DNA of 36,595 bases from an uncultured Solibacteraceae bacterium (GCA_964541065.1 CAZIRH010000001.1:1-36595), one strand, 5' to 3'; positions 1 to 36,595 are shown, counted from the first letter of the stretch. Notes: generated from the letters alone by a model not told the origin. Numbers and translations: made by a program.

Positions 1-1592
1 CTGTCCAGGTTGAAGGTAGGCCAAGCCTTGAAGAACTGGTTCTGCGCGATGATGGACGCCAGGCCCAGCGGCGCCGGGTCAAGCAACTGGCGCGGGTTCG
101 ATTTTGTCTGCCATCGCATCGCGAAGCCGTATCGGAACGAGGCCACCAACGTTGGAGAGAAGGTAACAGTATGGTCGATCCCTAAGTTATCCATAAAGCG
201 GTCGTCCTGACCTATGTCGCTGGTGCCGTCTACCGGCCACGACATCACGCCCGGCATCATGACTTGGGAATCCTGGATGCGCACCAGGTGGCTGTAACGC
301 ACGAAGAAGCGCTGCTTGTCGCTCACGATTTGGTCGATGCGCGCCGTGTAGTTGCGCTGCTTGATGTTCAGCAGGCCGTCAACGGCCCAGTTGTATTTGC
401 CAATCTGGGCCGGCCCGGCCAGGTTGGGCAGCGCGTAAACCTTCACCACGGCGGCGCCCGTCGGGTCCATGCGCGCCGCCGGAAGCTTGTTGTTCGGGAA
501 CTGAGTGCGGGTGGCGCTGGAACCGCTGCCGACCGTGGTCCAGGGGTCGTAGACCTGGAGCAAGCCGGTGCCCAGCGAGTTCAGCGTCTGGGAGAAGTCG
601 CCGTTGCGCTCCAGTTCCGTGGGGACGCGTGCCTGGCGAAACAGGTCGCGCTTGTCGTCGTCGCGTTCGTAGGCCAGGCTGAAGAACGTGCGGTTGCGGC
701 CATGATAGAACTTGGGCAGGTACACTGGACCGCTCACGAAGAAGCCGATCTGGTTGTAGCTTAGCGGGGGCTTGGCCAACCCCAGGCGGTTGTTGCTCCA
801 ACTGTTGGCGTTCAGTGCGGCCCACCGCTTAAAGTCGTAAAGGGTGCCGTGCAGTTGGTTCGTACCGCCGCGCGTGGTGATGCTGATGGCGCCGCCGTTG
901 GAGTGGCCGTAAGCGGCATCGAACATGGTGGTGTGCACCTTCATCTCATCCACCGAATACGCCGTGGGCACGTAGATGATGATGCCGCCGCTGCGCGCGA
1001 TGGTGTTGGGTACGCCGTCCACAATCACCTCGTTATTGCCGCTGGTCCCGCCGCCGCCCGCGATGCTGATGCCCGACTGCCCGTTGCTGGTATAGGTGCC
1101 GCCGGAGGCGTCCACCGCGGCGTCCAATGAGATGTTGTTCAGCACGTTGCGGGTCAGGCTGATGGGCACGTTCTCGATGTAGGCGCGCTCCACCACCTGC
1201 CCGAGCTCGGGGTTGCTGGTATTCAGCGCGCTGGGCGACGCCGTCACGGTCACCGCCTCGGCCGCGGCGGAAACCTCCAGCACGATGTCCAGCGTGGTTT
1301 CGGTGGCCATCGAGACGCGCACGTTTTGGCGCTCGATCTTACGAAACCCGGCGTGCTCGATCAACACCCGGTAATCACCCGGAAGGAGAAAGGGAACGCG
1401 ATAGTTCCCCTGCATGTTGGTTTTGGTGCTGGAGGCCGCATCGGTCTCGGTATTCACCACTTTGACCTGGACATCGGGGACAACCGCGCCCGAACTATCC
1501 GTGATGCGCCCCAGAATGGTTCCCTGGAATTCCTGTCCGAAGACGGCCAGGGTGAGCAGACCGACAGCGAGGACCACTCGCACGCTTCTCAT
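1..1592 (-). CDS. TonB-dependent outer-membrane receptor with N-terminal carboxypeptidase-regulatory-like (CarboxypepD_reg) domain; the C-terminal part lies beyond the left window edge
   Basis: Not in the supplied ORF track. I checked every in-frame triplet by hand: the minus-strand frame starting at ATG 1592..1590 has no tta/cta/tca down to position 3 (530 codons). Translation begins MRSVRVVLAVGLLTLAVFGQEFQGTILGRITDSSGAVVPDVQVKVVNTETD...GNYRVPFLLPGDYRVLIEHAGFRKIERQNV, followed by a plug-like region (VIVDGVPN...GGAISITTRGGTNQ). It is paralogous to the N-terminus of 8687..12004. GGGAGG lies 6 nt upstream of the ATG. Confidence 0.85.
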   Translation of the reverse strand, partial: MRSVRVVLAVGLLTLAVFGQEFQGTILGRITDSSGAVVPDVQVKVVNTETDAASSTKTNMQGNYRVPFLLPGDYRVLIEHAGFRKIERQNVRVSMATETTLDIVLEVSAAAEAVTVTASPSALNTSNPELGQVVERAYIENVPISLTRNVLNNISLDAAVDASGGTYTSNGQSGISIAGGGGTSGNNEVIVDGVPNTIARSGGIIIYVPTAYSVDEMKVHTTMFDAAYGHSNGGAISITTRGGTNQLHGTLYDFKRWAALNANSWSNNRLGLAKPPLSYNQIGFFVSGPVYLPKFYHGRNRTFFSLAYERDDDKRDLFRQARVPTELERNGDFSQTLNSLGTGLLQVYDPWTTVGSGSSATRTQFPNNKLPAARMDPTGAAVVKVYALPNLAGPAQIGKYNWAVDGLLNIKQRNYTARIDQIVSDKQRFFVRYSHLVRIQDSQVMMPGVMSWPVDGTSDIGQDDRFMDNLGIDHTVTFSPTLVASFRYGFAMRWQTKSNPRQLLDPAPLGLASIIAQNQFFKAWPTFNLD

Positions 1593-1862
1593 AGCAGACC
1601 TCCCACTTGGTGTTCTCCGGGATTTCCTTTTTCGGCTCCCGGGCAGATCAAATACACACCCCCCGTGGTCAACCGCGCGTCGCGCTTGCCCTCCCCCAGC
1701 CCGAGCGCCGAACAGGTGGAATAGGCCTCCCGGCCTGTTGGGGGGCACGCGACACACAGGCAGGAATGCCTGTGCCACCTTGGGCCAGCGCAAGACTGGG
1801 GAAGGGCCAGCGCGTCGCGGCTTTCGGCGCCGGAGGGCTTCCGAAACAACTGCTCCTTCGTT

Positions 1863-2708
1863 CTAATACGGAAACGCCTCGGTGAGTTCCGCATCGCTCA
1901 ACTCCTTCAGAAACGCCGCCATGCGTTCCACGAACAGGTCCACCAGCTTGCGGCCCTTCTCCGCCGTGGCGCGGGTCGGGTCGCCCGCGCCGGTGGTGTC
2001 GCTGACGTAGTTCCAGGGCCGCACGAAGGTGATGTAGCCGGCGTTCAGACTCTTGAGCTTCAGCTCCGCCTCCTTCGGCCTGGCGATCCGCTCCATGCGG
2101 ACCTTCTCCGGAAACAACGCCAGCGCCACAGAGGTCTCCGCCTCCGAAGCGTGCGCGCCGGTGACCACGCCGATCTCCGACAGCTTGTCGCGGTAGGTGT
2201 CGGCGACGGACACCAGGGCCACGAAGACCTTGCGGTGCGTGGCGAACAGCTCCCGCAGAGCCGTACCCAGCGTGGATGTGTTGCCGCCGTGCGAGCTGAC
2301 AATCACCACCTTGCGGACACCCTGGCGCTCGAGGCCGTCCACTACGTCCTGGACAAACTGGATCATGGTGGCGGGCCGCAGCGATTGCGCGTAGGGAATC
2401 GCGACTACGTTTGTGTTCACGCCGTACGGCAGGGCCGGCAGCACCACGGTCTTGGCGCCCAGTTGGTTGGCCCGGAAGGCGGCGCGCGCGGCCATTGCCG
2501 CGGCCGTGAAGGCGTCGCAGCCATAAGGCAAATGGTTGGCGTGCGGTTCGGTGGAGCCGATCGGAAGCACGGCTACGCGGATCTCACGCGTCTTCGCGTC
2601 CGGGTGAATCAAGTTTTCGAGCTGCACGCTGGAAAGGTCCTGCGCGAGGGCGGGCCAGGCCGCCAGCAGCAGGCCGGCTGCCCAGCATGTCATCCGAAGT
2701 ACGCTCAT
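1863..2708 (-). CDS. Creatininase-family (creatinine amidohydrolase / ArfB / MftE fold) amidohydrolase with a predicted signal peptide
   Basis: 281-aa ORF. Family motifs are LPIGSTEPHANHLPYGCD, SSHGGN and GAHASEAETS. The N-terminus MSVLRMTCWAAGLLLAAWPALA|QD looks like a Sec signal. GGAGG lies 8 nt upstream of ATG 2708 and overlaps the upstream stop codon. Confidence 0.85.
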   Translation of the reverse strand: MSVLRMTCWAAGLLLAAWPALAQDLSSVQLENLIHPDAKTREIRVAVLPIGSTEPHANHLPYGCDAFTAAAMAARAAFRANQLGAKTVVLPALPYGVNTNVVAIPYAQSLRPATMIQFVQDVVDGLERQGVRKVVIVSSHGGNTSTLGTALRELFATHRKVFVALVSVADTYRDKLSEIGVVTGAHASEAETSVALALFPEKVRMERIARPKEAELKLKSLNAGYITFVRPWNYVSDTTGAGDPTRATAEKGRKLVDLFVERMAAFLKELSDAELTEAFPY

Positions 2709-2720
2709 TTGCGTCCCTCC

Positions 2721-3980
2721 TCAGGGGAGATACAAGAACAGGTGCGAGCGGCGCTCGCTTTCGCCGATGTAAATGGCGCCGTCGGCGCCAGTTGCCATGC
2801 TATCGAATTGGTAGCCGCGCCAGGAGTAGTGCGGGCTGCGGTCCACGGCGACGATGCCCAGGTCGCGGAACCCGCCGCCCTGGGGGTCGAAAGAGAAGAG
2901 GCGGCAGGGCTCGAAGCGCTCTCCGGCGATCATGTACAGGCGCCCGTCCTGCCCGAGCGTGAGCGCGCGCAGGCGTCTCGAGACGCGCGGCTTGCCCAGG
3001 GTGACCAGCTTCCGCGCGGTCGGGTCGAAGGAGAACAGAACGCCGTCGGACGAACCCCCGTAGATCAGCCCCTTCGCGTCCTGGGCGAAGCACTCCGCCA
3101 CGGGATGCCCGGTGTAGGCCTGCACCGGGTAGTATTCGCCGGGGATCTTGAGGCCGGTGGATACGATCTTGTCTTCCCTGGGTTCGTAGAAGACCAGCAG
3201 CCCGTCTTCGCCGGAGGTGTATACACGGCCCGCATCACCGACGATCAGGGCCCGCGGCAGGCTGCGCCAGTCGCGCTCGGGGCCGTGGAAGACGACCCGG
3301 CGGTCCAGTTCCCCCAGGTCGCGGAAGCGCCGCTCGGCGATGCGGTACTCGAAGAGGCGACCGTCGGGATAGGAGACGCCGTAGATGATTCCCGCCGGCG
3401 GGCTGATCGCCAGCGCGTAGATGCCGTTATTCGGCACCGCGATGCCGAGGTCCTCGAGCGGGCAGGCGTCCTCGGGCAACAGTACCTGCGGGTCGCCCGC
3501 GGCCGGATCGTAGCGGTACAGATGCCCGCCGGCGTACCCCCGGTAGGGTTTCTTCACGTCCTCCCAGAGGGCGTTCGAGATGCTGTCCCGCGCATTGGGG
3601 ATGTTGCGGGTGAGTGCGAGGGGGCGCAGCACGTTGAGCCCGGTTCCGAGGTAGAGCAACCCCCGCGCGTCTTGCACCAGAGAGTGATGGATGCCTGGCT
3701 GCGCCTTGATCCTGCCCAGGTGCCGGACCTTGTTGATGGCCGGATCGTAGACGAACAGGTAGGCCTCTTCGCCGCTAGTGCCGCCGTAGATCTTGCCGCT
3801 GGCGGCTGCCACCAGCGACGTGATGGCGCTGGAATTCGCCGGGATCTGGTTGACCTCGGGGTAGCCCAGCTCGCGCAGGTCGATCCGGTGTGCCTCCACG
3901 TTGGGGTTGACCCAGTGTTGCCCGCCGAGCGTGGCCGCGCCAGCCAGAATGACGGCGCCGATCCAGGGCAGGAGCCTCAT
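2721..3980 (-). CDS. Exported beta-propeller-like repeat protein of unknown function (paralog of 3977..5305)
   Basis: Track ORF 2721..3998 starts at a GTG. I prefer ATG 3980, which has GGAGGG 8 nt upstream and forms an ATGA overlap with the upstream stop at 3977-3979. The N-terminus is MRLLPWIGAVILAGAATLGG. Repeated blade-like segments include KIYGGTSGEEAYLFVYDP, GIIYGVSYPDGRLFEY, GRVYTSGEDGLLVFYEP, GLIYGGSSDGVLFSFDP, GRLYMIAGE..RLFSFDP and GAIYIGESERRSHLFLY. Confidence 0.75.
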   Translation of the reverse strand: MRLLPWIGAVILAGAATLGGQHWVNPNVEAHRIDLRELGYPEVNQIPANSSAITSLVAAASGKIYGGTSGEEAYLFVYDPAINKVRHLGRIKAQPGIHHSLVQDARGLLYLGTGLNVLRPLALTRNIPNARDSISNALWEDVKKPYRGYAGGHLYRYDPAAGDPQVLLPEDACPLEDLGIAVPNNGIYALAISPPAGIIYGVSYPDGRLFEYRIAERRFRDLGELDRRVVFHGPERDWRSLPRALIVGDAGRVYTSGEDGLLVFYEPREDKIVSTGLKIPGEYYPVQAYTGHPVAECFAQDAKGLIYGGSSDGVLFSFDPTARKLVTLGKPRVSRRLRALTLGQDGRLYMIAGERFEPCRLFSFDPQGGGFRDLGIVAVDRSPHYSWRGYQFDSMATGADGAIYIGESERRSHLFLYLP

Positions 3981-5305
3981 CTGGACGGCCCTCCGCACTT
4001 CACTCCCGGCTGGTAGAGCAGCAGTCGCAGGGCGAACGGGTGCGCGCCGGCCACTTTGCCGGCGGCCTTGGCGGGGTCGTTCTCCTCGACCGCCGCGCCC
4101 AGGTATATCGTTCCGTCTGCCCCCGCCGCGGCGCCGCCGCAGCCGAAGACGTGCCGCCCGTCGGCGGTCCGGAGCACGCCCAGGTTCTCGCGCCGGCCCG
4201 ACTTGAGGTCGTAGACGATCAACTCGGAATAGGGAGGCGACTTGACCCCGCGGGCCTGTGCCAGGCGCGCGGCCTCCAGCCGGGCTTCATAGTCGAAGTC
4301 CAGCCCCGCCGGCGCGTAGTAGATCTTGCGGTCCCGGCTGATGGTGAACGCCAGCGTCGAATAGGGAACGTCCTTGCGGTGCGAGTTGTAGAAGCGTTCG
4401 GCGGAAAGCCGGGCCAGTGTGGTGACCTTGCCCTCGGGGCCGTTCTTGGGATCGTACTTGAAGAGAATCGAGCTGCCGCCGTCGAGGCCGTAGATGACGC
4501 GATCGATGGGGTCCCACTCGACCACGCGCCAGATGGCCTTGCGGTCGAGCATGGGGTTGGAGAGCCGGCGCGGATACACCAGCGGATCGTACGGAATCTG
4601 CACCGAGAGATCGTAGACCAACTCGGTGGCGGCGTCGTATTTCCAGATGCGCGCCTTGGGGTAGCAGCCGTAGACGTTGCCGCTATCGTCGGCGGCGATG
4701 TGGCGCAGATCGTCCCAGTTGTCCACGCGGCCCAGATCGCGCGTGACGCCGGCTGAGATGTCGTAGCGATAGAGGTGGCCGTCCCAGGCGGTGGCGAAGA
4801 GGTGGTTGCGTCGCTGGTCGATGGCCAGGCCGTAGATGCCCCACCGCCGGTTGATCAGGCCGAGGTTCTCCAGCTTGTCCGTCTTAGGGTCGTAGCGGAT
4901 CCAATGCGGCCCCTCCCAGCTAGAGGGGTCGATGTTGGGAGGACCCGAGTCTTCGCACATGGTCCCGAAGTAGATGCGGCCTTCGCGATCCTCGACGAAA
5001 CGGGTGTGAATCTTGCCGGCGGTGCGGATGCCCTGGCCGGTCTGGCCGAGGAACTCCGCCAGATCGGCGATGTGCCGCATGCGATCCGTGCGCGGGTCGT
5101 ACTGATAGAACTGGCTGGAGCCCGCGTGGGTGCACAGCCCAGCGTACACCCGGTCGTCGCGCGCCGTGTAGAGTGCGCTGAACATCTGGGTCTCTTTGTG
5201 GTTGCCGGGGAACTCGCGGCTGTCCGCACAGGCGCGCCTGTCCTGCGCCGCCACTGCCACAGCCAGCCAGAGATGAAACACGGCCGCCCGTCTCGCGATT
5301 CTCAT
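3977..5305 (-). CDS. Exported beta-propeller-like repeat protein of unknown function (paralog of 2721..3980)
   Basis: Track ORF 3977..5926 runs upstream into the GH51 gene. The real start is probably ATG 5305, an ATGA overlap with the GH51 stop at 5302-5304. That gives MRIARRAAVFHLWLAVAVAAQD (signal-like). Repeats include RVYAGLCTHAGSSQFYQYDP, GRIYFGT...HWIRYDP, HLFATAWDGHLYRYD, NVYGCYPKARIWKYD, VIYGLDGGSSILFKYDP and GTIYLGAAV. Confidence 0.75.
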   Translation of the reverse strand: MRIARRAAVFHLWLAVAVAAQDRRACADSREFPGNHKETQMFSALYTARDDRVYAGLCTHAGSSQFYQYDPRTDRMRHIADLAEFLGQTGQGIRTAGKIHTRFVEDREGRIYFGTMCEDSGPPNIDPSSWEGPHWIRYDPKTDKLENLGLINRRWGIYGLAIDQRRNHLFATAWDGHLYRYDISAGVTRDLGRVDNWDDLRHIAADDSGNVYGCYPKARIWKYDAATELVYDLSVQIPYDPLVYPRRLSNPMLDRKAIWRVVEWDPIDRVIYGLDGGSSILFKYDPKNGPEGKVTTLARLSAERFYNSHRKDVPYSTLAFTISRDRKIYYAPAGLDFDYEARLEAARLAQARGVKSPPYSELIVYDLKSGRRENLGVLRTADGRHVFGCGGAAAGADGTIYLGAAVEENDPAKAAGKVAGAHPFALRLLLYQPGVKCGGPSR

Positions 5306-7347
5306 TGCCGGTAAAGCTCCAGGATGGTCACGGAATGCGGGGGGAACTGGAACGTCCATGCCGCCGCGACGCCCTCCAGCCCGCGTTCCAGGATCTTCAC
5401 CTTCTCCGGCTCGGCAAAGGTGTTTTCCGTCATGTAGTGCTCGGCCTCGATCCAGAGGACCTTGCCGGCGGGCCTGGGCGTCCAGCCCTCGAGGTGGATC
5501 TTCGCGGCCACCGGCTGCGCGTCGTGCAGGTTGATCACCGCCAGGTAGAGAGCGCTGCCGTCGTCGCTGACAGTGGCCGAAGCATCCAGGTACGGAATGC
5601 GGCCGATGGCCTGGGGCCGGCCCTCCTCGTACGCGGGGGCGGGGAAGCTCGGGGCCTGGACCTCCGCGGCAGCCAGCACCGGCCCCTGGTGGTTCATGTA
5701 CAGCTTGAAGGCCAGGTACTGGGGATTGAAGAAGAAGCCGAAACGGTTCACGCGCATCAGCCCCAGCGAGTTCACGGTCATGGCGAAGCTGGCCAGTTTC
5801 AGGGCTTGGTGCTGGCGGCGGAAGGCGTGCAGCACGCCCGCGGCGTAAAGGCCATCGCGGGCCGCGAATTCCACCTCGTGGTCGCCGTAACCCACATTCG
5901 ACGCGCGGTAGGCCCACGCGTTCCACTCATCGAAGGCGATGGGGATGGCCGGACCGTCGGGCAGCGCCGCCCGGACCTGCTCCGCCGTCCGGACGATCTG
6001 TTCTTCGATGCCGTAGGGCGCCGAGACGATGTAGTAGTAGAACTCCCGAGCGAAGGCGGGGTCTTTCAGGTCGTCCTTCTTCATGGTGCGGCGGTACTTG
6101 CGGGCGTAGGAGTGGAGGGAGAGGTAGTCGAAGTGCCCCCGGGCCATCTCCAGCAGCGCTTGGTTCCACCGCGGGTAGAACCAGGATCTCCCCCCGCAGG
6201 CCACCAGCTTGATATCCGGATCCACCGCGCGCATGGCTTGGGCGAAGGCCACCACGCGGTGCGCGTGCGTCTCCTCGTCCACGTGGCCGCCCTGCCAGTC
6301 GCCGAACAACTCGTTGCCGATGCCCCACAGCCTGATGCCGTACGGCGCGAGATGCCCATTGGCCGCGCGCTTCGCGCCGTACGGCGAGCCGGAAGCGCCG
6401 TTGCAGTACTCGACCCAGTGAGCCGCTTCCTCCGGCGTGCCGTCGCCCGCGTTCACCGCCAGGTAGGGCTCGGCGCCGGTGAGCCGGCACAGGTCAATGA
6501 ACTCATCGATGCCGACGTCGTTGGGCTCCCAGAACAAACCTTCCTGTTCGATCGCGCGGGACAGGCTCAGCCTCGCCGGCCGCCGGTCGCGGTCGCCGAT
6601 CCCGTCCTCCCAGCGGTAATAGGAGACGAAGTTGCCGCCCGGCCAGCGGATATGAGGCGGCTTGATCTGCCGGAGGGCCTCGATGACGTCCCTTCTGTAC
6701 CCTGCCAGGTGGTCCTCGGGCATCAGCGAGGCCGTCCCCAGCCACAGAGCTCCCGGCCCGGAGAACTTCACGGTGAAGGCGGCGTCGCGGTCAGTCTCCG
6801 GCGATCGCAGCGTGAAAGCGAAACGCTGCCAGATGCCTTGGGGCACCTCCAGCCGATGGCTGGCGAGGACGCCCTTCTGGCCCTCCAGAGCGACCGTCAC
6901 GGGCGCGCTCAGGCCCTGGTGGCGGAGGTTGAGGCGAACCTGGTAGCCCTTGCCTTTTTCGACGTACAGCCCGGGCTGCGTCAGGCCGGTTTGGTGCGGC
7001 GCCGGTTCCTGGCTGACGATCTTCTGCGACTGCCGGCCCGAGTAGGACACGGTGTTGTCGTGCAGGAAGTGCGTCTTGGGGGTGCGGCCCACGCAGCGCC
7101 AGGGGCGGACCACGCCGTAGTCGCTGTCGGTGTCCCGGCGCTCGAACTTGCGCGTCTCCAGCATCTCGGCCCACAGGCCGCCGTTGAAGACGCGGAAGCA
7201 CAGTTCGGCGAAGTGCCCGTAGATGTTGGGGTCGATGCGGGCCACGCGGACCTGCGGGCGGACGGTGATGGTGGCATCTGGCGCCACCCCGGCCCACGGA
7301 GCTGCCGGGGCCACCAACAGCAGGAGCGTCCATTCGCGCCGTAACAT
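5302..7347 (-). CDS. Glycoside hydrolase family 51 (alpha-L-arabinofuranosidase-like) with an N-terminal beta-sandwich/CBM-like extension; exported
   Basis: Strong GH51 core: IRWPGGNFVSYYRWEDGIGDRDRRP, WGIGNE (acid/base Glu context), IAFDEWNAW (nucleophile Glu context), plus a C-terminal beta-sandwich. Start is ATG 7347 (GAGGGG 10 nt upstream, MLRREWTLLLLVAPAAPWAG). The alternative GTG 7365 would give a GTGA overlap with the upstream stop. Confidence 0.9.
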   Translation of the reverse strand: MLRREWTLLLLVAPAAPWAGVAPDATITVRPQVRVARIDPNIYGHFAELCFRVFNGGLWAEMLETRKFERRDTDSDYGVVRPWRCVGRTPKTHFLHDNTVSYSGRQSQKIVSQEPAPHQTGLTQPGLYVEKGKGYQVRLNLRHQGLSAPVTVALEGQKGVLASHRLEVPQGIWQRFAFTLRSPETDRDAAFTVKFSGPGALWLGTASLMPEDHLAGYRRDVIEALRQIKPPHIRWPGGNFVSYYRWEDGIGDRDRRPARLSLSRAIEQEGLFWEPNDVGIDEFIDLCRLTGAEPYLAVNAGDGTPEEAAHWVEYCNGASGSPYGAKRAANGHLAPYGIRLWGIGNELFGDWQGGHVDEETHAHRVVAFAQAMRAVDPDIKLVACGGRSWFYPRWNQALLEMARGHFDYLSLHSYARKYRRTMKKDDLKDPAFAREFYYYIVSAPYGIEEQIVRTAEQVRAALPDGPAIPIAFDEWNAWAYRASNVGYGDHEVEFAARDGLYAAGVLHAFRRQHQALKLASFAMTVNSLGLMRVNRFGFFFNPQYLAFKLYMNHQGPVLAAAEVQAPSFPAPAYEEGRPQAIGRIPYLDASATVSDDGSALYLAVINLHDAQPVAAKIHLEGWTPRPAGKVLWIEAEHYMTENTFAEPEKVKILERGLEGVAAAWTFQFPPHSVTILELYRQ

Positions 7348-7361
7348 CGCTCGCGCGCCCC

Positions 7362-8678
7362 TCACACCTGTTCCGGCACCACGTACGGCGCGCGGTAGGT
7401 GCGCCTGAGCAACTGGTTGGCTTGCTCGTCGCCGGGGAAGGTTTCGCCGGCTGGATCGAACTCCAGGCGCCTCCCCGTTCGGTAGGCGATGTTGGCCAGG
7501 TGGGCCAAAGCAGTGGACAGGTGGCCTTCGGCGATGTCCGCGGTGAGGTCGGTGTGCTTGCGGCTGCGCATGGCGCGGAGGAAGTTGCGGAAGTGATCGA
7601 GGTTGGTGCCGGGATCGCGCAGGCTCTCGCCCTTGGGGCCGGGCTTGTGCTGGCGGCCCAGAAAGGTGTGGTAGCTGCTGTAGTCGGGCATCACCATGTA
7701 ACCCTCCGACCCGTAGAAGATCACCCCCACCACGTTGTCGCGGCCGCGCGTGGGATACAGTTCGCCAATGCCCGCCTCGAAGTTGGTGATCCAGGGGCGG
7801 ACGTCGAACTGTAGCAGCAGCTTCCGCCCTTCATACTGGAAGGAGGCCACCTGGGTGTTGGGCGTCTCCTGGTCGGCGTCGTGCAGGTAGTGGCCGCCCA
7901 TGGACTGGATGCGCGTCGGGTGCGTGTTCAGTCCCAGGCCCCAGCGCATGATGTCCAGTTGGTGCACACCCTGGTTGCCGATCTCGCCGTTGCCGTAGTC
8001 CCACAAGTAGTGCCAGTACATGTGGAAGCGCTGGCGCGCGAACGGCTTCATAGGGGCCGGCCCCACCCAGAGGTCGTAGTGCACCCCCGCCGGCACGGGT
8101 TCTTCCTTGATGCGCCCGATGCTGCCGCGCCACTTGTAAGCCATGCCGCGCGCCATGTAGAGCTCGCCAATCACGCCCTGTCGCAGCCGCTCCATGCCCT
8201 CGTGCATGGCGGGGTTGCTGCGCGACTGCGTGCCGTGCTGGACGATGCGGTTGTACTTCCGCGCCGCCTGGATCAGCTTGCGGCCCTCCCAGATGGTGTG
8301 GGCGGCGGGCTTCTCCAGGTACACGTCTTTGCCCGCCTGGCAGGCCCAGATGGCGCCCAGGGCGTGCCAGTGGTTGGGCGTCGAGTAGGAGATGGCGTCG
8401 ATCGAGGGGTCCTCCAGCAGCTTGCGGAGGTCCACCGCCAGCCGGACTTTGCGCCCGGCCAGCTTCTCGTAGTAGGCCGCGCTCTCCTGGAGCACCGACT
8501 CGTCGATGTCGCACAGTGCGGCCACCTCCACGTTGGCCTCCCGGGCCAATTCATGGTAGCAGCGGATGTGATCCTGGCCGCGCCGCTTCAAGCCCACCAC
8601 GGCCACACGGATGCGGTCGTTGGCGCCGAGCACCGAAGCGGTGCCAACGAAGCCGAGGAACTGGCGCCGTGTCTGCAT
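7362..8678 (-). CDS. Gfo/Idh/MocA-family NAD(P)-dependent oxidoreductase with a twin-arginine (TAT) signal
   Basis: Track ORF 7362..9251 is over-extended into the TonB receptor gene. ATG 8678 gives MQTRRQFLGFVGTASVLGA (TAT motif), followed by the Rossmann segment IRVAVVGLKRRGQDH and EKP...H family hallmarks (VYLEKPAAH). It starts 8 nt after the stop of 8687..12004. Confidence 0.88.
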   Translation of the reverse strand: MQTRRQFLGFVGTASVLGANDRIRVAVVGLKRRGQDHIRCYHELAREANVEVAALCDIDESVLQESAAYYEKLAGRKVRLAVDLRKLLEDPSIDAISYSTPNHWHALGAIWACQAGKDVYLEKPAAHTIWEGRKLIQAARKYNRIVQHGTQSRSNPAMHEGMERLRQGVIGELYMARGMAYKWRGSIGRIKEEPVPAGVHYDLWVGPAPMKPFARQRFHMYWHYLWDYGNGEIGNQGVHQLDIMRWGLGLNTHPTRIQSMGGHYLHDADQETPNTQVASFQYEGRKLLLQFDVRPWITNFEAGIGELYPTRGRDNVVGVIFYGSEGYMVMPDYSSYHTFLGRQHKPGPKGESLRDPGTNLDHFRNFLRAMRSRKHTDLTADIAEGHLSTALAHLANIAYRTGRRLEFDPAGETFPGDEQANQLLRRTYRAPYVVPEQV

Positions 8679-8686
8679 GAGCGGGA

Positions 8687-11600
8687 TCAGAACAGGATGC
8701 GTGCCCGGAGCCAGATGTTCCGGCTGGGGAAGCGCTGTGCCGCGCGATCGCTGCCCATCAGCGACGCCGTGCTGCCGAAAGCCGCCTGTCCCACGGTGAG
8801 CTCGGCGGAGCTCGAAGGATTGTTCCAGTTCGGGTGGTTGAGCAGGTTCTCTGAGGAAAGGCTGAACCACAGTTCTTTGTTCTCCAGGAAGCGGAACCTC
8901 TTGGTGAGGCTGAGGCTCAGATGCCAGAAGCCGGGTCCCAGGAGGACGTTTCTGCCCGAGTTGCCCAGGACGGTCGCCGCCGGATTGCTGAACGCGGACG
9001 GGTCGAACCACTTGACCGACGCACCTCCGGTCTGTTTCGGCCCGTTGTTCCCGTCCCCGATGCGGTCCGGCCGGGCCACCTGGCCGCAGGTAGCACCGGT
9101 CAGCGGGTTCGTGCCGGACCGGCAGGGAGTGAAGTATTGCCCGCTCCCGGAAAAAAACTCCGGGGAGAGTTCCCAGCCGCTCACGGTGTGGCTGGCCCAC
9201 GCCGGCAGGCCACTCCCTAACTTCTGGCCGCGGCCGAACGGCAGGATCCACAAACCCATGGCGCTGAAGGAGTGCCGGCGCTGGTAACCCACCTGGCCGC
9301 GGTCCAGAGAGCGATTGAAAGCGTTGGAGCTCGTCCCATTGGCGTCGTTCTCGCTTTCCACAATGTCGGAAATGTTCTTGGCGAACGCATAGCCGGCCTG
9401 GAACATGAAGCCGTTCCGGAACCGCCGGCGGGCGTCCAGGATCAGGCCGTGGTAGATCTGGTTGCCCCCATTGTCCAGGTAAGCGATTGTGCCGCCGTAA
9501 CCATAGGCGGAGTAAGGCCTCGAGCGGTTGGTGGTGTCGCCCGGCGTTACCCGCTGGTTAATGTCCCGGCTGTAGATCAGGTTGGTGGTCTTGGTGCCCA
9601 TATAGGAAGCGCGGAACGCGGTCTCCCGGAGCGACTTCTCCAGCGTCAGGTTCCACTGCTGGACGTACGGGTTCGTTATCCGTGGATTGAAGCCGTTCGC
9701 CGTCAGACTGGGGGGGGCCGCCTCCCCGGTCACCACGGCCGGGAAGGGGTAGGGGAACCGAAAGGCCGTGGAGGCCGCGGAGGCGGGAACGTTGTCATAT
9801 CGCGGGTTTCCCCGGTTGAGTAAGCCGCCGGTGGCCATCGTCCCCACGACGCCCTGGCCGATGATGTCGGTGAACTTCCCCCAGGCGCCGCGCACGACGA
9901 AGCTGGAGGAGCCGCGCGGGCGCCAGGCGAAGCCGATCCGCGGGGCCAGGTTGTTGCGGTCCGCGAAACTGAGCGTACGCTCGGGCAGTCCCACCTGGGC
10001 CGCTTCCAGTATCCTCACGTTCGGATAGTTGGCGGCGAAGGCGCTGTTGACGGGCGTGTTCTGCGCCGCCTTGATCATCCCGCCGCTGGCCGGGTCGAAA
10101 TTGTAGAGGGCGTTGTTCTTGTTGTAGATCGGTACCTGGTAGTCCCAGCGGAGGCCCAGGTTCAGGGTGAGATCGCGCCGGACCTTGTAATCATCCTGGA
10201 AGAACAGCCCGTAGTTGGTGCTCCTCATGTACTGGTTCGGATTGATCCCGGTCGCCGTCACGTAGGTCGGGATGCCCAGCAGGAAATCCGCGTAGGCCGC
10301 TCCGGTGTAGGTAGTTTGAAAGAAGAAGTTGCCGAAGGCGCCCTGGGGGATCTGCCAGTAATTGGGCTGTTCGAGATAAACGTTGAGGCCGCCTTTGAAG
10401 GTGTGGCGGTCGTGGATCCAGGACACCGTATCCGTCAACTGGTAGCTGGGCGAGATGTTCGTCGTCGTGTTCTGTTGTGCGAGCGCCGTCAGCCCGGTGA
10501 TATTGATCACCGGGAAGCCCCGCACATCGGGCGCCGGCAGGTTGGAAGGAAACTGGATGCCGAGCTCGCGCAGCACCTCCAGGCCGTTACGCGCGCCGCC
10601 TGCTGGGCTGTTGTCGCGCATGAATCCGACCCGGAATTCATTGAGCAGGTTGGCGCTCAGGTTGTAGGTGTAGGACACGGCGCCGTGATAGAGCTTCCGG
10701 GTGCTGACCCGGAAGCCCATGGTGGGGAGATTGCTGTCGTAGGCCCGGTTGTTGAACTGGCTGCCTCCCACGGACCCGTAGAACCAGTGCCGGTCGCCAA
10801 CCCGGTGATCGAGCCGGAGGTCGAGGGCCTCCTCGCGCGTAGTCCCGCTGGGCCCGATGGTCTCATGATTACGGGTGATCGCGTTGGGGTCCGGCGTATT
10901 CGGTTCCGGGTAGTAAGTGGTTTGGATGTTCCTGGACACCGCATTGATCCGGCTGGCCGGGATGGTGTTGTTCGGGAATGGCGTACGGCTGCTGTCGGTA
11001 TCCCGAACCGCTACCGAAAATACGCCGTTGCGCATGGCCAGGGTGGGAACATCCGCAGTGTAGAGTTGGGTGCCGCCTTGACGCTTGGACTGCCAGCTCA
11101 GGCTGAAGAACGTCCTGTCGCGACCGTTGTAAAGCTTGGGCAGGCGGATCGGCCCGTTCACGTTTCCGCCGAACTGGTGAAAGATCAAGGAAGGTTTCCC
11201 GGTGGTCGAAGTCGCCACGCGCGCGTTCAGCCCCGGCGCGTTGTAGTAATAGTAGACGTCGCCGTGCAGGGCGTTGCCCCCGCTTTTGGAAATCTGCTGG
11301 TACACGGCGGGCGAAGCGTACTCGGCAGAGTTGTTTCCGCCCAGCACGCGGACTTCCTGGACTCCCTCGGCGCTCATCAGGGTCGAACCCGACGGCGAGC
11401 CCGAACCTATCGGGGAGGTGATGCCATCGACCTGGAACTCCGACTGGCTGGGGTAGGCGCCGCCGATGCTGAAGCGGGTCCCGCTGGCGGTGTTTTGCAC
11501 CAGCGGGTTTAAGCGCAACAGCGTCCACGGGCGCTGCGAGTCGGTGGTGGGGCTGAGGAAATGCACCTCGCCGCCGGCGATCGAGGTACCGAGGGAGGAG

Positions 11601-12004
11601 GTATCGGTTTCGAGCAGGCCGGGTGTGGATGTGACCGTAACGGTTTCGGTGAGCGCCCCCAATTGCATGGCTGCGTCTAGGCGCACGGTCTGGCGGGAGC
11701 CCAGGGCGATATCTGCTTTCACGAAGGCTTTGAACCCCTCGCGGTTCACCTGGAGCCGGTAAGTTCCCGCCACCAGGTTCGGGAACTCGTACAGCCCCGC
11801 CTCGTTGGCGGTGGCCTGACGGGCGATGTTGGTTTCCTGGTGAGTCAGCGTCACCTGGGCACCGGGCATGACCGCGCCGTTCGGGTCGGTGACCGTGCCG
11901 AGAATGGTTCCGAAGGTGGATTGCGCCAGCGCTGGGCTGGCGGCGAACGCCGCAGCCAGCAGCGGCACGCAGACCAGAGCTTTCAGGGTCGAGCCAGTAC
12001 GCAT
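8687..12004 (-). CDS. TonB-dependent outer-membrane receptor, CarboxypepD_reg N-terminal domain type (about 1105 aa)
   Basis: Track ORF 8687..12367 is over-extended. ATG 12004 is preceded by GAGGAGGAG and gives MRTGSTLKALVCVPLLAAAFAASPALA|QSTFGTILGTVTDPNGAVMPGAQVTL...GTYRLQVNREGFKAF. A long beta-barrel region follows, ending in ...WLRARILF (terminal aromatic residue typical of outer-membrane barrels). Confidence 0.9.
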   Translation of the reverse strand: MRTGSTLKALVCVPLLAAAFAASPALAQSTFGTILGTVTDPNGAVMPGAQVTLTHQETNIARQATANEAGLYEFPNLVAGTYRLQVNREGFKAFVKADIALGSRQTVRLDAAMQLGALTETVTVTSTPGLLETDTSSLGTSIAGGEVHFLSPTTDSQRPWTLLRLNPLVQNTASGTRFSIGGAYPSQSEFQVDGITSPIGSGSPSGSTLMSAEGVQEVRVLGGNNSAEYASPAVYQQISKSGGNALHGDVYYYYNAPGLNARVATSTTGKPSLIFHQFGGNVNGPIRLPKLYNGRDRTFFSLSWQSKRQGGTQLYTADVPTLAMRNGVFSVAVRDTDSSRTPFPNNTIPASRINAVSRNIQTTYYPEPNTPDPNAITRNHETIGPSGTTREEALDLRLDHRVGDRHWFYGSVGGSQFNNRAYDSNLPTMGFRVSTRKLYHGAVSYTYNLSANLLNEFRVGFMRDNSPAGGARNGLEVLRELGIQFPSNLPAPDVRGFPVINITGLTALAQQNTTTNISPSYQLTDTVSWIHDRHTFKGGLNVYLEQPNYWQIPQGAFGNFFFQTTYTGAAYADFLLGIPTYVTATGINPNQYMRSTNYGLFFQDDYKVRRDLTLNLGLRWDYQVPIYNKNNALYNFDPASGGMIKAAQNTPVNSAFAANYPNVRILEAAQVGLPERTLSFADRNNLAPRIGFAWRPRGSSSFVVRGAWGKFTDIIGQGVVGTMATGGLLNRGNPRYDNVPASAASTAFRFPYPFPAVVTGEAAPPSLTANGFNPRITNPYVQQWNLTLEKSLRETAFRASYMGTKTTNLIYSRDINQRVTPGDTTNRSRPYSAYGYGGTIAYLDNGGNQIYHGLILDARRRFRNGFMFQAGYAFAKNISDIVESENDANGTSSNAFNRSLDRGQVGYQRRHSFSAMGLWILPFGRGQKLGSGLPAWASHTVSGWELSPEFFSGSGQYFTPCRSGTNPLTGATCGQVARPDRIGDGNNGPKQTGGASVKWFDPSAFSNPAATVLGNSGRNVLLGPGFWHLSLSLTKRFRFLENKELWFSLSSENLLNHPNWNNPSSSAELTVGQAAFGSTASLMGSDRAAQRFPSRNIWLRARILF

Positions 12005-12044
12005 GAGCGGACTCCTCCTCGCTGAACAGTACCCGAGAAGGGCG

Positions 12045-12091
12045 CACGCGACAAGTTTCACGCGCCGGGCTAACCGTGGGTTTAACGTTAC
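12045..12091 (-). promoter_or_regulatory. Conserved upstream element, copy A, in front of the TonB-receptor operon. Includes a possible -35 (TTGTCG 12054..12049), with a possible -10 (TACTGT 12031..12026) downstream
   Basis: The minus-strand sequence is GTAACGTTAAACCCACGGTTAGCCCGGCGCGTGAAACTTGTCGCGTG. It aligns with copy B at 14076..14029 and lies at the same distance from the start codon (41 vs 39 nt). It contains the palindrome TAACGTTA. Confidence 0.5.
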
Positions 12092-12122
12092 AAGCTGTGG
12101 CGGCTCAATCAGATCCCCCGCC

Positions 12123-12857
12123 TCAGCCCTTGCGAGGCCGACCCACGAAGCGCACCCAGCCGAACGACTCCGGCGTATGAAACGACCGAGCCGGGGACGC
12201 CATCGGCGACCAGGTGCTGCTCTGACGGCCGGTGATGCCCCCCGTTCGATACAGGTTGAGCCGCCACAGGTCGCCCGGGCGGGGTGGGATGTGGGCCGCG
12301 TCCCGGGCGAAGTTGCGGAACGGGATGGCCAGTTCCACCATCCAGTGGTCGTCCTCCGGGCGTTCATCCTTGCTCGGCAGGCCGTGAAACGTGGTCCGGT
12401 AGCGGACCCCCTCGGGCTCCCAGGTGGGCGGCCCTGTCCACCACTCGGTCCGGCACCGGTTCAGCATGGCTCCTATGGCGTTGATCTCGAAGGTGTAGTA
12501 GTTGGTGACCTTCGCGGGATTCGGGCTCAGGAAGATCTCCACGCAGTCGTCATTCGAGACCGGCCCGTGTCGCTCGGTGACGTAGGCGGATATGTGCCGG
12601 TCGTGGCAGTAGTAGCCCAGGTAGAGGTTCTCGTCGTCCCAGAGCATGCGCACGACCGTCGGCTCGACGGGGCCCGGTTTCCACCTAACGGCGCGGAACT
12701 CGCCCACCGGCGGCACTTGGCGCCAGGCCGGCTCGTCCAGCCGGGCGTCCACTACGATGGGCGAGGAGGCCCGCTGGACGTCGTAGCGGGGCAGGGGCTG
12801 CGCTGCCGCGGTGGTGAGCCACACCACGGCAAGCCCCAAGATGAGCGAGAGCTTCAC
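12123..12857 (-). CDS. Secreted carbohydrate-binding family 9-like (CBM9/DOMON-like) protein
   Basis: Track ORF 12123..13580 is over-extended. GTG 12857 forms a GTGA overlap with the upstream stop at 12854-12856 and gives (M)KLSLILGLAVVWLTTAAA|QP. The segment VVDARLDEPAWRQVPPVGEF...WDDENLYLGYYCHD...DDCVEIFL...YYTFEINA is the typical CBM9-like pattern. Confidence 0.65.
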   Translation of the reverse strand: MKLSLILGLAVVWLTTAAAQPLPRYDVQRASSPIVVDARLDEPAWRQVPPVGEFRAVRWKPGPVEPTVVRMLWDDENLYLGYYCHDRHISAYVTERHGPVSNDDCVEIFLSPNPAKVTNYYTFEINAIGAMLNRCRTEWWTGPPTWEPEGVRYRTTFHGLPSKDERPEDDHWMVELAIPFRNFARDAAHIPPRPGDLWRLNLYRTGGITGRQSSTWSPMASPARSFHTPESFGWVRFVGRPRKG

Positions 12858-13990
12858 CGCAGCCCGGGGCCTTGGGAAGCCAGGCCAGGATCGAATTCCT
12901 TCACCAGCCGCAAGAATTCTTTGGGGTGGATGATCTTGGAGGTTCCGTCCCTGATATATGCCGACTGGAGCAGGAGCTGGAACATCTGCTCGCCGCTCAG
13001 CTCGGGCCGCACCTGCCAACCCAGGGCCATCACGCCGGCCACGTAAGGGATGGCCCAACTGAGGCCGCCGCGCAAACCGTACTGGTATCCGAAATCGCCC
13101 CGGTCGTATTCCTCGGCCTGGGTCCGGGGGCCGGTGGGGGCTGCCAGGCGGTCCGGGGGTACTATTGAGACGGGCCCGTCGGGGGCGCCGGGCACGCAGT
13201 TCGCCGGATCCTCGGGGTCGCCTCCGCCGAACCAGCACCGGGAGATGCGGCCTCGGTGCGCCGTGCAGTCGAGTACCAGCAGACCTTCCGCTTCGGCGAT
13301 CGCGGTGACCCTGTCCCACCTCTCGTTGTTGTTCTGAAACGGAGAACCCGGGCCGGAGGGCGACGCGGAAACCGAGACCACGCGAATCTTGCTCTCCGGC
13401 GGAAGCTTGCGATTCTCTTCCAGGATCCACTCCAGGGCCACGGCGTAGTATTCGGCGTCCGCCAGCCAGGAGGGAGCCGCCGCGAAGTAGACAATCGCAC
13501 CAGGCGCCGTGCCGACGTTCGTCCCGACCAGCAGGCTGGTCACGGCCGGCCCGTGCATACTGCTCTGCTCGGGTCCGCAACCCGTGTCCTTGTACGCCGC
13601 GATCTTGCCCTCAAACTCGGGATGGTCGAGGTACATGGGCTGGTCGATAATGGCCACCCGCACGCCTTGGCCCGTGATGCCCTGCTCGTGAATTTCGCGG
13701 ACACCCAGCCCCGGGTTGATGGCGGCTTTGAGCAGGTCTTCCGGCTTGACGTCGGCCGGCATCCGTGAGGCGTCGGGCCAGAGCGTCTTCTGATTGAACT
13801 TCAGCGTGGGCAGCAAGTACCCCATTCCGGAGAGATCCATCTGGCTGACGTCTTTGGCCCCTGGAACGGGCCGGCCTCGCATCCAACGCACGTCGTCGTA
13901 GGGCTGGAGGGTGGGAGCCTGGCCCACGGCCATCGCACATAGAAGTGTGCCGGCCGCACACAGCCGGCCGACGCTGGTTGCCAGGAGCAT
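12854..13990 (-). CDS. Secreted S8-family (subtilisin-like) serine peptidase
   Basis: Track ORF 12854..14629 is over-extended, running antisense into the DUF364 gene. ATG 13990 has GAGGAG upstream and gives MLLATSVGRLCAAGTLLCAMAVG. Catalytic-triad contexts are GVRVAIIDQ (Asp), SSMHGPAVTS (His) and GGLSWAIPYVAGV (Ser). Confidence 0.8.
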   Translation of the reverse strand: MLLATSVGRLCAAGTLLCAMAVGQAPTLQPYDDVRWMRGRPVPGAKDVSQMDLSGMGYLLPTLKFNQKTLWPDASRMPADVKPEDLLKAAINPGLGVREIHEQGITGQGVRVAIIDQPMYLDHPEFEGKIAAYKDTGCGPEQSSMHGPAVTSLLVGTNVGTAPGAIVYFAAAPSWLADAEYYAVALEWILEENRKLPPESKIRVVSVSASPSGPGSPFQNNNERWDRVTAIAEAEGLLVLDCTAHRGRISRCWFGGGDPEDPANCVPGAPDGPVSIVPPDRLAAPTGPRTQAEEYDRGDFGYQYGLRGGLSWAIPYVAGVMALGWQVRPELSGEQMFQLLLQSAYIRDGTSKIIHPKEFLRLVKEFDPGLASQGPGLR

Positions 13991-14028
13991 AGTGGCACTC
14001 CTCGGTGAGAGTCTAGGCTTCCAGCGGT

Positions 14029-14076
14029 CACGAGTGCAAGTGTCATCCCGCCGGGCAACGGTTGGTCTAACGTTAC
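14029..14076 (-). promoter_or_regulatory. Conserved upstream element, copy B, in front of the S8 peptidase / CBM9 operon and within the divergent region shared with the DUF364 operon. Possible -35 is TTGCAC 14039..14034 and possible -10 is TAGACT 14015..14010
   Basis: The minus-strand sequence is GTAACGTTAGACCAACCGTTGCCCGGCGGGATGACACTTGCACTCGTG. By hand alignment about 37 of 48 positions are identical to copy A. Confidence 0.5.
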
Positions 14077-14124
14077 CGGCGAATCCTGCGGGCGGCGGCC
14101 CACCGGCCGCGGCCGGCTGCGGTG

Positions 14125-14130
14125 TACAAT
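14125..14130 (+). promoter_or_regulatory. Possible -10 box (TACAAT, preceded by TG) for the DUF364 operon
   Basis: ggTGTACAAT lies 53 nt upstream of GTG 14183. There is no convincing -35 hexamer. Similar TG-adjacent boxes occur at 30110-30117 (TGTATACT, upstream of 30140) and on the minus strand at 22001..21996 (TACAAT, upstream of the GH28 gene). Confidence 0.3.
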
Positions 14131-14182
14131 CGCAGGTACAAGCAGAGCGCTGGATGGCGGAGCCGCAACCCGAGGGACGATC

Positions 14183-14926
14183 GTGATTGTCGATGAGCTG
14201 CTGGAGCGGATGGCGCCCAAGGCGGAGGGCCGCACGGTCTCGACGGTGTGCGTGGGACTGGCCTATACCGCGGTGTGCCTCAAAGGGGGCGGCTGCGGCC
14301 TGGCCTACACTTTTCACGAAGACGCCGGCGAGGGCTGCTCGGTGGTCAAAGAGGCCGGGACCTTGGCCGGACGCTCCGCCGGGGAGCTGGCCCGCTGGGT
14401 CAAGACGCTGGATGCCACCAGCATGGCCCTGGGAGTGGCCACCCTCAACGCCTTGGTTGAGCCGCCGGCGGGGGCCAGGGAGGCCGATGTCACCGAGCTC
14501 ATCGAGGTGTCCCCTACGGATGTCGTGGGCATGGTGGGCTACTTCGCTCCGCTGGTAAGCGTCTTGCGAGAGCGCGCCGCCCGCCTGCACATCTTCGAGC
14601 GGCGGCCCAGGGACCTGGCGGGCGAGCACCCCGACTGGACGGCGCCGGTCCTGCTTCCAGAGTGCGACGTGGTGATCATCTCCGGCACCGCAGTCATCAA
14701 CCGCACCATCGACGCGCTACTGGCGCACGTCACCCGGGCCCGCGAGGTCGTGATCCTGGGGGCCTCCACGCCGCTGGTGCCGGAGGTGTTCGCCGCGCGA
14801 GGCGTGACGCTGCTCTCTGGAGTGCAGGTGCGCGACGCGGACCGCGTCCTTCGGGTGGTCAGCGAGGGCGGCGGGATGCGGCGGTTCTCCGACGCGGTGC
14901 GGAAGCTGAGCGTGCGGTTGAAATGA
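14183..14926 (+). CDS. DUF364/DUF4213-type Rossmann-like protein (family proposed to be heavy-metal/chelate related; function undemonstrated)
   Basis: 247-aa ORF starting at GTG 14183, with GAGGGA 5 nt upstream. The family-like pattern is ...GLAYT...ALGVATLNAL...VGMVGYF.PL...LPECDVVIISGTAVINRTIDALL...VVILGASTPLVPEVFAARGVTLLSGVQV.D. This assignment is from memory of the family, not from a search. Confidence 0.7.
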   Translation: MIVDELLERMAPKAEGRTVSTVCVGLAYTAVCLKGGGCGLAYTFHEDAGEGCSVVKEAGTLAGRSAGELARWVKTLDATSMALGVATLNALVEPPAGAREADVTELIEVSPTDVVGMVGYFAPLVSVLRERAARLHIFERRPRDLAGEHPDWTAPVLLPECDVVIISGTAVINRTIDALLAHVTRAREVVILGASTPLVPEVFAARGVTLLSGVQVRDADRVLRVVSEGGGMRRFSDAVRKLSVRLK

Positions 14927-17148
14927 GCATTGGCCGCCTGGCGCTGATCGTTCTGGCAGCGGCCTTGTGCGGAGCGCAGGAGCCGGCCGCCCCGTTCCTC
15001 GAATGGATGACGGAGGCGCAGCGCCTCTCCGCTCAGGTCAAGACGGTCGGGGACGCTGACGCCGCGGCCCTCGCGCGCCTTCGGGAGGACGTCGAAGGGC
15101 TGCGGCAGGCGGTCTCGCAGTGGCTCCTGAGGAATCCGCAGATACGGGTTGTTGCTCCTACAGCGGACTACGCCTCGCGTGCCTCCCTGGCGGCAAGTAT
15201 TGATGACCTGCGGGCGTTGATCGAGGAGCTCATCCGGCTCAATCCGGCCGGGCCTTTCTTCCTTGGTCGTATCGAGGTGCAGGTGACGGCCGAGGCTCCC
15301 CAAGTTCCCAGCGCCTACCTCATCAGCGGCGCCGAGATCGCGGCCTACGATCACGCCACCGTGACCGGCGCGGTGAGCATGGCGCCCGGCGTCACCATTT
15401 CCAGGGTCGGCGCGCGCAACGAGGGCGTGGCATACGTGCGCGGCTTCGACATGCGGCAGACGCCGGTCTTCCTGGACGGCATGCCGGTCTCGGTGCCCTA
15501 CGACGGCTACCTCGATCTGGACCGCTTCCTGGCGCAGGACATCGCCGAGATCCACGTGGTCAAGGGCTACAGCTCTCCCATGTGGGGACCGAATACGCTG
15601 GGCGGCGCCATCAACCTGGTCTCGCGCAAGCCTGTGGAGCGGTTTCACGGAGAAGTGGGGGTGGGCTACGAGTCCGGGCGGGCGTTCACCGGCACGGCCG
15701 GGGCGGGCGCCCGGATGAGGAAGCTCTACTGGCAGGCCAGCGGCGCCTGGCTGGCGCGCGACTTTTTCCCGCTCTCGGGGAGCTTTGCGGGCAACCCGCT
15801 CCAGCCTGCGCAGCGGCGGGAGAACTCCGATCGCCGCGATGCCCGCGGCCACTTCAAGCTGGGGCTGACGCCCGGCGCCGGAGACGAGTACGCGTTCGGC
15901 TACTTGAGGCAGAGCGCACGCAAGGGACAGCCGCCTTATGCCGGCAGCGACCTTGCCGTCAAGGTCCGCTACTGGCGCTGGCCCGAGTGGGGCAAGGACA
16001 GCCTGTACCATGTCGCTAACAAATCCCTCGGCCGGAGCGGCTATCTGCGGCTCCGCGCCTACTACGACACGTTCCACAACCGCCTGGATAGTTTTGACGA
16101 CGCCACTTACTCCACCCAGAACCGCTCCAGCTCTTTCGTCAGCCTGTACGACGATCATTCCTATGGCGGGAGGCTGGAAGCGGGAACCAACTCCCTGGCG
16201 CGGCAGGTCATCAAGACCTCAGTGTTCTGGAAGGACGACGCGCACCAGGAACACAACCTGGGCGAGCCGCAACGCTCGTTCCGGTCCCGCACGTTGTCCG
16301 CCGGGCTGGAGGATGCGATTCGCCTGAGCAACGCCACTCAGGCTGTGGTGGGCTTCAGCGCCGACCGCCTGGACGTCTTGCAGGCCCAGGATTTCCAGAA
16401 GGGCGTGGTCATGCCCTTCCCGGTGGGCGGCCTGTGGGCCTTCAACCCACAGGTCGCCGTACTGCACGCGCTCTCGGAGGTGGATCGGCTGCGGTTCACC
16501 TTCGCCCGCAAGACCCGGCTGCCCACCCTGAAGGACCGCTACTCCTACCGGATCGGCCGGTCGCTTCCGAACCCGGATCTGAAAGAGGAGCGGGCCAATC
16601 ACCTGGAAGCCGGGTACTCGCGGTCCTTCGGCGCGGGGACGCTGCTGGAAGCCGCGGTCTTCCATGCGGCGATCTCGAACCTGATGCAGGAATTCTATGT
16701 GGCGCCGCAGTTGTTTCAGTTTCGAAACGTGGGGCGGGTCGAGCACTCCGGGTTCGAGTTCTCGGCGCGCACGGAGCGGCTGCGTCCGGCGACGATCCAC
16801 GCCCACTACGCCTTCTTGAACCGAACGAACGTCTCTCTGCCGGGCGTCCCGCTGATTCAGACGCCGCGTCACCAGGTCTTCGCCGCCGCCAGCGGCGCGC
16901 TTCGCGGCGGCGTGCTGCTCACCGGGAGCGCGCGTTTCGAGACCGGCCGCTGGGATTTGAGCGAGGGCGGCCGGTACGTGCGGCTGGCGGGCTTCGCCGT
17001 CGTGGACGGGAACGCCACCATCCCTCTGGGGCGCCACGTGGAGCTTCAAGCTGGGGCCAGAAATCTCACCGACCGGAACTACCTCCTCGACGAGGGCTTT
17101 CCGGAAGAGGGCCGCAGCTTCTTCCTCCATTTGCGGTACCGTTTCTAG
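14923..17148 (+). CDS. TonB-dependent transporter (plug + 22-strand barrel type) with an atypical ~95-aa N-terminal extension
   Basis: Track ORF 14662..17148 is over-extended. ATG 14923 forms an ATGA overlap with the DUF364 stop and gives MSIGRLALIVLAAALCGA|QE. There is a TonB-box-like RIEVQVTAEA. The plug reads VSMAPGVTISRVGARNEGVAYVRGFDMRQTPVFLDGMPV...VVKGYSSPMWGPNTLGGAINLVSRKP. The C-terminus is FFLHLRYRF. Confidence 0.9.
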   Translation: MSIGRLALIVLAAALCGAQEPAAPFLEWMTEAQRLSAQVKTVGDADAAALARLREDVEGLRQAVSQWLLRNPQIRVVAPTADYASRASLAASIDDLRALIEELIRLNPAGPFFLGRIEVQVTAEAPQVPSAYLISGAEIAAYDHATVTGAVSMAPGVTISRVGARNEGVAYVRGFDMRQTPVFLDGMPVSVPYDGYLDLDRFLAQDIAEIHVVKGYSSPMWGPNTLGGAINLVSRKPVERFHGEVGVGYESGRAFTGTAGAGARMRKLYWQASGAWLARDFFPLSGSFAGNPLQPAQRRENSDRRDARGHFKLGLTPGAGDEYAFGYLRQSARKGQPPYAGSDLAVKVRYWRWPEWGKDSLYHVANKSLGRSGYLRLRAYYDTFHNRLDSFDDATYSTQNRSSSFVSLYDDHSYGGRLEAGTNSLARQVIKTSVFWKDDAHQEHNLGEPQRSFRSRTLSAGLEDAIRLSNATQAVVGFSADRLDVLQAQDFQKGVVMPFPVGGLWAFNPQVAVLHALSEVDRLRFTFARKTRLPTLKDRYSYRIGRSLPNPDLKEERANHLEAGYSRSFGAGTLLEAAVFHAAISNLMQEFYVAPQLFQFRNVGRVEHSGFEFSARTERLRPATIHAHYAFLNRTNVSLPGVPLIQTPRHQVFAAASGALRGGVLLTGSARFETGRWDLSEGGRYVRLAGFAVVDGNATIPLGRHVELQAGARNLTDRNYLLDEGFPEEGRSFFLHLRYRF

Positions 17149-17149
17149 T

Positions 17150-18898
17150 TTGGCTCCAGTGACGCCTTCGGACCGCCGCGCCCCGCTTCCCGACCTGTGG
17201 CTGCGCGCCGCCGTGCTGGGCAGCCTGTGGGCCTCCATCGAGATCATCGCCGGCAGCTTCCTGCACAACCTGCGCGTGCCGCTGGCCGGGAGCATGCTGG
17301 CGGCCACGGGAGTGGCCTTACTGACCGGCGGGCACCAGGTCTGGCCGCGGCGGGGTCTGCTCTGGCGCGCCGGCCTGATCTGCGCCCTGATGAAGTCCAT
17401 CTCCCCGACCGCCGTGGTGATCGGGCCGATGGTCGGCATCTTCGCGGAGAGCCTGCTGCTGGAGGCGGCCACGCGACTGCTGGGCAGAGGCGCGCTCGGC
17501 TATGCGGCGGGCGGCGCGGCCGCCGTGTCCTGGAGTCTCTTCCAGAAGATCGCCAGCTCGATCATCACCTTCGGGCTGAACATCGTGACGCTGTACGTGA
17601 GGCTCTGCGAGTTCGCCGCCCGGAGCCTGCGCGTGACGTTCCTGGGCCCCTTCGAGGTGCTGGCGGCGCTCTTTGCGATCGACCTTCTGCTGGGCGTCAC
17701 GGTGGCGCTGGTGGCCATGCGGGTGGGCAGGAGGCTGGCAGGAGCGCCGGGGATTCCGCTGGAGAGCCTGGCGCAGGAAGGGGACCGCTGGGAAGGCTTC
17801 AAGCTGGAGGCCGGGCAGAGGTTCTCGGTTCTTCTGCTGGCGGGCGACCTGGTCGGGCTGGCCGCCGGACTGTGGCTGCTGGGCGCGCATTGGCTGTGGC
17901 TAGCCATGCTGTTCGTGGCGGCCTTCACCGTCTGGGTGGGGTGCCGCTATCGCAGCTCGCTGCGGCGGTTCCGCAGGCCCAGGCTGTGGATTGAGCTGGC
18001 AGTGCTGATGCTGCTGTCCGGGCTCCTGTTGGGGGCCAGCCGCAACAGCGGCGGGTGGACCTGGAGCGGCTTGCGGGAAGGCTTGGAGATGATCGTGCGG
18101 GCCTGGCTGGTCATCGCCGGCTTTGCGGCGGTCAGCGTCGAGCTGCGCAACCCGCGAATCATCGAGTGGTTCACCCGGCGGCGCCTGCGAGTGTTCTCTG
18201 ATGCCCTGGGCGTGGCTTTCGAGGCCCTGCCGGAATTCGCCGCCGCGATTTCGCGCGAGCGGCGCTTCTTCCGGCAACCCTTCGCGTCGCTGTCACGACT
18301 ACTCCGGCACGCGGATGCCTGGTTGCGGAGCTACCGCCAGAGGCACGCGCCCCAGGGCCGTGTGGTCTTCCTGGCGGGGGACTCGGGGCAGGGAAAGACC
18401 ACTCTGGCGGGGGAAGTGGTCGGGCGGTTGCGCGATCGTGGCGTCGTCGTGGGTGGCGTGTTGGCGCCGGGCTTCTGGCAGGAGGGCGAACGCTGGGGCT
18501 TCGACGTCGTGGACCTGCTGGACGGCCGGCAAATGCCCCTCTGCCGCCGGGACGTTCCCCCGGAGGACGCCTCGGCCGGGCCGTTTGGCTTCCTGGCCTC
18601 GGGCTTGAAGTTCGGGCGGGAGGCCCTGCGTGTGGAACGGCTTCGCGAGGCGGGGGCCGAGGTCGTGGTGGTGGACGAGGTGGGACCGCTCGAGTTGAAC
18701 GCGCAGGGCTGGGCGGCGGCGCTGGATGCCCTCACTGAGCAGTGGAGCGGTCCCATGTTATGGGTGGTGCGCCGGGGCTTGGTCGAGCAGGTGGCGGCGC
18801 ACTGGCTGACGACGCCAGTGGTAGTGGTGGATGTGCGCCAGACGGATGCCGCCGGCATCGCCGCCTGGCTCATGGGACCGGAAGCCGCCGCCAGTTGA
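17150..18898 (+). CDS. Fusion protein: N-terminal polytopic membrane domain (about 9 TM helices, no family recognised) plus a C-terminal THEP1/DUF2478-like P-loop NTPase
   Basis: 582-aa uninterrupted ORF beginning 1 nt after the transporter stop (TTG 17150, or GTG 17159). Hydrophobic helices include LWLRAAVLGSLWASIEIIAGSFL, GSMLAATGVALLTGG, VVIGPMVGIFAESLLL, FEVLAALFAIDLLLGVTVALVAM, FSVLLLAGDLVGLAAGLWLLG, WLWLAMLFVAAFTVWVG, LWIELAVLMLLSGLLLG and MIVRAWLVIAGFAAVSV. The C-terminal domain has Walker A (VVFLAGDSGQGKTTL) and Walker B (VVVVDEVGPLE). Confidence 0.8.
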   Translation: MAPVTPSDRRAPLPDLWLRAAVLGSLWASIEIIAGSFLHNLRVPLAGSMLAATGVALLTGGHQVWPRRGLLWRAGLICALMKSISPTAVVIGPMVGIFAESLLLEAATRLLGRGALGYAAGGAAAVSWSLFQKIASSIITFGLNIVTLYVRLCEFAARSLRVTFLGPFEVLAALFAIDLLLGVTVALVAMRVGRRLAGAPGIPLESLAQEGDRWEGFKLEAGQRFSVLLLAGDLVGLAAGLWLLGAHWLWLAMLFVAAFTVWVGCRYRSSLRRFRRPRLWIELAVLMLLSGLLLGASRNSGGWTWSGLREGLEMIVRAWLVIAGFAAVSVELRNPRIIEWFTRRRLRVFSDALGVAFEALPEFAAAISRERRFFRQPFASLSRLLRHADAWLRSYRQRHAPQGRVVFLAGDSGQGKTTLAGEVVGRLRDRGVVVGGVLAPGFWQEGERWGFDVVDLLDGRQMPLCRRDVPPEDASAGPFGFLASGLKFGREALRVERLREAGAEVVVVDEVGPLELNAQGWAAALDALTEQWSGPMLWVVRRGLVEQVAAHWLTTPVVVVDVRQTDAAGIAAWLMGPEAAAS

Positions 18899-18913
18899 CC
18901 GGGCTGGGCTCGC

Positions 18914-20374
18914 TCAGCGCGCCTCTGCCAGCCGCACCTGAGAGAGGAGGCGGGTGTAGCGCGCGTCCGAACGGAGGGGATCGAAGATGGGGTCCACTTT
19001 CAGCCAGGCCAGCCAGCCGTCCCGCTCCTGGCAGGCCTGCTCGAGGCCCTGGAAGGCGCGGCCCTGGTCGTGGAGGCCAATGTAGACGAAGACCCGGCTG
19101 ACGGGAGACACAAAGCCGCGCCGCGACCATTCTTCCAGCTCCTTCAACACGCCTTGCGCCGCGGTCTTCCGGCCCAGCACGCCGTAGCAGTAGCCCAGCC
19201 CTCCCAGGATCATGGGATTCCCGCCGGGCAGGCTTCTGGCCTTGAGGAACACGGCCAACGCTTCCTGGTGCATGGACTCGGCCAGGTAGGCCATGCCGAG
19301 ATGCATATGGCCGGAAGGGAAGTCGGGCTCAAATTCCAGCGCCTTGCGGTATTCCTGAATGGCCTCGTCATGGCGGCGCATGGAATAGAGTGTGCGGGCG
19401 AGGTCGCGGTGGACGGCGCGGGACAGGGGGTCCAGAACCTGCGCCCGACGGATTTCCGCGAGGGCTTCTTCCAGCCGTCCCACCGCGCGGAGATAGCCGG
19501 CGTGCCAGTGGCGAGCAGTGGCAGAGTTGGGGTTCAGCGCGAGCGCGTGGCGATAGTCTTGCTCAGCGCCGGACCAGTCCCAGTCGTAGAACGACTTCAC
19601 AAAGCCGAGCGCAGCCCAAGCCTCGGCCAGGGTGTTGTCGGTTTCCAGCGCGCGCTCGGCCGCCGCTTTGGCCTTGGGCATCACGTCGCGCGGCGCAGCG
19701 ACGCCGTAGGAGGCCAGCAGAGCATAGGACTCAGCCAGCCCGGCATAGGCCAGCGAGTAACTGGCATCCTCCGCCAGCGCCTGGTGATAGTGCTCGATGG
19801 ACTTCCGCAAGCCGTCTTCCGTGCGCTTGCCCGACTGGTAGCGTCCCCGGAGGTAGGCCTCGTGGGCCTTGGGGTTGGCGGCGCGCGGCGGAGGCTGAGG
19901 GCGCACACGCTCGGGGCGCCGCACCCTGGTGACCGCCAGCCAAGCCAGGAGTCCGGCCACTACCACTGTCACGAGTGCTGCCCATAGCTTCCAGCGGCGC
20001 AGCCAGCCGAGCCGGGGCGCGGGCGGGCGCGCAGAGAACACCGGAGCGTAGCTTCCCTTGGCCAGCTCGATGAGCACGGCATCCTCGCGCCCTGCCCCGG
20101 CGTAGTACTGCGCCAGCCGGGAGCGGAGCCGGTGGGCCTCGACGCGGACCACCGTGTCGATGCGCGGATCGAAGGACTCGCCTCTACCGAACACCTCCAG
20201 CCCCAGGACCTGCTCCTTGAGCTGATCGCCCCGGCCCGCCAGGGTCTCTTGCGTGATGAACCGCAGGAACCGGCTGAGGCGGTCCGCGTGCGCGAAGCCT
20301 TTGCTGGCGAGGATCTTCTCGAGGTGCTCCTCGACCGCCTGACGCGCGACCTCCGAATCAGCTCGTCGCGGCAC
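18914..20374 (-). CDS. Membrane-anchored one-component regulator candidate: divergent OmpR/CadC-type winged-helix domain, one TM helix, periplasmic TPR repeats
   Basis: Track ORF 18914..20569 is over-extended. GTG 20374 is preceded by GGAGGTGGAGG (5 nt spacing) and lies 28 nt after the GH28 stop. The N-terminal segment LSRFLRFITQETLAGRGDQLKEQVLGLEVFGRGESFDPRIDTVVRVEAHRLRSRLAQYY...VLIELAKGSYAPVF follows the trans_reg_C pattern. The TM helix is WKLWAALVTVVVAGLLAWLAV. About 300 aa of TPR-like repeats follow (AYAGLAESYALL, AWAALGFV, ALALNPNSA, ALEFEPDF...). Confidence 0.7.
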   Translation of the reverse strand: MPRRADSEVARQAVEEHLEKILASKGFAHADRLSRFLRFITQETLAGRGDQLKEQVLGLEVFGRGESFDPRIDTVVRVEAHRLRSRLAQYYAGAGREDAVLIELAKGSYAPVFSARPPAPRLGWLRRWKLWAALVTVVVAGLLAWLAVTRVRRPERVRPQPPPRAANPKAHEAYLRGRYQSGKRTEDGLRKSIEHYHQALAEDASYSLAYAGLAESYALLASYGVAAPRDVMPKAKAAAERALETDNTLAEAWAALGFVKSFYDWDWSGAEQDYRHALALNPNSATARHWHAGYLRAVGRLEEALAEIRRAQVLDPLSRAVHRDLARTLYSMRRHDEAIQEYRKALEFEPDFPSGHMHLGMAYLAESMHQEALAVFLKARSLPGGNPMILGGLGYCYGVLGRKTAAQGVLKELEEWSRRGFVSPVSRVFVYIGLHDQGRAFQGLEQACQERDGWLAWLKVDPIFDPLRSDARYTRLLSQVRLAEAR

Positions 20375-20402
20375 CGGGCACCTCCACCTCCATACACTAT
20401 AC

Positions 20403-21965
20403 TCACCGGGCGCGCCGGGCGCCCGCATTGGCCAGCTCGCGCACGGCCGCTTCCGGGGCGCCGGCGAGCTCGATGCTGCGCTCCACCCGGGTGAGGTCGT
20501 TCCCGGTGAGCAGGATGCCGCGGCTGGCCGCGCCGCTGATGCGAGCGAAGACGCCTGCGCTCGCCGCACGCGCCCCGCGGATCATGGCCTCGGCGACATT
20601 GTTCAGCCACAGCACCGGCGCGGAGCCGGCCACCGTGCCGGTGCGGAAGCCATCGAGGGTCAGGTCCTTCACATCGTCGAAGATCATGGCCGGGCGCAGA
20701 TCCTCCTTCTCCCAGCGCACCTGGATGTTGGCCAGGGCCAGACCTTCGGCGTGCCGGGCGTAGAAACCGAAGGCGGGCAGGATGCCGAACATGGTGGCCT
20801 CGGGATACCTGGCGATCTGCTCGGGCACGTCCAGACCTCCGGGCGCGCGGTGGCCTCCCTCCATGGTGATGGTGATGTTGGAGAGCGTCACGCGGCGCAC
20901 CGGGTGAGCGGGGATGCCGGTCACCGAGGAGGTCACCGTACTGCCGCGGGCGACGATGTTGCTGATCGTGATGTTCTGAACCGAGCCGGGCACCGCCGGA
21001 TCCAGCCCGCGCCCGCGGTTACCCAGGCGCACGAACAGCGGGGCCTGCACGCCGGCCATCGTGAGGTTCGAGATCACCACCCCGTCGATGTGGGCCCCAT
21101 CCACCGATTCCAGGGAGACCCCCGAAATCGGCCGGCGGCCGCTCTGGCGCGCCAGCATGGTGCAGTTGGTGAGGGCCACGTCCCGCAGGTCGCCGCTGGA
21201 CTCGGTGCCGAACTTGAAGCAGTTGCAGTTGGTGCGCAGCACGCAGTTGGTGACCGTCAAGTGCTCGGTGCTCCGGCGGTTCGCCATGCCCATAGAAGGG
21301 CTGGCTTTGGGGCAGATGGCGTCGTCGTAGCTGTCCACGTAGCAGTTCGAGATGCGCACGTAGCGCGAAGCGTCGGGATCGATGCCGTCGGAGTAGCCGT
21401 TGAGGATGGTGACCCCGTCGATGTCGATGAAGTCCGTCCCCCAGAAGCTGATCGAGTAGTTCGGCGAGTTCTGGACGGTGATGCCGCGGAGGCTGACGTA
21501 CTGGCACAGCTTGAGGGCGATGGTCTTGGGACCGCCGCGCTTGGAACGGTTGCCGTCGATGACGCCCTGGCCCTCGATGGCGATGTGGTGGACGTTCTCC
21601 GCGGTCACCAGGCCGTAGCGAAAGTACGTGGTCTCGTGGTCGGAGACCGACTGGAAGGGGAGCGGCTCGTAGGGATCGAAGTCGGCGTTATCCGGGCTGG
21701 CCGCCAGCGTGGCGCCGTTGGCCAGGTGCATCGTCACGTAGCTCTTCAGGCGGACGGTTCCGCTCAGGTACGTGCCCGCCGCCAGCAGGACTGTCCCTCC
21801 GCCCCGGCCGGCGGCCGCATCGATGGCTTTCTGGATGGCTGCGGTGTCCTTGGTCACGCCGTCGCCCTTGGCCCCGAAATCCCGGACGTCGAAAGGGCCG
21901 GACGCCGGCACGCCTGGCCAGGGGACAGCCAGCAACAGCCCGCAGAGCGCAAGAGACGTTCTCAT
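20403..21965 (-). CDS. Secreted right-handed beta-helix glycoside hydrolase, GH28-like (pectate-lyase-superfamily N-terminal motif)
   Basis: ATG 21965 has GGGGAGGA upstream and gives MRTSLALCGLLLAVPWPGVPASG. Supporting motifs are FDVRDFGAKGDGVTKDTAAIQKAIDAAA, NGYSDGIDPD, SYDDAICPK and repeated beta-helix turns. The track start at 22037 is an extension. Confidence 0.75.
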   Translation of the reverse strand: MRTSLALCGLLLAVPWPGVPASGPFDVRDFGAKGDGVTKDTAAIQKAIDAAAGRGGGTVLLAAGTYLSGTVRLKSYVTMHLANGATLAASPDNADFDPYEPLPFQSVSDHETTYFRYGLVTAENVHHIAIEGQGVIDGNRSKRGGPKTIALKLCQYVSLRGITVQNSPNYSISFWGTDFIDIDGVTILNGYSDGIDPDASRYVRISNCYVDSYDDAICPKASPSMGMANRRSTEHLTVTNCVLRTNCNCFKFGTESSGDLRDVALTNCTMLARQSGRRPISGVSLESVDGAHIDGVVISNLTMAGVQAPLFVRLGNRGRGLDPAVPGSVQNITISNIVARGSTVTSSVTGIPAHPVRRVTLSNITITMEGGHRAPGGLDVPEQIARYPEATMFGILPAFGFYARHAEGLALANIQVRWEKEDLRPAMIFDDVKDLTLDGFRTGTVAGSAPVLWLNNVAEAMIRGARAASAGVFARISGAASRGILLTGNDLTRVERSIELAGAPEAAVRELANAGARRAR

Positions 21966-22174
21966 GGCGCGTCCTCCCCTCGGTGACACCCCTGGATTGT
22001 ACCCGGATCCCCCGGCCCCGTGCGGTTCGGGGGACACCTCGCGGGGACATCGGCGAGGTGGCCTACCGTGTCACCCAGGGTGCCCGGCGCGTTGTGAGTC
22101 AGGCGGGGCGAGTTCCGGCTGTTGAGAAATGCAATGCCCCCGGGTTTCATTTGATTCCCATGCTCGAAGAGTGC

Positions 22175-22203
22175 TTGCGATTGGAAGATGAATATGCTTT
22201 AAT
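22175..22203 (+). promoter_or_regulatory. Sigma70-like promoter candidate for the PEP-CTERM / multicopper oxidase transcription unit
   Basis: TTGCGA (22175-22180), a 17-nt spacer, then TTTAAT (22198-22203). It sits in the only clearly AT-rich stretch of the 289-nt divergent intergenic region, about 50 nt upstream of ATG 22255. Confidence 0.45.
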
Positions 22204-22254
22204 GTCCTTTTGGGCAGAGCCAACGGCTCGGGGAATTCACTTGGAGGTAGGTCA

Positions 22255-23088
22255 ATGAAGCGCTGCGGTGGTGGCTATGTGCTCACCCTTGTTTCGGCGG
22301 TTCTGTTGTTCTTGATTGCAGGCGTGGTGCCGGCCTCGGCCGGACCGGTCAGCCTGTGGATCGGGAACGACATGAACCCCACACTTCCTGTGCTGCAAAC
22401 GGATCTGTCGGGTACGGTCCTGCGTACCGTCAGCGGCGTGGACAGCATCGGATTTGCGATCGACTACCAGGCTGGGCTGGTGTACTTCAATGACGGGTTC
22501 TGGATAACGCCCATGGATCTGGCGACGCTCTCTGCGGGGACACCTCTGCTTGCACCCGGGATGCTGGACATGACGTTCGACGGCACCTACATCTGGGCGG
22601 CGGACCCGTTCAACAACAGCCTGGATGCGATCAACCCTGCGGACGGAAGCTTGGTCACGAGCGTAGACCTGGGCTATCAGCCCCTCGGCGTCGCCTGGAC
22701 CGGGAACGGCTTCTGGGTTAGCGAGAACGGGGACTTTGTTACCGGAGTTCTGGGCACGCCCGTGCGGCGCTACACCGCCGCCGGGGTGTTCACTGGCCAG
22801 ATGTTCACGCCGTGGCCGGCCGTGTTTGATGCGGGAGGCGGGCTGGTCGATCCAGGCCGCACCCCGGGTGGGCTGGCCTTCGCGCAGCACACGCTCTGGA
22901 TCGGCGACACGGACGGTTGGGTGCGGCATTACTCTACCGCTGGGGTGCCGCTGGCGGGCGACTTCACAACGGGCGATGGCCGGTACGTGGGCGGGCTGGA
23001 AGCCCAGATTCCGGAACCTTCCACCACCCTGCTGCTGGGAGGTGGCCTGCTGGCGCTGCTGGCGGCTTGGCGCCGCAGGGCGGCGTAG
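22255..23088 (+). CDS. PEP-CTERM sorting-domain protein with a beta-propeller-like repeat body
   Basis: ATG 22255 has GGAGG (22243-22247) 7 nt upstream and gives MKRCGGGYVLTLVSAVLLFLIAGVVPASA. The C-terminus IPEPSTTLLLGGGLLALLAAWRRRAA is a canonical PEP motif, TM helix and Arg cluster. The track start at 22210 is an extension. Confidence 0.85.
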   Translation: MKRCGGGYVLTLVSAVLLFLIAGVVPASAGPVSLWIGNDMNPTLPVLQTDLSGTVLRTVSGVDSIGFAIDYQAGLVYFNDGFWITPMDLATLSAGTPLLAPGMLDMTFDGTYIWAADPFNNSLDAINPADGSLVTSVDLGYQPLGVAWTGNGFWVSENGDFVTGVLGTPVRRYTAAGVFTGQMFTPWPAVFDAGGGLVDPGRTPGGLAFAQHTLWIGDTDGWVRHYSTAGVPLAGDFTTGDGRYVGGLEAQIPEPSTTLLLGGGLLALLAAWRRRAA

Positions 23089-23124
23089 GCAGCTCGCAGG
23101 GACTCATTCAGAGGAGAAGATCCA

Positions 23125-25029
23125 ATGATCAGCCGAAGAAGACTTTTGCAGACTGGGGGAGCGGCAGGCGTGGCACTGCTTGCCGCCAGGCGGCGCGCGC
23201 TGGCCGGGCCGATGGGCTTCGTTCCTCCGAACCTGGGACTGGCCAAGTTCGTGGATGCGCTGACCTATCCGCCGGTGGCGAGTCCAGACACGCTCGCTTA
23301 TCCGGGGTTCGAGTATTACCACCTCGGCATGCGGGAGTACACCCAGAAGATGCACCGGGACCTGCCGGCCACCAAACTGTGGGGGTACACGAATGAGCTG
23401 CCCGCAGGGGGCTACACTACCGGTTACCTCGGTCCCCTCATCCTGGCCAGGAGCACCTTGCCTGGGGAGACTGGAAAGCCGGTCAAGATCAAGTTCGAGA
23501 ATTTCCTTCCGGCGGCCCACATCCTGCCGGTAGACCACAGCATCGCGGGCACGCCCATGGGCAACATCGACAACCGCACGGCGGTGCACCTGCACGGCGG
23601 CAGAGTGCCGTGGCAGAGCGATGGGCACCCCCTGAGCTGGACTTCGCCCGGCAATCTGATTACCGGGGAGTACTGGGGCGCCGGGATGGCCAGCGAGATC
23701 TTCGACTACCCCAACGGGCAGAGCGCACGCCTGATGTGGTATCACGACCACGCGGTCTCTATCACGCGCCTGAACGCTTACGCTGGCCTGGCCGCCGGGT
23801 ACGTCTTGCGCGACCACTTCGAGGACGCGATGATCGCGGCGGGAACGCTCCCTGGCGTCCCGCTGGTCACCGAGATTCCGCTCATCATCCAGGAGAAGGC
23901 TTTCAACGCAGACGGCACGCTGTGGTACCCGGACACGCAGAATCCCGCCGACCTGGCGCCGCCGCCGCTGCCGCCCTTGCCGGATCCTTCCGTGGTTCCC
24001 GAGTTCTTCGGCAACGTCAACCTGGTCAACGGCGTGGTCTGGCCGTTTTTGAACCTGGAGCGCAAGAAATACCGCTTCCGCATCCTGAACGGCAATCAGG
24101 CGCGCTTCTACCGGCTGAAGCTCTACTACGCCATGTCGGACAATGACGCTGATCCCAACTCGAAGGTGCGCAACCCGGCTAGGCCCGGCCCGGCTTTCTA
24201 CCAGATCGGCACGGAGGGCGGCTTCCTGGCCACCCCGGTCATGCTGAACAACCCGGCCAACCCCAGCTCCGCCAAGTTGATGCTGGCCCCGGCCGAGCGC
24301 GCCGACATCATCATCGACTTCCAGGGCGTTCCGAACGGCTCCCGGCTGATCCTTTACAACGACGCGGCCGGGCCGTTCCCGAGCGGCGACCCAGTGGACG
24401 CCGACACCTCCGTGATCATGCAGCTCCGGGTGTCCGGCACGCAAGACACCGCCGCGCTGCGGCTGCCGACGCTGCCGCCCTTCGCGCGGCTTACCGAGCG
24501 CATGGCCAACAAGACCAGGTACTATACGCTCAACGAGGGCTTCGACGAGTACGGCCGCCTGATTCAGTTGGTCGGAAGCAACGTGCCCTACGGCGGAGTA
24601 GGCGGCGGCGGCACCGTGTACGGGCAGCCGTTCCTCGACCCGGCGTCGGGCTACCCGCTGGTTCAAACCGTTGGTTTCCAGGAGCCTCACAAGAACGGCG
24701 ATATCGAGGTTTGGAACATCCTCAATCTGACCGGCGACACCCACCCGATGCACCTGCACTTGGTCAACTACCAGATCCTCTCCCGCCAGGCCTTCGACGT
24801 GAACCAGTACGTGGCCACCGGCACTATCCGGCTGCTCGGGCCGGCCATGCCTCCCGATCCCAACGAGGTGGGCTGGAAAGAAACCGGCCGCATGAACCCC
24901 GGCCAGATCACCAAGATCGCCATGCGGTTCGACGCGCTCCCGGCATGGGTGGGCGGGCACTACGTGTGGCACTGCCACATCCTCGAGCACGAGGAGCACG
25001 ACATGATGCGGGGGCTGGAGCTGGCTTAG
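23125..25029 (+). CDS. TAT-exported multicopper oxidase (CotA/bilirubin-oxidase-like three-domain laccase type)
   Basis: MISRRRLLQTGGAAGVALLAA is a TAT signal. The four copper-ligand motifs are AVHLHGG, WYHDHAV, HPMHLHLV and HCHILEHEEHDMM. GAGGAG lies upstream of the ATG. Confidence 0.92.
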   Translation: MISRRRLLQTGGAAGVALLAARRRALAGPMGFVPPNLGLAKFVDALTYPPVASPDTLAYPGFEYYHLGMREYTQKMHRDLPATKLWGYTNELPAGGYTTGYLGPLILARSTLPGETGKPVKIKFENFLPAAHILPVDHSIAGTPMGNIDNRTAVHLHGGRVPWQSDGHPLSWTSPGNLITGEYWGAGMASEIFDYPNGQSARLMWYHDHAVSITRLNAYAGLAAGYVLRDHFEDAMIAAGTLPGVPLVTEIPLIIQEKAFNADGTLWYPDTQNPADLAPPPLPPLPDPSVVPEFFGNVNLVNGVVWPFLNLERKKYRFRILNGNQARFYRLKLYYAMSDNDADPNSKVRNPARPGPAFYQIGTEGGFLATPVMLNNPANPSSAKLMLAPAERADIIIDFQGVPNGSRLILYNDAAGPFPSGDPVDADTSVIMQLRVSGTQDTAALRLPTLPPFARLTERMANKTRYYTLNEGFDEYGRLIQLVGSNVPYGGVGGGGTVYGQPFLDPASGYPLVQTVGFQEPHKNGDIEVWNILNLTGDTHPMHLHLVNYQILSRQAFDVNQYVATGTIRLLGPAMPPDPNEVGWKETGRMNPGQITKIAMRFDALPAWVGGHYVWHCHILEHEEHDMMRGLELA

Positions 25030-25167
25030 GCCCCTCGTCCGCTGTGCCCTTGCTACTGGCCGGCCGAGGCTCCGACGCGGAGTTCGCTGCGCTGAAATGA
25101 GGGAGCATGCTGATCGGCCTTCTTCTGGTCAGTTGGTGTACACTTCACTGCGAAAGGAGTTGCGACG

Positions 25168-25527
25168 ATGAAAACCACTCGAAGGCTCTGCCTGCTGGTG
25201 AGCTTTCTGCTGGCGGTGGCGGCCCTGGCTGCGGCCGCCGACATTGAGGGCATCTTGGTGGACCGCATGTGCTCGACCAAGATCATCAAGGAGGGGCAGA
25301 AGGCCGCCCAGGCGCACACGCGCGAGTGCGCCCTGATGCCCGACTGCGCGGCCAGCGGCTACGGCGTCTACACCGCCGAAGGGAAGTTCCTCACCTTCGA
25401 CGCCGCCGGCAACAAGCAGGCCGAGCAGGCCTTGCGTGCCTCGAAGAAGCGGAACAACCTGCGCGTGGTGGTCTCGGGCCAGCAGGCCGGCGACACCATC
25501 CAGGTCACGAGCTTGAAGCTGCTGTAG
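25168..25527 (+). CDS. Small secreted protein of unknown function with a Cys/His/Met cluster (candidate periplasmic metal-binding protein)
   Basis: 119-aa ORF with AGGAG 8 nt upstream. Signal peptide is MKTTRRLCLLVSFLLAVAALAAAA|D. The mature part contains DRMC...AHTRECALMPDCAASGYG. GC3-rich codon usage matches the neighbouring genes. Confidence 0.7.
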   Translation: MKTTRRLCLLVSFLLAVAALAAAADIEGILVDRMCSTKIIKEGQKAAQAHTRECALMPDCAASGYGVYTAEGKFLTFDAAGNKQAEQALRASKKRNNLRVVVSGQQAGDTIQVTSLKLL

Positions 25528-25537
25528 CCGACGGGGC

Positions 25538-28500
25538 TTACGCGGCGGCCTTCCGCTTCAGGTGGAAGTTCCACCGCCACACCTCGTATACGGGCGGGTA
25601 GACGATGAGTTCGAGCAGGAACGAGGTGAAGATCCCGCCGATCAGGGGCGCCGCGATGCGCTTCATCACGTCGGCGCCCACCCCCGTGGACCAGGCTATC
25701 GGTATCAGGGCGAGGAAGGTGGTGGCCACGGTCATGAATTTGGGCCGGATGCGCTTGACCGCGCCCTGCACGATGGCCTGCCGGAGTTCAGGCAGGTTGC
25801 GGAGACGGCCCTCCTGGCCGGCCTGCTGGTAGGCCAGATCCAGGTACAGCAGCATGAACACGCCGGTCTCGGCGTCCACCCCCAGCAGGGCAATCAGCCC
25901 GACCCACACGCCCACGCTCAGGTTGTAGCCGAGCAGATACAGCAGCCAGATGGCGCCCACGGCGGAGAACGGCACGGCCAGCAGGACGATCAGCGTCTTC
26001 ACCGTCGAGCGCGTGTTCAGGTACAGCAGCAGGAAGATCAGCAGCAGCGTGAAGGGCACCACTATCGCCAAGCGCTCCTGGACGCGTGCCAGGGCCTCGT
26101 ACTGGCCGCTCCACTGGACGGCGTAGCCCGGCGGCACCCGCACCTCGTCGCGCACCAGCTTCCTGGCTTCCTCGACGTATCCGCCCAGATCGCGCCCCGC
26201 CACGTCCACGTACACGTAGCCGGTCAGCAGCCCGTTCTCGTTGCGCAGCATGGCCGGGCCGCTGGCCAGCTTGATCTCGGCCAGTTGGGCGATAGGGACC
26301 TGGCTGGCGCCACCGGCCACCGGCACGGGGAGCCGGGCTAGCGCATCCAGGTCGCTGCGGAAGTCCCGCATGTAGCGCACGTTCACGGAATACCGCTCGC
26401 GCCCCTCGATGGTGGTCGTGACTGTGTCCCCGCCGATACCGTTCTCCACCACCGCCTGCGCGTCCTCGATGCGCAGCCCGTAGCGGGCCAGTTGCTCGCG
26501 GTTCCACACCAGGTCCAGGAAGTAGCCCCCGCTGGCCCGCTCGGCGAATGCGCTGCGGGTGCCGCGCACTCGCGGCAGCACCGACTCGATGCGCGTGGCG
26601 ATGTTCTCTATGGTTCTCAAGTCCGCCCCTTGCACCTTGATGCCCACCGGCGTGCGCATGTTGGTGGTCAGCATGTCGATGCGGGCGCGGATGGGCATGG
26701 TCCAGGCGTTGGAGACCCCGGGCAGCTTCAGCGCTTCGTTCAGCTCGTCCACCAGCCGCTCGGTCGAAATGTGGTCCGGGGTGATGTGGCGCAACGGCGC
26801 TTTGAGCCATTCCGGGGCCCAGGAGGAATACCAGGTGTCCACCTTGCGCCACTGGCGGCGAGGCTTCAAGGTGATGACGGTCTCCATCATGGAAAGGGGC
26901 GCCGGGTCGGTGGCGGTTTCGGCGCGCCCCGCCTTGCCCAGCACGCGCTCCACCTCCGGGAACCGGCGAATGAGGCGGTCCTGCACCTGGAGCAGCTTCT
27001 GCGCCTCCGCCACCGAGATCCCCGGCAGCGTCGAGGGCATGTAGAAGAGGTCCCCCTCGTCCAGGGGCGGCATAAACTCGCTGCCCAGCGCCTGGAACGC
27101 CGGGATGGTCGCCACCACCATCGCCAGGGCGCCCCCGATCACCAGCCACTTGTGCCGCAACGACCACAGGCAGGCCGGCTCGTATAGGCGGATCAGCAGC
27201 CGGCTGACGGGATGCTTTTCCTCTGAACGAATCTTCCCCACCACCGCGGCGTTCGCCGCCCGGCACAACCACACGGGGCGGAACTCGAAGTTCTTAGCGT
27301 GCGTGAACAGCAGCCGCAGCGCCGGATCCAGCGTGATGGCCAGCACCGCCGCGATGATCATCGACAGGTTCTTGGTGTAGGCCAGCGGCTTGAAAAGCCG
27401 GCCCTCCTCCGCCTCCAGGGTCAGCACCGGCAGGAAGGAGACCGCAATCACCAGCAGGGCGTAGAAGCTCGGCCCGCCGACCTCTTTGATGGCGTCGATG
27501 ACCACCCGGCGGTAGTCGCCCCCGGCCCCGGACCGCTGCCAGTTCTCCAGCTTCTTGTGGGTCTGCTCGACCACCACGATGGCCGCGTCCACCAGGGCGC
27601 CGATGGCTATGGCGATCCCTCCCAGCGACATGATGTTCGAAGTGATGCCCATCATCCGCATGGGGATGAACGACAGCAGGACCGCGACGGGAATCGTAAT
27701 GATGGGAATCAGCGCGCTGGGGATGTGCCACAGGAACACCACGATGATCAGGGCCACGATCACCAGTTCCTCGAGGATCGTCTCCTTGAGCGTGCCGATC
27801 GACTCCAGGATCAGGTCCGAGCGATCGTAGCAGGTGACGATTTTCACCCCCGGCGGCAGTCCCGGCTCGATCTCCTTGAGCTTGGCCTTGACGCGGTCGA
27901 TCACCTGGAGGGCGTTCTCGCCGTGCCGCATGACCACGATGCCGGAGACCACGTCGCCCTTGCCGTCCAGGTCCGCCACGCCGCGCCGCATCTCGGGCCC
28001 CAGCACCACCGTGCCGACGTCCTTGACGCGCACGGGAATGCCGTCGTAGCCGCCCAGCACCACGTTGCCGATGTCCTCGACCGAGCGCGCGTACCCCCGC
28101 CCGCGCACCATGTACTCCGCGCCGCCGAATTCCAAGAGACGCCCGCCCGCATCCCGGTTCGAGGCGCGGATGGCCTCCACGATCCGGCTGAGCGGCAGGT
28201 TGTACATTTGCAGCCGGTTCGGGTCCACCGTCACCTGGTACTGCCGCACGAACCCGCCCAGCGGCGCCACTTCCGCCACTCCCGGCACTGACTTCAGGTA
28301 GTAGCGCAGATACCAGTCCTGATAGGAACGCAAATCCGCCAGGCTGTGCCGCCCGCCGGTGTCCACCAGCGCGTACTGGAACACCCAGCCCAGCCCGGTG
28401 GCGTCCGGCCCCAGTTCCGTTTTGACGCCCTCGGGCAGGTTGGGCAGCGTGCTGGAGAGATACTCGAGCGTCCGCGAGCGCGCCCAGTAGATGTCCGTGC

Positions 28501-28795
28501 CTTCCTCGAAGATGACGTAGACGCAGGAGTAGCCGAAATCGGAGAAGCCGCGCACCGCGCGCACCCGCGGCGCGCCCACCAGGGCGGTCACGATGGGGTA
28601 GGTGACCTGGTCCTCGATGGTGTCCGGGCTGCGATCCCAGCGCGAGTAGACGATCACCTGGGTGTCGCTGAGGTCGGGGATGGCGTCCAGCGGCAGGTGG
28701 TTCAGCGACCACCACCCGGCCAATACCGCCGCGCCCACCAGGATGAAGACCAGCAGCTTGTTGTTGGCCGAGAACTCGATGATGCGGTTAATCAT
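25538..28795 (-). CDS. cusA: CusA/CzcA-family heavy-metal efflux RND inner-membrane pump
   Basis: 1085 aa. The N-terminus ...LPLDAIPDLSDTQVIVYSRWDRSPDTIEDQVTYPIVTALVGAPRVRAVRGFSDFGYSCVYVIFEEGTDIYWARSRTLEYLS closely follows the CusA pattern (DLSDxQVI, GFSxFGxSxVYVIFEDGTDxYWARSRxLEYL). It overlaps the stop of the upstream adaptor gene by 8 nt. Confidence 0.92.
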   Translation of the reverse strand: MINRIIEFSANNKLLVFILVGAAVLAGWWSLNHLPLDAIPDLSDTQVIVYSRWDRSPDTIEDQVTYPIVTALVGAPRVRAVRGFSDFGYSCVYVIFEEGTDIYWARSRTLEYLSSTLPNLPEGVKTELGPDATGLGWVFQYALVDTGGRHSLADLRSYQDWYLRYYLKSVPGVAEVAPLGGFVRQYQVTVDPNRLQMYNLPLSRIVEAIRASNRDAGGRLLEFGGAEYMVRGRGYARSVEDIGNVVLGGYDGIPVRVKDVGTVVLGPEMRRGVADLDGKGDVVSGIVVMRHGENALQVIDRVKAKLKEIEPGLPPGVKIVTCYDRSDLILESIGTLKETILEELVIVALIIVVFLWHIPSALIPIITIPVAVLLSFIPMRMMGITSNIMSLGGIAIAIGALVDAAIVVVEQTHKKLENWQRSGAGGDYRRVVIDAIKEVGGPSFYALLVIAVSFLPVLTLEAEEGRLFKPLAYTKNLSMIIAAVLAITLDPALRLLFTHAKNFEFRPVWLCRAANAAVVGKIRSEEKHPVSRLLIRLYEPACLWSLRHKWLVIGGALAMVVATIPAFQALGSEFMPPLDEGDLFYMPSTLPGISVAEAQKLLQVQDRLIRRFPEVERVLGKAGRAETATDPAPLSMMETVITLKPRRQWRKVDTWYSSWAPEWLKAPLRHITPDHISTERLVDELNEALKLPGVSNAWTMPIRARIDMLTTNMRTPVGIKVQGADLRTIENIATRIESVLPRVRGTRSAFAERASGGYFLDLVWNREQLARYGLRIEDAQAVVENGIGGDTVTTTIEGRERYSVNVRYMRDFRSDLDALARLPVPVAGGASQVPIAQLAEIKLASGPAMLRNENGLLTGYVYVDVAGRDLGGYVEEARKLVRDEVRVPPGYAVQWSGQYEALARVQERLAIVVPFTLLLIFLLLYLNTRSTVKTLIVLLAVPFSAVGAIWLLYLLGYNLSVGVWVGLIALLGVDAETGVFMLLYLDLAYQQAGQEGRLRNLPELRQAIVQGAVKRIRPKFMTVATTFLALIPIAWSTGVGADVMKRIAAPLIGGIFTSFLLELIVYPPVYEVWRWNFHLKRKAAA

Positions 28796-30011
28796 GCCCG
28801 CTACCCCCGGGCTTGGGGGCGCTGGGGCTGCCGTGGCCGGCGCCGGGCGCGGGCGACTTCTCGGTGGGCGGCCCAGCGGGCGCCTGTTCGCCCTTCAGGG
28901 CCTGGTCCCCGTAGTATTCCGGATTCATGTCGAACTGCCGCTTGCATTCGTCCGAGCAGAAGTAGAACCGCCGGCCGCGGTACTCGCTGGTCCGGCCGCG
29001 GGCGCTGGTGGCCACGACCTCCATGCCGCACACCGGGTCTTTGTGAACGGCTCCCGCCGCGGGCTGGGCTGCCGCCGCCTCGGCAGGCGCGCTAGGCTGG
29101 GCTTCCTCACGCATCCCTGCCGGGGCTTGCGGAACTGCGGCTCTCTCCGGGGAGCCTGGCCCGCTCCGCATCCCTGCGGCGGCAGCCTTCAGTTGGCTCT
29201 CCGAGTCGATCAGGAAATTCCCTGAGATCACCACGCGCTCGCCGGGCCTGAGTCCTTTGAGGATCTCGATCCGGTCGCCGAAGCGCCGTCCCGTCTCCAC
29301 TGGCCGGGGCTCGAGGTAGCCGTCGCCCAGGTCCACGAAAGCGGTCTTCCGCAGGCCGGAATCGAGAACGGCCTGGGCGGGCACGGTCAGAGCCGAAGTG
29401 GCGGCGACGCGGAACTGGACGTCCAGCAGCGTGTCGGGCACAAGCTGGAATCCCGGCGTGCCGGCGTTCAGGCGCACTTTCAGGGTGCGGGTGGCCGCGT
29501 CCAGCCGCGGGTAGATGTAGTCCACCTTCGCCCAGAACGATTTCCGCGGCGGATACGGCCGGGTGATCAGCGCGCTCTGGCCGATGTGAATGAGCGGCGT
29601 TTCGTACTCGAAGACATCGGCCAGCACCACGATCTGCTTCTGGTCGTAAGCCACCTTGCCTGCCGCCCGGATCACCTGCGTGTTGGAGGTGATCTCAGCT
29701 TTGCCGAACTGCACCCCGATCAGTTGCTGCTTCTCAGGACTGATCTGTACCGTGCCGGGGGCCAGCCGGCGGCTAGTCGCCGGGCCGCCGTCCGCGTAGA
29801 CAGGTTCGAGGCGCATGCCGCAACACGGCGCCGTGCCGGGCCGGTCGGACTTGTATTGCGGATGCATCGGGCAGGTGTAGTACAGAACGCGCCGTGCGGT
29901 CGCGGCCGGGAGCGGCTCGGCGCGCTGCGTGTGCCAGCGGCCCACCAGGTACGCTCCCGCCACCAGCAGCAACACCGCGGCAAGCTTGGTCAAGTTCTTG
30001 GAAAGATTCAA
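28788..30011 (-). CDS. cusB: RND periplasmic adaptor (CusB-like membrane fusion protein) with an N-terminal heavy-metal-binding CxxC-type domain and a C-terminal YHS/TRASH domain
   Basis: TTG 30011 has GGAGG 8 nt upstream. A membrane anchor is followed by YYTCPMHPQYKSDRPGTAPCCGMRLEP. The MFP core includes VEYETPLIHIGQSALI and RVVISGNFLIDSESQLK. A Pro/Ala-rich linker leads to DPVCGMEVVATSARGRTSEYRGRRFYFCSDECKRQFDMNPEYY. Confidence 0.88.
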   Translation of the reverse strand: MNLSKNLTKLAAVLLLVAGAYLVGRWHTQRAEPLPAATARRVLYYTCPMHPQYKSDRPGTAPCCGMRLEPVYADGGPATSRRLAPGTVQISPEKQQLIGVQFGKAEITSNTQVIRAAGKVAYDQKQIVVLADVFEYETPLIHIGQSALITRPYPPRKSFWAKVDYIYPRLDAATRTLKVRLNAGTPGFQLVPDTLLDVQFRVAATSALTVPAQAVLDSGLRKTAFVDLGDGYLEPRPVETGRRFGDRIEILKGLRPGERVVISGNFLIDSESQLKAAAAGMRSGPGSPERAAVPQAPAGMREEAQPSAPAEAAAAQPAAGAVHKDPVCGMEVVATSARGRTSEYRGRRFYFCSDECKRQFDMNPEYYGDQALKGEQAPAGPPTEKSPAPGAGHGSPSAPKPGGSGHD

Positions 30012-30139
30012 GATAAGGCCCTCCCCGCGCGACCCTTAAGTTAGTTTAATGATCCCGGCGCCGCGCCGTCAAGGTGGCACGGGCCATCACGCCACGCCGG
30101 GCCAATCGCTGTATACTGCGAAAGGCAGGAGGTCTGACC

Positions 30140-31159
30140 GTGAAGCATGAGCCAGTCAGCCGGCGCGATTTCGTAGGGGCGACTGCGCTGGCGGCGTCCT
30201 CCCGAGGAGCCAGCCGCTCTCCAGGCGGTCTCAAAGTCGGCCTGTACAGCATCACCTACTTGGGCGTCTGGTACCGGGGCGAACCGCTGACTCTGGAGGA
30301 GCTCCTGGACCGGGCCAAGCAGTACGGCTACCAGGGCGTGGAGATCGACGGCAAGCGCCCGCACGGCAACCCGCCGGACATGCCGAAGAAGCGGTGCCTG
30401 GAGCTGCGCAAGAAGGCGCAGCAGAAGGGCCTGGAGATCTGCGCGGTCGCGGCCAACAACGATTTCTCGAGCCCCGTTCCGGAGCATCGCGAGTGCCAGT
30501 TGGCATACCTGCGCGAACTCATCCGCATGACGGCGGATCTGGGCGTCAAAGTGCTGCGCGTGTTCCTGGCCTGGCCGGGCGTGACCAAGCACCCCCAGGT
30601 GGGCCGTTACGACATTGCCCGGCGCATCTGGCAGGAGTCGCACAAGGATTTCACCGAAGACGAGACGTGGGCCTGGTGCCGCGAGGGGCTCGTCGAGTCG
30701 GCCCGCTACGCCGGCGAGCATGGCGTGACGCTGGCCTTACAGAATCACGCCCCGGTCATCAAGGACCATCGGGACGTCCTGCGCATGGTGCGCGAGGTGG
30801 CGTCGCCTCACCTGAAGGTCTGTCTGGACGCCCCCATCATGCCGAAGAAGGATCCCGTCTCCGTGCGCCAGGCGGCGCTGGAGGTAGGCGCCTTGCAGGT
30901 GCTCTCGCACTTCGGCGGCGACTACGAGCGGAACCCCGACGGCACCATCAAGGCGGAGCCTTTCTACCTGCCCTTCGTGCGGGCTATGCTCGAAATCGGC
31001 TACCGGGGCTACATGAGCTACGAACTGTGTCATCCCCTCCCGGTGGTGAACGGCCAGACCGTGGGCATCGACTACGTGGACACGAGCGCCCGCCTGGCCG
31101 CCGAGTTCATGCGCGGCGTCATCGCCGAGGCCGAGAAGGAAGCCAAGCCAGCCGGATGA
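30140..31159 (+). CDS. TAT-exported xylose-isomerase-like TIM-barrel protein (sugar phosphate isomerase/epimerase family)
   Basis: GTG 30140 has AGGAGG 8 nt upstream; the track start at 30074 is an extension. (M)KHEPVSRRDFVGATALAASS is a TAT motif. The body matches the AP-endonuclease-2/xylose-isomerase-like TIM pattern (YGYQGVEIDG, LEICAVAANNDF, LGVKVLRVF, GVTLALQNH, YRGYMSYEL). Confidence 0.8.
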   Translation: MKHEPVSRRDFVGATALAASSRGASRSPGGLKVGLYSITYLGVWYRGEPLTLEELLDRAKQYGYQGVEIDGKRPHGNPPDMPKKRCLELRKKAQQKGLEICAVAANNDFSSPVPEHRECQLAYLRELIRMTADLGVKVLRVFLAWPGVTKHPQVGRYDIARRIWQESHKDFTEDETWAWCREGLVESARYAGEHGVTLALQNHAPVIKDHRDVLRMVREVASPHLKVCLDAPIMPKKDPVSVRQAALEVGALQVLSHFGGDYERNPDGTIKAEPFYLPFVRAMLEIGYRGYMSYELCHPLPVVNGQTVGIDYVDTSARLAAEFMRGVIAEAEKEAKPAG

Positions 31160-31328
31160 GAAGACCGGGAGCCGGGAACGATGTCTTCTGCCTCACGGCG
31201 CCCTGTCTGGGCCGAACCCACTTGCCAGTCACTTTCAGGTCGCGCACGCCCACCTCCGGCGGTTTGGCCTGCCGCGGGTTCGCGGCGCTATGATGAAGGG
31301 AATCCCTGGCGTCGTGGGGTGATCCAAG

Positions 31329-31823
31329 GTGCGCAAAGAGCTCTTGCCGTTCGTCGGCGTAGGCGTAGCGGTGGCGGGCCTCCTGGTGGCCGTGCTTTTC
31401 TACGTGCAGCGGGGCGCTCACCTGGAACTGGTAGGGTCCATCCAGAAGGTGCGCACGCTGGCGGTGGAGGAATCCGGCTCGATCGCCGTGCTGGATTTCC
31501 GCTTCGTGAACTCCGCCGACTACCTCTTCGTCGTGCGTGCGGTGGCGGTGTCCCTGGAGGACCAGCAGGGCCAGATCCTGGAGGGTGCGGTGGTTTCCGA
31601 GGTGGACGCCCGGCGCCTGTTTCAGTACTTCCCCCTGCTGGGCCAGAAGTACAATGACAGCCTGCTGGCCCGGACACGGATCGCGCCGCGCCAGTCCATG
31701 GACCGTATGATTGCGGCGCGCTTCGAGATCCCCGAGAGACGGCTCCAGGAGCGCAAGCGGTTGCGCATTCGCGTCGAAGACGTCGATGGGGCGGTCTCGG
31801 AGATCGTCGAGGGCGCGCGGTAG
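31329..31823 (+). CDS. Hypothetical membrane-anchored protein (single N-terminal TM helix, no recognisable family)
   Basis: 164-aa ORF from GTG 31329 with a strong GC3 bias like its neighbours. The N-terminal helix is LLPFVGVGVAVAGLLVAVLFYV, and the remainder is soluble. Confidence 0.6.
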   Translation: MRKELLPFVGVGVAVAGLLVAVLFYVQRGAHLELVGSIQKVRTLAVEESGSIAVLDFRFVNSADYLFVVRAVAVSLEDQQGQILEGAVVSEVDARRLFQYFPLLGQKYNDSLLARTRIAPRQSMDRMIAARFEIPERRLQERKRLRIRVEDVDGAVSEIVEGAR

Positions 31824-31830
31824 GGACCGC

Positions 31831-32799
31831 CTACCGGAAGCTCCACAGCAGCTCGATGTTGATGCCGCCGAGCGTGTCCGTGTCGATGTAGGCGAAGCGG
31901 CCCGAGCCTTTCTTGCCTTCCTCCCCCCAGGCGCCGGACTGCGAGACCGCATAGCCCAGCTTGGCCCAGGCCGCGACCGCTTTGTCGATGTCTTCCACCG
32001 GCACACCGAAGTGCTGGAAGCCCTCGCCGTGGGCCTTCAGGAAGTCGTCGTAGACGGTCGGCCCTTTGAGCGGCAGGATCCACTCGTAGGGCACCTTGCC
32101 GTGGCGCTGCCAGCCCAGGATGTGATCGAACTCGCCTGGCTGGCCCCGGTACTGCCGGTTGCGGCCCAGCGAATGCGTGTAGGTCATCGGGGGGAAGCCC
32201 AGCTTCTCCCAGTAGGCCGAGACCGCTTTCTGGTCGCGTACCACGAAGGCGAACTGGGAGACCTTTCCGCCCGCGGGCGTAGTATCGCCCTCCATTTCCA
32301 CAGGCGCGTAGTAGATCCCCAGCACGTATTTCCCCTGCGGCTCAGTGTCCAGGTAGGCGTAGTGGACCGCCCCGTCTCTCAGTGTGCCGCGTTGCAGCAC
32401 GCCCACGCCCAGCCCGCGCAGCCGCTCCAGTTCCCCCTGGAAGGCCTCCAGCGTTGGCGTGCGGTGCATGACGGTGAAGACGCCGTCGCCGTGTGTCTTC
32501 AGGAACTCGGTTAAGGCGTTCTCCCCGCCCAGGGGCTGAAGAAAGTGCACCGGCACATCCCCGATGACCCCGGAGGCCAGACGCAGCCGCACCGTGACCG
32601 GCTTGCCCCGGTATTGCACGTCCGGCAGATCGAACTCGACGACTGGCCCGATCCGCGCCAGCCCGGTCTTGCTCCAGCCCTCGGCGACGCGGTCCAGATT
32701 GCGCACCACCCACTGCACCCGCGTTACCGTCTTGTAGAAGTCAGGCAGTTGAGCCGCCGCGCTCCAGGCCGCGGCCAGCAACAGGCAGATTGTTCGCAT
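31831..32799 (-). CDS. Secreted two-domain VOC (glyoxalase/bleomycin-resistance/dioxygenase) superfamily protein
   Basis: The signal peptide is MRTICLLLAAAWSAAA|Q. Four beta-alpha-beta-beta-beta-like modules are visible (VQWVVRNLDRVAEGWSKTGL, FTVMHRTPTLEAFQGELERLRGLG, SQFAFVVRDQKAVSAYWEKLGF, FQHFGVPVEDIDKAVAAWAKLGY). Confidence 0.7.
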   Translation of the reverse strand: MRTICLLLAAAWSAAAQLPDFYKTVTRVQWVVRNLDRVAEGWSKTGLARIGPVVEFDLPDVQYRGKPVTVRLRLASGVIGDVPVHFLQPLGGENALTEFLKTHGDGVFTVMHRTPTLEAFQGELERLRGLGVGVLQRGTLRDGAVHYAYLDTEPQGKYVLGIYYAPVEMEGDTTPAGGKVSQFAFVVRDQKAVSAYWEKLGFPPMTYTHSLGRNRQYRGQPGEFDHILGWQRHGKVPYEWILPLKGPTVYDDFLKAHGEGFQHFGVPVEDIDKAVAAWAKLGYAVSQSGAWGEEGKKGSGRFAYIDTDTLGGINIELLWSFR

Positions 32800-32846
32800 C
32801 CTCCCAGTCTAGCCTGACCACAAACCTCGGTTCCTGCGGCGTGGGC

Positions 32847-33689
32847 TCAGGTGGTGGGTCCTAGCGATTGATAGAAGCTCCGCAGCCGTTCGCGGTAGGC
32901 CGCTCCGGCCGCCGGGACGATGTCGTTGTGACCTGCGCCAGGGACCGCCCAGAAGGTCTTCGGCTCGCGGGCACGCTCGAACAGGGCGCGGCCCAAATCG
33001 AAGGGGATCACCTCATCGCGGTCGCCGTGCATGATGAGCAGCGGCGCGCGCACCCGTTCGATCTTCTCCTTCGAGTTGTAGCTCCAGATCAGCAGCGGCC
33101 CCAGAACGGGGAGCACGCGAGCGGCGACGTCGCGCGCCGAGGTGAAGGGCGCTTCCAGCACCACGCCGCCGCAAGGGCGCCGCGCGGCCAGGTCCACCGC
33201 CACCGCCGAGCCCAGCGACTCGCCGTGCAGCACGATCTGCTCGGGCCGGTACCCGGTGGTCAGCAGGTGCTGGTAAGCCGCCTCGGCGTCGGCGTATAGG
33301 CCCTTCTCGCTCGGCCGGCCTTCGCTGCGGCCGTAGCCGCGGTAGTCCAGCACCAACAGGGCCGAGCCAGCCGCGGTGATCTCCTGGATGTGTCCAGCAC
33401 GGTGCGTGACGTTGCCGGCGTTGCCGTGCAGGAAAAGTGTCGCCAGGCGCGCCTCGCGAGGTGCAAACCACCAGGCGTTGAGTCGCACGCCGTCGCTCGC
33501 ACGCAGCCAGACGTCGGCGGCGCCCAGTTGCGATTGCGCTTCCCAGAATCCCTGCGGATACTTGAACGGGAAGTAGACCGAGCGCTGCACGAAGAAATAC
33601 AGCACGCCGTAGCTGAAGGCTCCCAGCAGGGGCCAGCCGATCAATTTGGGCACGCGCGGCACCTTGGTAGCGCCTTCAAGCGTACCCAA
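32847..33689 (-). CDS. Alpha/beta-fold hydrolase with an N-terminal membrane anchor
   Basis: Nucleophile elbow is HGESLGS. The acid and His contexts are HGDRDEVIP and PGAGHND. The N-terminal hydrophobic helix is LIGWPLLGAFSYGVLYFFV. The start is uncertain: the track uses TTG 33689, which overlaps the upstream gene by 49 nt. Alternatives are GTG 33662, GTG 33653, or TTG 33644 (TTGA overlap with the stop at 33641-33643). Confidence 0.75.
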   Translation of the reverse strand: MGTLEGATKVPRVPKLIGWPLLGAFSYGVLYFFVQRSVYFPFKYPQGFWEAQSQLGAADVWLRASDGVRLNAWWFAPREARLATLFLHGNAGNVTHRAGHIQEITAAGSALLVLDYRGYGRSEGRPSEKGLYADAEAAYQHLLTTGYRPEQIVLHGESLGSAVAVDLAARRPCGGVVLEAPFTSARDVAARVLPVLGPLLIWSYNSKEKIERVRAPLLIMHGDRDEVIPFDLGRALFERAREPKTFWAVPGAGHNDIVPAAGAAYRERLRSFYQSLGPTT

Positions 33690-35326
33690 TCCTGCGCCGG
33701 CACGGTGTGCTCCGAGTAGACGGCCACCCGCCCCGAGACGGAAGCCGCTGCCGCGACCGTCAGCGCCAGCTCTGTTCCGGTGGCCGTGGCCGAGGGCAGC
33801 GCCGTGCGCGCGATGTCGCGGTCAGCGACCACGTTAACGTCGAACATCAGCCGCCTCGGATCGCGCACCAGCTTGCGGTAGGTGCGGGCGAAGCGCCGGT
33901 AGCGATCCGGCGGGCCGGCCCACTCATGTGCCGGATCTTCCACCTGAAGCGTAAAGGGGTATCGTTTCGCGAGCGCGGCGATGCGCCGCGCGTCCACGCC
34001 CAGCGCCGGGCGGACGTAGTCGCCGTGCAGGCTGTCCAGCACCGTGACGATGACCTCGAAGCCGGGGGCGCGTCGCACGCGGTCGAGTTCCCCGAGCACG
34101 CGGCGGTGCCAGCCCAGCACGATCTCCTCGCGGTACCGCAGGAATCTTTTGAGCGCGCCCGGATTGCGCTGGTGGTGATACGCCGAGCCAGGGTCGAAGA
34201 GCGCACTCGGGTCGAAGCCCGCGCGCTGGCGGAACGCCCGCCGCACCTCGTCGTTCATGGGCACGAAGCGGTCGGCCCGCAGGTAGTCGTTGAAGTCCGC
34301 GTCGAAGTTCAGTTCGGTGATGTTGACCCCGTCCCACGGATGGGCCTCCAGCACGGCCTGCATCCATTCCATGGCCGCGCGGAAGCAGGCCGGATTCTCG
34401 AAGTTCATCGCGTAGCGCCAGCCGACGCGGGCGTCGGCCCCGGTGGCGGTGCGCTCGCGCCACTCCGGGTGCTGGTCCCAGAACGTGCGGGTGAGGGCGG
34501 GAAAGGCGAACCAGGCGTAGACGCGCAGGCCGTGGCGGTGGCAGGCCCGAATCAGGCCGCCGAAGGGAAACGGCTCCTGCCAGGCCGCGGCGTACACGAC
34601 GCTTATGCCCCGCTCGCGCCAGGCGGCGGCCAGTGCTTCCGGATCCGCGCCTGTACGGAACGCCGGATCGAAGTACGCCTCCACCTGGATGCCCCGCGAT
34701 GGCGCGCCCGCGCCGAACGCCTCGCTCAGGTAGCGCGGCAGATGCGGATAGTGGCTCGTGCCGTAGGGCGTGTGCGGATCCAGGGCGGCGGCCAGATAGA
34801 GGTAGCGCCCGGCGCCGTGCCTCCCCTCCACGGCCAGCGCCTGGCTGCTTTCGGCGTCTGTCATCAGCGTGCGCGCGCCCTGGGGCGGCGTGAACGCTTC
34901 CACCGGGTCGCGCCCCTGCCAGTGGAGTTTCGGCTCCACATTGAGCGCGTCCGCCACCGGTCCCACCGAAAGCGTGCGGCCCAGCCAGCGGAAGCCCGGG
35001 GCTTCAAGCCACGGCTGCCGGCCGTCAGCTACCAACGAGCCCCCGGAAGTGAGGTGGCGCAGAACCTCTTGCTGCTGCGCCGGACTGAGGCGCGCGCCCG
35101 CCCCGCCCGGCACCACCAGCACGGCGCCCGGCTCCGAGGGCGCGCGCCGGAACGCGGCGGCCTTGAGGGTACGAGTCTCGTATCCCAGCAGCTCGAACAC
35201 TGCGCGGTAGCTCTGCTGGTTGTTGGCCTCGGGGGCGCCCGGCCGCTCCAGCCACAGGATCACGGCTTGCCGCGGACCGCCGGCGGCACACATAGCCACG
35301 GCTGCCAGCAGCGCTACCTGCCGCAT
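33641..35326 (-). CDS. Exported protein of unknown function with a putative glycoside-hydrolase-like (GHL10/YngK-type) TIM barrel and an N-terminal flavodoxin/GATase1-like module
   Basis: ATG 35326 shares one base with the sulfatase stop (TGATG) and gives MRQVALLAAVAMCAAG (signal). The central segment GISVVYAAAWQEPF...CHRHGLRVYAWFAFPALTRTFWDQHPEWRE...GWRYAMNFENP...WDGVNITELNFD resembles GHL10-type barrels. This rests on pattern memory only. Confidence 0.55.
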   Translation of the reverse strand: MRQVALLAAVAMCAAGGPRQAVILWLERPGAPEANNQQSYRAVFELLGYETRTLKAAAFRRAPSEPGAVLVVPGGAGARLSPAQQQEVLRHLTSGGSLVADGRQPWLEAPGFRWLGRTLSVGPVADALNVEPKLHWQGRDPVEAFTPPQGARTLMTDAESSQALAVEGRHGAGRYLYLAAALDPHTPYGTSHYPHLPRYLSEAFGAGAPSRGIQVEAYFDPAFRTGADPEALAAAWRERGISVVYAAAWQEPFPFGGLIRACHRHGLRVYAWFAFPALTRTFWDQHPEWRERTATGADARVGWRYAMNFENPACFRAAMEWMQAVLEAHPWDGVNITELNFDADFNDYLRADRFVPMNDEVRRAFRQRAGFDPSALFDPGSAYHHQRNPGALKRFLRYREEIVLGWHRRVLGELDRVRRAPGFEVIVTVLDSLHGDYVRPALGVDARRIAALAKRYPFTLQVEDPAHEWAGPPDRYRRFARTYRKLVRDPRRLMFDVNVVADRDIARTALPSATATGTELALTVAAAASVSGRVAVYSEHTVPAQDWVRLKALPRCRACPN

Positions 35327-36595
35327 CACGATTTTGCCAGCGGATGACAACTGCATCCCGGGTAGTGAGGCGAGTACAGATAACGCTCGGGCCGCAGCGC
35401 GAGCCTTCCGTTCTTGACGAAGGCCTCGCCGCGCTCGGCCAAATGCTCGACCAGCCTGCCGCGCCAGAGGCGCAGTTCCGCTTCGCGCGCCGCCTCCGAG
35501 GCCAGGTCGCTGAGTTCCGCCGGGTCGCGTGTCAGATCGAAGAGCTGTTCCGCGCCGTCGCGCGCGTGGAAGATGTACTTCCTCCTTCCGTCCGTCAGCG
35601 CATTCCAGTGGTTCTCGACGCTGTAGCAGACGTCGTGCTCGAGATCAATGAACTCGCGCCACCGCTCCCCGCGGAGCACCGCCAGCAGGCTTCGGCCGTC
35701 GACGGGCGTCCGCGGCGGCGCCCCGGCGGCTTCGAGCAATGTCGGCAGGATGTCGCGCAACTCGACGGGCTGCGCCAGCGACTGGCCGCGCCCGGCCGCC
35801 ACCAAACCGCTGGGCCAGCGCATGAGCATGGGGATCCGCGCGGAGGCCTGGTAGGGGTACGACTTCCGCCACAAGTGGTGATCGCCGGTCATGTCGCCGT
35901 GATCGGAGGTGAACACAATCAGCGTGCGATCGAGCCAGCCGCGCTTTTCCAGGGTGACCAGAATGCGCCCGATCTGCTCGTCCACGAAGGTCACCGAACC
36001 GTAGTAGCCCTGGCGCGAGCGACGCACCTGCTCGGCGCCCATATCCCCGTGCCAGATGTTGTTGCTCGCATCGCTGCGCGGGGCATAGCGCCCGGCCCAA
36101 GCGCCCACCTGGGCCGCGGGCAGATCGGCGTCCGCATAGCGGCGCATCAGGCGTTCCGGCGGATCGTAAGGGCTGTGCGGCCGCGCGAACGACACCTTCA
36201 GGAAGAACGGCTCCGGGCGGACGTAGTCTGCGATGAACCGCACGGCCGTGTCGCCCGTCCAGCGCGTGGGATGCAGCCGCTCGGGCAGCGCGTAGGCCTT
36301 GGACCGGTAGTCGTTCCATCCGATTTCGGTGGCGTCCGGGTCCAGCCCCGGGGCCTCCGACCAGAACCACGCGCGGTAGTCGCTGCGGAACTCGGGCGAT
36401 TCCGCGCGTCCGGACTCGTCCAGCAGAAGCTGGTGGAACCCGTGCGCGTTGCGCTGTGGATGGTAGTGCATCTTGCCGATGCCCAGGGTGTAGTAGCCGG
36501 CCTCGCGCAACGCCCGCGGCAGTTCGAGCGGATACTTCTCTGCCACGCGGCCGTACCCCAGCATGCCGTGCCGCCAGGGCGCCAGGCCCGTCAAC
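35326..36595 (-). CDS. Sulfatase-family (arylsulfatase A-like) enzyme; the N-terminus with the catalytic Cys/Ser-x-Pro-x-Arg motif lies beyond the right window edge
   Basis: The frame is open to the window edge, so the track's M at 36594 is an artefact. Sulfatase-typical segments are ...LTGLAPWRHGMLGYG, GYYTLGIGKMHY, FFLKVSFARPHSPYDPP, YYGSVTFVDEQIGRIL and LIVFTSDHGDMTGDHHLWRK. Confidence 0.88.
   Translation of the reverse strand, partial: LTGLAPWRHGMLGYGRVAEKYPLELPRALREAGYYTLGIGKMHYHPQRNAHGFHQLLLDESGRAESPEFRSDYRAWFWSEAPGLDPDATEIGWNDYRSKAYALPERLHPTRWTGDTAVRFIADYVRPEPFFLKVSFARPHSPYDPPERLMRRYADADLPAAQVGAWAGRYAPRSDASNNIWHGDMGAEQVRRSRQGYYGSVTFVDEQIGRILVTLEKRGWLDRTLIVFTSDHGDMTGDHHLWRKSYPYQASARIPMLMRWPSGLVAAGRGQSLAQPVELRDILPTLLEAAGAPPRTPVDGRSLLAVLRGERWREFIDLEHDVCYSVENHWNALTDGRRKYIFHARDGAEQLFDLTRDPAELSDLASEAAREAELRLWRGRLVEHLAERGEAFVKNGRLALRPERYLYSPHYPGCSCHPLAKS

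Follow-up and report, generated by a model that had tools for sequence, protein, structure and literature searches.

The three-gene operon described here probably (at a rough probability of 0.6) serves the acquisition of molybdenum, and possibly also of tungsten, in an uncultured Solibacteraceae bacterium. It encodes a DUF4213/DUF364 protein (gene 1), a TonB-dependent transporter (TBDT; gene 2), and a membrane domain fused to a THEP1-type P-loop NTPase (gene 3), and lies within a 36,595-nucleotide stretch of DNA (GCA_964541065.1 CAZIRH010000001.1:1-36595), the whole of which was analyzed and is referred to as the window. Molybdenum is the most likely substrate because relatives of genes 2 and 3 adjoin Moco riboswitches and molybdenum genes in several phyla. 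The link of the operon's families to molybdenum is well supported: Mo-linked regulation and neighborhoods are found for all three families, along with defined domain identities and conserved synteny.

Organization of the operon

Direct reading of the DNA bears out the first-pass annotation, which had described three co-directional genes packed with start/stop coupling (Table 1): the ORFs are present, the ATGA at 14923-14926 (GGTTGAAATGAGCATTG) overlaps the TGA stop of gene 1 with the ATG of gene 2, and the TAG stop of gene 2 at 17146-17148 is followed by the in-frame starts TTG (17150) and GTG (17159) of gene 3. The divergently oriented S8 peptidase gene has its likely start (MLLATSVG..., signal peptide) at 13990 on the minus strand. 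In the region 13991-14182, GC-rich palindromes at 14088-14124 are the sole feature seen; no Rfam family matches there, even at E≤10, and comparison with the upstream regions of three Acidobacterial relatives (L005, L006, L008) yielded no conserved motif. As had been claimed, a Pfam scan of the window's larger ORFs found no binding protein, ABC or MFS permease, TonB/ExbBD or regulator, and a radical-SAM gene was likewise not among the ORFs scanned. The window holds no Mo enzyme or Moco gene and, by Rfam, no cobalamin or any other riboswitch, including the Moco riboswitch.

Table 1. Features of the operon and its flanks (positions counted from the first nucleotide of the window).
Feature	Position	Strand	Remarks
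S8 peptidase, divergent flank	12854-13990	minus	ORF and Pfam scan
Presumed promoter/regulatory region	13991-14182		192-bp divergent intergenic region 5' of gene 1
Gene 1, DUF4213 + DUF364 protein	14183-14926	+	247 aa; enolase-N-like and Rossmann-like domains
Gene 2, TonB-dependent transporter	14923-17148	+	741 aa
Gene 2, signal peptide	14923-14976	+	N-terminus MSIGRLALIVLAAALCGA
Gene 2, helical N-terminal extension		+	between signal peptide and TonB-box-like motif
Gene 2, TonB-box-like motif RIEVQVTAE	15268-15294	+	residues 116-124, before plug
Gene 2, plug	15310-15609	+	
Gene 2, barrel	15883-17067	+	
Gene 3, membrane domain fused to THEP1-type NTPase	17150-18898	+	ORF
Gene 3, N-terminal membrane domain	17150-18349	+	residues 1-400, AlphaFold model
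Gene 3, C-terminal THEP1/NTPase_1-type P-loop NTPase	18362-18898	+	residues 405-582, stop codon included
Gene 3, Walker A GDSGQGKT	18377-18400	+	from residue 410
Gene 3, Walker B VVVVDE	18662-18679	+	from residue 505
TPR protein, convergent flank	18914-20569	minus	ORF and Pfam scan

The DUF364 protein and the TonB-dependent transporter

Pfam agrees with the domain assignments made at first pass, that is, DUF364/DUF4213 for gene 1, a plug-and-barrel TBDT for gene 2, and a THEP1/DUF2478-like NTPase within gene 3. Gene 1 contains DUF4213 (residues 8-91; E 7e-21, 74.7 bits) and DUF364 (residues 102-242; E 9e-46, 155.5 bits) in family order, and its matches among PDB sequences are the DUF364 crystal structures 3NPG (E 4e-17, alignment spanning residues 12-229) and 3L5O (E 2e-15). 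DUF364 has published links to transporters for molybdate, tungstate and vanadium, but also to an iron transporter (PMC2954201); it occurs in mod/wtp operons (bioRxiv 10.1101/2024.03.05.583561; PMC2954201), among them the modABC operon of Methanococcus maripaludis, an operon co-fit with nifH (bioRxiv 10.1101/2024.03.05.583561). The sole biochemically characterized DUF364 enzyme, Orf5 (4-methylazetidinecarboxylate synthase), is a SAM-derivative cyclase of secondary metabolism and does not handle metals (PMC12930334). Like Orf5 and the proteins of 3L5O and 3NPG, gene 1 belongs to the DUF364 family, and it has both domains; Orf5, however, is from a Streptomyces non-ribosomal peptide cluster with an adjoining radical-SAM methylase (PMC12930334), whereas gene 1 is part of a proposed transport operon.

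Gene 2 shows the N-terminal Plug (E 7e-15, 55.9 bits; cutoff 23.9) followed by the TonB_dep_Rec_b-barrel domain (E 1e-28, 101.7 bits; cutoff 27) of a class built on a 22-strand β-barrel, and its C-terminus (...RYRF) ends in an aromatic residue, Phe. The TonB-box-like motif was assigned by eye, with no model behind it. Membership in a named TBDT subfamily (siderophore, BtuB, heme, CirA, FecA) was rejected, as no NCBIfam equivalog cutoff is reached: the top match, TIGR01783, scores 77.6 bits against a cutoff of 223.5, and BtuB 75.6 against 599.7. A homologue in Azoarcus olearius (43% identity) follows modE-modA-modB-modC, and another (L092, 48% identity) is divergent from genes for a small Oxidored_molyb protein and for an HTH+PBP_like regulator, the binding domain of which resembles the C-terminus of PRK14498, a 'molybdopterin biosynthesis protein' (E 1e-58). 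Of the four homologues sampled outside the triad, one, that of Bryobacter (L090), has no Mo context.

A membrane domain fused to a THEP1-type NTPase

The C-terminal domain of gene 3 is a bona fide NTPase_1 member by both sequence and fold. Residues 406-550 match Pfam NTPase_1/THEP1 (E 2e-21, 77.2 bits; cutoff 23.9), NCBIfam PRK13695 is matched with E 2e-17, and Foldseek returns 2I3B (E 4e-5, TMt 0.66) and 1YE8 (E 1e-4, TMt 0.74), each with probability 1.00. Its NTPase motifs are intact and do not vary within the family, and gene 3 has no ABC signature (LSGGQ). Pfam further reports weak matches to DUF2478 and to the P-loop of MobB. Assignment as MobB was rejected (16.6 bits against a cutoff of 26.6, over residues 405-436 only; TIGR00176 14.3 against 76.2): the similarity is confined to the P-loop, although MobB, too, is a small P-loop protein with a MobA-family NTP transferase encoded next door. 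The domain shares sequence and fold with THEP1 and human NTPCR (HCR-NTPase). Yet characterized THEP1 proteins, whose physiological role is not established, are soluble and stand-alone (PMC1079890, PMC2700126), whereas that of gene 3 is fused to a membrane domain; we found no description of such a fusion in the literature, nor a paper describing the gene-3 family, which comprises 828 clusters at 50% identity and is represented in at least 570 species genomes.

For the membrane domain, the original count of about 9 transmembrane helices was too low: the AlphaFold model has about 11 hydrophobic helices plus three amphipathic, cytoplasmic helices (two AF2 models; pLDDT 87.6 and 88.8, pTM 0.73 and 0.86). 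Invariant polar residues among 45 homologues include E31, H39, R73, K82, S85, E100, R317, E331, R333 and N334, and the domain carries the motifs MKSISPxAVxxGPMxG and ELRNP. The suggestion that it falls outside the characterized transporter families is upheld, in that residues 1-400 match no Pfam family at E≤10, no NCBIfam model at E≤1 and no PDB sequence, and Foldseek finds nothing in the PDB better than TM 0.21; this structural result is weak evidence since Foldseek is insensitive for all-helical membrane folds. No internal repeat was detected (hhalign probability 0.1%). Several transporter types were considered and rejected: (i) ABC transporters, given that ABC_tran, LSGGQ and any permease family match are absent (Foldseek TM to ABC exporters 0.11-0.13); (ii) ECF transporters, as neither half of the membrane domain matches Pfam at E≤10 and no ECF chain is among the Foldseek matches, even though the ALPxF and ELRNP region bears what we take to be a loose resemblance to EcfT coupling helices; and (iii) MFS or other secondary carriers, including the molybdate transporter family PF16983, with neither a Pfam match nor a 6+6 repeat (Foldseek TM to MFS structures 0.15-0.21).

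Synteny and genomic neighborhoods

Synteny in relatives, set beforehand as a point on which the first interpretation might fail, proved to be conserved in two phyla: the order of the triad recurs in the Acidobacterial loci L005, L006 and L008 (gene 3 identity 71, 56 and 73%) and in Bacteroidetes locus L070 (34%). That a metal, metallophore or cofactor is acquired, as originally proposed, is supported, and the candidates are narrowed to Mo/W by the Moco riboswitches preceding gene-3 homologues and, further, by neighboring Mop, ModE-N, MocA, XdhC and XDH genes and the gene-2 homologue of the modEABC cluster. The riboswitch (RF01055) lies directly 5' of the gene-3 homologue in three lineages, namely in L036 (9733-9895, 67 bits against a gathering score of 36; homologue starting at about 10001-10028), L055 (9702-9859, 62.9 bits) and L066 (9853-9977, 44.9 bits). 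Rfam scans of the window and of 51 further loci did not find it. In two of the three lineages (L036 and L055), the gene-3 homologue is followed on the same strand by a TBDT from the same subfamily as gene 2 (37% identity to gene 2 over 645 residues, E 3e-147). Moco riboswitches control molybdate transporters as well as Moco biosynthesis genes and Moco enzymes (PMC2408646). One can also precede genes for biosynthesis or for Moco-using proteins.

The neighborhood survey covered 85 non-redundant gene-3 loci, 50 of them flanked by 5 kb or more on each side; its statistics derive from crude ORF calling in the 80 loci that matched best, nearly all of which come from MAGs. Genes for Mo enzymes or Moco maturation (XDH-family, XdhC, MocA-like) are near gene 3 in 18 of the 50 well-flanked loci, and 20 contain no tracked partner (Mo-linked gene, DUF364 or gene-2-type TBDT). 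Across all 85 loci, we find a MocA-like NTP transferase in 15 (directly adjacent in nine), the XDH molybdopterin subunit in 12 (including an XdhB equivalog above cutoff), the set YgfK, SsnA, YgeY and YgeW in about ten, and XdhC in eight. A Mop gene (TIGR00638, above cutoff) directly precedes gene 3 in L001, which is outside the 50 well-flanked loci; a ModE N-terminal-domain gene directly precedes the DUF364-gene 3 pair in L053, and a TonB gene directly precedes gene 3 in L064. In L019 and L054, gene 3 is the last gene of a FecCD/ABC/TrmO_N-FmdE/DsbD_2 operon. DUF364 accompanies members of the gene-3 family in 13 loci, being directly start/stop-coupled to gene 3 in eight without a TBDT and having the TBDT in between in five. 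A class-I methyltransferase-like gene lies 5' of gene 3 on the same strand in eight others (L004, L007, L009, L010, L012, L022, L031, L059), some of which are TBDT-methyltransferase-gene 3 triads. All 85 loci lack a ModA or ModB homologue within 10 kb, which fits a gene 3 that takes the place of ModBC instead of assisting it.

Proposed function and alternatives

From this context we infer which substrate is carried and in which direction, what NTP hydrolysis contributes and what chemistry DUF364 performs. At the outer membrane, the gene 2 TBDT, energized by a TonB-ExbBD complex whose genes lie outside the operon's surroundings, elsewhere on the chromosome or genome, would import scarce molybdenum as molybdate or with an organic ligand. 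At the inner membrane, gene 3 may carry out the step performed by ModBC in classical systems, with its invariant intramembrane polar and charged residues binding and passing the Mo species and its cytoplasmic NTPase docking on the three amphipathic helices. The NTPase might either power or gate passage, as in FeoB or ArsAB, or act as a MobB-like adaptor handing molybdenum to cofactor synthesis for MocA/XdhC-dependent enzymes. In the cytoplasm, DUF364 could serve as a partner that binds small molecules and processes the imported species or passes it on, a place that the class-I SAM-methyltransferase-like protein would take in other lineages. That gene 3 transports, and that its NTPase energizes transport, are inferences; the membrane domain itself resembles no known transporter.

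The alternative that survives best, although we consider it unlikely, is a metallophore system following the logic of cntOLMI (pseudopaline), in which DUF364 or the methyltransferase-like protein would make a nicotianamine- or opine-like chelator from SAM, gene 3 would export or re-import this chelator using NTP, and the TBDT would take up its complex with Mo/W or another metal. Orf5 indeed forms an azetidine amino acid by cyclizing a SAM derivative, as does the methyltransferase-fold protein VioH by the same chemistry (PMC12930334), and the same-strand gene 5' of gene 3 is either DUF364 (13 loci) or methyltransferase-like (eight loci). The SAM-binding TrmO_N-FmdE protein and the FecCD-type importers of L019 and L054 likewise fit, and chelates are the usual cargo of TBDTs. 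However, hhalign detected no homology of DUF364 to the methyltransferase-like partner (probability 0.7%), no other biosynthetic enzyme (e.g., opine dehydrogenase) or known exporter family lies alongside, many DUF364-gene 3 pairs and the riboswitch-controlled gene of L066 have no TBDT nearby, and DUF364 is also found in archaeal modABC operons, where there is no outer membrane to cross.

Second among the alternatives, and rather improbable, gene 3 might not be a transporter at all, but a membrane-anchored factor for Moco maturation or insertion whose MobB-like NTPase cooperates with MocA and XdhC (e.g., in cytidylylation, sulfuration, selenation or cofactor delivery to Mo hydroxylases), TBDT and DUF364 being only loosely coupled to it. 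MocA-like and XdhC genes are the commonest immediate neighbors of gene 3, an adjacency paralleled by the mobA-mobB pair of E. coli. The 'selenium-linked' Mo-hydroxylase set (YgfK, SsnA, YgeY), the rhodanese gene 5' of DUF364 in L072 and L084, the weak P-loop matches to MobB, and the occurrence of biosynthesis genes under Moco riboswitches (PMC2408646) point the same way. Yet a polytopic domain of 400 residues, in which about ten polar or charged positions within the membrane do not vary, goes far beyond an anchor, and it also exists in stand-alone form; XDH-family enzymes are cytoplasmic and do not obviously need a membrane factor. Moreover, predicted co-transcription with a TBDT behind the Moco riboswitch, the TonB neighbor and the association of DUF364 with importers argue for uptake.

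We give little credence to the idea that the operon takes up some other nutrient (iron-siderophore, Ni/Co, cobalamin or a different cofactor), in which case the Mo neighbors seen elsewhere would not apply to this Acidobacterial operon. JGI labels gene-2 relatives 'iron complex outer membrane receptor', the top, albeit weak, NCBIfam matches of gene 2 are siderophore, B12 and heme receptor families, a ferritin gene is divergent from the L005 triad, DUF364 has its published iron link (PMC2954201), and the window is devoid of Mo genes. Nonetheless, gene 2 is nowhere near the cutoff of any NCBIfam TBDT model, no cobalamin or other riboswitch accompanies the operon in the window, the L006 triad sits on the same strand right behind an XdhC/MocA-like/XDH operon, and the Mo links are independent in all three families (bioRxiv 10.1101/2024.03.05.583561 among the sources). 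Finally, chance adjacency of genes that do not work together is very improbable: a compact genome alone could produce such spacing, and co-transcription is here read from sequence, but the order is identical at 34-73% protein identity in two phyla, and DUF364-gene 3 and TBDT-gene 3 pairs recur in further arrangements and phyla.

Comparison with known systems

A Mo acquisition operon would probably share both substrate and regulatory logic with the ModABC importers (WtpABC/TupABC, MolBC-A). ModABC operons can contain DUF364 (bioRxiv 10.1101/2024.03.05.583561; PMC2954201), and it is a gene-2 homologue that ends the Azoarcus modEABC cluster. Moco riboswitch, ModE and Mop neighbors occur with ModABC and with some members of the gene-3 family. 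The triad differs from ModABC, however, in having no periplasmic binding protein, BPD_transp_1/FecCD permease, ABC ATPase or LSGGQ motif, and in adding a TonB-dependent step at the outer membrane. FeoB is a polytopic ferrous iron permease fused to a small non-ABC P-loop NTPase, an N-terminal GTPase of the TRAFAC class. Gene 3 shares with it the concept of a permease-NTPase fusion, by analogy only: the NTPase of gene 3 is C-terminal and THEP1/RecA-like, and no sequence or fold similarity was detected between the membrane domains. ArsA-ArsB moves an oxyanion and has a P-loop ATPase outside the ABC class that docks on a permease, as we propose for gene 3, but is an exporter made of separate subunits with a secondary-carrier-like permease, whereas gene 3 encodes one fused protein; its match to ArsA is marginal and limited to the P-loop (E 0.12), and ArsB yields no Pfam match.

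The triad resembles TonB-dependent metal and cofactor uptake operons (BtuB-BtuCDF, the CntOLMI pseudopaline system and NikR-regulated TBDTs with CbiMNQO) in the probable co-transcription of a plug-and-barrel TBDT with genes for an inner-membrane component and for an enzyme of the cytoplasm; riboswitch control, a general pattern of B12 and thiamine TBDTs (PMC5317091), is likewise found in relatives of the triad. In contrast to these operons, the inner-membrane partner encoded by the triad belongs to no known family. No description of a TonB-dependent Mo route was found in the searchable literature.

Significance

Bacterial Mo uptake has so far been described almost entirely through ABC systems of the ModABC type, and the route by which scarce molybdenum crosses the outer membrane, as in the acidic, organic-rich soils of Acidobacteria, is not established in the field. 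A riboswitch-controlled TBDT with a non-ABC inner-membrane partner would constitute a second Mo route in many uncultured lineages. It is tempting to speculate, albeit at somewhat less than even odds, that gene 3 represents a new class of NTPase-coupled importer with an unseen fold, driven by a THEP1-type ATPase/GTPase and unrelated to ABC, ECF, P-type or FeoB transporters, which together with gene 2's TBDT subfamily would form the first TonB-dependent pathway for molybdate or Mo-chelates. If so, this new pathway would occur widely across Acidobacteriota, Bacteroidota, Ignavibacteriota and related phyla, and would provide the first physiological role for the THEP1/NTPCR family, whose human NTPase_1 member NTPCR has no known role, and a metal-handling role for DUF364. 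Testable functions would follow for the Pfam-less membrane domain, for THEP1/NTPase_1 and for DUF364. Genes now labeled 'nucleoside-triphosphatase THEP1' or 'iron complex receptor' could then be better annotated, which would in turn improve metabolic models of Mo-dependent purine catabolism for gut and sediment Bacteroidales.

We propose that the triad of genes 1, 2 and 3 is a molybdenum/tungsten-related system, a reading to which we assign a probability of roughly 0.8. Four independent lines of evidence, that is, regulation, the neighbours of gene 3, the family of gene 2 and the family of gene 1, converge on molybdenum as the substrate handled.

The triad and its surroundings

The first-pass annotation had described a compact three-gene unit, and its open reading frames (ORFs), domains and coupling were all correct; only the number of transmembrane helices in gene 3, put there at ~9, has to be revised, since the AlphaFold models yield ~11 hydrophobic helices. 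Genes 1 and 2 belong to known families, and the C-terminus of gene 3 is a THEP1-family NTPase. Gene 1 aligns with two crystal structures of DUF364 proteins, 3NPG and 3L5O, and its stop codon overlaps the ATG start of gene 2 (ATGA). Gene 2 encodes a TonB-dependent transporter (TBDT) comprising, in this order, a signal peptide, a helical N-terminal extension in which Pfam detects no STN/FecA-type signalling domain, the TonB-box-like segment RIEVQVTAE, the Plug, the barrel and a terminal Phe. The extension (~95 residues between signal peptide and TonB box) is kept in orthologues of 727-764 aa and missing from those of ~665 aa, such as the one in the acidobacterial locus L005.

None of the window ORFs covered by the Pfam scan encodes a binding protein, an ABC or MFS permease, TonB/ExbBD or a regulator, and the window contains no molybdenum gene. 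No Rfam RNA family reaches its gathering threshold in the window, and the region upstream of gene 1 gives no Rfam match even at E<=10. Likewise, alignment of the regions upstream of the triads in the window, L005, L006 and L008 revealed no common motif indicative of a shared operator; GC-rich palindromes alone were found upstream of the window's triad, and promoter and terminator scans of the window remained at background level. The GC content of the window is ~67%, and its gene content has an Acidobacteria-like look.

Two further regions of the window deserve mention in their own right: a probable copper/silver resistance block, and two large CarboxypepD_reg + OMP_b-brl_4 outer-membrane proteins whose genes sit amid those for glycoside hydrolases, GFO/IDH/MocA oxidoreductases and creatininase, a setting which resembles polysaccharide-utilisation loci.

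Coordinates of the triad, of its surroundings and of features in other loci
Feature	Sequence	Position	Strand or orientation	Remarks
Gene 1, DUF4213+DUF364	window	14183-14926	+	Pfam DUF4213 E 7e-21, DUF364 E 9e-46
Gene 2, TBDT	window	14923-17148	+	Plug E 7e-15, barrel E 1e-28
Gene 2, helical extension	window	14977-15267		residues ~19-115
Gene 3, membrane domain + NTPase	window	17150-18898	+	start 1 nt past gene-2 TAG
S8 peptidase	window	12854-13990	divergent from triad	5' flank
TPR protein	window	18914-20569	convergent with triad	3' flank
CarboxypepD_reg + OMP_b-brl_4 protein	window	3-1862	-
CarboxypepD_reg + OMP_b-brl_4 protein	window	8687-12367	-	1226 aa
Probable copper/silver resistance block	window	23125-30011
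Multicopper oxidase	window	23125-25029	+	copper/silver block
RND pump	window	25538-28795	-	copper/silver block
Membrane-fusion protein	window	28788-30011	-	copper/silver block; HMBD + YHS metal-binding domains
Moco riboswitch	L036	9733-9895		67 bits
Moco riboswitch	L055	9702-9859		62.9 bits
Moco riboswitch	L066	9853-9977		44.9 bits
TBDT pairing outside triad	L091	9019-10615
TBDT pairing outside triad	L092	4214-6947
TBDT pairing outside triad	L089	10323-11663
Porin_O_P and double-rhodanese genes	L072	6843-8883
Split gene-3 homologue	L023	4578-6299
Split gene-3 homologue	L088	1409-3097
FecCD permease-to-gene 3 operon	L019	6174-9863
FecCD permease-to-gene 3 operon	L054	6250-9904

Gene 3 represents a family of membrane-NTPase fusions

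Residues 406-550 of the gene-3 protein match NTPase_1/THEP1 (E 2e-21), with GDSGQGKT as Walker A and VVVVDE as Walker B motif and no ABC signature, and Foldseek aligns this part with human NTPCR (2I3B) and Aquifex THEP1 (1YE8). Word-indexed searching gave 577 relatives, and the 120 best among them are all full-length (~560-730 residues, 38-92% identity). When a single genome per species was scanned, 570 or more encoding loci were located, and the top 80 come from Acidobacteriota, Bacteroidota, Ignavibacteriota, KSB1, Chlorobiota, Elusimicrobia and Marinimicrobia. When the membrane part alone served as query, exhaustive phmmer found 828 representatives of 50%-identity clusters (286 at E<=1e-30), including both fused (~570 aa) and stand-alone (~390-410 aa) forms. 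Two loci (L023 and L088) have the gene-3 homologue in two pieces, a 393-aa membrane ORF and another ORF downstream of it, in agreement with the many stand-alone forms in the representative library; these may be genuine two-gene versions or frameshifts.

AlphaFold models gene 3 with good confidence (pLDDT 87.6 for the full protein; pLDDT 88.8 and pTM 0.86 for residues 1-402), and places three amphipathic helices (335-399) between the hydrophobic helices and the NTPase. Across 45 diverse members, polar or charged residues are invariant in the predicted helices (E31, H39, R73, K82, S85, E100, R317, E331, R333, N334), and the motifs MKSISPxAVxxGPMxG and ELRNP are shared. The membrane domain has no Pfam match at E<=10, whole or in halves, no NCBIfam match at E<=1 as a whole, no match among PDB sequences in profile and single-sequence searches, and no internal duplication or repeat. 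Foldseek comparison of full-length and membrane-only models with the PDB gave nothing above TM 0.21 for the membrane part; because Foldseek has low sensitivity for helical membrane proteins, this suggests, rather than establishes, that the modelled fold is novel. Every test for membership of the membrane domain or the fusion in ABC, ECF, MFS or MobB failed, and the idea of a fused S-component and EcfT-like protein was an impression, no more. We found no relevant published description of the fusion family or of DUF2478.

Partner genes of gene 3

We clustered all ORFs surrounding 85 non-redundant gene-3 loci, annotated the cluster representatives and then searched the loci again with HMMs that we built locally; the counts below come from crude ORF calling and nearly exclusively from metagenome-assembled genomes (MAGs), some with doubtful taxonomic labels (e.g., 'Synechococcus' for L049). 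DUF364 is the commonest partner (13 of 85 loci), and in eight loci from Bacteroidota and Elusimicrobia it lies directly upstream of gene 3, with ends overlapping or almost abutting. The first-pass annotation had named loss of synteny in related genomes as grounds for abandoning its proposal. Such loss is not seen, because the triad order and the partner links recur across gene-3 loci: DUF364-TBDT-gene 3 is found in the window, in L005, L006 and L008 from Acidobacteria and in L070 from Bacteroidetes, where the TBDT was verified with Pfam. TBDTs of the gene-2 subfamily occur near gene 3 in 14 of the 85 loci, placed upstream, downstream on the same strand or convergently, and extend to KSB1, Ignavibacteriota and a Chlorobiaceae-labelled MAG. 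Several loci have a gene of ~1,060 aa immediately before gene 3; considered as TBDTs, these genes proved heterogeneous (e.g., TMEM260-like). Separately, two Bacteroidales loci (L072 and, at equivalent positions, L084) carry Porin_O_P (phosphate-selective-porin-like) and double-rhodanese genes directly upstream of DUF364-gene 3, which hints at an anion porin replacing the TBDT and at a link to sulfur transfer.

In eight other loci (L004, L007, L009, L010, L012, L022, L031, L059) the DUF364 position directly upstream of gene 3 is taken by a class-I SAM-methyltransferase-like gene (MT; best NCBIfam matches, both weak, to CpaM and the DVU_1556 family), in some cases forming a TBDT-MT-gene 3 triad, and this looks like non-orthologous displacement. 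The alternation of DUF364 and MT in front of gene 3 would also suit a SAM-derived metallophore system, which is attractive because the sole characterised DUF364 enzyme and a methyltransferase-fold enzyme perform the same SAM-derivative cyclisation (PMC12930334). However, no homology was detected between DUF364 and the MT partner and no additional biosynthetic genes were found, and we consider this explanation improbable.

Evidence for molybdenum

The neighbours of gene 3 point to molybdenum enzymes and their cofactor (Moco). MocA-like NTP transferases are present in 15 of the 85 loci (adjacent in nine), with an extra case beside the stand-alone membrane form in L088, XdhC in eight, and the molybdopterin and FAD subunits of xanthine dehydrogenase (XDH) in 12-14; one XDH-family neighbour scores as an XdhB equivalog over cutoff (1021 bits). 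The molybdenum-hydroxylase set YgfK, SsnA, YgeY and YgeW accompanies about ten loci. Furthermore, a Mop gene (L001), a TonB gene (L064) and, before DUF364-gene 3, a ModE-N-domain gene (L053) lie directly 5', FmdE-domain proteins occur in four loci, and in L006 an XdhC/MocA-like/Fer2/MoCoBD/FAD operon directly precedes the triad on the same strand. Of the 50 loci flanked on each side by 5 kb or more, 18 contain molybdenum-enzyme or Moco-maturation genes and 30 contain one or more of the tracked partners. A search extending to 10 kb from each of the 85 loci turned up neither a ModA nor a ModB homologue. In the Bacteroidales loci L019 and L054, gene 3 is the last gene of an operon encoding a FecCD permease, an ABC ATPase, a TrmO_N+FmdE fusion and a DsbD_2-like membrane protein, and no binding-protein gene was seen in the examined stretch.

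Gene 3 is embedded in clusters resembling E. coli ygeW-ygfK in L014, L016, L020, L027, L028, L035, L038, L044, L068 and L076; these contain YgfK, SsnA and YgeY equivalogs over cutoffs, which NCBIfam labels selenium-metabolism-linked molybdenum-hydroxylase genes, along with OTCase-like and PLP enzymes.

MocA and XdhC as neighbours would suit gene 3 as a membrane-anchored Moco maturation factor, but that role would leave both the elaborate conserved membrane domain and the TBDT and TonB links unexplained; we consider it likewise improbable, slightly more so than the metallophore.

Regulation likewise favours a molybdenum/tungsten system. In L036, L055 and L066 a gene-3 homologue is immediately preceded by the Moco riboswitch of Rfam (RF01055, gathering score 36); the L066 copy was first detected with a covariance model made from the L036 and L055 copies. 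The P3 stem is the feature that separates molybdenum-cofactor from tungsten-cofactor sensing in riboswitches of this type. The L036 and L055 gene-3 proteins share only 57% identity, and in both loci a TBDT 37% identical to gene 2 follows 40-60 nt past the riboswitch-gene 3 unit; the next gene in L066 appears unrelated (acyl-CoA synthetase-like by eye) and shows no resemblance to gene 2. Moco riboswitches are found in front of genes for molybdate transporters, Moco biosynthesis and Moco enzymes (PMC2408646). The hosts here, an Ignavibacteriota, a Chlorobiaceae-labelled and a Marinimicrobia MAG, represent lineages not listed in the original motif description (PMC2408646).

As to the family of gene 2, which fits none of the named TBDT subfamilies, four homologues outside the triad were sampled. 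That of Azoarcus olearius comes after modE-modA-modB-modC, and genes for Mop and for a ModE_N+PBP_like regulator are close by. In L092 the homologue is transcribed divergently from genes for a small Oxidored_molyb protein and for an HTH+PBP_like regulator whose binding domain has a match in the C-terminal part of PRK14498 'molybdopterin biosynthesis protein'. In L091 a comparable small protein and a di-haem peroxidase are encoded alongside, and L090 shows no molybdenum context. The 'prrA' label on one gene-2 homologue may point to the E. coli prrA-modD-yc73-fepC cluster. Outside the triad, such TBDTs recurrently have two companions, an Oxidored_molyb-like protein of only 166-172 aa and a di-haem cytochrome c peroxidase/DHOR-type protein.

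Finally, as to the family of gene 1, the modABC operon of Methanococcus maripaludis contains DUF364 and is co-fit with nifH (bioRxiv 10.1101/2024.03.05.583561), and earlier work had linked DUF364 to transporters of molybdate, tungstate, vanadium and iron (PMC2954201).

Proposed acquisition route

The most economical reading of these comparisons would be a three-step route of molybdenum acquisition: the TBDT would carry molybdenum through the outer membrane, the gene-3 protein would serve the inner membrane instead of ModBC, and DUF364 would partner gene 3 on the cytoplasmic face. The NTPase might energise or gate passage in the fashion of FeoB, with which gene 3 is compared by analogy alone, or of ArsAB. 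Alternatively, it might act in the fashion of MobB and link delivery with the maturation of cofactor by way of MocA/XdhC, a plausible role in view of how often MocA-like genes adjoin gene 3. The full statement, a molybdenum/tungsten system in which gene 3 acts as importer, is in our judgement somewhat better than an even bet. Uptake of another nutrient appears very unlikely, and chance adjacency of the three genes extremely so.

The first-pass annotation had proposed metal, metallophore or cofactor uptake with a novel NTPase-coupled component; the triad would represent a TonB-dependent route of nutrient uptake whose inner-membrane partner is unprecedented. We found no described route of TonB-dependent molybdenum uptake in the literature, and it is plausible that a high-affinity, energised outer-membrane step would serve bacteria in molybdenum-poor, sorptive habitats.
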